64,000 nucleotides of DNA, taken from Phototrophicaceae bacterium. GTDB lineage: Bacteria; Chloroflexota; Anaerolineae; Aggregatilineales; Phototrophicaceae. Made by a program: the position numbers and the translations under genes. Within the stretch, counting starts at the first letter, position 1; the number at the start of each line of letters is the position of its first letter. The stretch is from the NCBI GenBank assembly GCA_965116425.1, contig OZ220689.1:2280134-2344133 (forward strand), in the 5' to 3' direction. Below, piece by piece: positions 1 to 64,000 of the stretch. The notes beneath the pieces are model-generated. The model did no database searches. It worked only from the letters and a program-made list of their open reading frames with translations, and had not been told where the DNA came from.

Positions 1-583
1 CGAAGACGCGCTATTAACGGTGCTGGAATTCTACGATGTCCTCGTGCAAAGGGGCCTGATAACAGCCGATGTCCTGACCTATCAGTCGGCGGCCGCCTAT
101 GCCGCCGACTTCGCCAATCAACTGGAGCGCCCGCAACTGGCCATCTTCAACGCCAGCGAATACCTCGCCATGATTGACCAACAGGCCATCAATGTTGTTG
201 CCGGCGAGATTCCGACTGCCGACGGCAACGGCTCGTCAATCCTCAATGGCTGGCTGTGGGTGATCGTGACGCCGGACCGCGGCCGACAAGCCCTTGCGGC
301 GCGCTTTCTGGAATGGATGATGGAGCCCGCCTTTCATGCCGAATTTTCGCGGGCGCTTTATCATCTGCCGTCTCAACCCGCCATACTGGACCAAAGCCTG
401 CCCCCCGCCGCCAATAGTCAATTCTTTGCAGAATTGCTGCAGAGCGCAGCGCTGCCATTGCCTGAGGGCGAAGGCGGGACCGCGCCGCGCTTGATGCAGG
501 AAGCCTTGGCGCACGTCTTGCACGGCGATCTTTCCGCGGCGGAAGCGACGCGACAGGTAGTCGAACAGCTGGCCGAGCGCTAG
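1..583 (+). CDS. ABC transporter extracellular solute-binding protein, C-terminal part (5' end upstream of window)
   Basis: The reading frame is open from nt 2 to the window edge. The listed ORF 20..583 is only its GTG-initiated tail. The C-terminal sequence (NGWLWVIVTPD..., LMQEALAHVLHGDLSAAEA) resembles sugar-type SBP C-termini. Confidence 0.55.
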   Translation, partial: EDALLTVLEFYDVLVQRGLITADVLTYQSAAAYAADFANQLERPQLAIFNASEYLAMIDQQAINVVAGEIPTADGNGSSILNGWLWVIVTPDRGRQALAARFLEWMMEPAFHAEFSRALYHLPSQPAILDQSLPPAANSQFFAELLQSAALPLPEGEGGTAPRLMQEALAHVLHGDLSAAEATRQVVEQLAER

Positions 584-1722
584 GCGACCAGCGACTTCTG
601 ATAGAAGCGATGCGTCTTGTAGATCTTGCCGCCTAGGCTCAAGCTAATCTTTATCAGCGGATTGGTTTCCAAAACCCAGCCCGAGTCAAGGTAATCATAC
701 TGTGAGGGCAGCAAAGCCTTCATCGCTTCCAGCAGCATGGCCAGCTCCACGCCCTTGTTGCGGTGCTCCTGCTTGACGCCCATCAGTGGCATGCGGACGC
801 CTCGAATCGACTTGCGAATTTTCCAGTGCCAGGCCACTTGCGCCATCGTGACGATTTCCGGCACACCCGGTCGCGGGTATGCCCGGCGCAGCGCTTCATT
901 GAAGTTGGGAATCGTCAGCGCGAATCCGACGGGTTCGTCGGCGATTTCAGCGAAAAAGGCCAACTTGGGCTCCACCAACATGCCTAAATCATCGATCAAT
1001 GCCTGCAGCTCGGCGTCATTCATGGGGATGAAGCCCCAGTTTTTTTCCCAGGCCGCGTTGTAAATCTCGCGGAAGCGCTCGAATTCGGCTTTTTTGTCCC
1101 TGGCGCGCATGCTGCGCACCGAGATTCCGCTGCGCTGCGCCGCCCGGCTGACGAGCCTTTCCAGCCGTTCCAGCGAGTCGCTGGCTGCGATCGTTTTGCG
1201 ATCCTGATAAATGCAGTGTACATCCATCACCTTTTCGAAACCGGCGCCCTCCACCAAGCCGGCATACCAAGGCGGATTGTAGGGCATCATAATCACGGGC
1301 GGGCTGAAGTTGTCAACCAGCAGGCCGCATTCTTCATTGATGGTGAAGCTGGCGGGTCCGCGAATCGCGTCCACATCCCGCGCCGCTGCCCATTCGCTGG
1401 CCGCGTCCAGCAACCCGCCAGAAACTTCTGGATCGTCGACAGATTCAAACAAGCCAAAGAAGCCGATATTCTCGTCATGAAAACGATTATGTTCATGGTT
1501 AACAAAGGCAACGATCGTCCCCGCCATCACGCCGTCGCGCCAGGCGGCGAAGAACTCGCCATCCATGTAGGCCCAGGCCGGATGTTTGGATTTATCCAGC
1601 AATTGACGGCGCATGGAAAGCAGGGGTGGCGCCCAATTGGGATCATCAGCGTAATGGCGCCAGGGGAATTGAAAGAACTCGCTGAAGTCCTTGCGATTGC
1701 CGAGCGGTCGTATATCCAACAA
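580..1722 (-). CDS. GNAT-related N-acetyltransferase family protein (~380 aa)
   Basis: ORF 580..1851 has an acetyl-CoA-pocket-like segment (LMGVKQEHRNKGVELAML). The first 43 listed codons overlap tRNA-Asn on the other strand, so I moved the start to TTG at 1722. The exact start is uncertain. Confidence 0.55.
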   Translation of the reverse strand: MLDIRPLGNRKDFSEFFQFPWRHYADDPNWAPPLLSMRRQLLDKSKHPAWAYMDGEFFAAWRDGVMAGTIVAFVNHEHNRFHDENIGFFGLFESVDDPEVSGGLLDAASEWAAARDVDAIRGPASFTINEECGLLVDNFSPPVIMMPYNPPWYAGLVEGAGFEKVMDVHCIYQDRKTIAASDSLERLERLVSRAAQRSGISVRSMRARDKKAEFERFREIYNAAWEKNWGFIPMNDAELQALIDDLGMLVEPKLAFFAEIADEPVGFALTIPNFNEALRRAYPRPGVPEIVTMAQVAWHWKIRKSIRGVRMPLMGVKQEHRNKGVELAMLLEAMKALLPSQYDYLDSGWVLETNPLIKISLSLGGKIYKTHRFYQKSLVA

Positions 1723-1824
1723 GATGAAGCCTGCCCTTGGAATGTCTCTACAAGCGACAGCAAACGATTGCCGTAAATTATCTTGACAGCGTCCTATCAC
1801 GCTGATAGTATAGCAGTACTTTAT

Positions 1825-1897
1825 TCCGTAGTAGCTCAATTGGCAGAGCAATCGGCTGTTAACCGATCGGTTCTTGGTTCAAGTCCAAGCTACGGAG
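1825..1897 (+). tRNA. tRNA-Asn (anticodon GTT)
   Basis: Hand-folded 73-nt cloverleaf. Acceptor TCCGTAG/CTACGGA, D-stem GCTC/GAGC, anticodon stem ATCGG/CCGAT with loop CTGTTAA, T-stem CTTGG/CCAAG with loop TTCAAGT, discriminator G. No encoded CCA. Confidence 0.9.
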
Positions 1898-1905
1898 CCT
1901 CTTTG

Positions 1906-1935
1906 ATGCCCCTTCAACAGGGGCATTTGCATTTG
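1906..1935 (+). terminator. Putative intrinsic terminator after tRNA-Asn
   Basis: Hairpin ATGCCCCT-tcaac-AGGGGCAT followed by TTGCATTTGC, immediately 3' of the tRNA. Confidence 0.45.
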
Positions 1936-1989
1936 CGGTAGCTAACACAATTCAAATACTGCCGACCGCTGAACGATAGGGCGTAGGTT

Positions 1990-2964
1990 TTGCCACATTC
2001 AATTATCGACAGAAGCAAGACATCTTCGAGCGACATATTGGAACAAGCCCAAGGTTGTCTGCTCGGGCAGCTCGCCGGTGACGCGCTGGGGAGCCTGGTT
2101 GAGTTTCAGACCCCGGAACAGATTCTTAGGAATTATCCCGACGATGTAAGAGACCTCGCTGACGGCGGAACCTGGCGGACGATCGCCGGTCAACCGACCG
2201 ACGATTCCGAGATGGCCTTGATGCTGGCCCGCTCTCTGGTCGATCAGGGACGCTATGATCGCGAGGCAGCCCGGCGAGCCTACATCTTCTGGCTGGATTC
2301 CGGGCCCTTTGATTGCGGCTACACTGTTAAAAGCGGTCTCCAGGGGCGTCACAATCACGCAAGCCAGGCAAATGGCGCAATGATGCGGATCAGTCCCCTC
2401 GGTGTATTTGGCGCCAACTACGATTTAGAGCAGGTAGCCGAGTGGGCGCGACAAGATGCCGCGATCACCCATATACATCCGGTCTGTCAAGACGCCAACG
2501 CCTTGTTCGCAATGGCGATCGCCCATGCGCTCCGCAGTGGCTGCGATGCGCGAGCTTTGTACGAGCAAATCGTGTATTGGGCTCTAGAAGCGCAAGTGGA
2601 CGAGACCCTCTACGCCGCGGTGGCTGGCGCAGCCGAAGCGCCGCCCGCCGATTTCGTCTCCCAGGCAGGCTGGGTGCTGATCGGCTTCCAAAACGCGCTT
2701 TGGCAACTCCTCCATGCCAGAGACCCTGAGCACGCGATAATCGACACGGTAATGCGCGGTGGAGATACCGACACCAACGCCGCCATCACTGGCGCGCTAT
2801 TGGGCGCCGTTTGGGGACTGAAATCGATTCCGGATCGATGGGCTGAGCGCATTCTCAATTGCCGCCCCCAGGACGGACTGCCTCATGTTTTTCGTCCTCG
2901 CCCTGAGTGTTTCTGGCCGGTAGACGCATTGGAATTGGCTGAGCGTCTTATCGGCGCAGCTTAG
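1990..2964 (+). CDS. ADP-ribosylglycohydrolase family protein
   Basis: 324-aa ORF with a TTG start. Family hallmarks are GDALGSLVEF, TDDSEMAL and GGDTDTNAAITGALLGA. Confidence 0.85.
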   Translation: MPHSIIDRSKTSSSDILEQAQGCLLGQLAGDALGSLVEFQTPEQILRNYPDDVRDLADGGTWRTIAGQPTDDSEMALMLARSLVDQGRYDREAARRAYIFWLDSGPFDCGYTVKSGLQGRHNHASQANGAMMRISPLGVFGANYDLEQVAEWARQDAAITHIHPVCQDANALFAMAIAHALRSGCDARALYEQIVYWALEAQVDETLYAAVAGAAEAPPADFVSQAGWVLIGFQNALWQLLHARDPEHAIIDTVMRGGDTDTNAAITGALLGAVWGLKSIPDRWAERILNCRPQDGLPHVFRPRPECFWPVDALELAERLIGAA

Positions 2965-3728
2965 CTATTCAACTCATGTATTAGCCGCAGACCATCCAGC
3001 GTCAGCTCGGGCGCGACATAATCTATCAGCGCCACATGTTCTTTGAAGGCCGGCGCCATCCCGCCGGTAGCGATTACCTTGGTCGCCGAAGAATCGATCT
3101 GCTCCAAAATACGCCCCAGCAGCGCATCGATCATGCCGACATAACCCCAAAATATGCCCGACTGCATGGCATGAATGGTATTGCGCCCGATGGGTTTCGG
3201 CGGCGGAACCAGGTCGACTTTGTGCAACTGCGCGGCGCGGCTGACCAGCGCGTCATGAGCCAGCCGGATGCCCGGCGCGATCACGCCGCCAATGTACTCG
3301 TTGTCCGCCGAAAGTACGTCAAAGTTGGTCGACGTGCCAAAGTCGACGCTGACCGCGGGCGCGCCAAAGAGCTGCGACAGCGCCACGGCATTGCAAAGCC
3401 GATCGGCGCCCGCCTGCTCCGGCATGTCGATGGCAACCTTGACGCCCAGACGGCTTCTGCTGCTCACCGTCAGCGGCTCCAGCTTCAAGTAGCGCCGCGC
3501 CAAGTCTTGAAATGTTATCGTCAGCGCGGGCACGACGCTGCTCAGGCAGATCGCCGATATCGACTGGAAATCGACCCCTGCCGTATCCAGAAAGTTGCGC
3601 GCCAGGACAGCGTATTCGTCGGTCATCTTCTGCGCGACCGTCCGCGCCCGCCAGGAGAGACGCCAGGCGCCCCCATCCCACAGGCCCAGATGGATATTGG
3701 TATTGCCAATGTCGATTGCCAGAAGCAT
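2961..3728 (-). CDS. coaX: Type III pantothenate kinase
   Basis: Internal ATG gives MLLAIDIGNTNIHLGLW..., a typical CoaX N-terminus, plus GTSTNFD and ATGG motifs. The 30 upstream codons of the listed ORF are Arg/Pro-rich and probably not coding. Confidence 0.85.
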   Translation of the reverse strand: MLLAIDIGNTNIHLGLWDGGAWRLSWRARTVAQKMTDEYAVLARNFLDTAGVDFQSISAICLSSVVPALTITFQDLARRYLKLEPLTVSSRSRLGVKVAIDMPEQAGADRLCNAVALSQLFGAPAVSVDFGTSTNFDVLSADNEYIGGVIAPGIRLAHDALVSRAAQLHKVDLVPPPKPIGRNTIHAMQSGIFWGYVGMIDALLGRILEQIDSSATKVIATGGMAPAFKEHVALIDYVAPELTLDGLRLIHELNS

Positions 3729-3880
3729 AGCCTGCTCCGATTCAGCGGCGTCAATCCGATTGCGCTGGCGGCGCCGCTGCGGAATCCAAAGGGCCGGACC
3801 GCATGCCGACGGCGGCACTGCGCTATAATATGGTAGATTCTGAACCGATAGGGCGCAACCGTTGCGGCAGAGGTTATGTC

Positions 3881-4816
3881 ATGTTGGTACGCCAGGCCAC
3901 CATTGACGATACGCAAAAAATTGTGGATTTGTTCGCCTCTCGCGTGACCATATGGCAGCGACTGAACGCGCTTGGTCAAGTTGAGAACCTTCCCTACGCT
4001 GATCTGACGATTTATGAACGCTGGCTGCATGGCGGCGCCTGGCTGTCGCTGGAAACTGGCGCCATCTGGCTGAGTCATCTCTTGAGCGGCAACGGCTTGG
4101 CCTATGTGGTGGACGATCATGGCCGGATACTCGCTTACGCCGAAGCCTTCTACAATCGCGAGCTGACACCCTTAGGCACACATCTTCATGTCGCGGACTT
4201 GCAGGTCGCCGAGGGTTGCGCAGACGAAACGCATTTGCTGCTAGCCGACACCATCCTGGTTGACGCGCGCGCACCCGGCCAGCTGTCGGTCGATTACCCG
4301 GCCTATGACCAGGACGCGTCAACTTACTATCGCAAATACTTTGGCACGGCGGAGGAATCGCGGCTGACGCGTTACGCCATGCAGGCGCAGATCGGCCAGA
4401 GCTTTTATAAGAGCCAAGACTTCGACAAAACGGATGCCAGCCTGATCGACGGCTGGGCGCTGGCGGTCGGGCGCTGGACCAGCCCGCGCGCGCTCTGGGA
4501 GAGCGAATGGATCGAACACTGGCGCGGCATTCCGCAGATCATCGAGCGCAAGAAACACCGCCATTATGTCAACGCCTCGGGCCATGAAGCCTTCGTCTGT
4601 TTCCATCAGCAGCTTTACAATGAGCGCAATGCCGAGGTCTACTGTTGGTCTCCGCGCAACCTTAGCACCCAACTGCTGGTGGCCATCCGCGATATGGGGC
4701 ACCGGCATGGCTTTCGCGTGCTGACGCTGGCCTTGCCCGGCTCTTCCGCCAAGCTCTTGCCGCCCGATACCACCGCCGACCCCAACGAGCAGGTGATCGC
4801 CACGGTCAAGGTCTAA
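3881..4816 (+). CDS. Hypothetical protein with GNAT-like N-terminus
   Basis: ATG at 3881 gives MLVRQATIDDTQKIVDLF, a GNAT-style start. No further recognisable motifs. The listed ORF begins 26 codons earlier. Confidence 0.45.
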   Translation: MLVRQATIDDTQKIVDLFASRVTIWQRLNALGQVENLPYADLTIYERWLHGGAWLSLETGAIWLSHLLSGNGLAYVVDDHGRILAYAEAFYNRELTPLGTHLHVADLQVAEGCADETHLLLADTILVDARAPGQLSVDYPAYDQDASTYYRKYFGTAEESRLTRYAMQAQIGQSFYKSQDFDKTDASLIDGWALAVGRWTSPRALWESEWIEHWRGIPQIIERKKHRHYVNASGHEAFVCFHQQLYNERNAEVYCWSPRNLSTQLLVAIRDMGHRHGFRVLTLALPGSSAKLLPPDTTADPNEQVIATVKV

Positions 4817-4918
4817 TATTTTCGCAACACCCGCCTGATCGGCAGCTGCGGCACTAGGCTGTCGGCTCGCCGCGCGATATCATGGCGGTCTCACACCTAC
4901 TCTAGCGAGGGCATCCCC

Positions 4919-6340
4919 ATGCAATCAAAAGCGGACATCGCCGATTGGGTGGACGAACATCAGACTCGATTTACGGCCATGTCGGACGAAATCTGGGACA
5001 ACCCGGAGCTGCAATTCCTGGAGTTCAAAGCGTCGAAGCTGCAAGCTGATTTCCTGGAAGCAGAGGGCTTCCGCATCACTTGGGATCTGGGCGGCATCAG
5101 CACAGCTTTCCTGGCGGAATGGGGCGATGGCCGGCCGGTCATCGCCTTCGCCGGGGAATACGACGCCCTGCCCGGATTGTCGCAGAAAGACCAGAGCCTG
5201 CGCGAGCCCATCAGCGCCGGCGACGCCGGGCACGGCTGCGGGCACAACCTGCTGGGCACAGGCTGTCTGGCGGCGGCTGTAGCCTTTAAGGAGTGGCTGC
5301 AGCGCAGCGGGCATGAGGGCACAGTCCGCTATTACGGCTGCCCAGCCGAAGAAGGCGGAAGCGGCAAGGTCTTTATGGGCCGCGATGGCGCCTTTGACGA
5401 TCTGGACGCTACTTTCAACTGGCATCCCTGGTATACCAATTCCGCCATGAAAGGCAGCTTGCTCAGCGTCAACCGCTATTACTTTCGCTTCAGGGGCAAA
5501 TCCGCCCATGCCGCCGCCGATCCCCATTCGGGCCGCTCCGCCCTTGACGCGCTGGAGCTGATGAATATAGGCGTCAATTACCTGCGCGAGCACGTCACTG
5601 ATGATGTTCGCCTGCACTATTCCATACTCAGCGGCGGGCTGGCGCCGAATGTGGTGCCGGACTACGCCGAAAGCTACTATTATGTGCGCGCCTATGAACA
5701 GCAGAACCTGGAAGACGTCAGCCAGCGCGTCATACGCATCGCCAAAGGCGCGGCCATGATGACCGACACCGAGGTGGAAATCGTCTACAAATCGGGCTCG
5801 ACGCGCGTCCTGTCTAACGAGACGCTGGCCGACCTGCAATACGAAGTCATGCGCCGGCTGGGCGGCATCGACTTCAGCGAAGACGAGCTAGCCTACGCCG
5901 CGGAGATCAACCAGCACTTCGGCGACGCCAACGTCAAGACCTTGGTCAGCCGCTACGGCGTTGATCCTGACCGCGCTGAGCAGCCGCTGATCAGCGATGT
6001 GCTGCCCAGCGCCGACAAAGGCTACGTGTCGCCGGGCTCCTCAGATATGGGCGATATGAGTTGGCACGCGCCCTGCAGCATGCTGCAAACCGCTGCGTGG
6101 GCCAGCCGAGCGGCGGCGCATTCCTGGGGCGTAGTCGCCACCGGCCGAACGTCGATCGGGCACAAGGGCATGATGTACGCGGCCAAAGTGATGGCGCTGG
6201 CGGCGGCTGAACTGGTCTTGTCGCCGGAATTACTGCAAGAGGCGCAGGCGGAATTCCGCGCCGCCGTTGAGCGGACGCCATACGTCTGCCCCATCCCGCC
6301 TGAAGTCGGCCCGCCTCAGCACGAGCATCCATTGCGCTGA
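4919..6340 (+). CDS. M20 family metallohydrolase (aminobenzoyl-glutamate hydrolase subunit B-like)
   Basis: 473 aa. Metal-ligand context GHGCGHNLLG, and overall AbgB/amidohydrolase-like layout. Confidence 0.8.
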   Translation: MQSKADIADWVDEHQTRFTAMSDEIWDNPELQFLEFKASKLQADFLEAEGFRITWDLGGISTAFLAEWGDGRPVIAFAGEYDALPGLSQKDQSLREPISAGDAGHGCGHNLLGTGCLAAAVAFKEWLQRSGHEGTVRYYGCPAEEGGSGKVFMGRDGAFDDLDATFNWHPWYTNSAMKGSLLSVNRYYFRFRGKSAHAAADPHSGRSALDALELMNIGVNYLREHVTDDVRLHYSILSGGLAPNVVPDYAESYYYVRAYEQQNLEDVSQRVIRIAKGAAMMTDTEVEIVYKSGSTRVLSNETLADLQYEVMRRLGGIDFSEDELAYAAEINQHFGDANVKTLVSRYGVDPDRAEQPLISDVLPSADKGYVSPGSSDMGDMSWHAPCSMLQTAAWASRAAAHSWGVVATGRTSIGHKGMMYAAKVMALAAAELVLSPELLQEAQAEFRAAVERTPYVCPIPPEVGPPQHEHPLR

Positions 6341-6346
6341 CAGTCC

Positions 6347-6997
6347 TTATTCGACCAGCCGCTGATCATAGCCGAGCGCGACAAGCTGCTTGAAGGCGTC
6401 CCAAACCTGGGCGGGAATCTCTTGGGGTGCTTGGAAGCCATTCTCGCCGTAGACCTTGACCCGCTGAAAATCGCCCGCGATATGCTGTATCACCGCATCA
6501 CGGGGCAGCTCTCCACTGAGGTAATCGGCGCAAGCGATTGGCGGCGAGCTCACCACCAAGTCTATGCCTCGCCACTGTTGCAGCGCGGTCGCGAGGACGC
6601 GACGCTCCATATATGGCTTCTGCACCATGATGAAGGACTGAAAATCGAAGCCGCGTGACTCCAGCAATTGCCGACTGTAGCGGATATTCTCGCCGGTATT
6701 AAGCGAGCGGTTCTCGATCAGAATGGATTCGGCCGGGACCCGAGCCGCCAGCGCCCGGCGGGCGAAAAGATCGGCTTCGGTGGCGTCCCAGAAGACGCCC
6801 AGCTCGGCATTCTGCTGAACGACTCCGCCGGAGAAGAGCAGATAAGGCGCGTAGCCCTGTTTATACAGCCTGATGGCGTAGTCGGCGACGCGGATATCAT
6901 GACTGCCGAGGACGACGATGCAATCCGCGCTGCGCAGTTCGTGCCCGACCAGCATGTAATCCCAGAGGATTTGGACGAGCGCGTTGACGTCCGCCAT
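6347..6997 (-). CDS. YdcF/DUF218 family protein
   Basis: 216 aa. CIVVLGSHDIRVADYAIRLYKQGYAPYLLFSGG and SLNTGENI are typical of DUF218. Confidence 0.75.
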   Translation of the reverse strand: MADVNALVQILWDYMLVGHELRSADCIVVLGSHDIRVADYAIRLYKQGYAPYLLFSGGVVQQNAELGVFWDATEADLFARRALAARVPAESILIENRSLNTGENIRYSRQLLESRGFDFQSFIMVQKPYMERRVLATALQQWRGIDLVVSSPPIACADYLSGELPRDAVIQHIAGDFQRVKVYGENGFQAPQEIPAQVWDAFKQLVALGYDQRLVE

Positions 6998-7020
6998 GCT
7001 TGCTTCGGTAAGTGGCCTCT

Positions 7021-7611
7021 TTACGATGGGAAAATATCGGCCACGCGGATTTCGAATCCGGGCAGGACGTTGTCGCCGGACAGCGTATCGCCTGCTTCCA
7101 ATGTATTGACTCCGCTGCTTGTGTATACGTCCACGATCCGCAAATCGGGATAGACAATCCAGATCATGGAGGCGCCGGCCTCTAGCAGTTGTCGAACCTT
7201 CAAGCGGATATCGGCTGCTTCGTTGCTTGGTGAAATCACCTCAACAGCCAGATCAGGCATAATTATCATTGCTTGGCGAGGCAGAGGCAGCGGAGCGCGA
7301 GACTTACTCAAATATGTCAGATCGAGACCACGGACGGTATCCTTGCCTTCCTGGTTTCGCTCCACAACATAGGGTACATCACCAACTGCAACTCGTCCGA
7401 GATCATTTTCATAAACGTACGTGGCGAGCCTGGCATGCAGTCGAGACAGAATTTCAGCGTGTTCCGGGTTTGGCAGCGACATCTCGACGATTGCTCCTCC
7501 CACGAGTTCAAAAACACGATCGTCATCTTCAATCTGATCGACATAATCGAGAAACATATCTGCGCTGATTAATTGTCGTTCCAAAACCATATCAGTAAGT
7601 GTCCTTATCAT
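7021..7611 (-). CDS. Uma2 family endonuclease
   Basis: 196 aa. FELVGGAIVEMSLPNPEHAEI and PDLAVEVISPSN match the Uma2/DUF820 pattern. Confidence 0.8.
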   Translation of the reverse strand: MIRTLTDMVLERQLISADMFLDYVDQIEDDDRVFELVGGAIVEMSLPNPEHAEILSRLHARLATYVYENDLGRVAVGDVPYVVERNQEGKDTVRGLDLTYLSKSRAPLPLPRQAMIIMPDLAVEVISPSNEAADIRLKVRQLLEAGASMIWIVYPDLRIVDVYTSSGVNTLEAGDTLSGDNVLPGFEIRVADIFPS

Positions 7612-7620
7612 GGCGAGGCG

Positions 7621-8256
7621 CTAGAGCAACTTCATTGTACCCGAATCGCCCGCTGATATAAACTGTTTCAAAACTTGGAAGTCTTCCTCCAGCGTATCTC
7701 GCTGGCTTGCGTTGTAGAGCGCGGCGGCAGGGTGATAAAGCGGCACGACGGAAGCTCTGCCATACGCCGTGCGTACTTTGATGACCGTGCCGTGCAACTG
7801 GCTGATCTTCTGATTCGCTTGGAACGCGCCGAAGCGCCGCAATATGAACTCCATGGAGAAGCGGCCGAGGGTGGCAATCACCTTGGGCTGGATGATGCCA
7901 ATCTGCCGCTCTAGAAAGGGCGCGTACAAGTCGATTTCGGTCTTGAGCGGATCGCGATTATTGGGCGGACGGTCTTTGACGATGTTGGTCACGTAGACGT
8001 CCGGGCGCTCCAACTGGATGGACGCGAGCAATTCGTCCAAAATGCGCCCCGATGCGCCACAAAAAGGACGGCCGGTCTCCGCTTCATTCTTGCCCGGCGC
8101 TTCGCCGATGAACATGATGTCGGCGTAGTGGTCTCCCTGTCCGATCACCGGAAAATAGCCGTTGCGCTGGCGATAGTCGTAGAGCGGCGATTCCTTGAGA
8201 TTGACCAGCTCGTCTCGAATGGCGCGCAGCTGTTCGGTCCGGTCAGTCGACATCAT
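7621..8256 (-). CDS. Uracil-DNA glycosylase, family 4
   Basis: MFIGEAPGKNEAETGRPFCGASGRILDELL is the family-4 UDG signature. Start placed at the ATGATG at 8256-8251. Confidence 0.85.
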   Translation of the reverse strand: MMSTDRTEQLRAIRDELVNLKESPLYDYRQRNGYFPVIGQGDHYADIMFIGEAPGKNEAETGRPFCGASGRILDELLASIQLERPDVYVTNIVKDRPPNNRDPLKTEIDLYAPFLERQIGIIQPKVIATLGRFSMEFILRRFGAFQANQKISQLHGTVIKVRTAYGRASVVPLYHPAAALYNASQRDTLEEDFQVLKQFISAGDSGTMKLL

Positions 8257-8363
8257 TGACCTCGCTCTCTCCCCTTGAATTAGCCGTAGTCTAGCACATA
8301 GGCGGCGGCAATCGAAAGCAAATGCGCTCGCTGCCATATCCCTGCCAGCTTAGCCGGCAACGC

Positions 8364-9020
8364 TCATCTTAAGCTGTTGGCGCCATCGCAGAACAGGTCG
8401 CGGGCTTTGCGCAAGAGACGGCGCAAGGCAGCGTCGATTTCGTCGCCCATAGCGAGCGCCTCAGCGAAGCTCAGCCAGCGGAATTGCGTCGATTCGCCCG
8501 TGGCCGGCGAAAGCGCGCAAGGCTGGCTCGTCACCAGGACGTAGCGGAAATCCAAATGCAGGTGCTCGGGTTGGTCGCCACTCTGAGGGATGGCATGCAC
8601 GTCAACATCAATTGGCGCGACCGCGTCGATTGCGGGATGAAAGCGCAAATCGGGCAAGCCGGTTTCCTCGCGCGCCTCGCGCAAGGCTGCTTGCGCGATA
8701 TCGCTGTCGTCTTCCAGGTGGCCGCCAACCTGCAGCCAACGACCCAAGTGCTTGTGATGATGGAGCAGGGTCCGGCATGACTCCAGTTCGACGATGACTG
8801 CGGAGGCGGTGACATGCCCCAGCTCGCGGTTGCGGCTGAAAATATTGGCCTGCGCCGCGATCAGCGACTGGATGCGGCGAATGTCGCGCGCTTCCTTCTC
8901 GTCGGCGGGCTTGTGCGCAGCCAGCAGGCCCAGCGCCGCTGCCCGCGCCTGCGCCAGCGTTTCCCGACTGGATTGTGAGGACCTGTCGGCAGAGCTCGGC
9001 AAGCGGATGCGGCGTGACAT
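8364..9020 (-). CDS. NUDIX hydrolase
   Basis: Nudix box GGHLEDDSDIAQAALREAREETGL. Confidence 0.75.
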   Translation of the reverse strand: MSRRIRLPSSADRSSQSSRETLAQARAAALGLLAAHKPADEKEARDIRRIQSLIAAQANIFSRNRELGHVTASAVIVELESCRTLLHHHKHLGRWLQVGGHLEDDSDIAQAALREAREETGLPDLRFHPAIDAVAPIDVDVHAIPQSGDQPEHLHLDFRYVLVTSQPCALSPATGESTQFRWLSFAEALAMGDEIDAALRRLLRKARDLFCDGANSLR

Positions 9021-9038
9021 GGCGGTAAATTCGCTCGC

Positions 9039-10169
9039 TTAGTTGGCGCGCCCGTTCACGGCGGCAAGCAGCGCGGCGCCATAAGTCTTGCGGCGCCAGG
9101 GACCCAGGCCGCGAATGCCGTCGAGTTCGTCGGGCGAGGCAGGTTTGCGGCGGGCGATGGCCCAGAGCGCGTCTTTGCTGATGATGACATCCGATTCGAC
9201 GCCGCGCGCCTGAGCCGTATCGCGGCGCCAGCTGTGCAGCGCGCTGTAGCGATCGACGACCTGTTGCGGGATGGTCTCCTGCTCGGGTGCGACGTAATCG
9301 ACGCGGCTGGCCTTGCCATGTTGAATGGCCTGGATGAATTCGTCGCCGCTTTGGCGGATCAGCCAAGCCGGCAGGCCGCGCACATCGTAGAGCTGCTTGA
9401 CCGACCGCGGCGGCGACTTGACCAATTGCAGCAGCGCCTTGTTGGAGATAAGTTGGTGTGGTGGGCGATCGACCGATTGCGCCAATTCATCGCGCAGGAT
9501 GTAGAGTTCGCGCAAGATAGCGACCTGCCGCCCGTTGAGCGAGTTGGGGCGGCAGAGCGCCCAGAAACCTTCGGGATCAAATTCGCCCGATTTCAGCTCG
9601 AAGCGGGTGACATCGACGAAGTATTCGCGGGCTTCTTCGAGACGGCTCGCAGCTTGAAGTTCGGCGTAGAGGGCATCACGCAGGGCCAGCAAGTGGTGAG
9701 TATCCATTTGCGCGTAACGGCGAAAGCCTTCAGGCAGTGGTCGGCGCGCCCAATCGTCCGTCTGGTGCTTCTTGCTGTGCGCGACACCCAGCAGGTCTTC
9801 CAGCATATTGCCCAAGCCGATGCGCTGGTAACCGCAGACGCGCGCGGCCGCCATGGTATCGAAGATGTTGAGCACATCGAAGTCGAAGTCGCGCTTGAGG
9901 CAGATCAGGTCGAACTCGGCGGCGTGGAAGACCTTCTCGATGGCGGGATCGGCCAAGACCGGGGCGAGCGCGCTGACATCGGCGAGGGCGAGCGTGTCGA
10001 TGAGCAAGTCTTCGCGCGGCGTGGAGAATTGGATGAGGCAGGTGCGGCCGCGGTAGGCGTGCATGCTGTTGGACTCGGTATCGCAGGCGATGCGCGCTTC
10101 GGCGCTGAGGCGTACTACGGCGGCGTCAAGCGCGGCCTTGGTCTCAATATACGTAGCGGGGGCGAGCAT
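9039..10169 (-). CDS. rnd: Ribonuclease D-like 3'-5' exonuclease with HRDC domain
   Basis: DEDDy exonuclease motifs (IACDTESNS, HAAEFDL, YAQMDTHHLL) plus a C-terminal HRDC-like region. ATG at 10169 preferred over the listed TTG at 10187. Confidence 0.8.
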   Translation of the reverse strand: MLAPATYIETKAALDAAVVRLSAEARIACDTESNSMHAYRGRTCLIQFSTPREDLLIDTLALADVSALAPVLADPAIEKVFHAAEFDLICLKRDFDFDVLNIFDTMAAARVCGYQRIGLGNMLEDLLGVAHSKKHQTDDWARRPLPEGFRRYAQMDTHHLLALRDALYAELQAASRLEEAREYFVDVTRFELKSGEFDPEGFWALCRPNSLNGRQVAILRELYILRDELAQSVDRPPHQLISNKALLQLVKSPPRSVKQLYDVRGLPAWLIRQSGDEFIQAIQHGKASRVDYVAPEQETIPQQVVDRYSALHSWRRDTAQARGVESDVIISKDALWAIARRKPASPDELDGIRGLGPWRRKTYGAALLAAVNGRAN

Positions 10170-10177
10170 AGACCGTG

Positions 10178-11095
10178 CTACAACCAATTACGTCGGCGGA
10201 ACAGGTATAGCATCAGCAGGGCGATGATGAGCATGATGCCGGCTGTGATTATAAAGGCGTGGGGATTATCAGCAAAGGGAAGAACGATGTTCATGCCGTA
10301 GATGCTGGAGATGAGCGTCAGGGGCAGCATGATGACGGAGATGACGGTCAGGATGCGCATGACCTCGTTGATGCGGTAGCTGGCCAGGGTGTCGGCGGTA
10401 TCGGCGAAGCTGTTGATGATCTCGAAGTTCTCATCGGCGATGTCGCGCAGCTTGAATAGGTGGTCGACGATATCGCCGAAGTACTCCTCCATGTGCTCGT
10501 GCAAGATGGGGTGATCGCAGGCTTCAAGCTGCTGCACGATGGGGATCTGCCCGCGGACGATGCGGCGCAGCGAGATGATGTCGCGGCGCAGCAGGGCGAT
10601 CTCCTGGATGACGCGCCTGGCGTCCGACTCGAAAAGCGCGTCTTCAATGGCGTGGACGCGTCCATCGACCTTGTTCAGGATGGGGAAGACGTAGTCGACC
10701 AGCCGGTCAATGAGCGAGTGCAGGGCGTAGTTGGCGCCGCGCCCGAGCAAGCCATTGCGTTCGTTCTCGTCGCTCTGGCAAGCGTCGAAGGCAGCCGTCA
10801 GCGGTTTCAGGGCGCCATCATGCACGGTGACGACGTAGTCGGGCCCGAGGAAGAAATCGACTTCGCTGGAGCGGGAGAGCTCAACGCGGGCGTCCCAGAG
10901 CGGGAAGTGCATGACGAGAAAGAGGTAGGCGTCGTCCTGGTCGAGCTTGGGGCGTTCGATGCGGCTGCGGATGTCCTCGAGGTTGAGCGGGTGGAAGTGC
11001 GGGAAGCGGCGGTGCAGCGCCTCGACATCAGCGGCGGAGGGGTGCACGATGTCGATCCAGGTGAGCTTGTCGTGGGTGATGGCACGGGTGGTCAT
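10178..11095 (-). CDS. corA: Magnesium/cobalt transporter CorA
   Basis: YGMNIVLPF (GMN motif) followed by a C-terminal TM helix. ATG at 11095 gives MTTRAITHDKLTWIDI. Confidence 0.85.
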   Translation of the reverse strand: MTTRAITHDKLTWIDIVHPSAADVEALHRRFPHFHPLNLEDIRSRIERPKLDQDDAYLFLVMHFPLWDARVELSRSSEVDFFLGPDYVVTVHDGALKPLTAAFDACQSDENERNGLLGRGANYALHSLIDRLVDYVFPILNKVDGRVHAIEDALFESDARRVIQEIALLRRDIISLRRIVRGQIPIVQQLEACDHPILHEHMEEYFGDIVDHLFKLRDIADENFEIINSFADTADTLASYRINEVMRILTVISVIMLPLTLISSIYGMNIVLPFADNPHAFIITAGIMLIIALLMLYLFRRRNWL

Positions 11096-11272
11096 GGGGC
11101 TGATTCTACCCGCCTCAGTCGCCGCGTCGCAATGGGGGGCGCCCAGACTGAACCCTACAGATTTCGCCAGATCTTGGCGCCTGGCGCGGAAGCTGCAAGC
11201 ATCCAGTAATTGCGCGGCGGCGCTTGTCGGGTACACTGATTGGCAGAATCAGCCAGGGTCGGAGCGCGGCGG

Positions 11273-11746
11273 ATGACCAAGCGTACGGTTAAGCGACAAG
11301 AAGAGAGGCGGGAGTTGAAGCGGCGCAAGCAGTTGATGCTCGCCGCGGCGCTGGGATTGGCGGCGCTGGTCGCGGTGGGGCTGCTGGCTTACTTTGCCTT
11401 ATCAGACGATGGCAGCGCGGACGTTACGGTTGAGGTGCTGCCGGCCGAGCTGTCGGCGGATGGCCAGCAAGGCGAAGCGCTGTTCAAGGCGAATTGCCAG
11501 GCTTGCCACGGCCCGAACGCGTCGGGCACGAAGTTGGGTCCGCCGCTGATCCACGACATCTACAATCCCGGGCATCATTCGGACGACGCCTTTTATCTGG
11601 CGGCGGCGACCGGCGTGCGGCAGCATCACTGGCCCTATGGGGATATGCCGGCTCAGCCACAGGTGTCGCGTGAGGATGTGACGCTGATTATACGCTTTGT
11701 GCGTGAGCTGCAAGAGGCGAACGGTATTGTGCGTAAGGCGTACTAG
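11273..11746 (+). CDS. Membrane-anchored c-type cytochrome
   Basis: N-terminal TM segment, then the haem-binding motif CQACHG with a downstream Met region. Confidence 0.7.
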   Translation: MTKRTVKRQEERRELKRRKQLMLAAALGLAALVAVGLLAYFALSDDGSADVTVEVLPAELSADGQQGEALFKANCQACHGPNASGTKLGPPLIHDIYNPGHHSDDAFYLAAATGVRQHHWPYGDMPAQPQVSREDVTLIIRFVRELQEANGIVRKAY

Positions 11747-11839
11747 CGTGGCGGGGTCTTGGGCGCGGAGGCACGAAGGGCGTAAAGTGCCGAGGTTAGA
11801 TGGTTTCACACAAACTGTCATCTATGAGAATTGAAGTGA

Positions 11840-12790
11840 TTAGGTGTATAGTCCCGCATTAAGGTGGTATGGGTTTTGCTGAAATCGCTCCGGGGTTTCT
11901 CGCCAGCAATCACAGATGTATTCATAGGGGCTTCGCCCCTTCAGCGCCTTCAGCCTTTTGCCATAGTTGTAGGCTTGCAAGAACAACTCCAGGTGCTGAC
12001 GCAGTTCCTCATGACTTTGGTAAAAGTATCGATAGACCGTCTTCTCTTTGATACTCCGGTTCATGCGCTCGACTTGTCCGTTGGTCCAAGGATGATAAGG
12101 TTTGGTCAAGCGATGTTCAATCCCCTGCGCTTGGCATATTTTATCAAAGGCCAGCTTGCTTTTGCGCCCCGACCGCGCTTGATGGGTAAACTGAGTGCCA
12201 TTGTCGGTCAAGATGGTATGAATCTTGTAGGGTACGACTTCGATCAGCCGGCGCAGGAAGGCGCAAGCGTCCTCGCGTTTAGCGCTTTGACGCAGTTCAG
12301 CGAAGACAAACTTGGATGTCCGGTCAATGGCGACAAAGAGATAGAGCTTGCCCTGGTCAGTTCTGACTTGGCAGAAGTCCAGATGAAAGTAGCCGATGGG
12401 ATAGTTCTTGAAGCGCTTCTTCTTGGCCGGTTTGCTTTCCGATTCGGGCAGTCGGTTGACGCCATGCCGCTTGAAGCAGCGATGCAAGCTGGAGCGGGTC
12501 AGATGCGGTATGGTCTCTTGCAGGGCGTAGAGGCAGTCATCCAGGGGCAGCAGAGTCTTGATACGGAAGGCTAGGATGATATCTTCCTCTTGCTGGCTCA
12601 AGACGGTGGAGCGGGGATTCTTGGGACCCATCGGCCGGTCTTTGACGGAGGCGCGCTTCTTCCATTTCGCGACGGTTTTGGGGTTGATGCCGAAGCGCTT
12701 GGCCAGCTTGGCTATGCTCTCTTGACTATTTTGGATTTCTCGGCGGGTTGCCTCCGTCGTTGTGGCGCGCGGGTGTAGAACCTGTCCCAT
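11840..12790 (-). CDS. IS481 family transposase (HTH + rve integrase core)
   Basis: 316 aa. HTH region SIAKLAKRFGINPKTVAKWKKR, and DDE core (HLDFCQV..., TDNGTQFT, ...WTNGQVER). The ORF runs through the IR and stops at a TAA inside the flanking target duplication. Confidence 0.9.
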   Translation of the reverse strand: MGQVLHPRATTTEATRREIQNSQESIAKLAKRFGINPKTVAKWKKRASVKDRPMGPKNPRSTVLSQQEEDIILAFRIKTLLPLDDCLYALQETIPHLTRSSLHRCFKRHGVNRLPESESKPAKKKRFKNYPIGYFHLDFCQVRTDQGKLYLFVAIDRTSKFVFAELRQSAKREDACAFLRRLIEVVPYKIHTILTDNGTQFTHQARSGRKSKLAFDKICQAQGIEHRLTKPYHPWTNGQVERMNRSIKEKTVYRYFYQSHEELRQHLELFLQAYNYGKRLKALKGRSPYEYICDCWRETPERFQQNPYHLNAGLYT

Positions 12791-12843
12791 AGGGCTTCCT
12801 TTTGGCTATGTGAGATCATCCCATTATAATCTGAGACTATACA
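11845..12843 (-). mobile_element. IS481-family insertion sequence (999 bp)
   Basis: Imperfect terminal IRs: TGTATAGTCCCGCATTA (11845-) against the reverse complement of the right end, TGTATAGTCTCAGATTA. Flanked by the 6-bp direct repeat ATTAGG (11839-11844 and 12844-12849). Confidence 0.85.
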
Positions 12844-13490
12844 ATTAGGTCGCTTGGCGTTCGCGAATCACGCTATATTGCGGAAGACCTTCTTGGGGCT
12901 GAATCGAAAGCAGTGCCGCGGCGTCATCTTGGAAACTCCGCTCTTGGTAGCTTTTCCAGAGCGCGTTAAGAAAATCTCGCCGGTGCGACATTACAATTAC
13001 TTGAGCAAACTGGGCACTAACTTCCAGAATGCCCTCAATGACAGTTTGCTTCCGCACATCGTCAAGGCTGGTCGCTGGGTCGTCGAATACGAGTAGACTG
13101 CTATATGGGTTGACGCTCGCCCGCAGGCTTGACATAAAGAACGAAAATGCCAGCGCTCTGCGGTCGCCTTCGCTAAGCGCTTGACTAGGGCCAACAAGTC
13201 CTGAGTGGCTCTTGGTCGCGCGCATTGGTATTTTTTCGTCGAGCATACTTAGATAATAGCTTGCTTTCCATTTGCCCCCGCTTGACTGATGCGCAAGGTC
13301 TCGTATTTGGTATGCCACGCCAAATCTACGCAAATACGAATTCAGGTCTCGACTATAGTTTTGGAACACGTTCGAAAGTTCCTCTTTCAAAGCTCTTTGA
13401 AGAGACCTGACTTTGGCTTTCTCGGACTCCCGCAGCAACAATTCTTCGCTATATGAGTCGCAGAGCGCTGCGATTGCAGCAGAATACCTA

Positions 13491-14308
13491 GGTTCTGTTG
13501 ATATTTAGCATTGGCATTTTCATAAATGTGTAAAATAGTCTTATGACAAGCATAAGACTAGCTGACGAACAGTGGACGAAAATTCGGGATTTCCTGAAGC
13601 AAGACCCAAATGTTTATTTGGGTAACGAGGCCAATTGCCGCCTGTTCGTTGAAGCGGTGATATGGATATGTCGCAGCGGCGCGCAGTGGCGTTTGCTCCC
13701 AAGCGAATACGGCAAATGGAATTCGGTTTACAAACGCTATGCCGGCTGGTGCGAGAATGGCGTTTGGGAACGGATGATGGCAGCCTTCGCCGATGACCCG
13801 GATATGGAAAATGGGATAATCGACAGCACGATTGTACGTGCTCACCCCTGTGCCGCCGGCGCCCAAAAAAAGTGAGGAGCAAGCCTTGGGTCGCAGTCGC
13901 GGGGGTTTCAGCAGCAAGATACATGCCGCGGTTGATGCTTTGGGCAATCCCTTGCGCTTCCGCTTGAGTCCTGGCCAGGCTCACGACATCAATCAGGCCA
14001 AGGAGTTGGTGGAAGGCTTTGCCTTTCAGCGAGTTATCGCGGATCGGGGCTATGCCTCTCAAGAATTTGTGGACAGCTTGCTTGAAAGAGGCATAGAAGT
14101 GGTGATTCCACCGCATCCGCGTGCCAAAGAGCAGCGAGAATACGATAGATGGCTCTATCGCGAGCGGCATCTGGTGGAATGTTTCATCAACAAAATCAAA
14201 CATTTTCGCCGTGTCTTTTCTCGATTCGAGAAACTCGATTCATCTTATCTTGGTTTTCTGCACCTTGTCGGTACACTCATATGGTTACGATAGAATGTCA
14301 ACAGAACC
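13491..14308 (+). mobile_element. IS5-family (IS427/IS1031-type) insertion sequence (~818 bp)
   Basis: Terminal IRs GGTTCTGTTGATATTT and GGTTCTGTTGACATTC (reverse complement of the right end). TA duplication at 13489-90 and 14309-10, alternatively read as a CTAG target. Confidence 0.85.
13543..14293 (+). CDS. IS5 family transposase, two overlapping frames (orfA 13543..13875, orfB 13832..14293)
   Basis: orfA has ...WRLLPSEYGKWNSVYKRY.... orfB has LGRSRGGFSSKIHAAVD... and ADRGYAS.... The frames join by a +1 shift, equivalent to one fewer A, at the A7 run 13865-13871. Confidence 0.8.
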
Positions 14309-15721
14309 TAGACTTGGTGGCTTTGAGGTCTGTCAACTTCTTCTTCTGGGCATTAATATCTCTGGAATGCAACTCAGATTCAAGTTGGCGAATCACGACG
14401 TTTATGCGATCAATCTGCCGGTTGTAGATCTTTAAATTATGGACAATCCGCACCCATTTGTTGATCAGGCGCCGCGCCGTGTTGGGGAGCGGTACCTTCT
14501 CAAGCGGCAAAGCGCTCTTACTTTCTAACAGATCGCCGATTGCGGATTTTAGGCCGTCCAAGGTCTTTTGCATATTTCCGAAGTCAACTTCAATCAAATC
14601 CATTTCGGATAGCGGCGGACCTAGCTGATACAGCTGTCTCAAGTTTTGCAACGCGAAATCCCGATTTTGCTGCGTCGCATCGTCGATTCCAGAAAGCTGA
14701 CGCGGAAAATTCGCAATTCTGTTCTTGAGTCGTTTGTACTCGAGGCTAAACGCAGCCTTATAATGGTGGACTAGCACTGAGCCTTCGAGCGGCAGACCGC
14801 AAAACGGACAGGAATCGCTGTCGTCGGCGGCGTAATGGATGCCTTCTTCAATCCATGCGCGAAGTCTGGCGTTGGACTGAAACTTGGCGAGGTGCGAAGT
14901 TACGATTTCGACAGCGTCGTCCGCCATGTCGTCGATGGTAGTGTCTAGCAGCGACTCAAGATCATCGATAGGAAGTGTTGGAATTAGGAGTTCGTTCAAG
15001 GCAGACGCTCTCAAACGTTCAACGCTGTCGAGTTGCGAAACGATCTGAAGCTGGCGATTAAGTTTTGCTTGAATGTCCGCGCATGGTGGCAGTGCGAGAA
15101 ACCAGTCCAGATTCTCGTTATCGCTCAAGCCAAGATTCGGCTCAGGTATGACAGCGATGATACGAGACTTAAGTCGTCTAATCGTCCGGTTCCTGGATTC
15201 TATGGTGCGTTTGAGCTGTTGCTCTTCCTCAACAAGACTCACAGCGGAGCTGCCGACGATTATAGGAAAGAGTTTACGCTGGTGCTGAAGATCTACCTTT
15301 AGCCCAGAATAAATGTTTTCATCAATAAACCTTTCGTCAAAGATTGCCACCCTATCAAGGCCTTTGTTCCAGCGGTTAGAGCGAAACTCAAGGATGTGGC
15401 CGTTTGCCAGCTCCAAAGAGATTTCCTGGCTATTGATCCCGATCGTCTTTCGGGCCGCAAGACCACTATTTTCATCGGCAATCAACGACCTGAACATGTC
15501 TGTGAGCGTCGATTTGCCCAAACCATTTTCCGCGTAAATAAGGTTTAACCGTTTCAAGCGGATCGGGGGGCTCGGCCGAAAATCGAGAAATCTGCCTAGG
15601 CCACTGATTCCGTGAATTTTCGATATCATGGGCATGGACTCCACAACTGCGCAAGTCACGCAATTCACCGCGATTATACCAAACTAAGCGCCAGCAGGTA
15701 AATTGACCTTAGGTCTAGAAG

Positions 15722-15927
15722 CAGAGCAATCGCACCAGATTATTTTAACCACCGAGGACACCGAGATTTAACTCCTTTTCTGGCAAAAAGGAGGCAATGT
15801 AGGGGCGATTCTGTGAATCGCCCACGATATTCTCACTCTTTTCATGGGCGACACACAGTGTCGCCCCTACATCGTGGTAGATTTATGTGACATTCGGCAC
15901 ATAATTGGTTCTGGTGCGATTGCTCTG
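15722..15927. mobile_element. MITE (206 bp) with ISAs1-type terminal inverted repeats
   Basis: 18-bp perfect TIR CAGAGCAATCGCACCAGA / TCTGGTGCGATTGCTCTG. 10-bp target duplication GGTCTAGAAG (15712-15721 and 15928-15937). No coding capacity. Several internal hairpins. Confidence 0.85.
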
Positions 15928-16213
15928 GGTCTAGAAGTATGCTGCTCGCCATCCGAATTCCGAAAACTTTTTACTTGTATCCCCCCGTTTGATTGTGATA
16001 TATTTAACTATCGCAATTTCATGCGCTGGAATCGACTTGAAATCCTAACAGAATGCGTGGCAGTTTTGTCCTCGTGCTGCGGATTGAGACAGTTAAAATT
16101 CTTCTTGGTGAACCCGCTGGCTTTGAAATCCGAAGCGATAAGACCGAGTTTATTGGTGATGGCTTCGTTGACGCCCCCAGCCGTCCGTATTGTAGTCTGG
16201 CGCGGGTGATGGT

Positions 16214-17029
16214 TTAGGCTTGGTCTTTGGTTTTACGTGAGGCACAAAGCGGGGCAGCGCGGGCCGCCGACAGATCTGGATAGTGATGGCATAACAGGTC
16301 GTTGGCGTCGCCCTTCTCAGGTATGCCCGGTCCCGAGAACTGGCGATATTCCGCCTCGCCTGGCCAGCCCGCTTCGAGAAGCAGCGCCAGCAATTTTGCA
16401 GCGCCCTGCTCTCCGACCTTATCGTTGTCGGCATAGTAGACGAATTTCTTGACGCCGAGTTCATCCAGAAGGGCAGCGATGTCCTTGGGGATATTTGTAC
16501 TGCCGTAAATGCCGATGGCATTGCGTATACTCAGGGGGCGCAGCGACCAGACACCAAATTCACCTTCGACAATGTGGACTTCCCCGTGTGCGAGGGCGAT
16601 TGCGTGTATCAATTCAGCAAGTGTGCCGACATAGTGGAAAGGCTCATCTGTCTTCTCGCCTGAAAACCAGATTGACTTGCCGATCTTATTGCCATTGATG
16701 GTCGGTGGGTCTATGAAACGCCGGCGGCGTGCGCCGCGGCTGTCGTCTCTGCGCTTTTCGTGCCAGACGAGACAATATCTGCCGTAGTAGTCGTTGTATT
16801 CAATCCAGGCGCCGGCGGCCAACGCCGGTTTGATGATGCGACGAGCCGTGAGATAGGCTAACCATTCTGGATGATCTTGGATGCCGCATTTTCTCTGTCT
16901 GTTGTTCCGCCTGTAAGTCGGCAGCGCGCCTGGGTTTGTTAGCTGACGCAGGTAACCGGAACCGTCATCACGGATGAGTGCTGCCACGAGGTCACTTAAT
17001 AGGCGAGGATCAGCCTTTCCCTCGACCAA
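16214..17029 (-). CDS. Toprim domain protein (plasmid/phage primase-like), possibly 5'-truncated
   Basis: Toprim motifs HIVEGEFGVWSL, YYADNDKVGEQGAAK and KGDANDLL. Only a TTG start is available. The frame stays open 12 codons upstream with no start, and the N-terminus carries a second EG-type motif (ILLVEGKAD). Confidence 0.55.
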   Translation of the reverse strand: MVEGKADPRLLSDLVAALIRDDGSGYLRQLTNPGALPTYRRNNRQRKCGIQDHPEWLAYLTARRIIKPALAAGAWIEYNDYYGRYCLVWHEKRRDDSRGARRRRFIDPPTINGNKIGKSIWFSGEKTDEPFHYVGTLAELIHAIALAHGEVHIVEGEFGVWSLRPLSIRNAIGIYGSTNIPKDIAALLDELGVKKFVYYADNDKVGEQGAAKLLALLLEAGWPGEAEYRQFSGPGIPEKGDANDLLCHHYPDLSAARAAPLCASRKTKDQA

Positions 17030-17211
17030 AAGAATCGCGTCTGGCGGAAGGCGGTTGTTTGTCTTTCAGACACTGTTGCGGATGTCAGCTAGGGAAATGG
17101 GGTCAACATGGGGCTCCTGATAGCGTTGATAAGTCGTCGATGAGCCAGGAGTGTGGGGTAGTCCCCGTCCAGGTTAGCAGCTCCAGCTGCTGAACAGGGC
17201 GTTATTTCTAA

Positions 17212-17514
17212 CGCGCCACTCATTCCATTGTATCTACGGTTGACAATATCGATATCGTCGGTGTGGTGCCGGTGGCTTATGTGCCCAATACCGATCAAAA
17301 GGAATTCATGGCCGGGCTGCAGGAGAGCATCCCGCAGTATTTGACGCCGGTCCTGCGCCGCCGCGAAACGGTCATTGATGATGCCAGGCAATCGGGCTGC
17401 TCGATATTCAGCTACCGGCCGACCAGTTCATACCGCGCCAAAGCGCAACGCGAGAGCCGAGAAGACTATGTTTGCCTGGCAAAACATGTCATGCAACGTA
17501 TGAAGGAAGGATAA
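17212..17514 (+). pseudogene. ParA/MinD-type partition ATPase, C-terminal remnant
   Basis: Open frame ...VDNIDIVGVVPVAYVPNTDQKEF...LTPVLRRRETVIDDARQSGCSIFSYRP... resembles the last ~100 aa of ParA. There is no Walker A region upstream, only out-of-frame scraps. Confidence 0.5.
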
Positions 17515-17516
17515 CG

Positions 17517-17819
17517 ATGGCCAAGGACAAGCAGGGACAGGAACAGCTCAGCGCATTGTTTAGCCAGCGCTTCAAGGATCAGGATGCTGCGCCTGTAGAG
17601 GAGCGCGCAGTAGAAAAGCCAAGGCGTAAGCGGGGCAGGCCGCCGAAGGCAGTCCAGCGCAAAACGGTGTCGTTCTTTCTGATACCTAAGCTCGCCGAGC
17701 GCCTGGACGACGCGTACTATCAATGGAACGCGGGTTTATCCAAGGAAACACGCATCAGCCGCGCCGAGTTCCGCGAGATGGTGCTTGAAAAGGGCTTGAA
17801 ACAAATCCAAGATGAGTAG
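17517..17819 (+). CDS. Small ribbon-helix-helix (ParG/CopG-like) DNA-binding protein with AT-hook-like tail
   Basis: ATG at 17517 with GAAGGAAGG upstream. Basic tail PRRKRGRPPKA, then an RHH-like segment KTVSFFLIPKLAERLDDAYY. Starts 2 nt after the parA-remnant stop. Confidence 0.55.
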   Translation: MAKDKQGQEQLSALFSQRFKDQDAAPVEERAVEKPRRKRGRPPKAVQRKTVSFFLIPKLAERLDDAYYQWNAGLSKETRISRAEFREMVLEKGLKQIQDE

Positions 17820-17875
17820 GGTTGTCTACCTGCTGACCGCACATTGGCGGCCTTACTGCTGGCAAAGGACTTTCT

Positions 17876-20800
17876 GTGCCAAGAATCTTTGACAACATAT
17901 CGGATAAGCTGCTCACCGCGCTGCAGAACACGATGCAATCCGCTGACCAAGCGGATTTTTGTGTAGGCTATTTCAATCTCCGCGGCTGGCGACTGCTGCG
18001 AGCGGACATAGACCAGCTGGCAGGCGGTGATGAGGGCTACTGTCGCATACTGATCGGCATGAATCCCACGCCCCGCGATGAACTGCGTGAATATCTCAGC
18101 CTAAAAGCTCGCAAGCCGGTCGATCAGCAGCAAGTGATGCGGCGCAAACGCCAGATTGTCGAAGACTTCCGGCGCCAGCTGGCACTAGGCGCGCCTAACA
18201 ATGACGATGAGCAAGGACTTCGTGATCTCGTCGGGCAACTGCGCTCGGGCAAAGTGACGGTGAAGCTGTACTTGCGCGATTCGCTCCATGCCAAACTTTA
18301 TCTGATCCACAAGCAGGATTACAACACGCCCACCTTGGCCTTCCTCGGCAGCAGCAACCTGACCCTGGCCGGCCTATCCAAGCAAGGCGAGCTGAACACC
18401 GAAGTCAGCGACTACGACGCCTGTCAGAAGCTCAAGGCGTGGTTTGAAGAGCGCTGGGATGATCGCTGGTGCCTCGACATTACCGAAGACTTGATCGAGG
18501 TCATCGACAATAGCTGGGCGCGAAAAGATATGCTCACGCCTTACGAGCTATATCTGAAGATCGCCTATCACCTGGCGCAAGAAGCGCGCGCCGGGCTAAA
18601 TGAATTCAAGTTGCCGCGCGAATTTGCCGAGCAGCTGCTGGATTATCAGGCGGCCGCTGTACGCATAGCCGCCCACCATCTCAACACCCGCGACGGCGTT
18701 TTGCTCGGGGATGTGGTCGGGCTGGGCAAAACCCTGATGGCCACCGCCCTGGCAAGAATCTTCCAGGACGATCGCTCTTGGGACAGCCTGATTATCTGCC
18801 CGCCAAACCTTCAGCAGATGTGGCAGAAATATGTGGAAGATTATCGCCTCACGGCCAAAGTCGTCTCCCTTGGCATGGTGACCAGGGAATTGCCCGACCT
18901 GCGCCGTTACCGCATCGTGATCGTTGACGAAAGCCACAACCTGCGCAATCGCGAGACGCAGCGCTATCGAGCTGTTCATGACTACATCAGCACCAACGAA
19001 AGCCGCTGCATCTTGCTATCGGCGACGCCCTACAATAAGAATTACCTGGACCTGTCGGCGCAGCTGCGTTTATTCATCGGCGAAGAAGATGTGCTGGGCA
19101 TTCGACCGGAGCAATACCTGAAAAAGGTCGGCGAGGCACAATTCAAATACCAGTTCCCGACAGCTCATTCCCGTTCCATCGTTGCCTTTGAGAAAAGCGA
19201 ACACACTGACGACTGGCGCGATCTGATGCGTCTGTATCTGGTGCGCCGTACGCGCAGCTTCATCGAGAACAATTACGCTGAAGACGACCCTGTTACCGGG
19301 CGTAAATTCATGCAACTGCAGAGTGGAAAGCGCTTCTATTTTCCCCGCCGCGTCCCGAAAACCATTCCGCTAAAGGCAAGCCCGCAGTACGACCGGCTCT
19401 ATTCCGACCAAGTAGTTGAGCTGGTTAACGACCTGAGCCTGCCACGGTACGGCTTGGGTCAATATGTGGACGGCAAGGCAGCCGAGACAGCGAAGGCGGG
19501 CGAACAGCAGCAAATCGAGAACCTGTCCCGCGCTGGCAAACGCCTGATGGGCTTCTGCCGCACAAACCTCTTTAAGCGCCTGGAAAGCAGTGGTGCGTCC
19601 TTCCTAAAATCGGTGGACCGGCACATCGCGCGCAATTACGTCTTTCTCCACGCCATAGAGAACGACCTGGAGCTGCCTATCGGCTCGCTGGATGCCCATA
19701 TTCTGGATCCCGATACCCAAGACGAAGATAGCGATTCGATCTATGTCGCTTTGAGCTTGGAAAATGAGGGGAATTCGGATGATGTAACGGACGTGGAAGA
19801 TCTTGACGAGAATTATACCCAGCGCGCCCGCACGGCTTATGCTTTGTTCAGCGGCCGCTATAGACGGCGTTTCAAGTGGCTGCGCGCGTCCTTATTCGCC
19901 GATGCCTTGCGGAAGGAACTGCAAGAAGACATTGATCGCTTGACGGCGGTGATTGAGCTCTGCGGCGATTGGGATGTCGTCGAAGATACCAAGCTGGCTG
20001 CTTTACACGGACTAATCAGCCGCGATCATGCGGACGAAAAGGTGCTGGTCTTTTCCCAGTTCGCCGATACGATTCGCTACCTGCAGAGCGAACTGACTCG
20101 CCTGGGCACGGCGGAACTGGAAGCAGCCACCGGGCAACACGATAATCCGACCGCTTTGGCGCGGCGCTTCAGCCCTGTTAGCAACGAACTGAAGCGAAAA
20201 CCGGCGGATGAAATCCGGGTTTTGTTATCCACCGATGTGCTCAGTGAAGGGCAGAACCTGCAGGACAGCGCCATCGTCATCAATTACGATTTGCCTTGGG
20301 CGATCATCCGACTGTCACAACGGGCGGGCCGTGTCGACCGCATTGGGCAGAAAGCTGAGGAAATCCGCTGTTACTCATTCATGCCGGCGGATGGCGTGGA
20401 AGAGATCATTCGTCTACGCTCCCGGGTGCGGCAACGGCTGGAAGAGAACGGCGAAGTCGTTGGCTCCGATGAGCAATTCTTTGAAGATGACAGAACCGCC
20501 CAACAGCTGCGCGATTTATACACCGAGAAGTCTGGCATTCTCGATCTGGAAGCCGATAGCGAAGTTGACCTGTCGTCCTATGCCTGGCAAGAATGGGCCA
20601 ACGCCATCAAGGACAATCCGCAGCTGAAGAAAAAGATCGAGGAGTTGCCCGATGTGGTCTATTCGTCACGGCATTATCTGGGCTCTGTCGACCGCCCCCA
20701 AGGCGTGATCACTTATGTGAAATCGAGCGATGACACCGATGCGCTTGTGTGGCTGGACCAAGAAGCGGAAATCGTCACTGAGTCGCAATTGGCGATCCTG

Positions 20801-21235
20801 CGCGCCGCCAAATGCGAGCCGGACACGCCGACGCAGGCGCGACATCCGCGGCACCACGATCTGGTGCTCGCGGGAGTGCGGAAGACACAGGAAGCGGATT
20901 ATATCGCCGCCACCGGCGGGCAATTGGGACGCCCCAACAGCACGCGCCGCCAGACCTATGAGCGACTAAAAGGCTATGTCCAGGATCTGCCGCTGCTTCG
21001 CAATAGGGAGGGGCTGGAAGCGGCCATTGACGACATCTATCGCCATCCCCTGTTAGAATCGGCGCGCGACAAGCTGAACCGACAAATCCGCGCCGAAATC
21101 CAGGACGAGGACCTGGCGGAGCTGGTGATCGGCTTGTGGCAAGATGAGCGCCTGAGCCGAAAACAAGAAGGCGATGAGGAGCGGGAAGCGCGCATCCTCT
21201 GTTCACTGGGCTTATTCGACTTATCCGAGGAGTAG
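17876..21235 (+). CDS. PLD-family nuclease domain fused to SNF2-family helicase (1119 aa)
   Basis: Single HKD motif LHAKLYLIH...GSSNLT (His codon 18287-18289). SF2/SNF2 motifs DVVGLGKT, VIVDESHNLRN, LLSATPYNK, LLSTDVLSEGQNLQD and QRAGRVDRIGQ. About 280 aa of C-terminus is unassigned. Confidence 0.85.
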   Translation: MPRIFDNISDKLLTALQNTMQSADQADFCVGYFNLRGWRLLRADIDQLAGGDEGYCRILIGMNPTPRDELREYLSLKARKPVDQQQVMRRKRQIVEDFRRQLALGAPNNDDEQGLRDLVGQLRSGKVTVKLYLRDSLHAKLYLIHKQDYNTPTLAFLGSSNLTLAGLSKQGELNTEVSDYDACQKLKAWFEERWDDRWCLDITEDLIEVIDNSWARKDMLTPYELYLKIAYHLAQEARAGLNEFKLPREFAEQLLDYQAAAVRIAAHHLNTRDGVLLGDVVGLGKTLMATALARIFQDDRSWDSLIICPPNLQQMWQKYVEDYRLTAKVVSLGMVTRELPDLRRYRIVIVDESHNLRNRETQRYRAVHDYISTNESRCILLSATPYNKNYLDLSAQLRLFIGEEDVLGIRPEQYLKKVGEAQFKYQFPTAHSRSIVAFEKSEHTDDWRDLMRLYLVRRTRSFIENNYAEDDPVTGRKFMQLQSGKRFYFPRRVPKTIPLKASPQYDRLYSDQVVELVNDLSLPRYGLGQYVDGKAAETAKAGEQQQIENLSRAGKRLMGFCRTNLFKRLESSGASFLKSVDRHIARNYVFLHAIENDLELPIGSLDAHILDPDTQDEDSDSIYVALSLENEGNSDDVTDVEDLDENYTQRARTAYALFSGRYRRRFKWLRASLFADALRKELQEDIDRLTAVIELCGDWDVVEDTKLAALHGLISRDHADEKVLVFSQFADTIRYLQSELTRLGTAELEAATGQHDNPTALARRFSPVSNELKRKPADEIRVLLSTDVLSEGQNLQDSAIVINYDLPWAIIRLSQRAGRVDRIGQKAEEIRCYSFMPADGVEEIIRLRSRVRQRLEENGEVVGSDEQFFEDDRTAQQLRDLYTEKSGILDLEADSEVDLSSYAWQEWANAIKDNPQLKKKIEELPDVVYSSRHYLGSVDRPQGVITYVKSSDDTDALVWLDQEAEIVTESQLAILRAAKCEPDTPTQARHPRHHDLVLAGVRKTQEADYIAATGGQLGRPNSTRRQTYERLKGYVQDLPLLRNREGLEAAIDDIYRHPLLESARDKLNRQIRAEIQDEDLAELVIGLWQDERLSRKQEGDEEREARILCSLGLFDLSEE

Positions 21236-21241
21236 AACAAA

Positions 21242-24200
21242 ATGGCGCTGAACCGCACTAGAGCGCGAGAATATATGCAAGCATTCGAATTCGAAAACCT
21301 TCTAATAGAAATTGGGTGGGAGAGCGTTCCGCCAGCGCGGCCAGTGAATATTGGGAACACCGGCTACCAGTATCGCCTCATTTCGGAGACGGTATTTGAG
21401 GTGTTTCCAGTAAATCCCCGCTCCAACGCGCTGCCGGACGCCAGAACGCTGAAAAATATTCACAAGAACATCGAGAAAATATCGTTCGAAAACTTGATTG
21501 TCTTCCTCGATAATGACAAGATTAGAACACAAAGCATCTGGTATTGGGTCAAACGAGAGGGTAATAAAAAAACACCCAAGAAAACATTACTATTTTAAGG
21601 AACAGCCCGGCGACCTTTTCCTGAGCAAAATTGCAGGCATGGTCATCGAGATGGGCGACCGACGCTCCGACGGCAGCCTACCCATCACAGAACGCACCAA
21701 GCGATTTGCTGATTCCTTTGATATTCTGCCCGTCACCAAGCGCTTTTACAGCGAATTCAGCGGGCTGCGCGTCGACTTCATCAACCTGATTCAAGGCATC
21801 CCGCGCGAAGCCGACCGCAACTGGTACGCCTCGGTGCTGCTCAACCGGCTGATGTTCATCTACTTCTTGCAGAAGCGCGATTTCATCCAGGGTAACAGTA
21901 ATTACCTCGACGACAAGTTGGAGGAAAGCCGAAGACGCGGACGCGACCGCTACTACCAAGAATTCCTCGATGCGCTGTTTTTTGAGGGCTTTGCCAAGCC
22001 GGAACACGAACGCAGCGCCGAGGCAAAACGCTTGCTCGGGCCCATTCCCTACCTGAACGGTGGCTTATTCATCCGCCACCGCTTGGAACTCGATAACGTC
22101 GCCATCCAGATCCCCGACCGCGCCTTCGAGAATGTCCTGGACCTTTTCGGTCGCTATTCCTGGCATTTGGACGATACGCCGGGCGCGCGCGACAACGAGA
22201 TCAACCCCGATGTGCTGGGTTATATCTTCGAGAAATACATCAACCAGAAAGCCTTCGGCGCTTATTACACGCGGGGGGAGATCACCGAATACCTCTGCCA
22301 GCGCAGCATCCACAGCGTGATTCTGGAGAAGGTCAACCAGCATAGCGTCCGCCAATTCAGCGACTTGAGCGATGTGCTGATGCGGCTGGATGCCGAGCTA
22401 TGCCGCACGCTGCTGTTCACTGTCTTGCCCAAGCTGTCGATCCTCGACCCCGCCTGCGGCTCGGGCGCGTTCCTGGTGGCGGCGATGAATAACCTGCTCA
22501 ATATCTATGGCGCGGTCTTTGGGGCGATTGACCGGCTGAACGACAGCAACCTGCGGCGGCAGGCGGAAAAAATCCGGCGGGAGCATCCCTCCATCAATTA
22601 TTACATCCGCAAGCAGATTATCGTGAAAAACCTCTACGGCGTCGACATCATGGATGAAGCCACCGAGATCGCCAAACTGCGCCTCTTCCTGGCGCTGGTC
22701 AGCGTGGCGCAGTCGCTCGATGACCTGGAACCCCTGCCCAATATCGACTTCAATATCATGGCCGGCAACTCGCTGATTGGCTTGCTGAGCGTCGATGACA
22801 ATCGCTTTGATGAGGGCGCGCGCACGCAAGACATGCTCCAGCGCGTCAAAGCCCAGGATTACCAGCGCGCGCTAGCGGAGAAGAATCGCCTGATCAAGCT
22901 CTACCGCAAAACCGACAGCGCCTATTCCGATCACCTGCAAGACCTGCGCGGACGCATCAACGCGCAGCGCCACGACGCCCAGGGCGTTCTCAACGAGATC
23001 CTGCTGGACGACTTCCGCGCCTTAAAAATCCAGTACGAGGGTGCGCAGCTCAAAGGACGCGCGAAGAAACGCCCACTGCAGACAACCGACATAGAAGCCC
23101 TGAATCCCTTCCACTGGGGTTACGAGTTCGACGAAATCATCGAGGAGCACGGCGGCTTTGATGTCATCATCACCAACCCACCCTGGGAAGTCTTCAAGCC
23201 GCAAGACGAAGAATTCTTCGCCCAATATGACGACAGCATGCGCCAGAAAAGGGCGAACCGAGTCGACAAGAGGCGAATCAAGGCGCAACTGCTGGAAGAC
23301 GCCGATATAAGGCGCGAATATCTGCAATATCAAAGCGACTACCGCCATGTCAGCGCCTATTATCGCAGCGCCCCGCAATACCAGAATCAGATTTCGCGCG
23401 TGAACGGCCGCAAGCAAGGCAGCGACATCAACCTCTACAAGCTCTTCACCGAGCAGTGCTTTCGCCTGCTGCGGGAGAAGACGGCTATTAAGCCCGGCGG
23501 GGCTTGTGGCATCGTCATCCCATCGGGCATATACAGCGATTTGGGCACAAAACAATTGCGGCAAATGCTCTTTGAAAAAACCAAAGTCACGGGTTTGTTC
23601 GGTTTCGAGAACCGCAAAGCGATCTTTGAGGGCGTACATAAGAGCTTCAAATTCGTGGTGCTGTCAATCGAAAAAGGCGGGCAAACCCTCAGTTTCCCGG
23701 CCGCTTTCATGCGCCACGATGTCAAAGAGCTAGAGCAGTTTCCGGCTGAAGACAGCGTCAAGGTCAGCGTCGATCTCATCAAACGCTCGTCGCCTTCGTC
23801 GCTGTCGGTGACCGAATTCAAGGGCGCGCTGGATGTGGACATCGTCGAGAAGATGCTGCGCTTCCCGCTTTTGGGCGAAGAATTGCCCGACAAGTGGAAT
23901 GTGAAGCTAACACGCGAATTCGACATGACAAACGACAGCGACCTCTTCCATGACGCGCCGGGAGCGGGCAGACTGCCGCTTTACGAGGGCAAGATGATCT
24001 GGCAGTTCCAGCATGGCTACGCCGCGCCGCGCTACTGGATTGACGAGGCGGCTGGTCGGAAGCGTGTGCTGGGCAGGAAGGGTGAGGATGTCGGGCAGCG
24101 GCTTGATTATCAGATGTATCGGCTAGGTTTTCGGGATGTGGCTAGCTCGACCAATGAGCGTACGATGATTATGACGGTCCTTCCGCCACTAAATTTTGCA

Positions 24201-24677
24201 GGCAATACTGTACCTACTGCCAAAGCGATACACCACAATTCAGATATTCCTGATAACGTGTCGCAGCTCATTGTGTGCACTATTTCCAATAGTTACCTTG
24301 TAGATTATATTGCACGGCAAAAAGTTTCAGCGCACTTAAATTTTTTCTACGTTAGGCAACTCCCCATCCCACGCCTGATGCCGGGCGACCGCTTCTTCGA
24401 CTCTATCGCCCAGCGCGCCGCCCAGCTTATCTGCACGGCGCCGGAATATGACGACCTAGCGGCTGAGGTCGGGCTGGGCAGCCACCGCAATGGCGTGACC
24501 GATCCGGCCGGGCGGGCGAAGCTGCGCGCCGAGCTAGATGGCATCATCGCGCATATCTACGGTCTGACAGAAGCCGAATTCGCCCACGTGCTGGGCACAT
24601 TCCCGCTGGTGGACGCAGGGGTCAAGGCGGCGGCGATGGAGGCGTATCGGGATGTCGAGCGCGGCGCGGTGATGTGA
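21242..24677 (+). CDS. Eco57I/type-IIG-like N6-adenine DNA methyltransferase (~1144 aa), interrupted by a frameshift in an A7 tract
   Basis: ORFs 21242..21598 and 21498..24677 join as ...VKREGNKK-HPRKHYYFKEQPG... if the A7 run 21566-21572 were A6. Motif I is LDPACGSGAFLV and motif IV is NPPW (23175-23186). YYTRGEIT and GNSLIG are typical of this family. ATG lies 6 nt after the helicase stop, with GAGGAG as RBS. Confidence 0.8.
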
Positions 24678-24705
24678 GCGTCCGCTCGCGGGCAGGGCAA
24701 TATCA

Positions 24706-25118
24706 CAGAGCAATCGCACCAGATTATTTTAACCACCGAGGACACCGAGATTTGCCTCCTTTTCTGGCAAAAAGGAGGCAATGTAGGGGCGATTCTGTGA
24801 ATCGCCCACGATATTCTCACTCTTTTCATGGGCGACACACAGTGTCGCCCCTACAAGGCTTGATTGGTATTAGCGATGAATTCGCCGGAATTTTACCCCA
24901 CCCCCCGGCCCCCTCCCCGACGAGTCAGGGAGGGGGAGCTAAATTCTGCGAATATCATGGTTTTTTGATACTTTGTGTAGGTATTGACCCGGTATTCCAT
25001 ACGAAAACAGTTATACTACGGTTGGTTTTCTGTGTTCTTTGCAATACAAATCAAGCCTTACATCGTGGTAGATTTATGTGACATTCGGCACATAATTGGT
25101 TCTGGTGCGATTGCTCTG
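24706..25118. mobile_element. Second MITE copy (same family as 15722-15927) carrying a nested insertion; no target duplication
   Basis: Same 18-bp TIRs and near-identical arms as the first copy. The flanks (GCAATATCA and CGTAGATTA) do not match each other. Confidence 0.8.
24856..25058. mobile_element. Nested ~203-bp MITE-like insertion inside the second MITE
   Basis: It interrupts ...GTCGCCCCTACA|TCGTGG..., which is continuous in the first copy. Own IRs are AGGCTTGATTGGTATT and AGGCTTGATTTGTATT (reverse complement). TACA is duplicated at 24852-24855 and 25059-25062. Confidence 0.7.
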
Positions 25119-25289
25119 CGTAGATTAGGCGCTGCAATCGCTGGCTAGCGGAGTCAGGACGCCCTTTGCGCCAGCCCGATCTGACGTGGTTTCGTGGCTC
25201 TCAAACAGCTGAAGGCCTTGTCATTCGGCTAGTTCTAGTCGCTCAACATTGTGCTCGCGAGCAGCAGTCCCTTTAGCGGAATGGAATAT

Positions 25290-25318
25290 TTGACAAGCGA
25301 CAAGAGAAACGCTATAGT
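25290..25318 (+). promoter_or_regulatory. Sigma-70-like promoter upstream of the sugar ABC operon
   Basis: TTGACA (25290-25295), a 17-nt spacer, then TATAGT (25313-25318). Followed by TTGTAAACAG at 25324-25333, a possible operator. Confidence 0.5.
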
Positions 25319-25560
25319 TTGCGTTGTAAACAGCAAATTGTTAACTCGCATACAATTATCAGGTGCTAATTAGAAGAATGTATAGTATTTTCTTTCACGT
25401 AACTGCTTCTTCCAGTGTCTTCACGCGCGCCCCATCAGTTGCGAACCTATATGTCAACCATCCGGTCGTGCCGGGCCGGTTCGGCAAGAGATGCCGACGC
25501 TCATCGTCGATCGATTGATCGTGTGGCGATTCCGCTAAGTTGGATTTGATCGAGGTGAAT

Positions 25561-26343
25561 ATGGGTGCGCCGCAAGCAGAAGCAAGGGAGGCGTCCGCCG
25601 AGTCTAGAGGAGAAAAGCCCCTCTTGGTTGCGCGCAACATCGAAAAGGCCTATGGCACGGTACAGGCGCTTGGCAGCGCGCAAATCGACGTTAGAGCGGG
25701 CGAAATAGTTGCGCTGGTCGGCGACAATGGCGCTGGCAAGTCGACCTTGATCAAGGTGCTGTCAGGAGCGCACAAACCGGACGCGGGCGAAATCATCGTG
25801 CGCGGCCAGTCCGTCACGATCGATAACCCCAACGACGCCTTCGACTTAGGCATCGCCACTGTTTATCAAGACCTGGCGCTCCTGGCGACGCGCGACGTTG
25901 TCGCCAACTTGTATGTCGGACGCGAGCTAACCAGGAACGGAATCTTGGACCGGCGGCAGATGACCGCGGAGGCGAATCAGGTCGTGCGCCAGTTGAAGAC
26001 CAATCTGCCCTCCGTTCACACGCGCGTGCGTCACCTTTCCGGTGGGCAGCGGCAGGCGGTCGCCATTGCGCGGGTCGTGCATTTCGGCGCGGAAATCTTA
26101 CTGCTTGACGAGCCTACAGCAGCGCTCGGCGTTAAGGAAGCGCATGAAATGCTGACCTTGATTGAACACCTCAAGGAGCAAGACAAGGGCATAATCGTCG
26201 TTAGCCATAATTTGGCGCACGTATTCCGAATTTGCGATCGTATCACGGTGCTGCGTCACGGACGCACAGTGGGCACGCTAATCAAGGAAGAGACCGATTC
26301 CACCGAAGTCGTTCGTATGATCACTGGCGCCGATTTGCTTTAG
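25561..26343 (+). CDS. Sugar ABC transporter ATP-binding protein (single NBD)
   Basis: Walker A GDNGAGKST, signature LSGGQRQAVAIAR, Walker B LLLDEPT. ATG at 25561 with GAGGTG upstream. Confidence 0.85.
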   Translation: MGAPQAEAREASAESRGEKPLLVARNIEKAYGTVQALGSAQIDVRAGEIVALVGDNGAGKSTLIKVLSGAHKPDAGEIIVRGQSVTIDNPNDAFDLGIATVYQDLALLATRDVVANLYVGRELTRNGILDRRQMTAEANQVVRQLKTNLPSVHTRVRHLSGGQRQAVAIARVVHFGAEILLLDEPTAALGVKEAHEMLTLIEHLKEQDKGIIVVSHNLAHVFRICDRITVLRHGRTVGTLIKEETDSTEVVRMITGADLL

Positions 26344-26394
26344 CAGGCCGGTCGCCAATGTAAGGCTGGATTGTCACGACAACGGAGCAAGGCT

Positions 26395-27468
26395 ATGGCA
26401 GTTAAGCAAGAAGAATTTGATACCAGCACTGACGAGGCGGCTAGCGAATCGCGTTGGAAACGTCTGCTGGCGCAGCGTGAGATCCAACTGCTGTTGGTGC
26501 TGGTGGTCTTTACTATTCTGGTGCGGTTGGGCGGTGCGCCTGGCTTCCTGGGTCCGACGCATTTTCCCATTTTCCTCTCGCAGGTCGCGCCGGACATGCT
26601 GGTCGTCATTCCGATGGCGATGCTGCTCATCGGCGGCATGTTCGATCTGTCGGTGACCGGCATCGCCAACCTTAGCGTGGTCTTGGTTGGCTGGACCTTC
26701 TCGCGTTTGTTGGGCACGATGGACGATACGCTCCTGATCCTGTTGGTCGTTGCAATCGGCTTGACCGCGGGCTTGATAGTCGGCGTAATCAACGGTTTCG
26801 CAGTAACGCGCCTGCGCATGAATCCGCTGATGACCACCTTGGCGACCTGGTGGATGGCGCAAGGCGCCGCCACCGGTGTGGCAGGCGGCGAATCACGCCA
26901 TAACTTTGTCGGCTCCTTCCGCGATATCGCGCGCTTTCAGCCCTTGCGAGACTTGGGCGAGACCTTCCCCTTCTTGCAGGAAATGAGGATTAGTACGCTG
27001 CCGATGCCTGTGTTTTACGCGGCGGTCGTCATCTTTCTCGGCTGGCTGGTGCTGAATCGCACGCGCTTCGGCTGGCATATCTTTGCCACCGGCAGCGACC
27101 GGAAAGGCGCGGCGCTCAACGGCGTCAATGTCAATCGCATCACCTTGATCGGCTTTGTCGCCACGGGCATGGCGGCGGCTATGTGTGGCATCGTCTGGGC
27201 CAGCCGGCTGACATCTGCGCCGCCGAATACTCTCGGTGGGCTGGAGCTGCGCGTGATTGCCGCGGCGGTCATCGGTGGCGCAGCGCTCACTGGCGGGGAG
27301 GGGAGCGTGTTAGGGGCCGTCCTGGGGCTCTTCTTCATGCATATGATCCGGAGTGCGACCATACAGCTGGGCTTGCCCGTCTACTGGGAGTTTTTCGTTT
27401 TGGGTGCGGTGCTGTTCACGGCGGTTGCTTTCGATGCCTGGAGCAAAAGGCAAGGGGCAACCGATTGA
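26395..27468 (+). CDS. Sugar ABC transporter permease (ribose/xylose-type)
   Basis: Multi-TM protein of the BPD_transp_2-like family (...GGMFDLSV..., ...GGAALTGGEGSVLG...). ATG at 26395. Confidence 0.8.
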   Translation: MAVKQEEFDTSTDEAASESRWKRLLAQREIQLLLVLVVFTILVRLGGAPGFLGPTHFPIFLSQVAPDMLVVIPMAMLLIGGMFDLSVTGIANLSVVLVGWTFSRLLGTMDDTLLILLVVAIGLTAGLIVGVINGFAVTRLRMNPLMTTLATWWMAQGAATGVAGGESRHNFVGSFRDIARFQPLRDLGETFPFLQEMRISTLPMPVFYAAVVIFLGWLVLNRTRFGWHIFATGSDRKGAALNGVNVNRITLIGFVATGMAAAMCGIVWASRLTSAPPNTLGGLELRVIAAAVIGGAALTGGEGSVLGAVLGLFFMHMIRSATIQLGLPVYWEFFVLGAVLFTAVAFDAWSKRQGATD

Positions 27469-27675
27469 TGATGACCGGTAATCGCCGGTCGTAGAGACCT
27501 GTTGTGTTTTCCAGTTACTCGCGGGATACACACTAGAAGGGGGCAGATGGGTTTAGCAGCGCATCTGCATCACCATCGTGGTGACAATCGAGGCCAAGTT
27601 CATTGTCCAAGCTTTGTTCATGATCCTCACTTACCGCGAATAGATTTTTCACAACAGTAGGATTTTCTGGAGAGT

Positions 27676-29553
27676 ATGATGAAGAAGTTTATGGTTCTCT
27701 TGCTGGTACTCTCGTTGTTCATTGGCGCGGTCGCATCAGTCGGCGCGCAAGATAGCGACGAGGACGTCTACTATATGATCGGCGGCAATCTCGGCCATCC
27801 TTGGTGGAAACAACACTTTGAAGGCATTGAAGTGGCTGCTGAGTGGCTCGGCATCAATGTCGAGATCGTCGGTCCGCCGCCCACTGATGGTATCGCCCTG
27901 GAACAGATCAAACTGTTCGAGGAAATTGTAGCCAAGCCCAATACCGCCGGCATCATGATGATTGGATTCGATGTCACGTTGATACCAGAGGTATCGAAAC
28001 AGGCGATGGCAGCCGGCATCCCCTTCATCCAGTTCAATGGCGACCTCATCGACAAGAGCGCGCGCCATGCCTTTGTTGGCACGGGCGACTTTGCTTTTGG
28101 CGAGTCGGCAGCACAATTGGTACTGGATCGCTATCCCGATGGCGCCAAGATTGGCGTGGTGGCTTTCATCAGCGCGCAGCAGCACCGCGATCGTCTGAAC
28201 GGCTTCCGCACAACGCTCGAAGAATCGGGTCGCGATTACCAGTTCCTCGAACCGGTAGATGACAGAGCGTCAATGGACGGCGCTTACAACGGCGCTCTTA
28301 ACTTGATTGAAGCCAATCCCGATATGGATATCATCTATTCGGGTGACGCCTTTGCCGAAGGCGTGGCAAACGCCGTTAATGACATGGGCCTGGTCGACAG
28401 CATTGACGTGGTCGGTGGCGACCGAGCTGACTCGCTGCTGCAGGACATCAAGGACGGCACTGTCATGGGCACAATCGCGCAGGACACCTTCGCCGAGGGC
28501 TTCTTTGGCGTGCTCTATATGTATGTGGCGCGTCAAGGTCTCGTCTCGCAAGAAGGTGGTCGCCTCGCCTTGCCCGACACTTCGATTACCCAGTCTTTCA
28601 CCATCACCGCGGAAACGGTCGACTTCTTCCTCGGGGTCGAACCTGACAAGCCGACTCTTCCCGCTGGCACCGATGGCACCTACTACATGATTGGTGGCAA
28701 TCTCGGGCATCCTTGGTGGAAGCAGCACTTTGAAGGCATAGAAGCCGCCGCTGATTGGCTGGGTATTAATGTGGAGATTGTGGGTCCTCCACCCACCGAT
28801 GGCATCGCCCTTGAACAGATCAAACTGCTGGAAGAGATCGTCGCCAAGCCGGATACCAAGGGCATCTTGATGATCGGCTTTGACGTCACGCTGATCCCCG
28901 AGGTATCGAAGCAAGCGATGGCAGCCGGCATCCCCTTCATCCAATTCAACGGCGATCTGATCGACCGGAGCGCGCGCCATGCCTTCGTCGGCACCGGTGA
29001 TTTCGCCTTCGGCGAGTCGGCGGCGCAGTTGGTGCTGGATCGCTATCCCGATGGCGCCAAGATCGGCGTGGTCGCCTTCATCAGCGCGCAGCAGCACCGC
29101 GATCGCCTCAACGGCTTCCGCACAACCTTGGAAGCTTCCGGTCGCGATTACCAGTTCCTCGAACCGGTCGATGACCGCGCTTCGATGGACGGCGCGTACA
29201 ACGGCGCGCTCAACCTGATCGAAGCCAATCCCGATATGGACATCATTTATTCGGGCGATGCCTTCGCCGAAGGCGTGGCTAACGCCGTCAATGACATGGG
29301 TCTGGTTGATAGCATTGACGTGGTCGGTGGCGACCGTGCTGACTCGCTGTTGCAGGACATCAAGGAAGGCACTGTCATGGGCACGATCGCCCAGGATACT
29401 TTCGCGGAGGGCTTCTTTGGCGTGACATTTATGTATGTCGCGGCCGAAGGAATAGTCGCGCGTGAAGGTGGGCGGATCGCACTGCCCAACACGGTGATCA
29501 CGAAGTCGTTTACCATCACTGCTGATACCGTCGATTTCTTCCTGGAGGGCTAG
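27676..29553 (+). CDS. Periplasmic sugar-binding protein made of two tandem SBP modules (625 aa)
   Basis: Signal peptide MMKKFMVLLLVLSLFIGAVASVGA. Two ~291-aa type-I PBP units, each starting YYMIGGNLGHPWWKQHFEGIE, joined by VEPDKPTLPAGTDGT. Confidence 0.85.
   Translation: MMKKFMVLLLVLSLFIGAVASVGAQDSDEDVYYMIGGNLGHPWWKQHFEGIEVAAEWLGINVEIVGPPPTDGIALEQIKLFEEIVAKPNTAGIMMIGFDVTLIPEVSKQAMAAGIPFIQFNGDLIDKSARHAFVGTGDFAFGESAAQLVLDRYPDGAKIGVVAFISAQQHRDRLNGFRTTLEESGRDYQFLEPVDDRASMDGAYNGALNLIEANPDMDIIYSGDAFAEGVANAVNDMGLVDSIDVVGGDRADSLLQDIKDGTVMGTIAQDTFAEGFFGVLYMYVARQGLVSQEGGRLALPDTSITQSFTITAETVDFFLGVEPDKPTLPAGTDGTYYMIGGNLGHPWWKQHFEGIEAAADWLGINVEIVGPPPTDGIALEQIKLLEEIVAKPDTKGILMIGFDVTLIPEVSKQAMAAGIPFIQFNGDLIDRSARHAFVGTGDFAFGESAAQLVLDRYPDGAKIGVVAFISAQQHRDRLNGFRTTLEASGRDYQFLEPVDDRASMDGAYNGALNLIEANPDMDIIYSGDAFAEGVANAVNDMGLVDSIDVVGGDRADSLLQDIKEGTVMGTIAQDTFAEGFFGVTFMYVAAEGIVAREGGRIALPNTVITKSFTITADTVDFFLEG
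27769..29550 (+). repeat. Intragenic tandem duplication, period 912 nt (units 27769-28680 and 28681-29550)
   Basis: Direct comparison of the two units shows about 21 amino-acid substitutions in ~290 aligned residues, plus many additional synonymous nucleotide differences. Confidence 0.9.
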
Positions 29554-29581
29554 AAGGGGGTTTAAACCCCAATCCTCTCGT

Positions 29582-29608
29582 CCCCCTCTCCCGCAAGGGT
29601 AGAGGGGG
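29582..29608 (+). terminator. GC-rich hairpin after the SBP gene (possible terminator)
   Basis: CCCCCTCTCCC-gcaa-GGGtAGAGGGGG, 29 nt after the stop codon. There is no strong T-run. Confidence 0.35.
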
Positions 29609-29638
29609 AGCATTTGTAATTGACTGGATCGGACAGCC

Positions 29639-30442
29639 ATGAGATTGAAAGACAAAGTGGCGTTGGTCACTGGCGGCGGACGCGGCATCGGGCGGCATAT
29701 CGCGCTGCGCCTGGCCGATGAGGGCGCGCATGTGCTGGTCAACTATGCCAGCAGCGAGGCCGGCGCCGAAGACATTGCCGAGCAGATTCGCGCAAAGGGG
29801 CGGCGAGCGACAGAGGTAAGGGCGAATATCGCGCAACGAGGCGAGGTCGATGCCATGTATGCTTCCTTGCGAGAAGATTTTGGGCGCATTGACATTCTGG
29901 TCAACAACGCGGCGATTGATCCGGTCATCCCCTTCCTGGAAATGAACGATGAGCAGTGGGATCGTGTCATTGATATCAACCTCAAAGGCACGTATATGTG
30001 TTCCCAATCGGCTGCCAAGCTGATGGTTGAGCAGGGGAGCGGCGGGGTTATCATCATCATCGGGTCAATGCACAGCATGGCGACCTTCCCCGGTATGCTG
30101 GCTTATGCCAGTACGAAAGGTGGACTTAACGCGATGACACGCGCAATGGCGCTGGATCTCTCGCCCCATCGCATCCGCGTAAATTGCGTGATCCCCGGCT
30201 CGATTCACGTGGAAAAAGCCTACGAAGTCATCCCCAATTACGACCCGCATATGATGGATGACCAGATCGCCCTGGGGCGCATCGGCTATGGGCCGGACAT
30301 CGCAGCGGCCGTCGTATTCATGGCGTCGCAGGATGCGGCCTATATCACTGGTACTACCTTGACTGTCGATGGCGGCGTGATGGCGCGCATGGCGCTCTGG
30401 TTCGACGACCTGGAGACCGTAGAGCGAAAGTACGACAATTAG
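29639..30442 (+). CDS. SDR family oxidoreductase
   Basis: TGGGRGIG cofactor motif, NNAA, and the YASTK catalytic motif. Confidence 0.85.
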   Translation: MRLKDKVALVTGGGRGIGRHIALRLADEGAHVLVNYASSEAGAEDIAEQIRAKGRRATEVRANIAQRGEVDAMYASLREDFGRIDILVNNAAIDPVIPFLEMNDEQWDRVIDINLKGTYMCSQSAAKLMVEQGSGGVIIIIGSMHSMATFPGMLAYASTKGGLNAMTRAMALDLSPHRIRVNCVIPGSIHVEKAYEVIPNYDPHMMDDQIALGRIGYGPDIAAAVVFMASQDAAYITGTTLTVDGGVMARMALWFDDLETVERKYDN

Positions 30443-30485
30443 CGGCGCCAGCGCAACTGGTTCTGCATGAAGAAAGACCTGAGCG

Positions 30486-31352
30486 ATGAATGAAGTCGAA
30501 CATGTCCTTTCGCTGGGCAATGTATTGGGCGAAGGTCCACTGTGGCATCCCGAGGAAAAGGCGCTCTATTGGGTGGATATCGAGTCCAGCCAAATCTTTC
30601 GCTACGATCCCAAAGAGAGCCAGCATGAAATGGCGCAAATGGACATTGCAGTGGGCGCCCTGGCTTTTCGAGAGTCGGGCGGCTTGATATTGGCGACCGC
30701 CAAGGGCTACGCCTATTGGGACATGCAAAAGCGCCAGCTGGAATACATCGCCGACCCGGAAGCGGACAAACCCGAGTCGCGCTTCAATGACGGCAAGGTG
30801 GATCGCCACGGGCGCTTTTGGGCCGGTACCATGACTGTTGAAGGCGCCACCAGCGCGCTCTATCGACTTGACGCCGATGCTTCCGTACACAGAATGGAAA
30901 GCGGAATCACAATTGCGAACGGACTGGGTTGGAGCCCGGACAACAAGATCATGTATTTCACCGATACCATGATCCACACGATTTATGCCTACGACTTTGA
31001 CCTGGAAAGCGGCAGCATTGCTAACCGCCGCGTATTCGTTCATGATCCGGATGTGCCCGGGCTGCCGGATGGATTGTGCGTGGACAGCGAAGGTTGCGTA
31101 TGGAGCGCGCGCATTCTCGATTGGCGTATCGTCCGCTTCGACCCGGATGGGGTGATTGAGCGTGAGATTCGCTTACCGGTAAAGAATCCGACCAGCTGCG
31201 CCTTTGGCGGCGAGAATCTTGACGAGCTTTATGTCACGACGGCGGCTATCGGCTTGACCGACGAGGAAGCTCGACAGCAACCTCTGGCGGGCGATCTGTT
31301 CCGCATTCATACTGGTGTCAAGGGGCAGGTCGAGCCCTGTTTCGCCGGGTAG
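30486..31352 (+). CDS. SMP-30/gluconolactonase/LRE family lactonase
   Basis: LGEGPLWHPEEKALYWVDI, NGLGWSPD, PDGLCVDSEG and TSCAFGG are typical of this family. Confidence 0.85.
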   Translation: MNEVEHVLSLGNVLGEGPLWHPEEKALYWVDIESSQIFRYDPKESQHEMAQMDIAVGALAFRESGGLILATAKGYAYWDMQKRQLEYIADPEADKPESRFNDGKVDRHGRFWAGTMTVEGATSALYRLDADASVHRMESGITIANGLGWSPDNKIMYFTDTMIHTIYAYDFDLESGSIANRRVFVHDPDVPGLPDGLCVDSEGCVWSARILDWRIVRFDPDGVIEREIRLPVKNPTSCAFGGENLDELYVTTAAIGLTDEEARQQPLAGDLFRIHTGVKGQVEPCFAG

Positions 31353-31354
31353 CC

Positions 31355-31516
31355 ATGCAGCAGATCGAGGAAAGATCTTACAAGTATTTTGGGCACTGTT
31401 GTCGTCTCTGCAATGACCAAGTTGATTTGCTTTTCACCAGCGAGATTGGACCACGAATAATCCGCGTTGGATTCATCGGCGCGGAGAACGAGTATGCCGA
31501 GGTCGACTTCAGTTAA
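31355..31516 (+). pseudogene. 53-codon gene fragment of unknown family
   Basis: MQQIEERSYKYF...LLFTSEIGPRIIRVGFIGAENEYAEV reads like the N-terminus of a longer beta-rich protein, but it stops after 53 codons. Confidence 0.25.
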
Positions 31517-31628
31517 GATAAATCTGTCCCGATTTCAACTGCCTGTCATTCCAATGCCTGTCACTGAGGTTGATATCGCCCGACAACAGCAGGCGAAGGC
31601 ACGATTGCGCTAATGGGAGGATCGCGTA

Positions 31629-32396
31629 GTGGAGCAGAACAACGCCAACTCGATATTCGAGACGCCCTTCGATAGTCCTCTTTATCCGCGTTTCCCAATG
31701 GAGATGCGGAACGTGGATATCATGACGATCCTCTATCGTACGGACATCGACGCTGCCCGCCGCCTGATACCCGCGCCACTCGAGCTGAAAAGCGATGCCG
31801 TCATCGTCCACATCTATCACATGCACGATGCCGATATGTTCGGCAATTATAGTGAGTCGGCGGTGCAACTGCCTGTCACTCTGCCGGGAACAGATATTAG
31901 CGGCGCTTATTCGCCATACCTGTATTTGAGCAGCGTGGGAGCAGTAGCAGTCGGACGTGAGATTTATGGGCAGCCGAAGAAAGGGGGAGAGCCGCGGTTG
32001 GAAGTCCGCGGCGACCTGTTTGTTGGCACGGTAAGACGCAACGATATTGATATCATCACGGCCACCATGCCCTATAAGACGCAGCGCGCAGAGCTATCTG
32101 AGATGCTTAAAGTCGGCGATTTCCGGACTAATATCAATCTGAAAGTCGTCAACGGTGTGGACGGCAAAATCGCCATCCGCCAGCTAACGGCGCGACGTTT
32201 CGAAAATGTTACTGTGCATGAATGCTGGTCCGGGCCGGCGACGATTGAGCTCCGCCCCAACGCGCAGGCGCCCGTCTATAAGCTGCCTGCGCGCGAGATG
32301 ATCTCCGGCTTTTACTGGCGTACTGACTTCGTATTGCCTTGGGGCCAGGTCTTGCACGACTACTTGGCGACGGAGGCCGGCGCCGATGAGTCTTGA
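31629..32396 (+). CDS. Acetoacetate decarboxylase (ADC) family protein
   Basis: 255 aa, GTG start. SPLYPRFPMEMRNVDIMTILYRTD...LIPAPLE... and ...YGQPKK... match the ADC-superfamily layout. Overlaps the next SDR gene by 11 nt. Confidence 0.7.
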   Translation: MEQNNANSIFETPFDSPLYPRFPMEMRNVDIMTILYRTDIDAARRLIPAPLELKSDAVIVHIYHMHDADMFGNYSESAVQLPVTLPGTDISGAYSPYLYLSSVGAVAVGREIYGQPKKGGEPRLEVRGDLFVGTVRRNDIDIITATMPYKTQRAELSEMLKVGDFRTNINLKVVNGVDGKIAIRQLTARRFENVTVHECWSGPATIELRPNAQAPVYKLPAREMISGFYWRTDFVLPWGQVLHDYLATEAGADES

Positions 32397-33156
32397 GGGC
32401 AAGGTCGCGCTGGTGACCGGCGCTGGCAATGGAATCGGCGAGGCGGCTTGCGTGGCATTTGCCGCCGCGGGCGCGCGTGTGTTTGCTGTTGACATCGATG
32501 GCGCCGCTGCCCTTGCCACAAGGGACGCGATCCGCGCATTAAGTGGCGAAGCGGTAGCCTATCACGCTGATGTAAGCCATGTGGAGGAAGTACAAGCCTA
32601 CACCCAGGAAGCGATTCGTCATTTCGGGCGTATTGACTGTTTCTTTAACAATGCGGGCATTGAAGGCGTCGTCGCCTCAACCATGGAATACCCGGAACAT
32701 GTCTTTGACCGAGTAATGGCGATCAATCTCAAGGGTGTGTTTCTGGGCTTGAAATACGTACTGCCGTATATGGTAGAAAGGGGTGCCGGGAGCGTCGTCA
32801 ATGCTGCCTCGGTGGGCGGAGTGGTCGGCGCGCCGGGGCTGTGCGCCTACTCCGCCAGCAAGCATGCCATCATTGGATTAACGCGCACCGCAGCCGCTGA
32901 AGTGGCGCAATACGGTGTGCGGGTAAATGCTATCTGTCCCAGCGCGATCCAAACCCGAATGATTGATTCGCTGGCTGGCATGTATGCTCCGGACGACCCG
33001 GATTCGGTGCGCGATAAATTCGTCGCTCGCAACCCAATGCGGCGCTACGGGCTGCCGGAAGAGGTAGCGCAGGTCGTCCTGTTTTTATCATCGGATGCGG
33101 CGAGTTTCGTCAATGGAGAGGCCCTGATGATTGATGGCGCGCGTACCGCAGTATGA
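32386..33156 (+). CDS. SDR family oxidoreductase
   Basis: TGAGNGIG, NNAG and YSASK motifs. Confidence 0.85.
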   Translation: MSLEGKVALVTGAGNGIGEAACVAFAAAGARVFAVDIDGAAALATRDAIRALSGEAVAYHADVSHVEEVQAYTQEAIRHFGRIDCFFNNAGIEGVVASTMEYPEHVFDRVMAINLKGVFLGLKYVLPYMVERGAGSVVNAASVGGVVGAPGLCAYSASKHAIIGLTRTAAAEVAQYGVRVNAICPSAIQTRMIDSLAGMYAPDDPDSVRDKFVARNPMRRYGLPEEVAQVVLFLSSDAASFVNGEALMIDGARTAV

Positions 33157-33291
33157 ATACAGCCGTTTATGCTCCGCCCGGATTATTCGAATTTAAGGAC
33201 CGAGCGCAGACGAGGCATTGGCAACCTACGGTGGAGCATTCCATTGAAGATCTTAGAGTCAAAGGCCTCAGCCGCGGCCACATAAGCGCGA

Positions 33292-33320
33292 TTGACTCTA
33301 AGCATGACACTGTGTAATCT
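33292..33320 (+). promoter_or_regulatory. Sigma-70-like promoter upstream of the GntR gene
   Basis: TTGACT (33292-33297), a 17-nt spacer, then TAATCT (33315-33320). Followed by TTGTAAACAG-TAAACAG at 33328-33344. Confidence 0.45.
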
Positions 33321-33362
33321 CTAGCTATTGTAAACAGTAAACAGAACGTTGAGAATCGTTTA

Positions 33363-34067
33363 ATGACAAATGCATCGCTGGCCAATTTGACTGGAATCCA
33401 AGATAGACGACCATTGGCTCATGATGTTCTGGAGACATTGCGTCAAGCCATTTGGAATAGACAGCTGCAGCCGGGTATCCGTTTGCGAGAAGAAGAACTG
33501 GCTGAAGCGCTCAACGTCAGCCGCGGTCCCGTTCGTGAAGCGCTTATTCAACTGGAATACGAAGGCTTGGTCATTCGAGAGCAGAATCGCGGCGCGTCGG
33601 TTGCGCGGCTGGAAAGGGAAGACCTCGACGAAGTGTATTCGTTGAGGATGGCGCTCGAAAAGCTGGCTGTTCAACTGGCGGTCAAGAACCACAATGATTC
33701 ACATTTGGCGCAGATGCAAGTTGTTCTGGATGATATGCGATCGGTTCTTGACGACACAGTGACTGTGCAGCGTGCTGCCGACCTGGATGTCAGCTTTCAC
33801 GAGGTCGTCATAAAGTCTGCCCAGCACAAACGGCTGTATCATTTTTGGTCGACATTGCGCCCGCAGATATACATATTTCTCCTCTCACGCAATGTTGCGA
33901 ATGCTGACTTTCGCGAGTACATGCTGCCCTGGCACCAGGATATCCTGGACGCCATCCGCGATCGCCACGAGAAGCGGGCGCTTGAGCTTATCGAAACGCA
34001 CCTTGAAGCCGCTTATACGCGTGTACTCGTTAGTTACGAAGCCTTCCTCGGCTCTGAACAGAGTTAG
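33363..34067 (+). CDS. GntR family transcriptional regulator (FadR/FCD subfamily)
   Basis: N-terminal winged HTH (LREEELAEALNVSRGPVREAL) and a helical FCD-like C-terminal domain. Confidence 0.85.
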   Translation: MTNASLANLTGIQDRRPLAHDVLETLRQAIWNRQLQPGIRLREEELAEALNVSRGPVREALIQLEYEGLVIREQNRGASVARLEREDLDEVYSLRMALEKLAVQLAVKNHNDSHLAQMQVVLDDMRSVLDDTVTVQRAADLDVSFHEVVIKSAQHKRLYHFWSTLRPQIYIFLLSRNVANADFREYMLPWHQDILDAIRDRHEKRALELIETHLEAAYTRVLVSYEAFLGSEQS

Positions 34068-34099
34068 TGGCGACATTGTAAGGTACTGATATGGGGTGA

Positions 34100-34909
34100 A
34101 TGGTTTTGATGGAACGGTTTGGCCTTCAGGGAAGAGTAGCAGTTGTGACGGGTGCGGCCTCCGGGTTGTCGCGGGCGATAGCGCTTGGCTTCGCCGAGGC
34201 TGGAGCGGACCTCGTCGTGGCCGATATCAACCTCTCAGGTCTGAAAGCAACCGCCAGCCAGATAGAAGCGAGCGGGCAAAGGGCCGTCGTCTGCCAGTGT
34301 GATATCGCGAATCAAAACGAAGTAGCGCAGCTATTTGATCTACTCGATTCAGCCTTCGGCACAATTGATATTCTGGTCAATGGTCCTTTCGCCTTCAATC
34401 GCTCTCGCCCTGAAGATATGAGCCTGGAGGATTGGAATCTCGCGCTTTCGGTGTGTTTAACCGGCTTTTTCATGTGCGCGCAGCAGGCCGGGCGGCGAAT
34501 GATCAAGCAAGGCCGAGGCGGCAGCATCATCAGCATCGGCTCAATCGCCGGCGCGCTGGCTCTGGGACGCGGCAATTTCGTTTACAGCGTAGCCAAAGCC
34601 GGCGTCCACCAGATGACACGTGAGTTGGCTGTCGAATGGGCGCAGCACAATATACGCGTCAACGCGTTGCTGCCGGCCCAAATGAGGACACCGTCCGTCA
34701 AACACTGGCTGGAGGATCCCAATACGGATCCCGGCTTGGTGACGCATTTGCTGAAAGGCATTCCCATGAATCGGATGGGCGAAAGCGAAGACATTGTTGG
34801 TCCGGCCATTTTCCTGGCGTCTGATGCCGCCGCCTTCATCACCGGTACGCTGCTGCCGATCGACGGCGGCAATCTGGCGCTGAATGCCGGTGGGAGCCAC
34901 ACATGGTAA
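34100..34909 (+). CDS. SDR family oxidoreductase
   Basis: TGAASGL, and the YSVAK catalytic motif. The start may be ATG 34100 or ATG 34109. Confidence 0.85.
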   Translation: MVLMERFGLQGRVAVVTGAASGLSRAIALGFAEAGADLVVADINLSGLKATASQIEASGQRAVVCQCDIANQNEVAQLFDLLDSAFGTIDILVNGPFAFNRSRPEDMSLEDWNLALSVCLTGFFMCAQQAGRRMIKQGRGGSIISIGSIAGALALGRGNFVYSVAKAGVHQMTRELAVEWAQHNIRVNALLPAQMRTPSVKHWLEDPNTDPGLVTHLLKGIPMNRMGESEDIVGPAIFLASDAAAFITGTLLPIDGGNLALNAGGSHTW

Positions 34910-34960
34910 GCTCGCCCCCAATTGACGGCTTAAGATGATCATGATTAGGTAGAAAACGGT

Positions 34961-35932
34961 ATGACCACTGTAGTCATAGCACACGCTTCCTTTCCCGATA
35001 CACAGCTCGAATCAGAAGCGCTGGCGGCAATCGGCGCGACGACTGTGTTTACGGGAAACCTGGACAGCAGCGAAGCGCGCGCGATCGCCAGGCGGGCGCA
35101 TGCAATAATGGTTACCATTCAAGAAGTCGACGCCAAACTGATGCGCTCCTTGGAAAACTGCAAAATTATCGCTCGCGTCGGTACCGGCCTGGATGCAATA
35201 GATATCCCGGCGGCCACCGAGCGCGGCATTTGGGTGACATACGTCGCTGATTATTCCATTGACGAAGTGTCTACCCATGCCGTCGCACTGCTGCTTAATC
35301 ATGCGCGGCGCTTGCCACAGATGGTTGCCTCGGTAAAAGCTGGCGCTTGGTACGATGTCGCGCGAATTGAGCCGGCGCCTCGCTTGAAGGGACAGGTCTT
35401 GGGCGTCATCGGCTTGGGACGCATCGGGCGGACAGTCGCAGCTAAGGCGTCCGGGCTTGGGCTTCGCGTCATCGCCCACGATCCATATGTAGGCTTGGAC
35501 GCGGAAACTGAACATAATGTCGACCCGGTCGACCTGGATACCTTGTTTAGCAAATCCGATTACATTTCGCTGCATACACCGCTGACCGAGTCGTCGCGCC
35601 ATATCATCAACGCGGCCGCGCTTGAAATGATGAAGCCGACCGCCTTCCTAATCAATACCGCGCGTGGCGAGTTGATCGATGATGCGGCTTTGTTGGACGC
35701 GGTTAAGGCGGGCAGCATCGCCGGCGCGGCGCTGGATGTGCTCAGCCAGGAGCCGCCACCCGCTGATTTTCCGCTGCTCCACCACGAGCGAATTCTTATC
35801 ACCCCGCACGGCGCCTGGTATTCTGAAGCATCAAAAGTCGATGTACGGCGGAAGGCGACCGAAGATGTCGTGCGGGTATTGACGGGTCAGAAGCCGCTGT
35901 CGCCGGTCAATCAGCCGAATTTCAGTCCGTAG
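34961..35932 (+). CDS. D-isomer-specific 2-hydroxyacid dehydrogenase family protein
   Basis: NAD motif GVIGLGRIGRTVA, with LINTARG and ALDV...EP...P motifs. Confidence 0.85.
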   Translation: MTTVVIAHASFPDTQLESEALAAIGATTVFTGNLDSSEARAIARRAHAIMVTIQEVDAKLMRSLENCKIIARVGTGLDAIDIPAATERGIWVTYVADYSIDEVSTHAVALLLNHARRLPQMVASVKAGAWYDVARIEPAPRLKGQVLGVIGLGRIGRTVAAKASGLGLRVIAHDPYVGLDAETEHNVDPVDLDTLFSKSDYISLHTPLTESSRHIINAAALEMMKPTAFLINTARGELIDDAALLDAVKAGSIAGAALDVLSQEPPPADFPLLHHERILITPHGAWYSEASKVDVRRKATEDVVRVLTGQKPLSPVNQPNFSP

Positions 35933-35957
35933 CCAAGGTATTAGAGGAGACTTCGCA

Positions 35958-36947
35958 TTGGACAGCCATGAATTGGCATTAAGCAGCGAGCAGCTGCTGG
36001 CGCTTTACCGCACGATGGTTCTCATTCGGCGGACGGAAGAGCAGCTTGCCCGCGCTCACCAGATGGGTCTGGTTCCCGGTCCCTGCCACACTTATGTCGG
36101 TGAGGAAGCAATCGCGACCGGCGTCTGCGCCAATTTGCGCCAGGATGACGTTGTCTTCAGCACGCATCGCGGGCACGGGCATGCGCTGGCCAAAGGCGTT
36201 AGCGCCCGTGAGGTGGCGGCCGAGCTGTTGGGCAAAGCGACCGGCTGCTCCCAGGGACGCGGCGGCAGCATGCACCTTTTCGCCCCTGAAGTCGGATTGA
36301 TGGGCACGAGCGGCATTGTTGGCCCCAGTATCTTGCAGGGCGCCGGCGCCGGCTACAGCTTCAAACTGCTTGAATCGGACCGAGTAAGCGTCGCCTTTTT
36401 TGGTGATGGCGCCGTCAGCAATGGCGCTTTTCACGAAGGGATCAACCTCGCGGCGATTTGGGATCTGCCCGTTGTCTTTGTCTGTGAAGACAATATGTAC
36501 GCCACTGAGGTACCCTTCCGCGAGGCGACGCGCAACCAAAATGTGGCGGAGCGCGTACGCGTCTCCTACGGCATGAACGCTGTCTGTGTAGATGGAAATG
36601 ATGTCTTGGCTGTACATGAAGCCGCCAAGATAGCGGTGACACAGGCCCGCGCCGGAAACGGTCCCTCGCTGATCGAATGTAAGACCTATCGCTTGCGACC
36701 ACATGCGGAAGGTATGCGCGACGGCGGTTATCGCACCGTGGATGAGGTCGAATCTTGGAAGAAGCGCGATCCCATCGCGACCTTTAGATCAGAGCTCCTC
36801 GTCAACAAGCAGGCCGACGAAGCTGCAATAGATGCTGTCGAAGAAGAGGTAACGATAATCGTCGAAGACGCAATGGATTTCGCCCGCTCCAGCCGTTTCC
36901 CGGATCCGGCTACTGCTGCTGATTTCATATTTGGCGCACAGGATTAA
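35958..36947 (+). CDS. TPP-dependent 2-oxoacid/acetoin dehydrogenase E1 alpha subunit
   Basis: TTG start. YRTMVLIRRTEE, HRGHGHALAKG and GDGAVSNGAFHEGINLA (TPP motif). Confidence 0.85.
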   Translation: MDSHELALSSEQLLALYRTMVLIRRTEEQLARAHQMGLVPGPCHTYVGEEAIATGVCANLRQDDVVFSTHRGHGHALAKGVSAREVAAELLGKATGCSQGRGGSMHLFAPEVGLMGTSGIVGPSILQGAGAGYSFKLLESDRVSVAFFGDGAVSNGAFHEGINLAAIWDLPVVFVCEDNMYATEVPFREATRNQNVAERVRVSYGMNAVCVDGNDVLAVHEAAKIAVTQARAGNGPSLIECKTYRLRPHAEGMRDGGYRTVDEVESWKKRDPIATFRSELLVNKQADEAAIDAVEEEVTIIVEDAMDFARSSRFPDPATAADFIFGAQD

Positions 36948-36951
36948 GCCT

Positions 36952-37929
36952 ATGCGAGAGATTACATACACCGAAGCGGCTCGCGAAGCGCTGGCCGAGC
37001 AGATGGCGATAGACCCCAGCATCTTTGTTGTAGGCGAAGGCATCGGGGAGCGCGGCGGAAACTTCAATACCACCTTGGGGCTGTACGAGAAATACGGGCC
37101 GATGCGACTGCGGGATACGCCGATAGTCGAACGAGGATTTATCGGCATGTGTACCGGCGCCGCCATGACCGGAACTCGCCCTGTCGTCGACTTTATGATC
37201 GTCGATTTCATCCTGGATTCAATCGGCGAATTGTTCAACCAGATTTCGAAGATTCAATATATGAGCAGCGGGCGAATCAAGATGCCGCTGGTATTGCGTG
37301 GTTGTTTTGGGATTGGCGGCGCCGCCGCTACACACCATTCCGGCAGCTATTATCCTCTATTTGTGCATATTCCCGGTTTCCGCGTGGCCTTGCCCTCGAC
37401 GCCCTATGACGCTAAGGGTCTCATGAGGACTGCGCTGACGGGAGATGATCCTGTCCTGTTCCTGGAGCATAAACTTCTGCTCAACAAGCGCGGGCATGTG
37501 CCGGAAGAAGCATACAGCATTCCCTTCGGCCAGGCGGCTGTCGTCCGGTCAGGCGGTGACGCCACCGTAGTCGCCTTGACCGTGATGCTGCAGAAAGTGC
37601 TCGCCATCAGCGAGGAATTGGCGCGGGAGGGCACGGAGATTGAAGTGATCGACCCGCGCACAGTGGCGCCGCTGGATATAGACACAATACTCGAATCGGT
37701 TCACAAGACCGGCCGTCTGCTGATTGTCGACGAAACTTTTGGTCCCTGCGGCATTGGCGCGGAAATCAGCGCGCTGGTAATGGAAAACGGATTTGACGAT
37801 TTAGACGCGCCCATCGCCCGCTTGAATGGCATGCATACACCGACTCCCTACAGCCCAACTTTGGAAGGCGCCATCACGCCTGATCAAGCCGCGATCGCCG
37901 GGGCGATTCGGGATTTGCTGGCGGAGTAG
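36952..37929 (+). CDS. 2-oxoacid dehydrogenase E1 beta subunit
   Basis: ATG at 36952 gives MREITYTEAAREAL. VFVVGEGIGERGG and DTPIVE motifs. Starts 4 nt after the alpha-subunit stop. Confidence 0.85.
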   Translation: MREITYTEAAREALAEQMAIDPSIFVVGEGIGERGGNFNTTLGLYEKYGPMRLRDTPIVERGFIGMCTGAAMTGTRPVVDFMIVDFILDSIGELFNQISKIQYMSSGRIKMPLVLRGCFGIGGAAATHHSGSYYPLFVHIPGFRVALPSTPYDAKGLMRTALTGDDPVLFLEHKLLLNKRGHVPEEAYSIPFGQAAVVRSGGDATVVALTVMLQKVLAISEELAREGTEIEVIDPRTVAPLDIDTILESVHKTGRLLIVDETFGPCGIGAEISALVMENGFDDLDAPIARLNGMHTPTPYSPTLEGAITPDQAAIAGAIRDLLAE

Positions 37930-38008
37930 CCGCAGCGCGTGGCTTCTGCCAGATAGCATAACTTTCGCTGTCTCAGTGGGTAGAATGGCGGACTAGATAG
38001 GCTGGCGT

Positions 38009-39358
38009 ATGGCAATAGAAATCGTAATGCCCAAACTCGGCTGGACCATGGAAGAAGGCGTCCTTGACGAGTGGGTCAAACAAGATGGCGACGAAGTGCA
38101 AGCGGGCGACATCATCTTTGTAGTCGAGAGCGACAAAGCCCTGCAGGAGATCGAAGCTTTTGACAGCGGAATTCTGCGTATATTGCCGGATGCGCCGTCG
38201 CTGGGTTCGATGGTGAAGATAGGTGAGCTTCTAGCTTATCTCGTAGCGCCGGGTGAAGCGCCGCCTTTTGAGCTGGAAGAAACACCAACTGTGGCGACAT
38301 CCATTCAGTCGGCTGAGTCACCTGCCCCCGCCAGCCAAGCCGCCTACCCAAAGGAACGCCGAGAGTCTCGAAGCGGCGGCCCTGCTGCCAGCCCGCGTGC
38401 GAAACGCATCGCCGCCGAACTCAACATCGACTGGTCGAGCTTGACCGGCAGCGGGAGCGGCGGACGCATCGTGGAAAGGGACGTACGCGCAGCTGCCGAG
38501 GTGGCTACCGCAACGCCTGAGGGTGACCTCAGGATTACGCCGGTCGCGCGCCGCGTTGCGCAGCATGCCGGCCTCGACCTCGATGAGCTGGCGGCGCGTT
38601 TTGCTGGCGCTCGCGTCACCCGCGAGGATGTGGAGAAACTTGCCGCCGAGCGTGAAGCTATCCCGGATGACCGACGGGTAGCGATGACCCGCGTACATCG
38701 AGTGACGCGCGACCGCATGGTTGAAAGCGCGCGGACCGCGGCGCCGGTTACGCTCACAAGCGAAGTCGATGCGACTGAGCTGGTGCAGTTGCGCCGCAAA
38801 CTCAAAGCCGACGGCGCTGGCATCGTACCGACTTATACGGATCTGCTGACGACACTGGTGGCCAGGGCGCTGCGCGAGCACCCGGCGCTCAACGCCTCGA
38901 TAGAAGGCGACGAAGTCATCCTGCGCGGCGCGATCAACATTGCCGTGGCGGTTGATAGCGAACGGGGCCTGTTCGCGCCGGTCATTGCTGGCGCGGATAG
39001 GCTGTCACTGCTGGAGCTGACAACAGCGAGCGCCGACCTGGTGATGCTCGCCAGACAAGGCAAGCTCAAGGCGGATCAGCTCCACGGCGCAACCTTCACC
39101 ATAACCAATCTGGGCATGTACGACATTGACGCCTTCACACCAATTATCAGCTTGCCGCAAGCTGCCGTCCTGGGCATCGGGCGGATCGTGGCGCGGCAAG
39201 TCGTGATTAATGCGGAAGCGGAACGCACCGCCATTCGGCACATGCTTACACTTAGCTTGACCTTCGACCATCGGCTGACGGATGGCGCTCCGGCCGCGCG
39301 CTTCTTGCAGCGCGTGGGGCAATATGTAGAAACACCTTATCTCTGGCTTGTGAACTAA
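38009..39358 (+). CDS. Dihydrolipoamide acyltransferase E2 component
   Basis: Lipoyl domain (VVESDKALQEIEA), peripheral subunit-binding domain (ASPRAKRIAAELNID), and catalytic motif (LSLTFDHRLTDGA). Confidence 0.85.
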   Translation: MAIEIVMPKLGWTMEEGVLDEWVKQDGDEVQAGDIIFVVESDKALQEIEAFDSGILRILPDAPSLGSMVKIGELLAYLVAPGEAPPFELEETPTVATSIQSAESPAPASQAAYPKERRESRSGGPAASPRAKRIAAELNIDWSSLTGSGSGGRIVERDVRAAAEVATATPEGDLRITPVARRVAQHAGLDLDELAARFAGARVTREDVEKLAAEREAIPDDRRVAMTRVHRVTRDRMVESARTAAPVTLTSEVDATELVQLRRKLKADGAGIVPTYTDLLTTLVARALREHPALNASIEGDEVILRGAINIAVAVDSERGLFAPVIAGADRLSLLELTTASADLVMLARQGKLKADQLHGATFTITNLGMYDIDAFTPIISLPQAAVLGIGRIVARQVVINAEAERTAIRHMLTLSLTFDHRLTDGAPAARFLQRVGQYVETPYLWLVN

Positions 39359-39375
39359 GTGGCGAGGACAAATGC

Positions 39376-40242
39376 ATGAAGCTGGTTACCTACGTAAAAG
39401 ACGGCGAAAATCGGCCCGGCGCTATTGTCAAGCGAGACGGTCGAGAGGCCATCGTCGACCTGCTGGCGGCCGATGCTTCACTTCCTTCCAGCATACGCGC
39501 GCTGCTGGAAGCCGGTCCGCTGGCCTTGCAAAAGGCGGAAACTGCCGCTGAAGAAGCAACTGACCTTCTCGAAATGAGCGCGATCAAACTGGCGGCGCCA
39601 ATCCCGAATCCCGACAAAATCCTTTGTATCGGCCTGAATTATGCCGATCATGCCGCGGAATCAGGCCAGCCGCTGCCAGACTATCCGATCGTCTTCAGCA
39701 AGTACAGCAATACTGTGATCGGCAGCGGCGACGCCATCGTGCTGCCAAAAGTGACCGATCAAGTCGATTATGAAGCCGAGCTGGGCTTTGTCATCGGCAA
39801 GCGGGCTCGTCACGTTTCAGAAGCGGATGCTTTGGAATATGTCGCCGGCTATCTGAACGTCAATGATGTCAGCGCGCGCGACTACCAGACCCGCACCAGC
39901 CAGTGGACCATGGGCAAATCTTTCGATACCTTCGCGCCGATGGGACCGGCACTTGTCACCGCGGACGAATTGCCCGACCCGCATAATCTCGCCATTCGCT
40001 TGTGGATCGGCGATGATACTCTGCAAGATTCCAGCACCAGCCAACTGATCTTCAGTGTGCCGCAGCTCCTTGCCGATATCAGCGAGGTGATGACCTTGGA
40101 GCCCGGCGATATTGTGTCGACCGGTACGCCCCCGGGCGTCGGCGCCGCGCGTACACCACCGCGCTGGCTCAGGCCCGGCGAAACGGTCAATATGGAAATC
40201 GAGGGCTTGGGCATACTGAGCAATCCGGTAGTTGCCGAGTAG
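39376..40242 (+). CDS. Fumarylacetoacetate hydrolase (FAH) family protein
   Basis: KILCIGLNYADHAAE, DYEAELGFVIGK and GDIVSTGTPPGVG. Confidence 0.85.
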   Translation: MKLVTYVKDGENRPGAIVKRDGREAIVDLLAADASLPSSIRALLEAGPLALQKAETAAEEATDLLEMSAIKLAAPIPNPDKILCIGLNYADHAAESGQPLPDYPIVFSKYSNTVIGSGDAIVLPKVTDQVDYEAELGFVIGKRARHVSEADALEYVAGYLNVNDVSARDYQTRTSQWTMGKSFDTFAPMGPALVTADELPDPHNLAIRLWIGDDTLQDSSTSQLIFSVPQLLADISEVMTLEPGDIVSTGTPPGVGAARTPPRWLRPGETVNMEIEGLGILSNPVVAE

Positions 40243-40262
40243 CGCCGGGCGGCAGGGCCTTG

Positions 40263-41063
40263 CTAAGCGCACGGACCGGGTGTACCGCCCGCATTCAGCG
40301 CCAGGTTGCCGCCATCCAGCGGAATCAATGCGCCAGTGATCCAAGCCGAGGCATCCGATGCCAGAAAGACTGTCGGACCAGCAATGTCTTCAGGCTGCCC
40401 CATACGTCCGATTGGTATGCCCGACAGGAATTGTGCTTCCAGCTGCGGGTCGGCTTGCATGCGCTCCGCCAAGCCCGGGTTGACTACTTGCGCTGGCAGT
40501 ATCGCGTTGACGCGCACACCTCGGCCGCTCCACTCCGTGCTGAGTTCTCGCGTCATTTGCGCGACGCCATCCATGCCGACACTGTACGGGAAATTTCCGC
40601 GACCCAAAGCCGACACACCGCCGATCGAGCAGATATTAATGATGCTGCCTTTTCCCCCCGCTAACATCCGACGACCCGCCTCCTGACAACAGCAGAAACG
40701 CGCCACCGTCAGGCCAAGGATGATATCCGACATCAGCTCGAGTTCGATGTCTTCCGGCCTCCCTAACTGCCCTGGCCCGGCGACATTGCCCAGAATATCT
40801 AACTGACCGAATTCGCGATCAAGTTCCCTGAACATCGCTCGAATCTGTTCGATGTCCGTTACATCACAGGTCACGGGAAGCGCCCGTCGGCCCATCTTGC
40901 GGATGGCGTCGGCAGTGGTTTCCAGCTGCGCCGTATTGATGTCGGCAATTAGCAGGTCGGCGCCGGCATCAGCGAGCGCGAGCGTCATGGCGCGCCCCAT
41001 TCCTTGCGCGGCGCCGGTAACCAGCGCCACACGTCCGCTTAAGTCAAACAGCTTCGGAATCAT
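40263..41063 (-). CDS. SDR family oxidoreductase
   Basis: TGAAQGMG cofactor motif, and YSVGMDG in place of the classical YxxxK region. Confidence 0.8.
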   Translation of the reverse strand: MIPKLFDLSGRVALVTGAAQGMGRAMTLALADAGADLLIADINTAQLETTADAIRKMGRRALPVTCDVTDIEQIRAMFRELDREFGQLDILGNVAGPGQLGRPEDIELELMSDIILGLTVARFCCCQEAGRRMLAGGKGSIINICSIGGVSALGRGNFPYSVGMDGVAQMTRELSTEWSGRGVRVNAILPAQVVNPGLAERMQADPQLEAQFLSGIPIGRMGQPEDIAGPTVFLASDASAWITGALIPLDGGNLALNAGGTPGPCA

Positions 41064-41568
41064 AATTGGATCACCTTTCTAGGCGATGAGCTCGTTTAGC
41101 TGGGACGCATCCTGCGTCAATACAACATTGTAACGAGGAACCACTTCAAATTGGCGTCCGCTTGACTCGTGCCACGCCGCTGCTTGCCGAGCGGCTGATG
41201 TCACCGCAGCGACCAGCTATTAACTCGAACTGCACAAGAACTATGTGCAGCAAAATCTGTATAATGCTGAATCTGCCGCCAGAAGCGTGATGATAATTGG
41301 GGCAATCACAACATTTGGCGACTAGCAGCAATCGTCGATGTCGATCGGCAGTTTGCTTCAGTATAGCCTTCTGTGAAGCAAACCGGGCACGATGATAGAT
41401 GTAGCTATCTTGCCCAACAAGCATCACGAAGCTGAAGTCGAACGACTACCTTCGCAGCAGATTACGTAGTTTGTAGTGCTATTCTTTATCATGTAAATGA
41501 CAATTTTCCCAATAGATAGTTGACCTCGAAAAGGCAATCCTTGTTCGAAATTATCATTCTCCCGGATA

Positions 41569-41856
41569 GTGAATCAGCTACCCAGCTCCCACTGTTTTAT
41601 CGCGCGGCGGTCGTCGCCGACTTCAGATGAGGTGGTAGCGCTTGTTGTAGGGAAAACGGCATCCGCGGCTGGTTTGGGCAAGCTGGCGTCGCACGATTTG
41701 CGCCGGACCCTGATCACCGTTGGTTTGAAATCTGGCGGGCATGTGCGCGATCTGCAGGAGCAGGCGGGTCATGCCAATGCGGCCACCACGCTGCGCTATG
41801 CGCAGGCATCGGATGCGCGGGCGAGACGCGAGAAAATCCGGCTGCCGTTCGCATGA
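41569..41856 (+). pseudogene. Tyrosine recombinase (phage integrase family), C-terminal fragment only
   Basis: Carries only the last catalytic segment, ...SHDLRRTLITVGLKSGGHVRDLQEQAGHANAATTLRYAQ (HxxR ... H ... Y). No upstream catalytic Arg region or core-binding domain. Confidence 0.65.
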
Positions 41857-42253
41857 AGGTTGCGCTAGGACATCGATTCTGCTGTGACTTGCTGTGTACT
41901 GCGATCCTGAATGTGCCTCGGCCCGATCAGATCATGGCCGGAATGTCGGCGGATGGTCTGTATCATATCAGACCGCCTATCAAGTACGAAAAGGAAGGTT
42001 TACGTACATCATATTGCTGGTCTGATATGTATACAAAAGACGCCGACGTGGTCACGTGGATTAGCACAAATTATCGGAGCGTTACCGCGAGCATAATATT
42101 GGGGTAACTGGTTCTATGTGGCGGGCTGTTGCGCAGATAGTTGTGCAGGCGGTCAAAATTGCTGTTTTGTAGAGTGTTCCTGTGATACCGACCAGTGCGC
42201 TGGCTGGCCCGACTGCTTCAATCCCTCAATGACGAAATCAGCAAGCGATCTGC

Positions 42254-42940
42254 TTGGGATACACCTCGAGATGGCGGAGCCTGGAATCGCCCGCTGACTC
42301 CCATAGGTCGGAAATTGCACAAGACAGGCGAGTAGAGACAGTGTGGCACATGGAGACCTTGCCCCGCGTTCTCGTTGGCGCGGGATCATGTAAATCGCCC
42401 GCGGACGCCGTAAACAGTCTTGTACTGCAATTCGATTTTGGTCCCTCGCTGTATTCTTATCCCCGCCCGGTCACAGAGTTTATTTGGACGGCGCTTCCCT
42501 GGACGCTGGGCTTGCTCGGCGTTTCAATTGTCATCGGCAATTTCATCGGTTTGCTGGCCGGTTTTTTTCATAACAGCAGATTTGCCACCACGCTGGAAGT
42601 GGTCGGCGTCGTGCTGTATCCGATTCCTTATTACATTCTCGCGCTCGTTCTCATTCTGCAATTCGCTTATATCTGGCAGTGGTTTCCGCTTTCGACGACC
42701 ATCCGCCCCGGCCCGCTGACTTGGAAGAAGGTCAACGTCATCATCTACAACTCATTTTTGCCGGCCATGACGCTGATTCTGGCGGGCTTCGGCTGGAATA
42801 TCCTCAGTATGAAGGCCTTGGCTTTCGCCACCAAAGAAGAGCCTTACGTCGTCTTCGCCCGGCTAAAATCGGTGGCGACGGCGGCCTTCATCATCGACCT
42901 CCTCTATCCCTTGATTGATCCGCGGATTCGGCTGAGGTAG
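42254..42940 (+). pseudogene. Opp/Dpp-type ABC permease (OppB-like), N-terminally truncated with internal deletion
   Basis: Homology begins mid-protein (...QFDFGPSLYSYPRPVTEFIW...). The segment between ...YVVFARLKSV and ATAAFIIDLLYPLIDPRIRL, roughly 70 aa in typical homologues, is missing. Confidence 0.6.
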
Positions 42941-42944
42941 GCGT

Positions 42945-43769
42945 GTGAGGCTCAACTTTCGGCTGAAACTCGGCATCGTTATCTTGCTGATTCTCACCAT
43001 CGGCAGCTTTGTTTTGCCTATCTTCACCGATGTCAATCCGTCGGAGCAGGGCACCTACTTCAAGAATATGCCGGTCAGCCGGGATCATTTGCTGGGGACA
43101 AATTCTATCGGCCAGGATATCTTTTGGTATTTGGTGTTTGCATTGCGCAATTCGCTGGTGCTGGGCGTTGGCGTCAGCTTCTTCGCCGTTATTCTTTCGC
43201 TGCTGCTGGGCTTGAGTTCCGGCTACGTCGGTGGTGTATACGACCGCCTCATCATGCTGGTCATGGATTCTTTCATCGCCATTCCCAGCTTTCCGATTCT
43301 GATTGTCCTGGGCACACTGATACGCGGTCAGACATCGTTCTGGTATCTTGGCACGGTCCTGGTCATATTCGGCTGGGCTTGGAACGCGCGAACGGTGCGT
43401 TCGATGGCGCTGTCCTTGCGCGAGCGCGAATTCATCAACACGGCGCGCTTCTCCGGCAGCAGCACCTTGGAGATCATCCTCTACGAGATATTTCCCCACG
43501 TCTATGCCTACCTGGTTGTCGGCTTCATCAATTCAATTCTGTTCGTAATCAATACCGAAGCTGCGCTCGCCGTCATCGGATTAAGCAACGTGGAAGTGCC
43601 TACTCTAGGTTCCATCATCTTCTGGGCCTTGAATTACAATGCGATGTTCATCGGCCAATATATGTGGATTGTGGCGCCGGTCGTGACGACCGTACTGCTC
43701 TTCCTCGGCTTGTTCCTTACATCGACCGGCTACAACCAGCATTTCGCCACCAGAAGAGGACACTCATGA
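42945..43769 (+). CDS. Opp/Dpp-type ABC permease (OppC-like)
   Basis: 274 aa, GTG start. HLLGTNSIGQDIF and REREFINTARFSG motifs. Confidence 0.75.
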   Translation: MRLNFRLKLGIVILLILTIGSFVLPIFTDVNPSEQGTYFKNMPVSRDHLLGTNSIGQDIFWYLVFALRNSLVLGVGVSFFAVILSLLLGLSSGYVGGVYDRLIMLVMDSFIAIPSFPILIVLGTLIRGQTSFWYLGTVLVIFGWAWNARTVRSMALSLREREFINTARFSGSSTLEIILYEIFPHVYAYLVVGFINSILFVINTEAALAVIGLSNVEVPTLGSIIFWALNYNAMFIGQYMWIVAPVVTTVLLFLGLFLTSTGYNQHFATRRGHS

Positions 43770-44739
43770 TCAGGCTGAATGAGCTGGTGGCGACCTACAC
43801 GACCGTGCGCGGCAGCGTCAAGGCGGTTGAAGGCGTCGATCTGTCTATCCCCGAGGGCAATATCGTCGGCATCGCTGGGGAATCGGGTTGCGGCAAGTCT
43901 ACTTTGCTCAAGGTCGTCTATGGCGATTTGACGTATCCACTGGCGTTGGAGCAGGGAGAAGTCAATTATGGCTTCGCCGATAATGACGGACGAGAGGTCA
44001 CATCCGCGACGATTCAAGAGCACTGGTTCAAACGCATTTCGTATATTCCGCAAAGCTCGATGAGTTCGCTCAATCCGGTGATACGCATCCGCAAGCAGTT
44101 CGTCGACTTTCTGGAGCCGAAGGCGAACAAAGACGAGACGCTTGATCGCGTCCGCCAGTACATTCAGCAACTGGAGCTACCCGCCGAAGCGCTGGACGCT
44201 TACCCACATCAATTGTCCGGTGGCATGCGTCAGCGCATGATGGTCGCGTTAGCGACCTTCTTCCAGCCGGATATCATCCTCGCCGATGAGCCGACAACGG
44301 CGCTCGATGTGGTGGTGCAGAAGGGCATTCTCTTGCTGCTGCTCAAATTGCAGCGGCAGATGGGCAACACTATTCTGTTTGTCTCGCATGACATGGGCGT
44401 CCACTTTCAAATTTCGCACCGCATGATCATTATGTACGCAGCCAAAGTGGTGGAATACGGTGAGTCCCCCGACGTCTTTTCTGCGCCGCTCCATCCCTAC
44501 ACGCGGATGCTGATCGAATCGCTGCCAGACATCGGCGATGACCACTTGCGCGCGGGGGTGTCAGGCAGGCCACCCAGCTTGTGGGACGACTTAAGCGGCT
44601 GTCGCTTTGCGGCGCGCTGCCCCCTCGCGACCGAACTTTGCCGGCAAGAGGAGCCGCCGCTGACGGAGCATCGTCCCAATAATTCGCTGCCTGTCACTTC
44701 GCCGGGGAAGACATTCCGGACGTGGAGCCACCGTTATGA
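43766..44739 (+). CDS. Opp/Dpp-type ABC ATP-binding protein (OppD-like) with a 3'-proximal frameshift
   Basis: Real start is ATG 43766 (MIRLNELVATY...), overlapping the permease stop. Walker A GESGCGKST, signature LSGGMRQR. The canonical C-terminus FAACHFAGEDIPDVEPPL* is in another frame from nt 44683 (T2 where T3 would restore it) and ends in the ATGA overlap with the next gene. Confidence 0.7.
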
Positions 44740-45719
44740 AGACAATTCTAAAGACCAAGGACTTGCAAAAGGTTTACCGGCTCGGTGGATTCATAAACCG
44801 CGTGCGCATCAACGCCTTGGACAAGGTGAACCTGCATGTGCAAAGTGACGAGCCGGTAATTATTAGCTTGGTCGGCGAATCTGGCAGTGGCAAGACGACC
44901 CTGGCGAAAGTGATGCTACGCCTGATTGCGCCGAATGATGGACAAGCGATGGTCTACGATCAAGTGGTGGCGGGGAAGGGCGCCAAAACGGACAAGAAGA
45001 CTTTCATGTCCATGGTGCAGCCGATATTCCAGAATCCCTTCGAGGCCTTCAGCAATTACCGCACGGTTGATGCCTACTTGTTGCGGACAGCGATGAAAGT
45101 GTCGGGGGCAAAGGGGGCCGAAGCGGAGGACTTGGTGGAAGATGCGCTGGTCGCGGTGAGCATGCATTACGCTGATGTCAAAGGCAAATACCCCAATCAA
45201 TTCTCCGGCGGCGAATTGCAGCGTATCTCGGTCGCGCGCGCTTTGATCCCCAAGCCGAGTATCATCATCGCTGATGAGCCGGTCAGCATGATTGACGCGT
45301 CCCTGCGGATGAACGTCATCAATCTCTTCCTCAAGCTGAAAGAGGAGACGCGGACGAGCTTCCTCTATATCACGCATGATCTGGCGACCGCTTACTACAT
45401 CAGCGATTACATAGCCGTGATGTATCGCGGCACGATAGTCGAATTCGGCAATGCCCGCGCAATCCTGTCCGATCCGCAGCATCCATATACACAGCTGCTG
45501 CTGGGTTCGGTGGCGACGATGGGCAAGAAATGGGAAGAAGCCGACATCGCCATGCAAGATATGGAAGCGGTAGATTTTGTCGCCGAAGGCTGTCGCTTTC
45601 GCCATCGCTGCCCGCTCGCCGAGCAGATTTGCGCCGACTTGCGTCCCGGCGAGACCCCCATGCCGGATGGACGCGAAGTGTATTGCCATATCGTTGAACG
45701 AGAATTGGAGCAAGCATGA
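44736..45719 (+). CDS. Opp/Dpp-type ABC ATP-binding protein (OppF-like)
   Basis: Walker A GESGSGKTT, signature FSGGELQR, Walker B IIADEPVS. Confidence 0.85.
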   Translation: MKTILKTKDLQKVYRLGGFINRVRINALDKVNLHVQSDEPVIISLVGESGSGKTTLAKVMLRLIAPNDGQAMVYDQVVAGKGAKTDKKTFMSMVQPIFQNPFEAFSNYRTVDAYLLRTAMKVSGAKGAEAEDLVEDALVAVSMHYADVKGKYPNQFSGGELQRISVARALIPKPSIIIADEPVSMIDASLRMNVINLFLKLKEETRTSFLYITHDLATAYYISDYIAVMYRGTIVEFGNARAILSDPQHPYTQLLLGSVATMGKKWEEADIAMQDMEAVDFVAEGCRFRHRCPLAEQICADLRPGETPMPDGREVYCHIVERELEQA

Positions 45720-47233
45720 GCATCGAAAAATGGGGCATGTATGAACTTGAACTGGCCGGTTCCGCGGAGGGCAATGCCTTCCTTGATGTTAAGCTCAGCG
45801 CGCAGTTTCGCTGTGGCGAAACTGTCATTGAAACGCCTGGCTTTTACGATGGCGGCGGCGTATACAAAATCCGTTGTATGCCAACACAAATTGGCGAATG
45901 GCAGTTCCAAACCAGCAGCAATCTCCCCGAACTTGACGGGCAGAGCGGCAGCTTCACATGTACGCCGCCCGGCGCTGACAATCACGGACCGGTTCATGTG
46001 CGTGATCAATTTCACTTCGCTTATGCCGATGGCACACCCTATTACTCATTCGGCACCACTTGCTACGCCTGGATACATCAAGGCGATAAGCTGGAAGAAC
46101 AGACGCTGCAAACGTTGGCGGAGAAGCCCTTCAACAAGATTCGCTTCTGCGTCTTCCCCAAGCATTATCCCTTCAATCGCAATGAGCCCGTCTATTATCC
46201 CTACGCGCGAGATAGCGCGGGCAACAACGACCTGACGCGCTTTGACCCGGCTTTCTTCGCTCATTTCGAAAAGCGCTTATCGCAATTGCTGGAGCTGGGC
46301 ATCGAGGCCGATATTATCATCTGGCACCCTTACGATCGTTGGGGTTACGCCGTCATGGACGAAGAGACCGACTACAGCTACCTGCGCTATCTCATCGCCC
46401 GGCTGGCAGCATTTCGCAATGTCTGGTGGTCGCTGGCGAATGAATACGACTTCATGCTGCGGGACAAACCGATGGAGCGCTGGGACAATTTCTTCCAGAT
46501 CTTGCAAGAGGAAGACCCGTATCAACATCTGCGCTCGATCCATAATGGCGATCCGGCGATGAACTATGACCACACCAAGGACGCCGTCACCCACGTCTGC
46601 ATCCAGAACTGGGATGTAAAGCGCGTCGTCGAATGGCGCGAAGCCTATGGCAAGCCGGTCATTGATGACGAACTTGAATACGAGGGTAATATCCCCTTCT
46701 ACTGGGGTAATATCTCCGCCGAAGAAGAGGTGCATCGCTTCTGGATCATGGTGGCGAATGGCGGCTATGGCGGCCACGGCGAAACTTATATGCACCCGGA
46801 GGACATCCTCTGGTGGTCGAAGGGTAGTGTGTTGCATGGCGATAGCTGGCGCGGCATCGCCTTTCTGCGAGAAATCATCGAACAACTGCCGGGCGGATTG
46901 ACCCCACTTGCGACTGTCGGCGACAACGATCTTTTCCCGCATCCTTTCACCCGTTGGTTCTGGACGCGTGTCAGTGGTGGCGTCAACGGCGGCTGCTATC
47001 TCATCTATCTGGGCGAGCATCAGCAGCAGATCATGCCCAATTATTCCAAGCACGGGCGATACAATGTCGACATCATAGACACGCGCGCGCTGACCATCAC
47101 GCCGGGAGAAATCAAACCCTTCGATCTTGCCAGGATGGAAAGGCAAACGTATTCCGAAAGGACGACGCCGACCTACTACGTCGAATTGCCGACCAAGCCT
47201 TATCTGGCAGTTCGCTTTTCAGAGAAAGGTTAG
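45716..47233 (+). CDS. DUF5060/DUF4038/DUF5605-type putative glycoside hydrolase (GH140-like)
   Basis: 505 aa. N-terminal beta-sandwich (YELEL...GVYKIRCMP...GEWQF), then a TIM-like core (FNKIRFCVFPKHY..., NVWWSLANEYD). Confidence 0.65.
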   Translation: MSIEKWGMYELELAGSAEGNAFLDVKLSAQFRCGETVIETPGFYDGGGVYKIRCMPTQIGEWQFQTSSNLPELDGQSGSFTCTPPGADNHGPVHVRDQFHFAYADGTPYYSFGTTCYAWIHQGDKLEEQTLQTLAEKPFNKIRFCVFPKHYPFNRNEPVYYPYARDSAGNNDLTRFDPAFFAHFEKRLSQLLELGIEADIIIWHPYDRWGYAVMDEETDYSYLRYLIARLAAFRNVWWSLANEYDFMLRDKPMERWDNFFQILQEEDPYQHLRSIHNGDPAMNYDHTKDAVTHVCIQNWDVKRVVEWREAYGKPVIDDELEYEGNIPFYWGNISAEEEVHRFWIMVANGGYGGHGETYMHPEDILWWSKGSVLHGDSWRGIAFLREIIEQLPGGLTPLATVGDNDLFPHPFTRWFWTRVSGGVNGGCYLIYLGEHQQQIMPNYSKHGRYNVDIIDTRALTITPGEIKPFDLARMERQTYSERTTPTYYVELPTKPYLAVRFSEKG

Positions 47234-47260
47234 AAGCGCCGGTTTGAGACCGGCACGGTT

Positions 47261-48229
47261 ATGGTTAATGTCCGACGCGCTGCCACGCAAGAGGAACTGA
47301 GGTTGATGTCGCGAGTGGCATATCTCTATCACATGCGCCACCTGAAGCAGTCGAAGATTGCGCAGCAATTAGATCTGTCGCAAGCGACTATCTCCCGCTT
47401 GCTGCGCCGTGCCGAGCGCGACAAGATTGTGAAGACGACGGTGAATATCCCGACCAATATTCACACCGAGCTGGAGGATGAACTCTGCTCCAAATACGGG
47501 CTGAAGTCTGCAATTGTCGTGCATTGCGACGATGAAAGCGATGAGGCGGTCATCCACCATATTGGCAGCGCCGCCGCCTATTACGTGGAGACGACGCTGG
47601 GTCGCAATGAAGTGGTCGGACTGTCGTCCTGGAGCTCGGCTTTGTTGGCGATGGTGGATGCGATGCATCCGCTTGCGCGCGCGTCAGACGCCAAAGTTGT
47701 GCAAATCCTGGGCGGAATGGGGGAGCCGTCGGCGGAGATGTACGCTGCCCGCATCACGGAGCGCTTCGCAGCGCTAGTGCAAGGCGAGCCGGTCTATCTT
47801 CCCGCGCCCGGTGTCTCCCGGTCCGGGGAGATTCGTCGGGAATTGGAAACGGATGTCTATGTGAGTGAAGCGCTGAATTGCTTCGAGCGCATTACATTTG
47901 CCATCGTCGGTATCGGCAGTATCGAGCCATCGAAACTTCTGGCGAGCAGCGGCAATGTATTTTCCGCCATTGAGCTGAGCGCGTTGAAGCAGGCGGGTGC
48001 AGTTGGCGATATCTGTCTGCGCTTCTATGACGCAGGCGGCCGTCAGGTGGCGCTGCCGCTTGACAAGCGCGTGGTTAGCATTCGACTGAAGCAGCTTGTC
48101 AAAGCCAACCGCGTTCTGGCTCTAGCCGGCGGCAAGCGCAAGATAGAAGCCATACGCGGCGCTTTAGCGGGTGGGCTAGTGAATACCGTGATCACCGATC
48201 AATGGACGGCTGGCGCTTTGATGGCATGA
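47261..48229 (+). CDS. SorC/DeoR-type sugar-binding transcriptional regulator
   Basis: HTH region SKIAQQLDLSQATISRLLRRA, plus a sugar-phosphate-binding C-terminal domain. Confidence 0.8.
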   Translation: MVNVRRAATQEELRLMSRVAYLYHMRHLKQSKIAQQLDLSQATISRLLRRAERDKIVKTTVNIPTNIHTELEDELCSKYGLKSAIVVHCDDESDEAVIHHIGSAAAYYVETTLGRNEVVGLSSWSSALLAMVDAMHPLARASDAKVVQILGGMGEPSAEMYAARITERFAALVQGEPVYLPAPGVSRSGEIRRELETDVYVSEALNCFERITFAIVGIGSIEPSKLLASSGNVFSAIELSALKQAGAVGDICLRFYDAGGRQVALPLDKRVVSIRLKQLVKANRVLALAGGKRKIEAIRGALAGGLVNTVITDQWTAGALMA

Positions 48230-49086
48230 CCTCGAACGTCGGCCTGAGCAAGGAATCTGCTGTGCAGGTAAGACAATTGCAGCGAAAATCAATCGAATAT
48301 CGAAAGGCGATTCTGCGCAGCATAAAGTCGGCGAAAGCTGGGCATACCGCCGGCAGCCATTCCTGCATTGACATCCTGAACGCGCTCTATAACTACGTCA
48401 TGGATATCACGCCGCAGAACTTCTCCTCTACCGAGCGTGACCGCTATGTTCAGTGCAAGGGACATTCGGTTGAGGCGCTCTATGTCGTGCTGGCGGACCA
48501 AGGCTTCTTCCCTGCTTCCGAGTTGGATACCTTGAGCCGCTTCCAATCGCACTTTGTCGGGCATCCCACGCGCAAGGTCCCCGGTGTGGAGCACAACACC
48601 GGCGCTCTGGGGCACGGCCTTTCCGTCAGTGTCGGTTTGGCGATGGGCGCGAAAATTAGCGAAAGTCCGCATCGCGTCTTCACCTTGCTTGGCGATGGCG
48701 AACTTGCCGAAGGCTCCAGCTGGGAAGCGCTTATGGCCGCCTGCCACTACAAGCTGGATAACCTCGTCATCATCGTCGACCGCAATGGATTGCAAATCAC
48801 AGGCGCTACCGAGGATGTAATGGGGTTGGAGCCGCTGGCGGAGAAATTCGCCGTTTTTGGCTGCGCCGTCAACGGCTGCGATGGCAACGATGTCGCTGCG
48901 CTCGTGCGCGCGTTTGACCGTCTTCCCTTTGAGCGCGGCAAGCCCAATCTGCTTTTGGCGCGCACGATCAAGGGGGCCGGGGTCAGTTTCATGGAAGACG
49001 TCGTGAAATGGCATCACAAGGTGCCGGCCGACGACGAATACCAAGCGGCGCTGGCCGAGCTGGAAATCGCGGAGTCTGCCCTATGA
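48226..49086 (+). CDS. Transketolase, N-terminal (TPP-binding) subunit
   Basis: GHTAGSHSCIDILNALY and LGDGELAEGSSWEA. ATGA overlap with the regulator stop. Confidence 0.85.
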   Translation: MTSNVGLSKESAVQVRQLQRKSIEYRKAILRSIKSAKAGHTAGSHSCIDILNALYNYVMDITPQNFSSTERDRYVQCKGHSVEALYVVLADQGFFPASELDTLSRFQSHFVGHPTRKVPGVEHNTGALGHGLSVSVGLAMGAKISESPHRVFTLLGDGELAEGSSWEALMAACHYKLDNLVIIVDRNGLQITGATEDVMGLEPLAEKFAVFGCAVNGCDGNDVAALVRAFDRLPFERGKPNLLLARTIKGAGVSFMEDVVKWHHKVPADDEYQAALAELEIAESAL

Positions 49087-50033
49087 TCGCGCCGGCAACA
49101 GGTCGCGCGAACCTGGAAGTCTTCGCTGGCACCTTGCTTAAGCTGGCGCGCTGTGACCCGTCTATCGTAGTTGTCACCAGCGACTCCCGCGGGTCGGGCA
49201 AGTTGGTTGCCTTTGGCGAAGAGCTGCCCGACCAGCTGATAGAAATGGGTATCGCCAAGCAGAATCTTGTTGGCGTCGCCGCCGGCCTGGCAATGTCGGG
49301 CAAGAAGGTCTTCGCCGTCTCGCCAGCTTGCTTCCTCACCGCTCGCTCGCTGGAGCAGATCAAAAATGACATCGCCTATTCCGATCATCCGGCCAAAGTC
49401 ATTGGCATCAGTGCCGGCGTTAGTTACGGCGCGCTCGGGACCACCCATCATTCCTTGCACGATTTTGCCGCCCTGCGCGCAATCAATAACATCGACATAC
49501 TTGCGCCCGCGGACAATTTCGAAACCAGCGAGGCGATTAAGGCGGTGATGCATCACCCCTGTCCTGCCTACATCCGCTATGGTAAGAAGCCCCTGCTGGA
49601 ATTGCATGCGCCCTGCACCCGATTTGAGATTGGCAAAGCTATCATCCTCCGTGAAGGCAGTGATCTTACATTTATCGCAACTGGCGAGCCAGCCGGACGC
49701 GCGCTGCTGGCGGCGCAGGCATTGGAGGCCGATGGGATCTGCTGCGGAGTCATCAGTATGCACACGGTCAAACCGCTCGATGTCAACGCTCTGCTTCACG
49801 CGGCGCGCCATTCCCGCGCTATTATCACCGTTGAAGAGCACAGTGTTTATGGCGGGCTGGGCGAAGCTTGCGCCGCAGTTTTGCTGCATGCAGGTCTCAG
49901 CTTGCCCTTCAAGATTGTTGCGATACCGGATGAATACACCGTAACGGGCGATCAGCTGGAGATCTTTGACCACTATGGCATCTCCACCGACGGGCTGGCA
50001 AAGACCGCCAGAGAATTGCTGAGCAGGCGCTAG
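49083..50033 (+). CDS. Transketolase, C-terminal (pyrimidine-binding) subunit
   Basis: ATG 49083 (MIAPATGRANLEVFAGTL...). MGIAKQNLVGVAAGLA. ATGA overlap with the N-subunit stop. Confidence 0.85.
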   Translation: MIAPATGRANLEVFAGTLLKLARCDPSIVVVTSDSRGSGKLVAFGEELPDQLIEMGIAKQNLVGVAAGLAMSGKKVFAVSPACFLTARSLEQIKNDIAYSDHPAKVIGISAGVSYGALGTTHHSLHDFAALRAINNIDILAPADNFETSEAIKAVMHHPCPAYIRYGKKPLLELHAPCTRFEIGKAIILREGSDLTFIATGEPAGRALLAAQALEADGICCGVISMHTVKPLDVNALLHAARHSRAIITVEEHSVYGGLGEACAAVLLHAGLSLPFKIVAIPDEYTVTGDQLEIFDHYGISTDGLAKTARELLSRR

Positions 50034-50036
50034 GCG

Positions 50037-51512
50037 ATGAATACGATTCTCGCGCTCGACCAAAGCACATCCGCGACAAAAACGTTGCTCTTTAGTTTAT
50101 CCGGCCAGCTTCTGGATCAAGCCACGGTCGTACACAAGCAGTATTATCCACAGCCCGGTTGGGTTGAGCATGACGCCGAAGAAATCTACCAGAACACGCT
50201 GACGGCGTCGCGGACACTCCTGGCGCGTCATCGCGCCGGCTTGCGCCAGCTCGCCGGCCTGAGCATCACCAATCAGCGCGAGACCATCGTCGTTTTCGAC
50301 CGCGCGACTGGCGAGCCTCTCTATCCCGCCATCGTCTGGCAATGTCGCCGCGGCGATCCCATCTGCCAGGAATTGATCAGCGCCGGTCATGAGGATACGG
50401 TATTCGCGCGGACTGGACTCAAAATTGATACATATTTCCCGGCGCCGAAGCTTACCTGGCTGCTGCGCGAAGAGCCAGATATCAGGCGCCGGCTTGAGAC
50501 GGGAAGCGCGCTGATCGGGACGATTGACGCTTACTTGATCTACCGCTTGACGAGGAGCGCGATCTTCGCCACCGATCACAGCAATGCCAGCCGCACACTC
50601 CTCTTCAATATCAATACGCTGGCCTGGGACGAAGACCTCTGCGCTCTCTTTGAGATTCTGTCCGGCGCATTGCCTGAAGTACACGAGAGCAGTGCCTTTT
50701 TCGGGCAGACCGATCTGGAGGGTGCGCTTGAATCTCCAATACCTATATGCGGCGTCATGGGGGATTCCCAGGCGGCGCTCTTCGCCCAACGTTGCTACAC
50801 GCCTGGCGACGCCAAAGTGACCATCGGCACTGGCTCATCGGTCATGCTGAATATTGGGCACGAGCCCTTGCTTTCGCGGAACGGGCTGCTCACCGCCATG
50901 GGTTGGGTCTACGAAACGAGGCCAGTTTATGCCTTTGAAGGCATTATCAATTATGCAGGCGCGACCGTCGCCTGGTTGCGCGACGGGTTGGAACTGATCG
51001 ATAACAGCGCCGAAACCGAACATCTGGCGAGCAGCGTTGAGGACAATGGCGGGGTTTACCTCGTGCCCGCCTTCGTCGGCCTAAACGCGCCATACTGGCG
51101 GGCTGATGTAAAGGCTGCCATCGTCGGCTTGACGCCCGGAGCCACCAAGGCGCATGTCGCCCGCGCCGCGCTGGAATCCATCGCCTACCAGATCAAGGAG
51201 GTCCTTGACCTGATGAAGGATGAGGCCAAAGCCGATCTTACGATCATCCGCGCCGATGGCGGCGCCACGCAAAATGCTTTCCTGATGCAGGTGGTCGCGG
51301 ACCTAACCGGCATCGCCGTTCGCGCATCGGCTCTGCCCGAACTCTCGGCGCTGGGCGCGGTCTACGCCGGAATGCTCGGTTTGGGCATCCGTGACATGAG
51401 CGAACTGCGCGAGTTGGCCGCCAACTACAGTGAATATCAGGCGGCGATGACCGCTGACATGGCGGAAAAATTGCACGGCGGCTGGAAAGCGGCTGTGCGG
51501 CAGGTCCTGTGA
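50037..51512 (+). CDS. FGGY family carbohydrate kinase (glycerol-kinase-like)
   Basis: ILALDQSTSATK, GWVEHDAEEI, ITNQRET and ADGGATQN motifs. Confidence 0.85.
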   Translation: MNTILALDQSTSATKTLLFSLSGQLLDQATVVHKQYYPQPGWVEHDAEEIYQNTLTASRTLLARHRAGLRQLAGLSITNQRETIVVFDRATGEPLYPAIVWQCRRGDPICQELISAGHEDTVFARTGLKIDTYFPAPKLTWLLREEPDIRRRLETGSALIGTIDAYLIYRLTRSAIFATDHSNASRTLLFNINTLAWDEDLCALFEILSGALPEVHESSAFFGQTDLEGALESPIPICGVMGDSQAALFAQRCYTPGDAKVTIGTGSSVMLNIGHEPLLSRNGLLTAMGWVYETRPVYAFEGIINYAGATVAWLRDGLELIDNSAETEHLASSVEDNGGVYLVPAFVGLNAPYWRADVKAAIVGLTPGATKAHVARAALESIAYQIKEVLDLMKDEAKADLTIIRADGGATQNAFLMQVVADLTGIAVRASALPELSALGAVYAGMLGLGIRDMSELRELAANYSEYQAAMTADMAEKLHGGWKAAVRQVL

Positions 51513-52278
51513 TTTTCTGTACAACATTTTGATTGAGGTGCTGAAATGGCAGACAAGCAACTGACTTTGGGCGTGATCATCGGCAATCGCGATTTCTTCC
51601 CCGACGCGCTCATCACCGAAGGGCGCAAGGACATTCTGGAAGTGCTCGCGGCGGAGAATGTCCGCCCCATCCTCCTGGACGAGGACGCCACCAAACTGGG
51701 CGGGTGGAGACTTGGGAGAACGCCAAGAAGTGCGCCGACCTCTTCAATCAACATCGCCGCGAGATCGATGGCATCCTCATCTCCCTCCCGAATTTCGGCG
51801 ACGAAAAGGGCATCGCGGAGACGATAAAACTGTCAGAGCTGCAAGTGCCCATCCTGGTGCAAGCCTATCCCGACGACCTCAACGCATTGATCCCATCGCG
51901 GCGGCGCGATGCCTTCTGCGGCAAGATCTCTGTCTGTAACAACTTGTATCAATACGGCTTCAATTACAGCGTGACGCAGGATCACACGGTGTATCCCAAG
52001 AGCGGATCGTTCAAGCGGGACCTCCGCAAGTTCCTCGGCATCTGCCGTGTGGTTCGCGGCTTGAAGAGCGCGCGGCTGGGCGCGGTCGGCGCGCGTCCCA
52101 ACGCCTTTAACACAACCCGCTACAGCGAGAAACTACTCCAGGCCTTTGGCATTAGTGTGTAGACGCTCGACTTGACTGACATCTTTGGACCGGCGCGCAA
52201 ACTTGCCGACGACGACGCGCGCGTCCAAGAGCGCATCGGCAAGATCACCGCCTATGTCAAGACTGAGGGTGTGCCTGC

Positions 52279-53513
52279 CAGAGCAATCGCACCAAGAAAT
52301 GAAAGGTGAATAGAATGGGTTCATCAATACGGATGAGGAGAGCCCGAGATGAGCCCAAGTGGCATAGCGGAGGCCTTTGCCAGTTTAGAAGATCCGCGTC
52401 GCGAACATGGTCAATTACACCCGTTGCTGGATATCATCATCATCGCGATCTGCGCGGTGATCAGCGGCGCCGAGACCTGGGTGGACATTGTTGATTTTGG
52501 CGAGGATAAAGAGGAATGGTTAAGGGGATTTTTAGAGTTGCCTAACGGTATTCCTTCGCACGATACATTTGCCCGCGTCTTCCAACTATTAGACCCTCAG
52601 CAGGTACAGTTGTGCTACCAAGATTGGATTAGCAGCATCAAGCCAGTATTAGCTGAAGGCGATATTGTGGCAATAGACGGCAAGACGATGCGGCGCAGCC
52701 ATGATCGTAGGCAAGGAAAGAGCGCCTTGCATCTGTTGCATGCCTGGTCAGTGGAAGCCGGCTTGGTCTTGGGCAAGCGCGCTGTGGACGCGAAAAGCAA
52801 TGAGATACCTGAAATTCCCGAATTGCTGAAATTGCTGTATTTGAAAGGCTGTATCGTGACTTTGGACGCGATGGGCTGTCAGAAAGACATCGTGAAGTCT
52901 ATTGTTAGCGAGCACGGAGCGGATTATGTCATAGCCTTAAAGGAAAATCAGGGCAGTTTGTACGATGCAGCCCAGTCCCTTTTCGCTTATGCGGATGACC
53001 GCCATCCGCGCTTGATAGGTCAATATAGTCACAACGAAGAAATCAGCAAGCCGCGTGGTCGTGTCGAGCGCCGGGTCTGTGAAGTGATGACCGATGCCGC
53101 TGTCTTGAATGACTTAAGCCAGCAAGAAGGCTGGACGCGCTTGCAGTCGCTAGTCCGCGTCCAACATGCCCAATTACTGGATGGGCAGTGGCAAAACACG
53201 CAGACGCGCTATTTTATCTCCTCTTTACAAGGGAAGGATGCCAATCAACTCCAGCGAATAATTCGTTCGCACTGGCACATTGAAAATAAACTCCATCGGG
53301 TCTTGGATGTGACCTTTCGGCAAGACGACAGCCGTATTCGTGTAGGACACAGCCCAGAAAATTTCGCTGTGCTACAGCATATCGCCTTGGCTTTGCTCAA
53401 AAAACACCCCAAAAAAATCAGCCTGCGGCGCAAGCGATTACAGTCAGCGCGGAACGATAAGCTTCGATGGCAAATCCTCAAAGCATTTTCCGAATAGTGG
53501 TGCGATTGCTCTG
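52279..53513 (+). mobile_element. ISAs1-family insertion sequence (1235 bp)
   Basis: 16-bp perfect TIRs CAGAGCAATCGCACCA / TGGTGCGATTGCTCTG. 9-bp target duplication TGTGCCTGC (52270-52278 and 53514-53522). Confidence 0.9.
52349..53497 (+). CDS. ISAs1 family transposase (H-repeat-associated type)
   Basis: 382 aa. N-terminal [39 protein letters not shown], and a DDE region (VAIDGKTMR..., TLDAMGCQK..., HWHIENKLH). Confidence 0.9.
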
Positions 53514-54297
53514 TGTGCCTGCCCCTTCGCTGCTAAAGATGGCAAAGATCGGCGTCCTTCTCGACGAGTGGATGGGCGCGCTGGATATCACGGCAACCGC
53601 GCTGCAATGTTGGGATTCGCTGCAACTGAACTACGGCGTCAACATCTGCACGCTGATGAGCATGATGAGCGAGCAGTTGCTGCCCAGCGCCTGCGAGGGG
53701 GATATCACCGGCGTCGTCTCGATGTACGCGCTACAGTTGGCGTCGGAGACGCCGAGCGCGCTGGTCGACTGGAACAATAACTACGCCGATGATCCGAACA
53801 AGTGTGTTGTCTTCCACTGCGGCAATTGGGCGAAGAGCTTCTTTGATGACGACTTTAAAATGGAGTATGCGCCGATCTTGGGCTCGACTTTAGGCGATGA
53901 GAATACCTACGGCGTGGTCGCGGGCCGTACGCCGCCGGGCCCCTTCAGTTATGCGCGTGTGACCACGGACGACCGCAACGGTGTGATGCGCGCCTACGTT
54001 GGCGACGGCATGTTCGTCGATGCCCCCTTGGACACGTTTGGCAGCCGCGCCGTTGTCGAAGTGCCGGAATTGCAGACGCTGATGCGTCATATCTGCACCA
54101 AGGGCTTCGAACATCACGCAGCGATGAATCGGTCGCATTCGGCCGATATTCTCAGCGAAGCCTTTTCAACCTACTTCGACTGGGATGTGTATCATCACTG
54201 CTGACCTGCTTTCCTGCGCCGTGTTATCAACGCGTACACCGGTTTGCTTCAGGAAAGCCCCCTTCTGTAGCAACCATCAGATAGCCATCGAGAATGA

Positions 54298-54690
54298 TTG
54301 GATTTCTACCTGCAAATGGCCGTTGCGGACATTCGCTCGGAGGCAGTGCCGCTTAAAAACCGGTTCCATCTCGATCGCTTTCATACTTTCTTTGAAGAAC
54401 GCTGCAGCCGGGAGAAAATCAGCTCTTGGTTGAAACGCAATGTCCTAGCTTGGCGCGAGCACTTGCGAACCGAACGATTAGCGGCTTCCGCTATTAATAA
54501 TCACATGGCGTCACTCGTGGGATTTGCCGCCTGAGCGCAGACGCAAGATACGGCTGCGTCCGCAAATGGTGATCCGGCAAAGGGCATTGGTGACCTGCCA
54601 CTGCCGCCGCTAGATCCTCGCCCGCTGGACGAAGATCAGTTGCGGTCATTGAAGATTGAGGAATTCTAGGACAACTCGAATTGGGCCGTC
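54298..54690 (+). pseudogene. Tyrosine recombinase, N-terminal (core-binding/SAM-like) fragment with an internal stop
   Basis: ...FHLDRFHTFFEE...VLAWREHLRTERLAASAINNHMASLVGFAA-TGA-AQ...DPRPLDEDQLRSL. The TGA sits where Trp is typical, and the catalytic domain is absent. Confidence 0.55.
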
Positions 54691-54693
54691 CGA

Positions 54694-57600
54694 TTATCCG
54701 CCGCTGATGGCCAGGTCGATGGCATCCCAAGTGAACCAGGCGGCGTTGCTGATTTGAATTTCCAAGGTGTTGCGGCCCTTTTGCAGCGTCCCGGCCGGCA
54801 AGTGAAACGTGGCCGTCTGCGGGAATGCCAGGTGAGCGGGATCTCGATTCTGTATGCCGAGTCCGGTCGGCAATGAGCCCTCGAATTGATTGCCGTTGAC
54901 GGTCACCAGCAGCTGGACGGCGCGCTCGCAGTCCTGGTCGGCGGTATGCAAGCGCAAGCACGACGGCTGCCGCCAGCCCTGGGTGATATCGAAGTGGAAG
55001 CGGACGGTGCGATCCCCCGTCATCAGGAAAGGCAGGGTGGAGGGCTCGGGACGGTTGCCGGCGATGGTCAGGTCCAATTTGCCGCTGATGGTGGAGATAT
55101 CCGAAAACCCCTGATAATCACGGGTCATGGCATCGCGCCTGCCAATGGAGAACAGCAGGTCGTCGCCGGGCGCGATCGTCAGATCGTCGGCGTTCCAGCA
55201 GGAGATGCGCCAGCCGGTTTGTGTCAGAGACAGCTCCATATCAGATGCTGTGGGCGCCGAGATGGTGATGACGCGGGTCTCTCCCGGCGGGATGAAAGCG
55301 TAGTTGTTGTCGATATCGATGTCGGTTCGGTAGCTGAGGGAGGGATGCGGCTCGCAGAATAGCGCCGTCATGTCGCCGCTGTTGGTCAATTCGATCTGCA
55401 GGCTCTCGCCGCCGTCATCTTGTTGATGCAGGCAATCTGTGACCTCTAGCGCTGTCCTTGCCAGTCCTGGCGCTGTGTCAGAGATTAATCCTGCCAACGG
55501 CGCTGGCGCAGCGGACGAGCCAAAAATGTGCAAGCGCTCGGAGAGGAGGTCCCCGTCGCTGCTGTGAAGTTGCGCCTCGACGACAAGCAAGCCCGCTGTA
55601 TCCTCTTCCAGCGAACCCGATTTGACTGCGCCCAAGTGGATCGTCTGGATCGGTTTGATTGATGCGCCGCCCTCATCCCACGCCAGCACTCGACCGGTCG
55701 CATCCCGCAGCAGCCAGCGCCAGCGCAGGTCAGGGGTCGGCAACGGCGCGTCGCTGACCAACCAGAGTTCGACATCAAGACCAGCGGCAGGGTCGTACAG
55801 ATTTGACGAATGTTTCAGCGACAGGCTGAGGGGCGCTAGCGCCTGTACCTGGAAGTCATACGTCATCAGTGGTCGGCCGTCATAATCGACCAGATAGGGT
55901 CCGCCGCCGTTGGGCCAGGGCTCGTTGAAGACCCACGTGGTGATGCCGCCGATACTCGGTCCCCGCCGTCGCAGGGCATCGACCGCGTAGCGCAGTCCAT
56001 GCGCGCCCAGGTATTGGCCGGCTTTGACCAGGGCCTCAAGTGTGGCAATCGGGCCGAACTGGGAATCGAGGATGGATTTCAGCAGCCAATGCTCTTTGGT
56101 AAACACCGCCTGCGCCAGGTTCTTGCGAATGAGAACAGGGTTGTCTTCGTCATAGGCAGGCCACTGACCGGCCGGTGGAATCTCTCGCTGCCAGACTTCC
56201 AGATGCGCCAGCGAATGACAGCCAAACTCGCCATAGCGCATCATTTTGTTCTCGCCGCGCCGCCAGCCGGTATCGAGCAGCTCTTCATCATCATAGTGCT
56301 TGTAGTGCGTTTGCGGGTCGTAATGCCAGGGGCTGTGACGCGCACCCTGGATGGGACAGGTCGCGCGGAATAAACGATCGTCGTTCTCGGAGACGATGCG
56401 CTCCAGAAGATGCAGCGCCGCGTGGTCATCGCCCTGATACCACCACATCTCGTTGCCGCCGGACCACTCAATGATGCAGGCGTGATTGCGATAGCGTTTG
56501 ACCAGCTGCCGTACCGTCGCCTCGAGATTTGCCAGGAAGACGTCATCAGTTTCCGGGCGGCAGCTTGACATCGGGAATTCTTGCGACAGCATAATGCCCA
56601 GTTCGTCCGCCAGATCAAGCATCGCTTCGCTTGGGAACACGCCGCCGCCCCAGACCCGCAATGTATTCATCCCCGCCGCCGCCGCCAGCCGCATCAGCCG
56701 CGGACCGCGCTCGTCCATGCGGCCGAAGAGCAAGTCCGGTGGCAGGATATTTGAGCCAATCATGCGCACCGGCCGACCATTGATCACAAGCTGGTATGGA
56801 TTGATGAAATCGTCGGGGGCGCCTTCCACTTGTTCCCAGCGGATGTCGCGCACGCCGAAGCGGGCTGAGCGCTGGTGGAGCAGTTCGCCGCTCTCCGCAT
56901 TCAGCAGCCGCGCTTCCAGCGTGTAAAGTGGCTGCGCGCCTTGGCCGTTTGGCCACCATAGCGCCGGGTCGCGCAGTTCGAGTTCGAGCTCGACGCTGTT
57001 TCCACCCGGTTCCAGCGCCGCGGAAACGCTCGACTCGAGTGTTTCCGCCTGACCCTCAATCCGAATCTCGGCAGCCACACCCATTGTGCTCAGGCAGTCG
57101 ATTTCCAGATTCACATTTATGGTGGCCAAGCGCTTATCATCCTGCAGCTCAGTCCGAACTTGCAGCCACTCAATCCGGGCGTCGCCGCTGCTTTCCAGTC
57201 GCACATCCTGCCAGATGCCAAGCGTGTAGATGTTCACGCCCCAATCCCAACCGAAGTTGGTTGGGCTTTTGAGGTCTTTGAGCAACTGGCGCGTCTGGTT
57301 GATACCGACGACGAAAAAATCGGGTCCCCATTCTTTCGGGTAATTTTCGCCGCCACCGCTCATGGCGCCGTCCGATGCCGCTAGAATATGGACCAGTTCG
57401 GGTGGGATCTGATCAATCATGATCGCTAAGCGGTTGCTTTCGCCGGGTTTGACGATGCCCGCAACGTCGAAGCCGAAACGGCGAAACATGCCGGCGTTCG
57501 CGCCCAGATGCTGTCCGTTAAGCCAGACGTCGCAGGAATAATCGACGCCGTCGAAGACCAGCTTGAGTCGCTTGCCCGCCCATGCCGCCGGCGCAGCGAA

Positions 57601-57852
57601 GTCCAGCCGATACCACCAGTCATTCTGTGCCGCATCGTGTAAGCATGGATCGCCAGCGCCATACCAAAGCGGCTTCAGCTTATGCGCCGCTTCCAAGTCT
57701 GACTGAATATTGCCCGGTACCCGAGCGGGAATCCAGCCGGGCGCCGGCACATTGGCCGCTTGCAAGCCCTCTGCGCCGCCTTCGGTGTCTGCATGGAGAT
57801 ACCAGTCAGAGCCGCTCAATGAAATCGAATCTACTTCAATAGCCCTGTCCAT
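54694..57852 (-). CDS. Glycoside hydrolase family 2 protein (beta-mannosidase / exo-glucosaminidase-like)
   Basis: 1052 aa. GH2 sugar-binding N-domain (VFDGVDYSCDVWLNGQHLG), and a TIM barrel with NHACIIEWSGGNE. Confidence 0.8.
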   Translation of the reverse strand: MDRAIEVDSISLSGSDWYLHADTEGGAEGLQAANVPAPGWIPARVPGNIQSDLEAAHKLKPLWYGAGDPCLHDAAQNDWWYRLDFAAPAAWAGKRLKLVFDGVDYSCDVWLNGQHLGANAGMFRRFGFDVAGIVKPGESNRLAIMIDQIPPELVHILAASDGAMSGGGENYPKEWGPDFFVVGINQTRQLLKDLKSPTNFGWDWGVNIYTLGIWQDVRLESSGDARIEWLQVRTELQDDKRLATINVNLEIDCLSTMGVAAEIRIEGQAETLESSVSAALEPGGNSVELELELRDPALWWPNGQGAQPLYTLEARLLNAESGELLHQRSARFGVRDIRWEQVEGAPDDFINPYQLVINGRPVRMIGSNILPPDLLFGRMDERGPRLMRLAAAAGMNTLRVWGGGVFPSEAMLDLADELGIMLSQEFPMSSCRPETDDVFLANLEATVRQLVKRYRNHACIIEWSGGNEMWWYQGDDHAALHLLERIVSENDDRLFRATCPIQGARHSPWHYDPQTHYKHYDDEELLDTGWRRGENKMMRYGEFGCHSLAHLEVWQREIPPAGQWPAYDEDNPVLIRKNLAQAVFTKEHWLLKSILDSQFGPIATLEALVKAGQYLGAHGLRYAVDALRRRGPSIGGITTWVFNEPWPNGGGPYLVDYDGRPLMTYDFQVQALAPLSLSLKHSSNLYDPAAGLDVELWLVSDAPLPTPDLRWRWLLRDATGRVLAWDEGGASIKPIQTIHLGAVKSGSLEEDTAGLLVVEAQLHSSDGDLLSERLHIFGSSAAPAPLAGLISDTAPGLARTALEVTDCLHQQDDGGESLQIELTNSGDMTALFCEPHPSLSYRTDIDIDNNYAFIPPGETRVITISAPTASDMELSLTQTGWRISCWNADDLTIAPGDDLLFSIGRRDAMTRDYQGFSDISTISGKLDLTIAGNRPEPSTLPFLMTGDRTVRFHFDITQGWRQPSCLRLHTADQDCERAVQLLVTVNGNQFEGSLPTGLGIQNRDPAHLAFPQTATFHLPAGTLQKGRNTLEIQISNAAWFTWDAIDLAISGG

Positions 57853-57917
57853 TTGAGAAAACCTCGCATTCGCGTGATTGACGATCGGCCAATCGGATCT
57901 TCAGCTGCGGCGGGCGC

Positions 57918-58898
57918 TCACTCGTAGAGATAGCAGGCGACATCCCGCCTCGCCGGCGTCGCTCCGTCGAGTTTTGGCGCTTGCAGGCTCGGGCGCGCCG
58001 TCCAGCATCTGTCCATGACCTGCGGGCAGCGGTCGGCGAACAGGCAGCGCTCGCGACCGCTGGCGCCACTGACCCCAATCTCCGCCAGGGGCGCGGCCGA
58101 CAAGTCCTCTTGCCAACGCCGGCGCGGGTCTGGCGTCGGTATCGAACTGATCAAAAGCTGCGCGTAGGGATGCAGTGGCGCCTTCATCACCGCCTGGGTC
58201 TCGCCTTGTTCCATAATGCGACCTTGGTAGAGCACGATGATTTCCCCGCCCAGGTACATCGCCGTCGAGAGATCATGGGTGATGAACAGTGTTGAAATCC
58301 CATGCGCATCGCGGAAATCTTGCAGTATGTTCAGAAACGAGGCACGCATGCCGGCGTCAATCATTGATACCGGCTCGTCGGCTACGATCAAGCGAGGGCG
58401 CATCAGGTAGACCCGAGCCAGCATCAGGCGCTGTCGCTGGCCGCCGCTCAACTGGTGGGGGTGCCGGTCCAGCACTTCTTCCGGACGCAGATCAACTGCG
58501 CGCAGCGCCTCTTCCATTAACGTTTTCGCGTCCGCTTTGCGCTCCGCCAGCCCGAACTTGCGGATGACCAGCCTCAGGACTCGCTCGGCTTTGTAGACCG
58601 GGTTGTAAACGCTATAGGGATCTTGAAAGACTGCTTGCACTTCGCTGCGGAACTTGCGATTCCACTTGCGATCGCTGGCGAAGATGTCGGCGCCATTGTA
58701 ACTGACGCGGCCCGCGGTCGGCCGCAGCAAGCCCAGGATGATGCGAGCGATTGTCGATTTGCCGCTGCCGCTTTCGCCGACCAGGCTGACGATCGTCGGT
58801 TCCGCGGGTATCGTGAACGACACATCGTCCACGGCGAAGGTCGGATTACGCCCGCCGAATACTTGCCGCAGGTTTTCCACAACCAACAGATCAGGCAT
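57918..58898 (-). CDS. Opp-type ABC ATP-binding protein (OppF-like)
   Basis: ATG 58898 (MPDLLVVENL...). Walker A GESGSGKST, signature LSGGQRQR. 8-nt overlap with the upstream gene. Confidence 0.85.
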   Translation of the reverse strand: MPDLLVVENLRQVFGGRNPTFAVDDVSFTIPAEPTIVSLVGESGSGKSTIARIILGLLRPTAGRVSYNGADIFASDRKWNRKFRSEVQAVFQDPYSVYNPVYKAERVLRLVIRKFGLAERKADAKTLMEEALRAVDLRPEEVLDRHPHQLSGGQRQRLMLARVYLMRPRLIVADEPVSMIDAGMRASFLNILQDFRDAHGISTLFITHDLSTAMYLGGEIIVLYQGRIMEQGETQAVMKAPLHPYAQLLISSIPTPDPRRRWQEDLSAAPLAEIGVSGASGRERCLFADRCPQVMDRCWTARPSLQAPKLDGATPARRDVACYLYE

Positions 58899-59874
58899 CG
58901 GCGACAACCTCGGCATCGTACAGATGGCAAGCCGCCCAGCGCTCAGTCTCTTGTTCCTGTAACGCCGGTACGTCCTCACTGCAGGGAGCGAACACTCTCG
59001 GGCAGCGCGGATGAAAACGACAGCCGCGCGGGTAGTTCCAGGGGCTGGGCGCTTCACCGGGCAAGCCCTCGACCCGTTGACCGCTCTCACGCGGGATCGA
59101 GCCAATCAAGCCTTGCGAGTAGGGATGAAGCGGTGTCTCGAAGATGCCGTTCACCGTGCCAAGCTCGGCGATTTTCCCGGCGTACATTACGGCGATACGA
59201 TCGGCGATTTGGGCGACCACGCCCATATCATGCGTGATGAGAATGATCGTCGCGCCCAACTCATCGCGTATATCCGCCAGTTCTTGCAGGATCTGCCGTT
59301 GTGTGACCACATCGAGCGCGGTCGTCAATTCGTCGGCGACGATCAGAGCTGGATGCATGCTGATCGCCGCAGCGATAATGACCCGCTGGCGCATGCCACC
59401 GCTCAACTCATGGGGATAACTGTCCATGATCTTGGGCTCGAGATTGACAAGTTCCATAGCGGAAATGCAACGCCCAAGCGCCTCCTTTTTGGACAGTCCA
59501 TGCTGAAGCAGCGTATCCGTCATTTGTCGCTCCACGCGCAGGACCGGGTTCAGCGAATTCATTGAGCCTTGCGGGATATATGACAATTGGCGCCAGCGCA
59601 GCGGACGCAAGGCGCTGTCCGAGAGTTGCAGCAAATCGTAGCTACCGCCGTCCTTCAGCCGCAGGGTGATGGAACCGGTCTGCAGCACCTGTGGTGGCAC
59701 GAGCAAGCGCATGATGGCGGTCGCCAGCGTGCTTTTGCCGCAGCCGGACTCACCGACGACGCCGAGGATTTCACCCGCCTGCACATCAAGATCGACATTG
59801 CTGACCACTTGCGTCACCGATCGCCGCCCTTGCAAGCCGGCTGACAAGCCGCGGATCTCCAGCAGCGTGGACAT
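58891..59874 (-). CDS. Opp-type ABC ATP-binding protein (OppD-like)
   Basis: Walker A GESGCGKST, signature LSGGMRQR, Walker B IVADELTT. Confidence 0.85.
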   Translation of the reverse strand: MSTLLEIRGLSAGLQGRRSVTQVVSNVDLDVQAGEILGVVGESGCGKSTLATAIMRLLVPPQVLQTGSITLRLKDGGSYDLLQLSDSALRPLRWRQLSYIPQGSMNSLNPVLRVERQMTDTLLQHGLSKKEALGRCISAMELVNLEPKIMDSYPHELSGGMRQRVIIAAAISMHPALIVADELTTALDVVTQRQILQELADIRDELGATIILITHDMGVVAQIADRIAVMYAGKIAELGTVNGIFETPLHPYSQGLIGSIPRESGQRVEGLPGEAPSPWNYPRGCRFHPRCPRVFAPCSEDVPALQEQETERWAACHLYDAEVVADA

Positions 59875-60725
59875 TAGTCATTCACCTCGATCGTCGTCTT
59901 CAGACGCGGGTTGAAGACCTCGTCCAAACCGGTGTTAATAAGATTCAGCGCCAGGAAGACATAGATCAGCGCGCCCGCGGGTAGAATCATCTGTCCCAAC
60001 AAGCCCACCGCGATAACGCTCTCGCGGAAGCCTTTGGCGATCATAAAACCCAGCGTGGGCAAGCCGCCCGCGCCCAAGCCGATAATCTGCAAACCGGCTT
60101 CGGCCAGCATCGATCCGACGATGCTCAAGGAGAAGACGTAGCCGATATATGGCAGCAGCGGCGGAAGCAATTCCAGGAAGATGATCTCCAGCGCATTCTC
60201 GCCCGAAAGCACCGCCAGGTCAACATAACTGCGTTCGCGCAGACTCTGCACTTGCGGCCGAATGACCCGCGCCACAAAGGACCACCCAAAGAGGCCCAGA
60301 ATCAATGCGAGCTTGTACAAGTCCCAGCGTTCGATATAGGCGGCGAGCATCAGCAGCAGCGGCAAGGTGGGGATCACCAGCACCATGTCGATCAGAATGC
60401 GCAATAGGGTATCCAGCCGGCCGCGAGCGTAACCGGCGAAAAAACCAATGACGACACCGAGCCCGGTTGCCGTCGCTCCGGCGATCACACCGATCTGAAT
60501 GGAGGGCCAGATGCTTGTAATAAATACCATTAGACCATCGCGCCCGTCGCCATCGGTACCGATAGGATGCTCGACCGAGTCCAGTTGATAAGGCCGATAG
60601 CTGCCGCGCATGCCCGGTCGTTCGCCCGGGAACAGCAGCTGGTTGACCATAGTCGGACCAGCCAGCGCGACGATGATCATTATGGCCAACATGATTGAAC
60701 CGACGACGATACGGGGATTTCTCAT
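59874..60725 (-). CDS. Opp-type ABC permease (OppC-like)
   Basis: 283 aa, multi-TM. HPIGTDGDGRD and RERSYVDLAVLSG motifs. Confidence 0.8.
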   Translation of the reverse strand: MRNPRIVVGSIMLAIMIIVALAGPTMVNQLLFPGERPGMRGSYRPYQLDSVEHPIGTDGDGRDGLMVFITSIWPSIQIGVIAGATATGLGVVIGFFAGYARGRLDTLLRILIDMVLVIPTLPLLLMLAAYIERWDLYKLALILGLFGWSFVARVIRPQVQSLRERSYVDLAVLSGENALEIIFLELLPPLLPYIGYVFSLSIVGSMLAEAGLQIIGLGAGGLPTLGFMIAKGFRESVIAVGLLGQMILPAGALIYVFLALNLINTGLDEVFNPRLKTTIEVND

Positions 60726-61801
60726 GCCGTCCTCCGTACGCGTGGATCAAGCAAGGGCAGCGCCAGATCGACGATCAGAGTCAGGGTGAGGACGGCAAAT
60801 ATCGAAAATAGGACAACCGCCTGCATCGTATTAAAGTCGCGCAGGCCCATCGCCTGGACGAAGAGCGTGCCAAGGCCCGGTAGTTGGAAGAGCACTTCAA
60901 TAATGAATGTTCCATTTAAGGTAGCGCCGACGATTATGGCGAGCGCCGTGACCTGGGGTATGAGCGCGTTGCGAAAGGCGTAATCCCTGAGGATTGTAAA
61001 AGGTGACAAACCCTTGGCGCGGGCGAAGGTCAAGTAATCCTCGCCTAGCACGCTGATCATCAGGGCGCGCATGCCCAGGGTGAAACCGGCGCCGATGACG
61101 ATCATGTTGGAGAGCATAGGCAAGATGGCATGTGTCAGCAGGCTGCTGATGAATTCCCAGCTCCACTCCGGCTGCAAGTGGCGGGCGTACGGTCCGCCGG
61201 CAGGCAGGATTCGCCAGGTGTAGCCGACATAGATGATCAGCCCCAGCGCGACCAGATAGACCGGCGTTATCTGCAGCAGCGTCGAAACCATCACCGCCAG
61301 CTGCGACAGGCGACTACGCTGCAACCAGCCCATCAGCGCGCCCAAGCCGGTGCCAACCAGCCAGGCCAGCAGCACCGATGTGGTGAATATGCCAATGGTC
61401 CAAGGCATTCTACGGAAGACAAGGTCTTTCGTTTGCGCCGGATATTCGACAAAAGACGGGCCCAGGTCCAGGCCGCCCAAAACTGCCTTGCGCAGATAAT
61501 TGACGTATTGCAGCGGAAGCGGCTCATCCATGCCGAAAATTGCGCGGTAACGCGCGATAATGGCTTCCTCGGCCGCCGCATCCCGCTGTCGCCCCTCCGC
61601 TCGTGTCAAATTGCCCAGTAGGATATTCATCGGGTCGCCGGGCACCAGACGAAACACGAAGAAGGCGACGGTGATCGCCGCCCAAAGAGTAAAGAGATAG
61701 ACGCCGAAGCGGCGTATCACGTACTGGAAGACTTCGCGCCTTGCGGCGGCCTGCCCTTCAGCCGCTGATTCCCCCGCACGCGCGTCAGAGTTCGCAGTCA
61801 C
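60722..61801 (-). CDS. Opp-type ABC permease (OppB-like)
   Basis: 359 aa, GTG start. YVIRRFGVYLF, DYLTFARAKGLS and LDPRV motifs. Full length, unlike 42254-42940. Confidence 0.8.
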   Translation of the reverse strand: MTANSDARAGESAAEGQAAARREVFQYVIRRFGVYLFTLWAAITVAFFVFRLVPGDPMNILLGNLTRAEGRQRDAAAEEAIIARYRAIFGMDEPLPLQYVNYLRKAVLGGLDLGPSFVEYPAQTKDLVFRRMPWTIGIFTTSVLLAWLVGTGLGALMGWLQRSRLSQLAVMVSTLLQITPVYLVALGLIIYVGYTWRILPAGGPYARHLQPEWSWEFISSLLTHAILPMLSNMIVIGAGFTLGMRALMISVLGEDYLTFARAKGLSPFTILRDYAFRNALIPQVTALAIIVGATLNGTFIIEVLFQLPGLGTLFVQAMGLRDFNTMQAVVLFSIFAVLTLTLIVDLALPLLDPRVRRTA

Positions 61802-61888
61802 GGTGCTGTCACTGAATACACATTGTCAGTCATGAAAAGGAGCAGGTTCGCCGCTCCCGAAATCGAACGGCGAACCTGCGAGCGGCAA

Positions 61889-63574
61889 CTACCTGTTGGC
61901 CGGTTCCAGGAAGTCGATGATCTGGCGCGCGGCCGGTGTCCAGTGCACCCAGGCCTGACCCACTGCCAAGCCTGTCCAGTATTCGGTGTTGAAGACCACG
62001 CCTTCATTCTCGCCGTACAGGGTCACGTAAGGCACTTCCTCAGCCCAGAGTCGATAGGCTTGCCGGAATAGCGCCTGCGCTTCCTCCGAGGCCGGGTTAG
62101 CGGTTCTCAACTGCTCGACGATCGCGTCCATGTCGGGATTGCTGTAGCGACCCGGGACGCCGCCCGAACGTTCGCCGATAGGCAGGGCGTGATCGGAGTG
62201 CAAGCCCTCAAAGAGCGCGATCGGGTCACCAGGCAGGTTGCCACAGAACCAGCGGAAGATTATGTCGAACTCGCCGTTAGGTCCCTGTGTCAAGAAGGTC
62301 GGAATGTCGAGCAGACGCGGGTTGATCTCGATACCGACCAACTGCGCTTGCTCCGATAGGAGCCAAGCCCAGACAGTCCAGCCCGGGTTACCTATGTCGA
62401 TGTATAAGGCATCGAGCGAAATGGGCTCCCCATTCTGGTCGACGCGCTTGCCATCAACAAGCGGATAACCGGCTTCATCCAGCAGCGCCGCCGCCGCTTC
62501 CGGATCGAAGGTGGTCACCTGGTATTCCTCAGCTGCCGCCGCGTCGTAGTAGCGCTCGTCGGGATTGCCGAGATTCGGCCAAAGCACAGGCGTTACGTAG
62601 CCGGGTACGTTGGCAAGGTTGGCGACCGCCTGACGATTCAACAGCAGACCGAGCGCGCGCCGGAAGAGCTTGTCGTCCAGCGGCGGAATTGTGGTATTGA
62701 ATATCAGGCCGCGTGGGCAGGGATCCTGGTGCACCAGCGGCTTGATATGCGGATTGGCGCTCATCATCCGAATCATTACGCTGTTCGGCATCCGTCCCAG
62801 ATCGTAGTTGCCCTCTTCCCATTCGAAGACGGCTACATCGGCTTCCGGCCGCTTGAGCCACACCATGTACTTCGGCGCTGGCATACGATCCGGATCCCAA
62901 TAGTCATCGCGTCGCTCCCATATTGTCGTACGGGTGTCGGCGTTGCTGCTTACCAGACGGTAGGGACCGGAATGGATGGCATCGGGGTTTTTGAAGGTGG
63001 TCGGGTCTTGGCCTTCCCAAATGTGCTTAGGCACGGGCGTGAAGGTTCCGATGCCGGTGAAGTTGTAATGGAAGCGCCAGTTGGGCTCCGGCAGGGAAAA
63101 GACAATCTCGTTGCCCTCAGCGCTCCAGGTCACATCCCTCAAGAATGACGACCAGTTAATGCCCTTATCGGCGTTTTCCTGGTTGTATTGGAGGGTGAAG
63201 AGCCAGTCGTCCATCGTGAGAGGCGTGCCATCATTCCAATTGGCGCCCTCAGTGATGACCAAGGTCATTTCCGTGCCGTCTTCATTGTATTCCCAGGATT
63301 GCGCTAGCCAGGCGTGAAAATCATGGCTGGTGATGAAGGCTGGCTCAACGATCACGTTGGCGTAGCCGGTGGCGTTGTTATAGGTCGGCGCTTGATAGTA
63401 GTTGAAGCTATCCCAGACATCATTATGCGGCGCTTGCGAGGCGACGATGAAGGTCTCGCTGCGGGGCAAATCACCGAATACCAATTCCTCGTCTTGGGCA
63501 ATGGCAAGGCTAAATACGGATAGCAGCAACATCGCAAGAACTAAGACTATAATACTGCGTTTTGCATTAAACAT
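61889..63574 (-). CDS. ABC transporter substrate-binding protein, family 5 (peptide/oligosaccharide)
   Basis: 561 aa with a signal peptide (MFNAKRSIIVLVLAMLLLSVFSLAIA). First gene of the intact operon. Confidence 0.8.
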   Translation of the reverse strand: MFNAKRSIIVLVLAMLLLSVFSLAIAQDEELVFGDLPRSETFIVASQAPHNDVWDSFNYYQAPTYNNATGYANVIVEPAFITSHDFHAWLAQSWEYNEDGTEMTLVITEGANWNDGTPLTMDDWLFTLQYNQENADKGINWSSFLRDVTWSAEGNEIVFSLPEPNWRFHYNFTGIGTFTPVPKHIWEGQDPTTFKNPDAIHSGPYRLVSSNADTRTTIWERRDDYWDPDRMPAPKYMVWLKRPEADVAVFEWEEGNYDLGRMPNSVMIRMMSANPHIKPLVHQDPCPRGLIFNTTIPPLDDKLFRRALGLLLNRQAVANLANVPGYVTPVLWPNLGNPDERYYDAAAAEEYQVTTFDPEAAAALLDEAGYPLVDGKRVDQNGEPISLDALYIDIGNPGWTVWAWLLSEQAQLVGIEINPRLLDIPTFLTQGPNGEFDIIFRWFCGNLPGDPIALFEGLHSDHALPIGERSGGVPGRYSNPDMDAIVEQLRTANPASEEAQALFRQAYRLWAEEVPYVTLYGENEGVVFNTEYWTGLAVGQAWVHWTPAARQIIDFLEPANR

Positions 63575-63700
63575 TTTGTTCTCCTTTTATGTGCGTTTTG
63601 CAACGCTCGAATACCTACCACTTTAACGAATTGCCGATAAGTCCTCCTCAGGTTGCTCTTCTGTATTCGATTCGCCGTTCCCGTTCGATGCCAGCACAAA

Positions 63701-64000
63701 CTAGCGATTGCCCACAATCACCGGCTGACGTCGCTTTGCGCCCATCAGCTGCTGCACGATTTCGGACGGGTTGGCGATAAATCGCAGCTGCGCCAGCATA
63801 TCTTCCTGCGTAATATAACAAGGGCGGGTGTACATGCCGAGCAACGCGCTGCGCGGCTTGTCACTGTTATTGGGGCGGGCGGTATGCCAAGTCGCGCCGT
63901 TATAGACCATGACACTGCCACGAACGCCGGTGAGGATCTCGCCGTCCGGGCGCCACTTGTCAATCATTTCCGCCGGCGGCCGGTAACCCTTGCGATGACT
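63701..64000 (-). CDS. Phytanoyl-CoA dioxygenase (PhyH) family protein, C-terminal part (5' end beyond window)
   Basis: ...GSVMVYNGATWHTARPNNSDKPRSALLGMY... is typical of Fe(II)/2OG PhyH enzymes. The frame stays open to nt 64000. Confidence 0.6.
   Translation of the reverse strand, partial: SHRKGYRPPAEMIDKWRPDGEILTGVRGSVMVYNGATWHTARPNNSDKPRSALLGMYTRPCYITQEDMLAQLRFIANPSEIVQQLMGAKRRQPVIVGNR

Follow-up and report, generated by a model that had tools for sequence, protein, structure and literature searches.

A probable mosaic in a Phototrophicaceae genome: a variable defence slot, plasmid-type remnants and a two-gene helicase-nuclease/methyltransferase cassette

The 13.3-kb block at 11839-25118 of the window (the whole stretch of 64,000 nucleotides analysed here) is most plausibly a mosaic, with a probability of about three in four, of at least three unrelated and independently acquired pieces that were later reshaped by native insertion sequences (IS) and MITEs. 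These pieces would be a defence ATPase that an IS has broken and that sits in a variable slot, a set of plasmid-type maintenance scraps, and a self-contained pair of genes encoding a helicase-nuclease and a methyltransferase (Table 1). The apparent helicase-methylase-ATPase trio falls apart on comparison with relatives, and in genomes rich in IS and MITEs the closeness of genes says little about whether they form one system.

Table 1. Features of the block and its left flank (window positions).
Feature	Position	Strand	Basis
Cytochrome c gene and surroundings, left conserved flank of the slot	11154-11778 (gene 11240-11746)	+	Pfam Cytochrom_C; G002 synteny stops at 11778
IS481-family IS, 999 bp	11845-12843	-	NCBIfam transpos_IS481, 298.6 bits vs cut-off 224, 5e-89
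AAA_13 / PDC-S06-type ABC ATPase, 3' part	12845-13491 (ORF piece 12845-13441)	-	Pfam AAA_13; PADLOC PDC-S06 1.4e-19
IS5-family IS (IS427/IS1031-like), two ORFs joined at an A-run	13492-14311 (element with repeats 13488-14311)	+	DUF4096 + DDE_Tnp_1
AAA_13 / PDC-S06-type ATPase, 5' part	14312-15668 (ORF piece 14298-15668)	-	AAA_13 8.9e-24; PDC-S06 4.2e-38
MITE, 206 bp	15722-15927	.	10-bp target duplication GGTCTAGAAG
Rieske/cyt b operon leader copy, right flank of the slot, severed from its operon	15947-16069	+	91-96% identical to the sequence preceding the Rieske gene in G001 and G002
Toprim-domain (primase-like) gene, 271 aa	16214-17029	-	Pfam Toprim_2 7.7e-6
Conserved non-coding element, ~200 nt, directly upstream of the Toprim gene	17038-17232	.	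73% identical to L029 2845-3040
parA 3' fragment, last ~87 codons	17248-17509	+	tblastn vs full L029 ParA, residues 180-266, 41% identity, E 2e-21
RHH-like small gene, 115 aa, partition-adaptor position	17472-17819	+	Strand-helix motifs as in the 92-aa gene after L029 ParA, by eye
Two-gene cassette, extent as a mobile unit (~6.8 kb)	17862-24701	+	Nucleotide homology limits vs G008, L029, L031, L032, L035
HKD(PLD)-SNF2 helicase-nuclease, 1119 aa, intact	17876-21235	+	Pfam PLDc_2, SNF2-rel_dom, Helicase_C
BrxX/PglX-like (type IIG-like, Eco57I-type) N6-adenine methyltransferase, ~1145 codons	21242-24677	+	Pfam Eco57I, MmeI_Mtase, DUF7814
Composite second MITE copy (MITE2), with a 200-bp MITE nested at 24856-25055	24706-25118	.	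No target duplication

All genes that a sequence-only reading had listed for this block are present where it placed them, and their accessory nature is supported. Its view of a single island bounded by an IS and a MITE does not hold, as the IS481 copy is a later insertion within the block and a copy of core sequence lies inside it. The empty site that such an island predicts was not found either: 11746 and 25290 are adjacent in no relative examined. In the closest relative (G002), another ATPase gene and the Rieske operon come after 11778, and the counterpart of 25119 sits 2 Mb off beside another transporter. Nor is the composition uniformly foreign. The hand counts of GC content in the earlier reading were exact (38.3% for 15301-15360 vs 63.3% for 10501-10560), and the left part is indeed compositionally foreign, with 49.7% GC in the ATPase gene (first percentile of 2-kb genome windows), but the helicase (56.7%) and methyltransferase (55.6%) genes are only mildly low (15th-22nd percentile; genome 58.8%), which leaves a gap of 6-7 points between the ATPase and the pair. 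Because the flanks are adjacent in none of the relatives examined and the ATPase (49.7% GC) stands apart from the cassette (56-57%), the single-island reading fails.

The left piece occupies a slot between the cytochrome c gene and the leader of the Rieske/cyt b operon, which holds differing defence genes in six genomes of the genus: an OLD/GajA-like ATPase (G002), an OLD/GajA-like ATPase plus type IIG-like genes (G010 and G019), a GajB-like UvrD helicase (G001), a type I M+S fusion (G004) and two different PDC-S06 ATPases (G000). G002 and G001 have the CorA-cytochrome c sequence up to 11778 and a leader of 114-123 bp in common with the window, with other genes in between. It is likely that this slot is a defence hot spot. 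It resembles the defence-island hot spots of enterobacteria, Vibrio and Pseudomonas in its conserved core flanks, here with at least four different contents in six genomes, and differs from them in lying in a Chloroflexota genus (Phototrophicaceae) and in being itself duplicated in one genome. A hot spot with conserved respiratory-gene flanks in such a genus could be mined for new defence genes.

In the window, the slot contains an AAA_13 ATPase gene that is interrupted solely by an IS insertion: when its flanks are joined across the IS, one open frame of 667 codons results. Both pieces have PDLC04895 as their best HMM (positions 1-461 for the N-terminal and 491-652 for the C-terminal piece), so that the family profile of PDC-S06 runs along the length of this single gene. 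In PADLOC, PDC-S06 has the status of a candidate system. The window ATPase is akin to PDC-S06 and PrrC/RloC-type AAA_13 ATPases in its best HMM and in forming a unit of one gene within a defence hot spot, while it is shorter than the PDC-S06 model (667 aa vs 784 positions) and IS-interrupted. We propose that 11779-15946 fills the hot spot with a single-gene AAA_13 (PDC-S06) ABC-type ATPase of low GC, which would have been knocked out by the IS5-family insertion, and that the IS481-family copy and a MITE landed beside it.

These IS elements and MITEs are native high-copy repeats. The IS481-family element combines a DDE transposase above the curated cut-off with terminal inverted repeats (termini TGTATAGTC) and a 6-bp target duplication, ATTAGG, at 11839-11844 and 12844-12849, inside which the ATPase stop codon falls; the genome holds 12 full copies and one interrupted copy at a minimum of 99.5% identity. 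The IS5-type element, of which 16 full-length and two internally deleted copies occur, carries inverted repeats at 13488-13505 and 14294-14311. Its target was CTAG inside the ATPase gene, and its size (~0.8 kb), its DUF4096 and DDE_Tnp_1 domains in two frames and its CTAG/TNA target are those of the IS427/IS1031 group. The ends of the 206-bp MITE match an IS at 52279-53513, and 32 full-length copies are present at 99% identity or more, the copy in the block included. At the far right, synteny with G002 resumes exactly at 25119, and the MITE is absent there in G002. Given the lack of a target duplication around MITE2, this composite element is interpreted as a recombination joint, which would have put the cassette beside the sugar operon.

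The slot and its flanks occur twice in the genome, and the copies bracket ~60.5 kb. The cytochrome c flank (11154-11742) is duplicated at window-equivalent 76616-77204 (97.5% identity), and a second leader copy at 79766-79888 is followed by the Rieske operon; the second slot copy contains an intact 780-aa ATPase paralogue, 33-35% identical to the window ATPase, with 33% over the 5' part of the latter. One alternative to the mosaic is that the ~68 kb from 11779 to window-equivalent 79756 arrived as one foreign element by homologous recombination at the cytochrome c/Rieske locus, with the 13.3-kb block as its left end. We consider this unlikely. The direct repeats of the cytochrome c-slot-leader module (95-97.5% identical) do surround the segment and maintenance-gene remnants do lie at its inner left end, and in G002, where the locus is single-copy, 2.1 kb take the place of the ~68 kb; yet most of the bracketed DNA, including a Toprim'-RHH-helicase' remnant, is 88-97% identical to the G002 chromosome at 3.54-3.65 Mb, which argues that the material is resident in the lineage. 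Integrase and conjugation genes were seen in none of the parts examined, and MITE2 marks a separate recombination event inside. On the strength of its identity to the G002 region, the 60.5-kb segment may stem from rearrangement within the genome and not from import. The duplicated hot spot would most likely stem from recombination of incoming or rearranged DNA bearing a second version of the locus.

Returning to the mosaic, its second piece (16070-17861) would be the degraded remains of a maintenance region from a plasmid- or ICE-like element, with a Toprim gene, an ori-like element of ~200 nt, a truncated parA and an RHH gene. Here, a shortened parA is accompanied by a Toprim gene and an RHH-like ORF, and a Chloroflexota MAG (L029) has full-length genes in the order Rep-like gene, ~200-nt element, ParA, RHH, helicase and methyltransferase. 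The L029 counterpart of the non-coding element lies upstream of its Rep-like HTH_36 gene; in the window's genome the element is single copy, with fold z-scores of -1.3 and -0.75 and no Rfam match. Homologues of the Toprim protein at 57-61% identity occur in G002 (a shortened gene) and G015. Pfam is silent on the RHH-like ORF, which is 77% identical to its remnant in G002, where a Toprim'-RHH-helicase' remnant is retained. PLSDB contains no record matching the DNA of 16070-17900 or the Toprim protein. The earlier suggestion of arrival on a plasmid or ICE with later decay is supported for a carrier of this kind, to which the primase, parA and RHH scraps and the matching L029 backbone point, and not for the whole block as one island.

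An improbable reading makes these scraps part of the function: the unit would comprise four genes (ParA-like ATPase, RHH, helicase-nuclease and methyltransferase), with ParA/RHH as regulator or loader, and would be dead here because parA is truncated. All four are co-oriented with short gaps, and two ParA/RHH pairs that are mutually only 41% identical precede the cassette in the window and in L029/L030. Against this, ParA lies upstream in just one of 80 species-level helicase loci, the pair occurs without it in G008, L031, L032, L036, pSYSX and an Anabaena plasmid, and nucleotide homology between cassettes reaches back only 14 nt from the start codon of the helicase gene, so recombination moves the cassette independently of the genes upstream of it. 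Since ParA and RHH precede it in two lineages, a functional link with the cassette may nonetheless exist.

The third piece of the mosaic is the cassette itself. Judged by gene order, the helicase and methyltransferase are a discrete two-gene unit, adjacent across phyla. The methyltransferase gene lies directly downstream of the helicase gene in 74 of the 80 species-level loci, which span many phyla; of the 64 loci that allow a judgement, 55 carry it as an uninterrupted ORF of 1000 aa or more. Neither AAA_13 nor Toprim occurs in any of the 80 loci, tblastn detects a DUF499 ATPase in none of them, and no large neighbour family recurs. Nucleotide homology to the five sequences named for the cassette in Table 1 starts at 17858-17877 and ends at 24701 (G008) or 24651-24677 (the others). 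In G008, the same two genes (81-85% nucleotide identity) lie between NUDIX/LysE genes and an aminotransferase gene, and the pair is also present in L035, L029, L031, L032 and L036, each time in a different context.

The helicase matches the PADLOC profile 'HKD+Snf2' (2.4e-48), carries the motifs H138/K140/GSSN, GLGKT and DESH, and yields an AF2 model (pLDDT 77.9) with RapA and SNF2 as best folds. The PADLOC REase_MTase_IIG HMM (1.4e-98) covers the whole methyltransferase across both frame pieces, and its catalytic motifs DPACGSG and NPPW are intact. The model of an ortholog best matches BREX BrxX/PglX, and MmeI, DrdV and LlaGI are also among its fold matches. A nuclease domain was found neither by Pfam nor by a PDB sequence search, MmeI_N gave no match, and DUF7814 and MmeI_hel are the only matches for the first 300 residues. 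From these domain families we infer that the PglX/MmeI-like methyltransferase, with its own target-recognition region, would methylate adenine at N6 within a short asymmetric site and so mark it, and that the HKD-SNF2 protein would translocate along DNA at the expense of ATP and cut unmarked DNA through its single HKD domain, for which it would need to dimerise. The region 17862-24701 would then be the cargo of the decayed plasmid- or ICE-like element, a two-gene restriction-modification-like cassette. Tentatively, though quite possibly, the pair represents a self-sufficient and very widespread two-gene restriction system. As a minimal form of BREX-related or 'split Type ISP' system, it would do without a DUF499 ATPase and be turned on and off via the methyltransferase gene, at the three lesions described below.

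The Synechocystis plasmid pSYSX also carries the pair, and its methyltransferase is Slr6050 (M.Ssp6803IV), to which the site GAm6AGGC has been tentatively assigned and whose knock-out never segregates (PMC6105098). This essentiality fits a nuclease able to act without the methyltransferase. If the pair is indeed a two-gene restriction system, the neighbouring helicase-nuclease would explain the non-segregating slr6050 knock-out, and the PCC 6803 homologue with its undeletable methyltransferase offers a ready experimental handle.

In the window as assembled, the A7 run at 21566-21572 contains one A too many, which breaks the methyltransferase frame. With the methyltransferase out of frame there, the cassette as it stands has probably been turned off or is in decay. 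Among 259 homopolymer runs of at least seven, only four bear the signature of a frame switch, compared with 1.2% of random sites, which argues against widespread homopolymer error but is no proof for the A7 site itself. The genus has three broken methyltransferase genes beside intact helicase genes, namely at A7 here, at a G15 tract in G008 and at a third, independent lesion in another genome; some of these may be long-read assembly errors. The essentiality in Synechocystis sits uneasily with these three cases.

The least credible reading, that one island carries a three-gene system of the Hma type (DUF499-centred and BREX-related) that was brought in by a plasmid or ICE and has since decayed, is very improbable. 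Hma is the Type-1 form of the BREX-related, DUF499-centred 'BR' systems, with a DUF499 AAA+ ATPase and a helicase that bears a C-terminal PD-(D/E)xK nuclease (PMC8565338, PMC11232893, PMC12839542). Here, all three activities lie within 12 kb and plasmid-type scraps are present, but the HmaA profile matches only the helicase C-lobe, weakly (residues 548-826; 4e-20), and the nuclease is an N-terminal HKD domain rather than the C-terminal type (PMC11232893). Neither ATPase piece matches HmaC in the complete PADLOC match lists, Pfam assigns them to AAA_13 and not to DUF499, and the genome's only DUF499 (PF04465) gene is 1.14 Mb away. The grouping suggested by the sequence-only reading, which had correctly put the ATPase on the opposite strand about 2.2 kb from the pair, is therefore not upheld: a co-oriented operon is lacking, a MITE, the core fragment 15947-16069 and the Toprim gene part the ATPase from the rest, its slot varies independently, its GC is 6-7 points from that of the pair, and AAA_13 is absent from all 80 helicase loci.

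Among known systems, Type-2 BR comes close to the pair, as it has the same N-terminal HKD endonuclease fused to a RapA/BrxHII-like SNF2 helicase (PMC12839542, PMC8565338, PMC11232893), the same BrxX/PglX-kind N6-adenine methyltransferase partner and a proposed restriction-modification-like logic. The helicase and methyltransferase of that type are both present here. Membership was rejected since DUF499 is missing from the locus and, by tblastn, from the 80 related loci, and the nearby AAA_13 ATPase is unrelated; DUF3780 (PF12635) had no match in the genome, a weak test as control genomes were silent as well. The domain scan of the block covered 13 major ORFs and five small ORFs between 15844 and 17819, and DrmA, DrmB (DUF1998), PglZ and BrxC domains were found in none of them. 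The pair is HMM-similar to DrmD (7e-32) and DrmMI (1.5e-25) of DISARM class 1, and a PLD nuclease occurs in both, but the window's PLD domain is fused to the helicase, whereas class 1 comprises DrmD, DrmMI and the PLD protein DrmC. Without DrmA/DrmB, and with 133 bits for NCBIfam DISARM_DrmD against a cut-off of 610, DISARM was rejected. BREX was likewise discarded, as only the PglX-like fold is common. With BREX PglX/BrxX, type IIG/IIL MmeI, DrdV and BpuSI, the methyltransferase has in common its overall fold and length, the gamma-class motifs DPACGSG/NPPW and the asymmetric 6-bp m6A site tentatively assigned to the Synechocystis homologue (PMC6105098), but the block has no PglZ, BrxC or BrxL and the nuclease resides on a separate helicase protein. 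Type ISP (LlaGI, LlaBIII) and Type III restriction-modification systems combine the same activities that are predicted here, i.e., nuclease, SF2 translocase, N6-adenine methyltransferase and target recognition, and LlaGI is among the methyltransferase fold matches. With a homopolymer tract of A7 here and of G15 in G008, the mod-like gene is reminiscent of the phase-variable mod genes of Type III systems. The pair differs in that its activities are split over two polypeptides, not one, with an HKD nuclease instead of Mrr or PD-(D/E)xK, and an SNF2 motor instead of a Type ISP or Res helicase. At 6.8 kb, and found in many phyla as well as on plasmids of laboratory cyanobacteria, the clearly delimited cassette looks like a putative smallest BREX-related or Type ISP-like restriction system.

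Every item on the gene list of the sequence-only reading is present in the block at 11839-25118 (ORF listing and HMM scans; see the table), and its GC hand counts proved exact on recomputation. Against a genome GC content of 58.8%, the ATPase gene lies at 49.7%, in the first percentile of 2-kb windows, and the helicase and methyltransferase genes lie at 56.7% and 55.6%, in the 15th to 22nd percentile. Scans of the block for tRNAs and Rfam families gave nothing except chance miRNA-like matches on the MITE hairpin. The observation is largely right, and its reading as plasmid remnants probably applies to half of the block. The further proposal of one 13.3-kb island with a helicase-methylase-ATPase (Hma) system is wrong, as the ATPase sits in an independent variable slot and the helicase and methyltransferase genes form a self-contained cassette apart from it.

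Features of the block and of one related element elsewhere in the window
Feature	Position	Strand	Remark
Cytochrome c gene	11240-11746		ORF listing and HMM scan
IS481-family transposase gene	11840-12790	-	298.6 bits, cut-off 224
IS481-type element	11845-12843
AAA_13 ATPase gene, two pieces	12845-13441 and 14298-15668	-	HMM scans; candidate PDC-S06 is the top PADLOC family of each piece
IS5-type IS between the ATPase pieces		+	DUF4096 and DDE_Tnp_1 ORFs
MITE1	15722-15927
Rieske-operon leader fragment	15947-16069
Toprim ORF	16214-17029	-
200-nt non-coding element	17038-17232
parA fragment	17248-17509
Helicase-methyltransferase cassette	17862-24701		limits of homology with G008
PLD/HKD-SNF2 helicase gene	17876-21235		1119 aa
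Eco57I/MmeI-type methyltransferase gene	21242-24677		first 109 codons in a different frame
Composite MITE2	24706-25118
IS with MITE-like ends	52279-53513		1.2 kb

The ATPase belongs to a slot between the cytochrome c gene and the leader of a Rieske/cytochrome b operon. The closest relative, G002, is collinear with window positions 6354-11778 at 91-94% identity. Beyond 11778 it carries a minus-strand gene for a 619-aa OLD/GajA-like ATPase, then a 114-bp element corresponding to window 15956-16069; the Rieske/cyt b/cyt c operon comes next. G001, of the same genus, has the same arrangement. The empty site that had been expected, with 11746 and 25290 adjacent in relatives, is thus not what G002 shows. 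In the genome under study (G000), both flanks of the slot are duplicated: the cytochrome c segment 11154-11742 and the leader recur at 76616-77204 and 79766-79888, in window numbering continued beyond the right end. This second copy (locus L014, 12616-15888) is followed by the Rieske/cyt b/cyt c operon and encloses an intact 780-aa PDC-S06/AAA_13 ATPase on the minus strand (L014:13324-15666), which shares only 33-35% identity with its broken counterpart. Across the six genomes surveyed, the slot holds an OLD-like ATPase (G002), an OLD-like ATPase with type IIG-like genes (G010 and G019), a GajB-like UvrD helicase (G001), a type I M+S fusion (G004) or two PDC-S06 ATPases (G000). The locus is a defence-gene hot spot bordered by conserved flanks; the broken ATPase is among the genes that have settled there. 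The IS5-type IS is the sole lesion in that gene, since joining the flanks across it restores a single open frame of 667 codons.

The insertion sequences and MITEs, taken at first for island borders, are resident multicopy elements. The genome holds 12 full and one interrupted copy of the IS481-type element (at least 99.5% identity). The IS5-type element is present 16 times in full length and twice in internally deleted form. The 206-bp MITE has 32 near-identical copies, and the 200-bp MITE nested in MITE2 has seven close ones. The IS481-type element inserted inside the block and left the ATPase gene untruncated, because its 6-bp target duplication, ATTAGG, includes the ATPase stop codon. MITE1 is flanked by a perfect 10-bp duplication, GGTCTAGAAG, and MITE2 lacks a target duplication. 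Further along the window, an IS whose terminal 16 bp are those of the MITEs is flanked by a 9-bp duplication, TGTGCCTGC, and is absent from the corresponding site in G002; it is likely the autonomous partner of the MITE family.

The limits of the cassette emerge from G008, a Phototrophicaceae MAG (phylum Chloroflexota), in which NUDIX/LysE genes and an aminotransferase gene enclose both genes (81-85% nucleotide identity); these flanks map to other places in the genome under study. Homology begins 14 nt ahead of the start codon of the helicase and stops 5 nt before MITE2; comparison with four other genomes gives about the same limits (end at 24651-24677). The helicase family is large, with at least 8000 protein matches, all at E 1e-20 or better. 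In a survey of 80 species-level loci from more than 15 phyla, a methyltransferase homologue follows downstream on the same strand in 74; in four of the six remaining loci the sequence stops no more than 2.4 kb from the helicase. In 55 of the 64 loci judgeable for intactness, the methyltransferase is one uninterrupted ORF of 1000 aa or more. Near these helicases, neither an AAA_13 ATPase nor a Toprim protein occurs (0/80), ParA occurs once (1/80), and a DUF499 query found no match. Only one neighbour recurs, a DprA-like protein (PF02481, SLOG-type) of about 215 aa, encoded on the same strand 0-4.5 kb downstream of the methyltransferase in 24 of the 80 loci (within L042-L112) and absent from the window. 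Mean column identity is 64% for the helicases and 39% for the methyltransferases, a variability expected of a specificity-bearing subunit.

The suggestion of a decayed plasmid or ICE as carrier probably holds for 16070-24701, with its parA fragment, RHH-like ORF, 200-nt element and counterpart remnant in G002, and fails for the ATPase part. The parA fragment corresponds to residues 180-266 of the full ParA encoded ahead of the cassette in L029, a locus from a Chloroflexota MAG (41% identity, E 2e-21, tblastn). By visual comparison, the 115-aa ORF after it shares strand-helix motifs with a 92-aa gene after the L029 ParA, and on that alignment it would be an RHH gene; Pfam searches of the small ORFs in 17089-17950 detected neither ParA nor RHH. 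The 200-nt element is 73% identical to L029 2845-3040. It abuts the Toprim gene in the window, and in L029 a Rep-like HTH_36 gene lies downstream of it. In both Chloroflexota genomes it stands ahead of parA, with a primase- or Rep-like gene on its downstream side. It has no Rfam match, folds as RNA without significant stability and has no further copies among the loci compared; it may have served the carrier as an origin or for regulation. In G002, a Toprim'-RHH-helicase' remnant persists at 3.62 Mb (L034 8736-9622; G002:C1, about 3624735-3625621), with the helicase cut after about 40 codons. Because this decayed junction was kept, the cassette was once present in the common lineage and was lost in G002. 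The plasmid search in PLSDB was positive for the pair only: the helicase retrieves it in 77 records, and neither blastn of 16070-17900 nor tblastn of the Toprim protein gave a match.

At its left end, the putative carrier-derived region is fused at 16070 to the leader fragment. On the right, the sugar-operon side in G002 begins exactly at window 25119, 2 Mb from the cytochrome c locus, where another ABC transporter adjoins through a joint without a MITE. Since MITE2 has no duplication and ends, on its right side, at this synteny break, the cassette probably came to lie beside the sugar operon when two MITE copies recombined. The duplicated modules of cytochrome c gene, slot and leader bracket about 60.5 kb, mostly 88-97% identical to G002 3.54-3.65 Mb, and recombination of DNA bearing a second version of the hot spot would fit this bracket. 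Alternatively, the bracket may reflect an internal rearrangement. A circular-permutation test of the segment against the context of L035, from a genome of the same genus, returned one 460-bp HNH-like match only, which is uninformative for permutation.

The methyltransferase frame changes through one extra A in AAAAAAA at 21566-21572 of the assembly, near codon 109. All three cassette copies found in the genus combine an intact helicase with a broken methyltransferase, each lesion lying elsewhere in the gene: the L035 genome has an indel near codon 510, and G008 has an out-of-frame G15 tract near codon 866 (L025 15670-15684; G008:C1, about 3207669-3207683), where the window reads GAAAAAGGCGGGCAAACC. 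The G15 tract is either a classic phase-variation tract or a long-read homopolymer error; both the G008 and L035 genomes are apparently long-read MAG assemblies. Outside the genus, the gene is short or split in eight of 63 judged loci. Homopolymer errors are not widespread in the genome under study, since four of its 259 runs of at least 7 nt carry a frame-switch signature, compared to 1.2% of random sites. The cassette is probably off in this genome.

Among the plasmid copies, pSYSX of Synechocystis PCC 6803 encodes a helicase, SGL_RS01585, 47.5% identical to that of the window, followed by a small hypothetical gene, a vapC toxin gene (together L122 10487-11120; pSYSX 47182-47815) and an 1100-aa methyltransferase with 34-40% identity in its N-terminal and catalytic parts. 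In size and position the latter matches Slr6050, i.e., M.Ssp6803IV, to which the asymmetric site GAm6AGGC was tentatively assigned and whose knock-out never segregated; the adjacent helicase is not mentioned (PMC6105098). In pANACY.05 of Anabaena cylindrica, genes annotated as an ATP-binding protein and DUF4276 follow the pair. From these neighbours and the pSYSX vapC, other defence-type genes nest in or beside the cassette.

The helicase retains H138-x-K140 with GSSN, Walker A GLGKT and DESH, and the methyltransferase retains DPACGSG and NPPW. Searching PDB sequences gave generic SNF2 matches for the former and no match for the latter. The AlphaFold model of the helicase (pLDDT 77.9) is nearest to RapA and other SNF2 motors; that of an intact methyltransferase ortholog (pLDDT 75.8) best matches BREX BrxX/PglX over its full length, followed by CamA, DrdV, BpuSI, MmeI and LlaGI. 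With a C-terminal recognition region of its own, the methyltransferase would read a short asymmetric site and methylate one adenine. The HKD-SNF2 protein would translocate on DNA at the expense of ATP and cut unmodified DNA as a dimer, since a single HKD motif requires dimerisation for cleavage. It could find its target through the methyltransferase, in the Type III/ISP manner, or alone, as the Synechocystis result suggests.

Among known systems, DISARM and BREX are rejected, as HMM scans found no core genes in the block. Hma, reclassified as a Type-1 BREX-related system (PMC12839542), comprises a DUF499 ATPase, a methyltransferase and an SNF2 helicase with a C-terminal PD-(D/E)xK nuclease (PMC8565338, PMC11232893). 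This assignment falls because neither ATPase piece matches HmaC and DUF499 is not in the locus; the genome's only DUF499 (PF04465) gene (G000:C1:3436023-3439397, 1125 aa) is 1.14 Mb away. With an SNF2-type helicase homologue about 7 kb from it, that gene probably forms a genuine Hma/BREX-related system. Type-2 BR systems unite an HKD-SNF2 helicase with DUF499 and DUF3780 (PMC12839542, PMC8565338, PMC11232893). Membership is rejected here too, given the distance to DUF499; DUF3780 was not found in the genome, the control genomes being likewise silent. The pair shares the HKD-SNF2 helicase with them but lacks DUF499 at its locus. The most fitting description of the pair is a two-gene relative of Type-2 BR systems; it would function in the manner of a split Type ISP or Type III enzyme.

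Follow-up and report, generated by a model that had tools for sequence, protein, structure and literature searches.

The locus raises the question of whether a helicase-nuclease gene and the DNA methyltransferase gene directly behind it act as one restriction machine, and whether the copy in the 64-kb window (the whole stretch of DNA analysed) is still active. Judged from sequence features and analogy with characterised systems, the locus probably represents a widespread, ATP-dependent restriction-modification (R-M) system of two components that works as proposed below; an R-M-like, ATP-dependent role, as originally predicted, remained the best reading. One copy of a very widespread two-gene R-M-like module, its methyltransferase gene broken, lies in the window; this putatively restricting R-M variant has no name of its own, although its pairing had been noticed before.

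The helicase-nuclease subunit

The upstream gene (17876..21235, forward strand, GTG start, TAG stop at 21233-21235) encoded an 1119-aa protein, the putative R subunit, in which an HKD/PLD nuclease is fused to a Swi2/Snf2 ATPase. The coordinates and motifs given for both genes in the original prediction were all recovered from the sequence, and the domain anatomy was as claimed, with Pfam matches to PLDc_2 (5.8e-10), RE_NgoFVII, SNF2-rel_dom (3.7e-13) and Helicase_C (4.4e-15) in this protein and to MmeI_hel, DUF7814, MmeI_Mtase and Eco57I in the methyltransferase. The helicase also matched the PADLOC 'HKD+Snf2' model (2.4e-48). It had more than 8000 homologues, many of them full length and 57-90% identical, and was counted in at least 589 species genomes.

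The only HKD catalytic motif (18284..18364, forward strand) lay N-terminally and comprised LHAKLYLIH (18284-18310), containing H138 (codon 18287-18289) and K140, and GSSNLT (18347-18364); H138, A139, K140, G158, S159, S160, N161 and L162 were invariant across 43 homologues. In Nuc and BfiI, which have a single HKD motif per chain, the active site requires a dimer, and a dimer forming the HKD active site has been shown for MtsD of the MANTIS system. By analogy, the nuclease subunit probably dimerises into a single PLD active site. The Snf2 motor was genuine, its core (18719..20350, forward strand) running from the Walker A motif GLGKT (18719-18733) through DESH (18926-18937) and LLSATP (19013-19030) to motif VI, QRAGRVDRIGQ (20318-20350). 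In the same 43 homologues, the invariant residues included G282, L283, G284, K285, T286, D351 and E352 of the motor, and Q815, R816, G818, R819, D821, R822, G824 and Q825 of motif VI.

The C-terminal ~260 aa (aa 860-1119; 20453..21232, forward strand) had no Pfam match and were conserved within the family, with W907, G943, W959, C980, H994, G1014-G1015, C1109 and G1112 invariant. In the AlphaFold model of the helicase (pLDDT 73), this region formed a beta-sheet (928-968) and a helical bundle with pLDDT of about 80-90.

The methyltransferase subunit and its frameshift

A ribosome-binding site (GAGGAG; 21227..21232, forward strand) within the last helicase codons preceded the methyltransferase ATG at 21242, 6 nt past the helicase stop. 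The gene (21242..24677, forward strand) encoded a MmeI/Eco57I-type gamma N6-adenine methyltransferase, the putative M/S subunit, but was frameshifted as assembled, being made up of two open reading frames (21242-21598, 118 aa; 21498-24677, 1059 aa). The +1 frameshift lay in an A7 run (21566..21572, forward strand) for which relatives imply an ancestral A6. The predicted length of ~1144 aa was correct, but only after removal of one A, and the original prediction had given the frameshift too little weight. The A6-corrected product aligned end to end with intact homologues of 1130-1160 aa and was gap-free at the break point against the relatives L001 and L002, the A6 reading giving ...REGNKKHPRKHYYFKEQPGD..., equal in length to ...REDNRKRPRPHEYWKEQPGD... 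in L001. In the public annotation of the source genome, the gene is called as a product of 1012 aa without the N-terminus (P0121).

The catalytic core (22443..23186, forward strand) extended from AdoMet motif I (LDPACGSGAFLV; 22443-22478) to motif IV (NPPW; 23175-23186), and its motif residues showed little or no variation among 57 family members and likewise among 26 closer homologues. The PADLOC profile REase_MTase_IIG (PDLC03628), a Type IIG family derived from REBASE, matched residues 1-364 at 5e-111, and TIGR02987, the Alw26I/Eco31I/Esp3I methyltransferase family, matched residues 614-1044 under its cut-off.

The N-terminal ~190 aa (21242..21812, forward strand) comprised an alpha/beta domain (aa 1-120; pLDDT 84 in the AlphaFold model) and the first helices. 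A profile of this region recruited 1339 clusters at 50% identity; among the best 150 of these it was N-terminal in nearly all, and the full-length matches measured about 950-1500 aa. On plasmids, the domain occurred only in methyltransferases adjoining close helicase homologues. It matched no PDB fold (E > 1e-3, TM about 0.2), and comparison with the N-domains of haloarchaeal MmeI-like enzymes revealed no homology. This family-specific domain is a hallmark of such methyltransferases, and its co-occurrence with the HKD-Snf2 subunit suggests that it may couple the two proteins.

The C-terminal ~480 aa (23220..24674, forward strand) are presumed to be the target-recognition region from their divergence and from the precedent of MmeI and BREX PglX. 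Median pairwise identity in the family was 23% at residues 661-1060 versus 57% at residues 191-660, and this much faster divergence relative to the catalytic core is consistent with a specificity module. Two unrelated C-terminal subtypes were found, each partnered by equally similar helicases.

Conservation of the pair across genomes

The prediction that the two genes form a unit held across phyla. Helicase and methyltransferase matches fell on shared contigs, and in 72 of the 80 related loci examined, from many phyla, the methyltransferase lay downstream of the helicase on the same strand; no more than 100 nt separated the two genes in 46 of these 72. Such conservation of order and strand places the pairing far beyond chance. 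The pair was patchily distributed, horizontally mobile and also plasmid-borne. The description of the system as exactly two polypeptides fitted the locus in the window but not the whole family, as a DprA-like gene, the only other gene conserved across loci, lay near the pair in 27 of the 80, about a third. Neither the 64-kb window nor the conserved neighbours of the 80 loci contained DUF499, DUF3780, DrmA/B, PglZ or BrxC, and Res partners were likewise missing from window and loci, as predicted; with these partners absent, the two-gene form is the normal state of the family and not a truncation.

Five related loci carried long poly-G/C tracts within the methyltransferase gene and never in the helicase gene. 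Two of these tracts coincided with frame breaks while the helicase there stayed intact. This is the pattern of Type III mod genes, and it would be tolerable only if cutting depended on the methyltransferase subunit.

Relation to described systems and proposed mechanism

The original claim that the architecture was undescribed and could not be placed did not stand. PADLOC has models for both proteins, and PADLOC and REBASE both file the methyltransferase as Type IIG. The pairing of a PLD-SNF2 protein with a nuclease-less Type IIG methyltransferase was described in 2018 on the Lactococcus lactis plasmid pLd8 (PMC6098607) and also remarked on by Milman et al. 2023 (PMC9881135). A homologous pair and family member is slr6047/slr6050 on plasmid pSYSX of the model cyanobacterium Synechocystis, where Slr6050 corresponds to M.Ssp6803IV with the tentative motif GAm6AGGC (PMC6105098). 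The complement of this motif lacks adenine, so modification would fall on one strand only. Segregation of the slr6050 knockout failed (PMC6105098), which suggests that the nuclease can be toxic without a full-length methyltransferase. The same failure is at odds with a restriction that strictly depends on the methyltransferase, unless a polar effect or a leftover N-terminal piece accounts for it.

The closest characterised analogue is the four-gene MANTIS system (Gao_RL), which shares the effector logic. For MANTIS, experiments have demonstrated restriction of phages and plasmids by an HKD-SF2 protein acting with a methyltransferase that hemimethylates DNA and supplies the specificity. MANTIS loads its methyltransferase through MtsA and MtsB, whereas the two-gene pair must manage without both. 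The nuclease activity of MtsD itself was not reconstituted.

Following the logic of Type ISP and Type III enzymes and of MANTIS MtsC/MtsD, minus the MtsA/MtsB loaders, the methyltransferase would recognise a short asymmetric site through its own target-recognition region and methylate a single adenine on one strand, thereby marking self DNA. On unmodified DNA, the site-bound methyltransferase would recruit or activate the nuclease through its N-terminal domain, and the motor would translocate, allowing communication between distant sites, after which the PLD site would cut. Such site-to-site communication would make hemimethylated asymmetric sites usable for distinguishing self from non-self. 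The analysis itself shows the domain content, the conserved motifs, the linkage of the genes, the confinement of the N-domain to the family and the frameshift; we infer the defence function and the long-range cleavage mechanism, as well as the physical coupling of the two proteins and the dependence of cutting on the methyltransferase.

Alternative explanations

The two genes could instead be independent neighbours, a self-contained Type IIG/IIL methyltransferase-nuclease beside a SauUSI-like Type IV HKD-Snf2 enzyme directed against modified DNA. The best PADLOC model for the methyltransferase is indeed named 'Type IIG restriction enzyme-methyltransferase', weak HSDR_N-like similarity was reported in Slr6050 by the Synechocystis authors (PMC6105098), D90 and K104 are conserved with MmeI-like spacing, and MtsD is SauUSI-like by structure. 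Under a MmeI D-X-ExK reading, however, the glutamate position appears to be an invariant tryptophan (W102-V-K104), and Pfam, Foldseek and profile-profile searches linked the N-domain to no nuclease. Pfam found no DUF3427, SRA or EVE reader domain in the helicase, whose best PDB matches were Snf2 remodellers and RapA, with SauUSI outside the top 50. Since gene order is near-obligate and the linkage tight, and since the N-domain is confined to the pairing, one machine is favoured and separate systems are unlikely. The intact catalytic motifs, under strong purifying selection in both proteins, support the R-M reading in general. It is very improbable that the pair represents a cut-down or minimal version of Class 1 DISARM or of a MANTIS/BREX-related type 2 system with other components lost or elsewhere: there were partial matches to DrmD (PADLOC 7e-32; NCBIfam 133 bits), DrmMI (1.8e-25) and the NCBIfam 'phospholipase D-like domain-containing anti-phage protein' (160 bits), and the domain vocabulary is common to these systems, but the scores fell far under curated cut-offs (610 for DrmD; 1100 for NF042964), and the expected partners were absent from window and loci alike. 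A mainly epigenetic or DNA-metabolism role, with a phase-variable methyltransferase regulon and a remodeller-like partner, would account for the phasevarion-like homopolymer tracts, the fold matches to RapA and chromatin remodellers, and the essential-like behaviour of slr6050 (PMC6105098). Against it stand the invariant HKD nuclease motif fused to the motor, the patchy, mobile and plasmid-borne occurrence in defence-island contexts, and the fast-evolving specificity region, which leave little room for such a role.

Even if the family restricts DNA, the window copy could be a decaying remnant, with a genuine and fixed frameshift, a non-functional methyltransferase and an idle locus. As assembled, the A7 frameshift separates the N-terminal domain from the remaining methyltransferase and would leave the system off or crippled, possibly through phase-like switching, decay or assembly error. 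The truncated gene call and the disrupted PDC-S06 gene next to the pair suggest that this copy is perhaps dead, and three other homopolymer runs of at least 7 in long reading frames of the window keep their frame, which indicates that the assembly is not riddled with homopolymer errors. Conversely, the helicase reading frame and all catalytic motifs in both genes are intact with no second lesion, a single-base homopolymer error in a metagenome-assembled genome is possible, and the tract-associated on/off states of relatives suggest reversible switching and not decay. We therefore regard decay as conceivable, if somewhat doubtful.

Genomic surroundings

The pair sits in an island rich in mobile elements, as the original prediction had proposed, which also carries defence genes and is decaying. 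The island contained an IS3-type transposase, a Toprim-like gene and, adjoining the pair, a PDC-S06/AAA_13 gene that is split by an insertion of ~850 bp and lies next to the transposase. The flanks showed no synteny, even with loci whose helicases were 80-84% identical, which together with the defence-island context favours the restriction reading.

A small gene immediately upstream (17518..17819, forward strand; 100 aa from its ATG, within the mechanical reading frame 17472-17819) encoded an AT-hook-like RKRGRPPK followed by a ribbon-helix-helix-like 'TVSFFLIPKLAERLD'; its only Pfam match, AT_hook, was sub-threshold. The closest relatives keep a counterpart just 5' of the helicase gene (L004, 63% over 49 aa; L001, 35% over 63 aa), and by analogy with MtsR of MANTIS it is a possible transcriptional controller of the operon.

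Domain architecture of the helicase-nuclease

The helicase ORF (17876-21235, + strand) encoded a protein of 1119 aa (ORF list and translation), in which Pfam detected PLDc_2 and RE_NgoFVII at residues 115-194, followed by SNF2-rel_dom and Helicase_C. Residues 860-1119, its conserved C-terminal domain, had no Pfam match, and no Pfam match to DUF3427 was obtained for the protein. The motif coordinates of the original prediction were all exact on re-check for both genes of the pair, and the Pfam families it expected (PLDc_2, SNF2-rel, Helicase_C and Eco57I) were all matched. The HKD and Snf2 motifs were invariant among homologues in the motif alignment, and more than 100 homologues aligned to the helicase with 57-90% identity at 100% coverage. 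The AlphaFold model of the helicase (pLDDT 73) had its best fold matches among the Swi2/Snf2 ATPases SRCAP, RapA, Chd1, CSB and Rad54, and SauUSI was not among its top 50 fold matches. A sequence search of solved structures returned generic Snf2 and DEAD proteins only, with no close relative.

Each helicase chain carried one HKD motif. Single-HKD chains such as Nuc and BfiI pair up to build one active site, and in the structure of MtsD two chains likewise form one HKD active site, as described in the MANTIS preprint. With one HKD per chain, two helicase chains would therefore be required for one active site in the present family.

The best PADLOC model for the helicase was 'HKD+Snf2' (2.4e-48). 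As the partial PADLOC matches to PbeA, HmaA, DpdE, ZorD and BrxHI/II covered the PLD or helicase lobes alone, they were treated as shared domains and membership of the corresponding systems was rejected. Scores against NCBIfam models included 160 bits for NF042964 ('phospholipase D-like domain-containing anti-phage protein'; cut-off 1100), a model that may not represent MtsD, 133 bits for the DISARM DrmD model NF038317 (cut-off 610), and 81 bits for NF038318 (cut-off 950).

Domains of the methyltransferase

The methyltransferase matched Pfam MmeI_hel, DUF7814, MmeI_Mtase (9.1e-11) and Eco57I (5.2e-21); the MmeI_Mtase and Eco57I matches passed their cut-offs, and the match to the helical spacer MmeI_hel did not (20.5 bits, cut-off 27). 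As motif I (LDPACGSG) lies ahead of NPPW, the enzyme belongs to the gamma class. Its best PADLOC model was REase_MTase_IIG PDLC03628 (5e-111, residues 1-364), and matches to the BREX PglX NCBIfam models were far below threshold. No nuclease family was matched in Pfam, and nothing similar was found among solved structures by sequence.

Across the family, residues 191-660 had a median pairwise identity of 57% and residues 661-1060 one of 23%, and two unrelated C-terminal types of the methyltransferase went with equally similar helicases. In these comparisons, the C-terminal region behaves as expected of a target-recognition module. It also gave a partial match, below cut-off, to the Alw26I/Eco31I/Esp3I methyltransferase family.

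The N-terminal part of the methyltransferase formed a family-specific domain (N-domain), of which a profile of about 200 residues retrieved 1339 clusters at 50% identity. Among the best 150 of these 1339 clusters, nearly all had the domain at the N-terminus, in complete proteins of about 950-1500 aa. The plasmid methyltransferases that aligned from residue 1 were only those encoded beside close helicase homologues, and MmeI-like, PglX-like and lactococcal relatives aligned from about residue 156 onward only. This co-occurrence with close helicase homologues suggests that the N-domain may couple the methyltransferase to the HKD-Snf2 protein. The N-domain was modelled with confidence (pLDDT 84) and had an alpha/beta fold without a match in a Foldseek search of the PDB (best E 2e-3, TM about 0.2).

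The possibility that the N-domain is a degenerate MmeI-type PD-ExK nuclease was also considered. It contains D90...W102-V-K104 with MmeI-like spacing, and in our reading the invariant W102 would occupy the position of the ExK glutamate. A comparison with haloarchaeal MmeI-like N-termini (hhalign) found no profile similarity, the spacer helices at 156-190 alone aligning; with no support from Pfam, Foldseek or hhalign, the nuclease reading was rejected and is retained as speculation. A subset of methyltransferase homologues of about 1300 aa (P0181, P0187, P0188, P0190, P0192 and others) carried an extra PF04326 domain (AlbA_2, 'putative DNA binding').

Conservation of the gene pair across genomes

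The helicase and the methyltransferase each had thousands of homologues, and their matches shared contigs. Helicase relatives were confirmed in at least 589 species-representative genomes, belonging to Chloroflexota, Cyanobacteria, Latescibacterota, Poribacteria, Acidobacteriota, Verrucomicrobiota, Desulfobacterota, Proteobacteria and other phyla, and the best named related locus came from a Phototrophicaceae MAG (80%). In 72 of the 80 related loci examined, a methyltransferase homologue lay downstream of the helicase on the same strand (gap of 100 nt or less in 46 of the 72), so the two genes are the conserved neighbours across genomes for which the original prediction had proposed a check. 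Among the remaining eight loci, the methyltransferase was upstream in two, and in three the sequence stopped within 150 nt of the helicase, making them uninformative on methyltransferase presence. None of DUF499, DUF3780, DrmA/B, PglZ and BrxC was found in the 64-kb window or in the 80 related loci, in agreement with the earlier claim that the pair has no DrmA/B or PglZ/BrxC partner. No flank synteny with relatives was detected, even where helicases were 80-84% identical, which argues that the module moves horizontally.

Clustering of flanking ORFs over the 80 loci identified only one other recurrent gene, encoding a DprA-like protein of about 220 aa in 27 loci (PF02481, E = 4e-6, below cut-off). 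This gene had the same orientation as the methyltransferase and lay 3' of it, for instance at 16714-17349, 16627-17301 and 10323-10973 in three of the related loci (L021, L039 and L009, respectively), and the window is without one. The methyltransferase and the DprA-like gene were often separated by 0-5 unrelated, highly variable genes, an arrangement resembling a cargo slot.

Frame break in the window and homopolymer tracts in relatives

In the window, an ATG at 21242, 6 nt past the helicase TAG and behind GAGGAG (21227-21232), opened an ORF of 118 aa, which was overlapped by a 1059-aa ORF (21498-24677) in the +1 frame. The frame break lay in an A7 run (21566-21572), after the N-domain, and removal of one A yielded a protein of 1144 aa whose full length (100%) could be aligned to intact homologues of 1130-1160 aa. 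The corrected junction reads REGNKKHPRKHYYFKEQPGD and is equal in length to REDNRKRPRPHEYWKEQPGD of the related locus L001, indicating that the ancestral state was A6 and that the window has a +1 insertion. The public gene call, a product of 1012 aa, begins past the N-domain.

The broken frame may reflect decay, an OFF phase or a single assembly error. For a switch tract, A7 is short. Three other runs of at least 7 within long ORFs of the window left their frames unbroken, and an insertion interrupts the adjoining PDC-S06/AAA_13 gene, which has an IS3-type transposase next to it. The window copy is an ordinary family member with a broken methyltransferase gene and is probably switched off.

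Long poly-G or poly-C tracts were present inside the methyltransferase gene in five related loci, at differing positions (L003, 15920-15937; L035, about 16339; L041, about 6151; L076, about 15089; L063, about 16636; listed as G15 or longer, C11, C17, C15 and G8), and the helicase genes of these five loci contained no such tract. The tract coincided with a methyltransferase frame break in L003 and L035, the helicase ORF of L003 being full-length, and the methyltransferase ORF was intact despite the tract in L041 and L076. The tracts look like recurrent phase variation of the specificity and methylation subunit, a pattern that Type III mod genes and the Type IIG enzyme Cj0031 are also known to show. 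Such a pattern in the methyltransferase is tolerable only where restriction requires the methyltransferase subunit, which favours a model along the lines of Type III, Type ISP or MANTIS.

A related pair in Synechocystis

Plasmid pSYSX of Synechocystis sp. PCC 6803 carried, in the same order and strand as the window, the 'helicase-related protein' slr6047, a VapBC pair and the 'DNA methyltransferase' slr6050 (M.Ssp6803IV). Slr6047 was 47.5% identical to the window helicase over its full length, and slr6050 was about 35% identical to the window methyltransferase over the N-domain and core, with a diverged C-terminal region. On these alignments, slr6047/slr6050 is taken as a true homologue of the window pair, from which it differs by the VapBC genes between its members and by a DUF2513 gene after them.

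In the work of Hagemann and colleagues (PMC6105098), slr6050 was tentatively assigned to GAm6AGGC, an asymmetric site of 6 bp, and attempts to segregate its knockout failed. They treated it as an orphan-like 'essential' methyltransferase, and the terms 'helicase' and 'slr6047' are absent from their text. As the complement GCCTTC has no adenine, modification of this site is necessarily limited to one strand. The model supported by the homopolymer tracts sits somewhat uneasily with the failure to segregate this mutant.

On pSYSX (locus L081), the VapBC genes occupied 11487-12120, and genes for ThiF/E1, E2/UBC and multiubiquitin proteins, forming a ubiquitin-like conjugation cluster of defence type, followed just downstream (15924-18545); together they make this region a defence island in itself.

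Comparison with known systems

Of the known systems, Type ISP enzymes and MANTIS come nearest to the pair in their logic. Type ISP enzymes (LlaGI, LlaBIII) recognise asymmetric sites, methylate one strand, translocate by ATP hydrolysis and cleave on head-to-head collision (PMC3874165). The pair matches them in all four functions and in their order, i.e. nuclease, SF2 translocase, gamma methyltransferase and target-recognition domain. Type ISP enzymes combine them in one polypeptide with an Mrr-like PD-(D/E)xK nuclease, whereas the pair consists of two polypeptides with an HKD/PLD nuclease (metal-independent and dimer-requiring) and a Snf2-family motor. The split by a stop codon and a separate ribosome-binding site was found in the window and likewise in 72 related loci.

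In MANTIS, phages and plasmids are restricted by the HKD-SF2 protein MtsD together with MtsC, a hemimethylating methyltransferase, in a manner that depends on ATP and site orientation; MtsA and MtsB are required as well, and cleavage by MtsD was not reconstituted in vitro (MANTIS preprint). The same kind of systems, with an HKD-Snf2 effector and centred on DUF499, was defined as BREX-related type 2 by Rakesh and Krishnan (2026). The pair shares with MANTIS (Gao_RL / Gao_29; BREX-related type 2) an N-terminal HKD/PLD domain on an SF2 ATPase and an N6-adenine methyltransferase, and the optional small Arc/CopG regulator of MANTIS has a candidate counterpart in a small ORF upstream of the pair in the window. 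It differs in that MtsA, the AAA+ loader of the DUF499 ORC/Cdc6 clade, was found neither in the window nor in the 80 related loci, that MtsB, a small type-2-specific DUF protein, was absent from the window and the conserved neighbours, and that the window methyltransferase has the family-specific N-domain. In addition, the helicase-nuclease comes last, after the methyltransferase, in the BREX-related type 2 systems of both papers, and first in the window.

In Class 1 DISARM (DrmD, DrmMI, DrmA, DrmB, DrmC), a SNF2 ATPase (DrmD) likewise occurs together with an adenine methyltransferase of the Eco57I type and a PLD nuclease (DrmC), and HMM matches to DrmD and DrmMI were obtained that were partial and scored far below the NCBIfam cut-offs; the PLD domain is fused to SNF2 in the pair, unlike the separate DrmC, and the DISARM core genes DrmA (DUF1998-associated helicase) and DrmB (DUF1998) were absent from the 64-kb window and the conserved neighbours. 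With MmeI-type enzymes (Type IIL/IIG) and with Cj0031 of C. jejuni, the methyltransferase has in common its MmeI domains, its length of about 1100 aa and its C-terminal target-recognition region, and the poly-G phase variation of its relatives parallels that of Cj0031; unlike MmeI-type enzymes, it has no recognisable PD-ExK nuclease and is always accompanied by the HKD-Snf2 gene. Type III restriction-modification, with its beta-class Mod and PD-(D/E)xK Res, differs from the gamma motif order and N-terminal HKD of the window pair. The coupling of a PLD nuclease to an ATP-hydrolysing SF2 motor is shared with SauUSI (Type IV), CglI and NgoAVII. SauUSI reads 5mC through a C-terminal DUF3427 and has no methyltransferase partner, and in CglI and NgoAVII the nuclease and motor are separate proteins, paired with C5 methyltransferases. 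By contrast with SauUSI, the helicase lacks DUF3427 and its methyltransferase partner is conserved, although SauUSI likewise has an N-terminal PLD domain followed by a helicase, and is dimeric (MANTIS work). Membership of MANTIS, DISARM, Type ISP, Type III and SauUSI was thus rejected, as at least one defining feature failed for each.

The architecture itself has precedents. On L. lactis pLd8, orf33/orf34 were described in 2018 as a PLD, SNF2 and Helicase_C protein beside a REBASE Type IIG methyltransferase without a restriction domain, and the authors proposed that the nuclease resides in the helicase protein and acts in trans, noting a resemblance to DISARM (PMC6098607). Milman et al. (2023) reported coding sequences of Type II R-M systems that have a PLD + SNF coding sequence as neighbour. 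The pLd8 and L. cremoris pJM1F pairs share the helicase-then-methyltransferase order of the window and are distant relatives, their methyltransferase being 25% identical from about residue 164 and without the N-domain. On pJM1F (locus L085), positions 1650-10143 encoded, in this order, a distantly related helicase of 1233 aa, an N-6 methylase, an inverted fragment of a TaqI-like specificity domain and the Mpi 'master DNA invertase'; judging from this gene content, specificity on pJM1F looks as if it switches by DNA inversion and not by homopolymer slippage.

Related combinations were seen at two further loci. Haloquadratum walsbyi PL47 (locus L086, 2572-7545) encoded an MmeI-annotated methyltransferase of 1194 aa convergent with a 'phospholipase D-like domain-containing protein' of about 1220 aa; the theme of a PLD protein with an MmeI-like methyltransferase recurs in haloarchaea, with a different N-domain and orientation. 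An Acinetobacter gerneri plasmid (locus L082, 8827-19610) carried a different set of four genes, led by a distant HKD-helicase (26% identity) and continuing with DUF4391, a site-specific methyltransferase and a DEAD/DEAH helicase; the set adjoins a Tn7-like TnsA/TnsB/TniB/TniQ module.

A probable two-component variant of methylation-based restriction

The gene pair had been correctly observed in the original prediction, and its interpretation as R-M-like is well supported by the linkage in the related loci, the diverging C-terminal region, and the Synechocystis and MANTIS anchors. The description as an 'undescribed system' was too strong given the 2018 report on pLd8 and the note by Milman et al. 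(2023); no name and no functional test were found in the literature for the two-gene family with the N-domain. From its domain content and conservation, the pair is best read as an unnamed two-component variant of ATP-dependent, methylation-based restriction.

Whether the pair goes further and forms a distinct minimal class of ATP-dependent R-M systems, with a routinely phase-switched methyltransferase and value as a model for one-strand discrimination, is in our estimate evenly balanced. In such a class, a hemimethylating MmeI-like methyltransferase would, via its N-domain, not recognised before, load and license the dimeric HKD-Snf2 translocase-nuclease directly, without the AAA+ loader needed by MANTIS and BREX, and phase switching would routinely proceed through homopolymer tracts in the methyltransferase gene. 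If true, this would offer the simplest available model of how one-strand methylation of asymmetric sites leads to self/non-self discrimination, in a system already present in the genetically tractable host Synechocystis 6803. BREX, DISARM and MANTIS are all methylation-based and their cleavage step is poorly understood; the present family (at least 589 species, 1339 N-domain clusters) would carry out the same presumed task with two proteins, as a possible minimal model. Current tools label the methyltransferase as Type IIG and self-contained, and the partner helicase is expected to be overlooked. Recognising the pair would correct annotations, explain deletion-resistant methyltransferases and provide genome surveys with a candidate phase-variable defence system.

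Genomic neighbourhood in the window

Upstream of the operon, an AAA_13 ATPase gene (PADLOC candidate PDC-S06; 12845-15668, - strand) was interrupted: about 850 bp of inserted sequence, carrying a 220-aa ORF without family match, separated its N-part (14298-15668) from its C-part (12845-13441). The IS3-type rve transposase (11840-12790) followed. The interval from the PDC-S06 remnant to the helicase operon contained a Toprim-like protein of 271 aa (16214-17029, - strand) and two small ORFs without family match (17089-17391, - strand; 15844-16209, + strand). The small ORF just 5' of the helicase (17518-17819, + strand) encoded an AT-hook-like RKRGRPPK and a ribbon-helix-helix-like strand, and was kept in two related loci (L004 and L001); many other loci had unrelated ORFs of 85-130 aa at this position. 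By analogy with MtsR in MANTIS, it may encode a controller protein.

A possible third operon gene (24674-25081, 135 aa), overlapping the methyltransferase stop, was rejected, having no Pfam match and no homologue in the 80 loci; hairpin- and repeat-like sequence throughout it indicates that it is probably non-coding. The non-coding stretch of about 860 bp 3' of the methyltransferase (24680-25540) contained several GC-rich hairpins, e.g. at about 24780-24850 and 24895-24935. When 17000-25600 was scanned for promoters and terminators, no convincing signal emerged for the operon, and the number of terminators was no better than that in shuffled sequences. Within the same non-coding stretch, a sigma-70-like promoter close to consensus (TTGACA, 17 nt, TATAGT; 25290-25318) lay ahead of the sugar ABC transporter operon. 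A second transposase (52349-53497, + strand; DDE_Tnp_1 with DDE_Tnp_1_assoc) was found among sugar-metabolism genes, bringing the IS families in the window to at least two.
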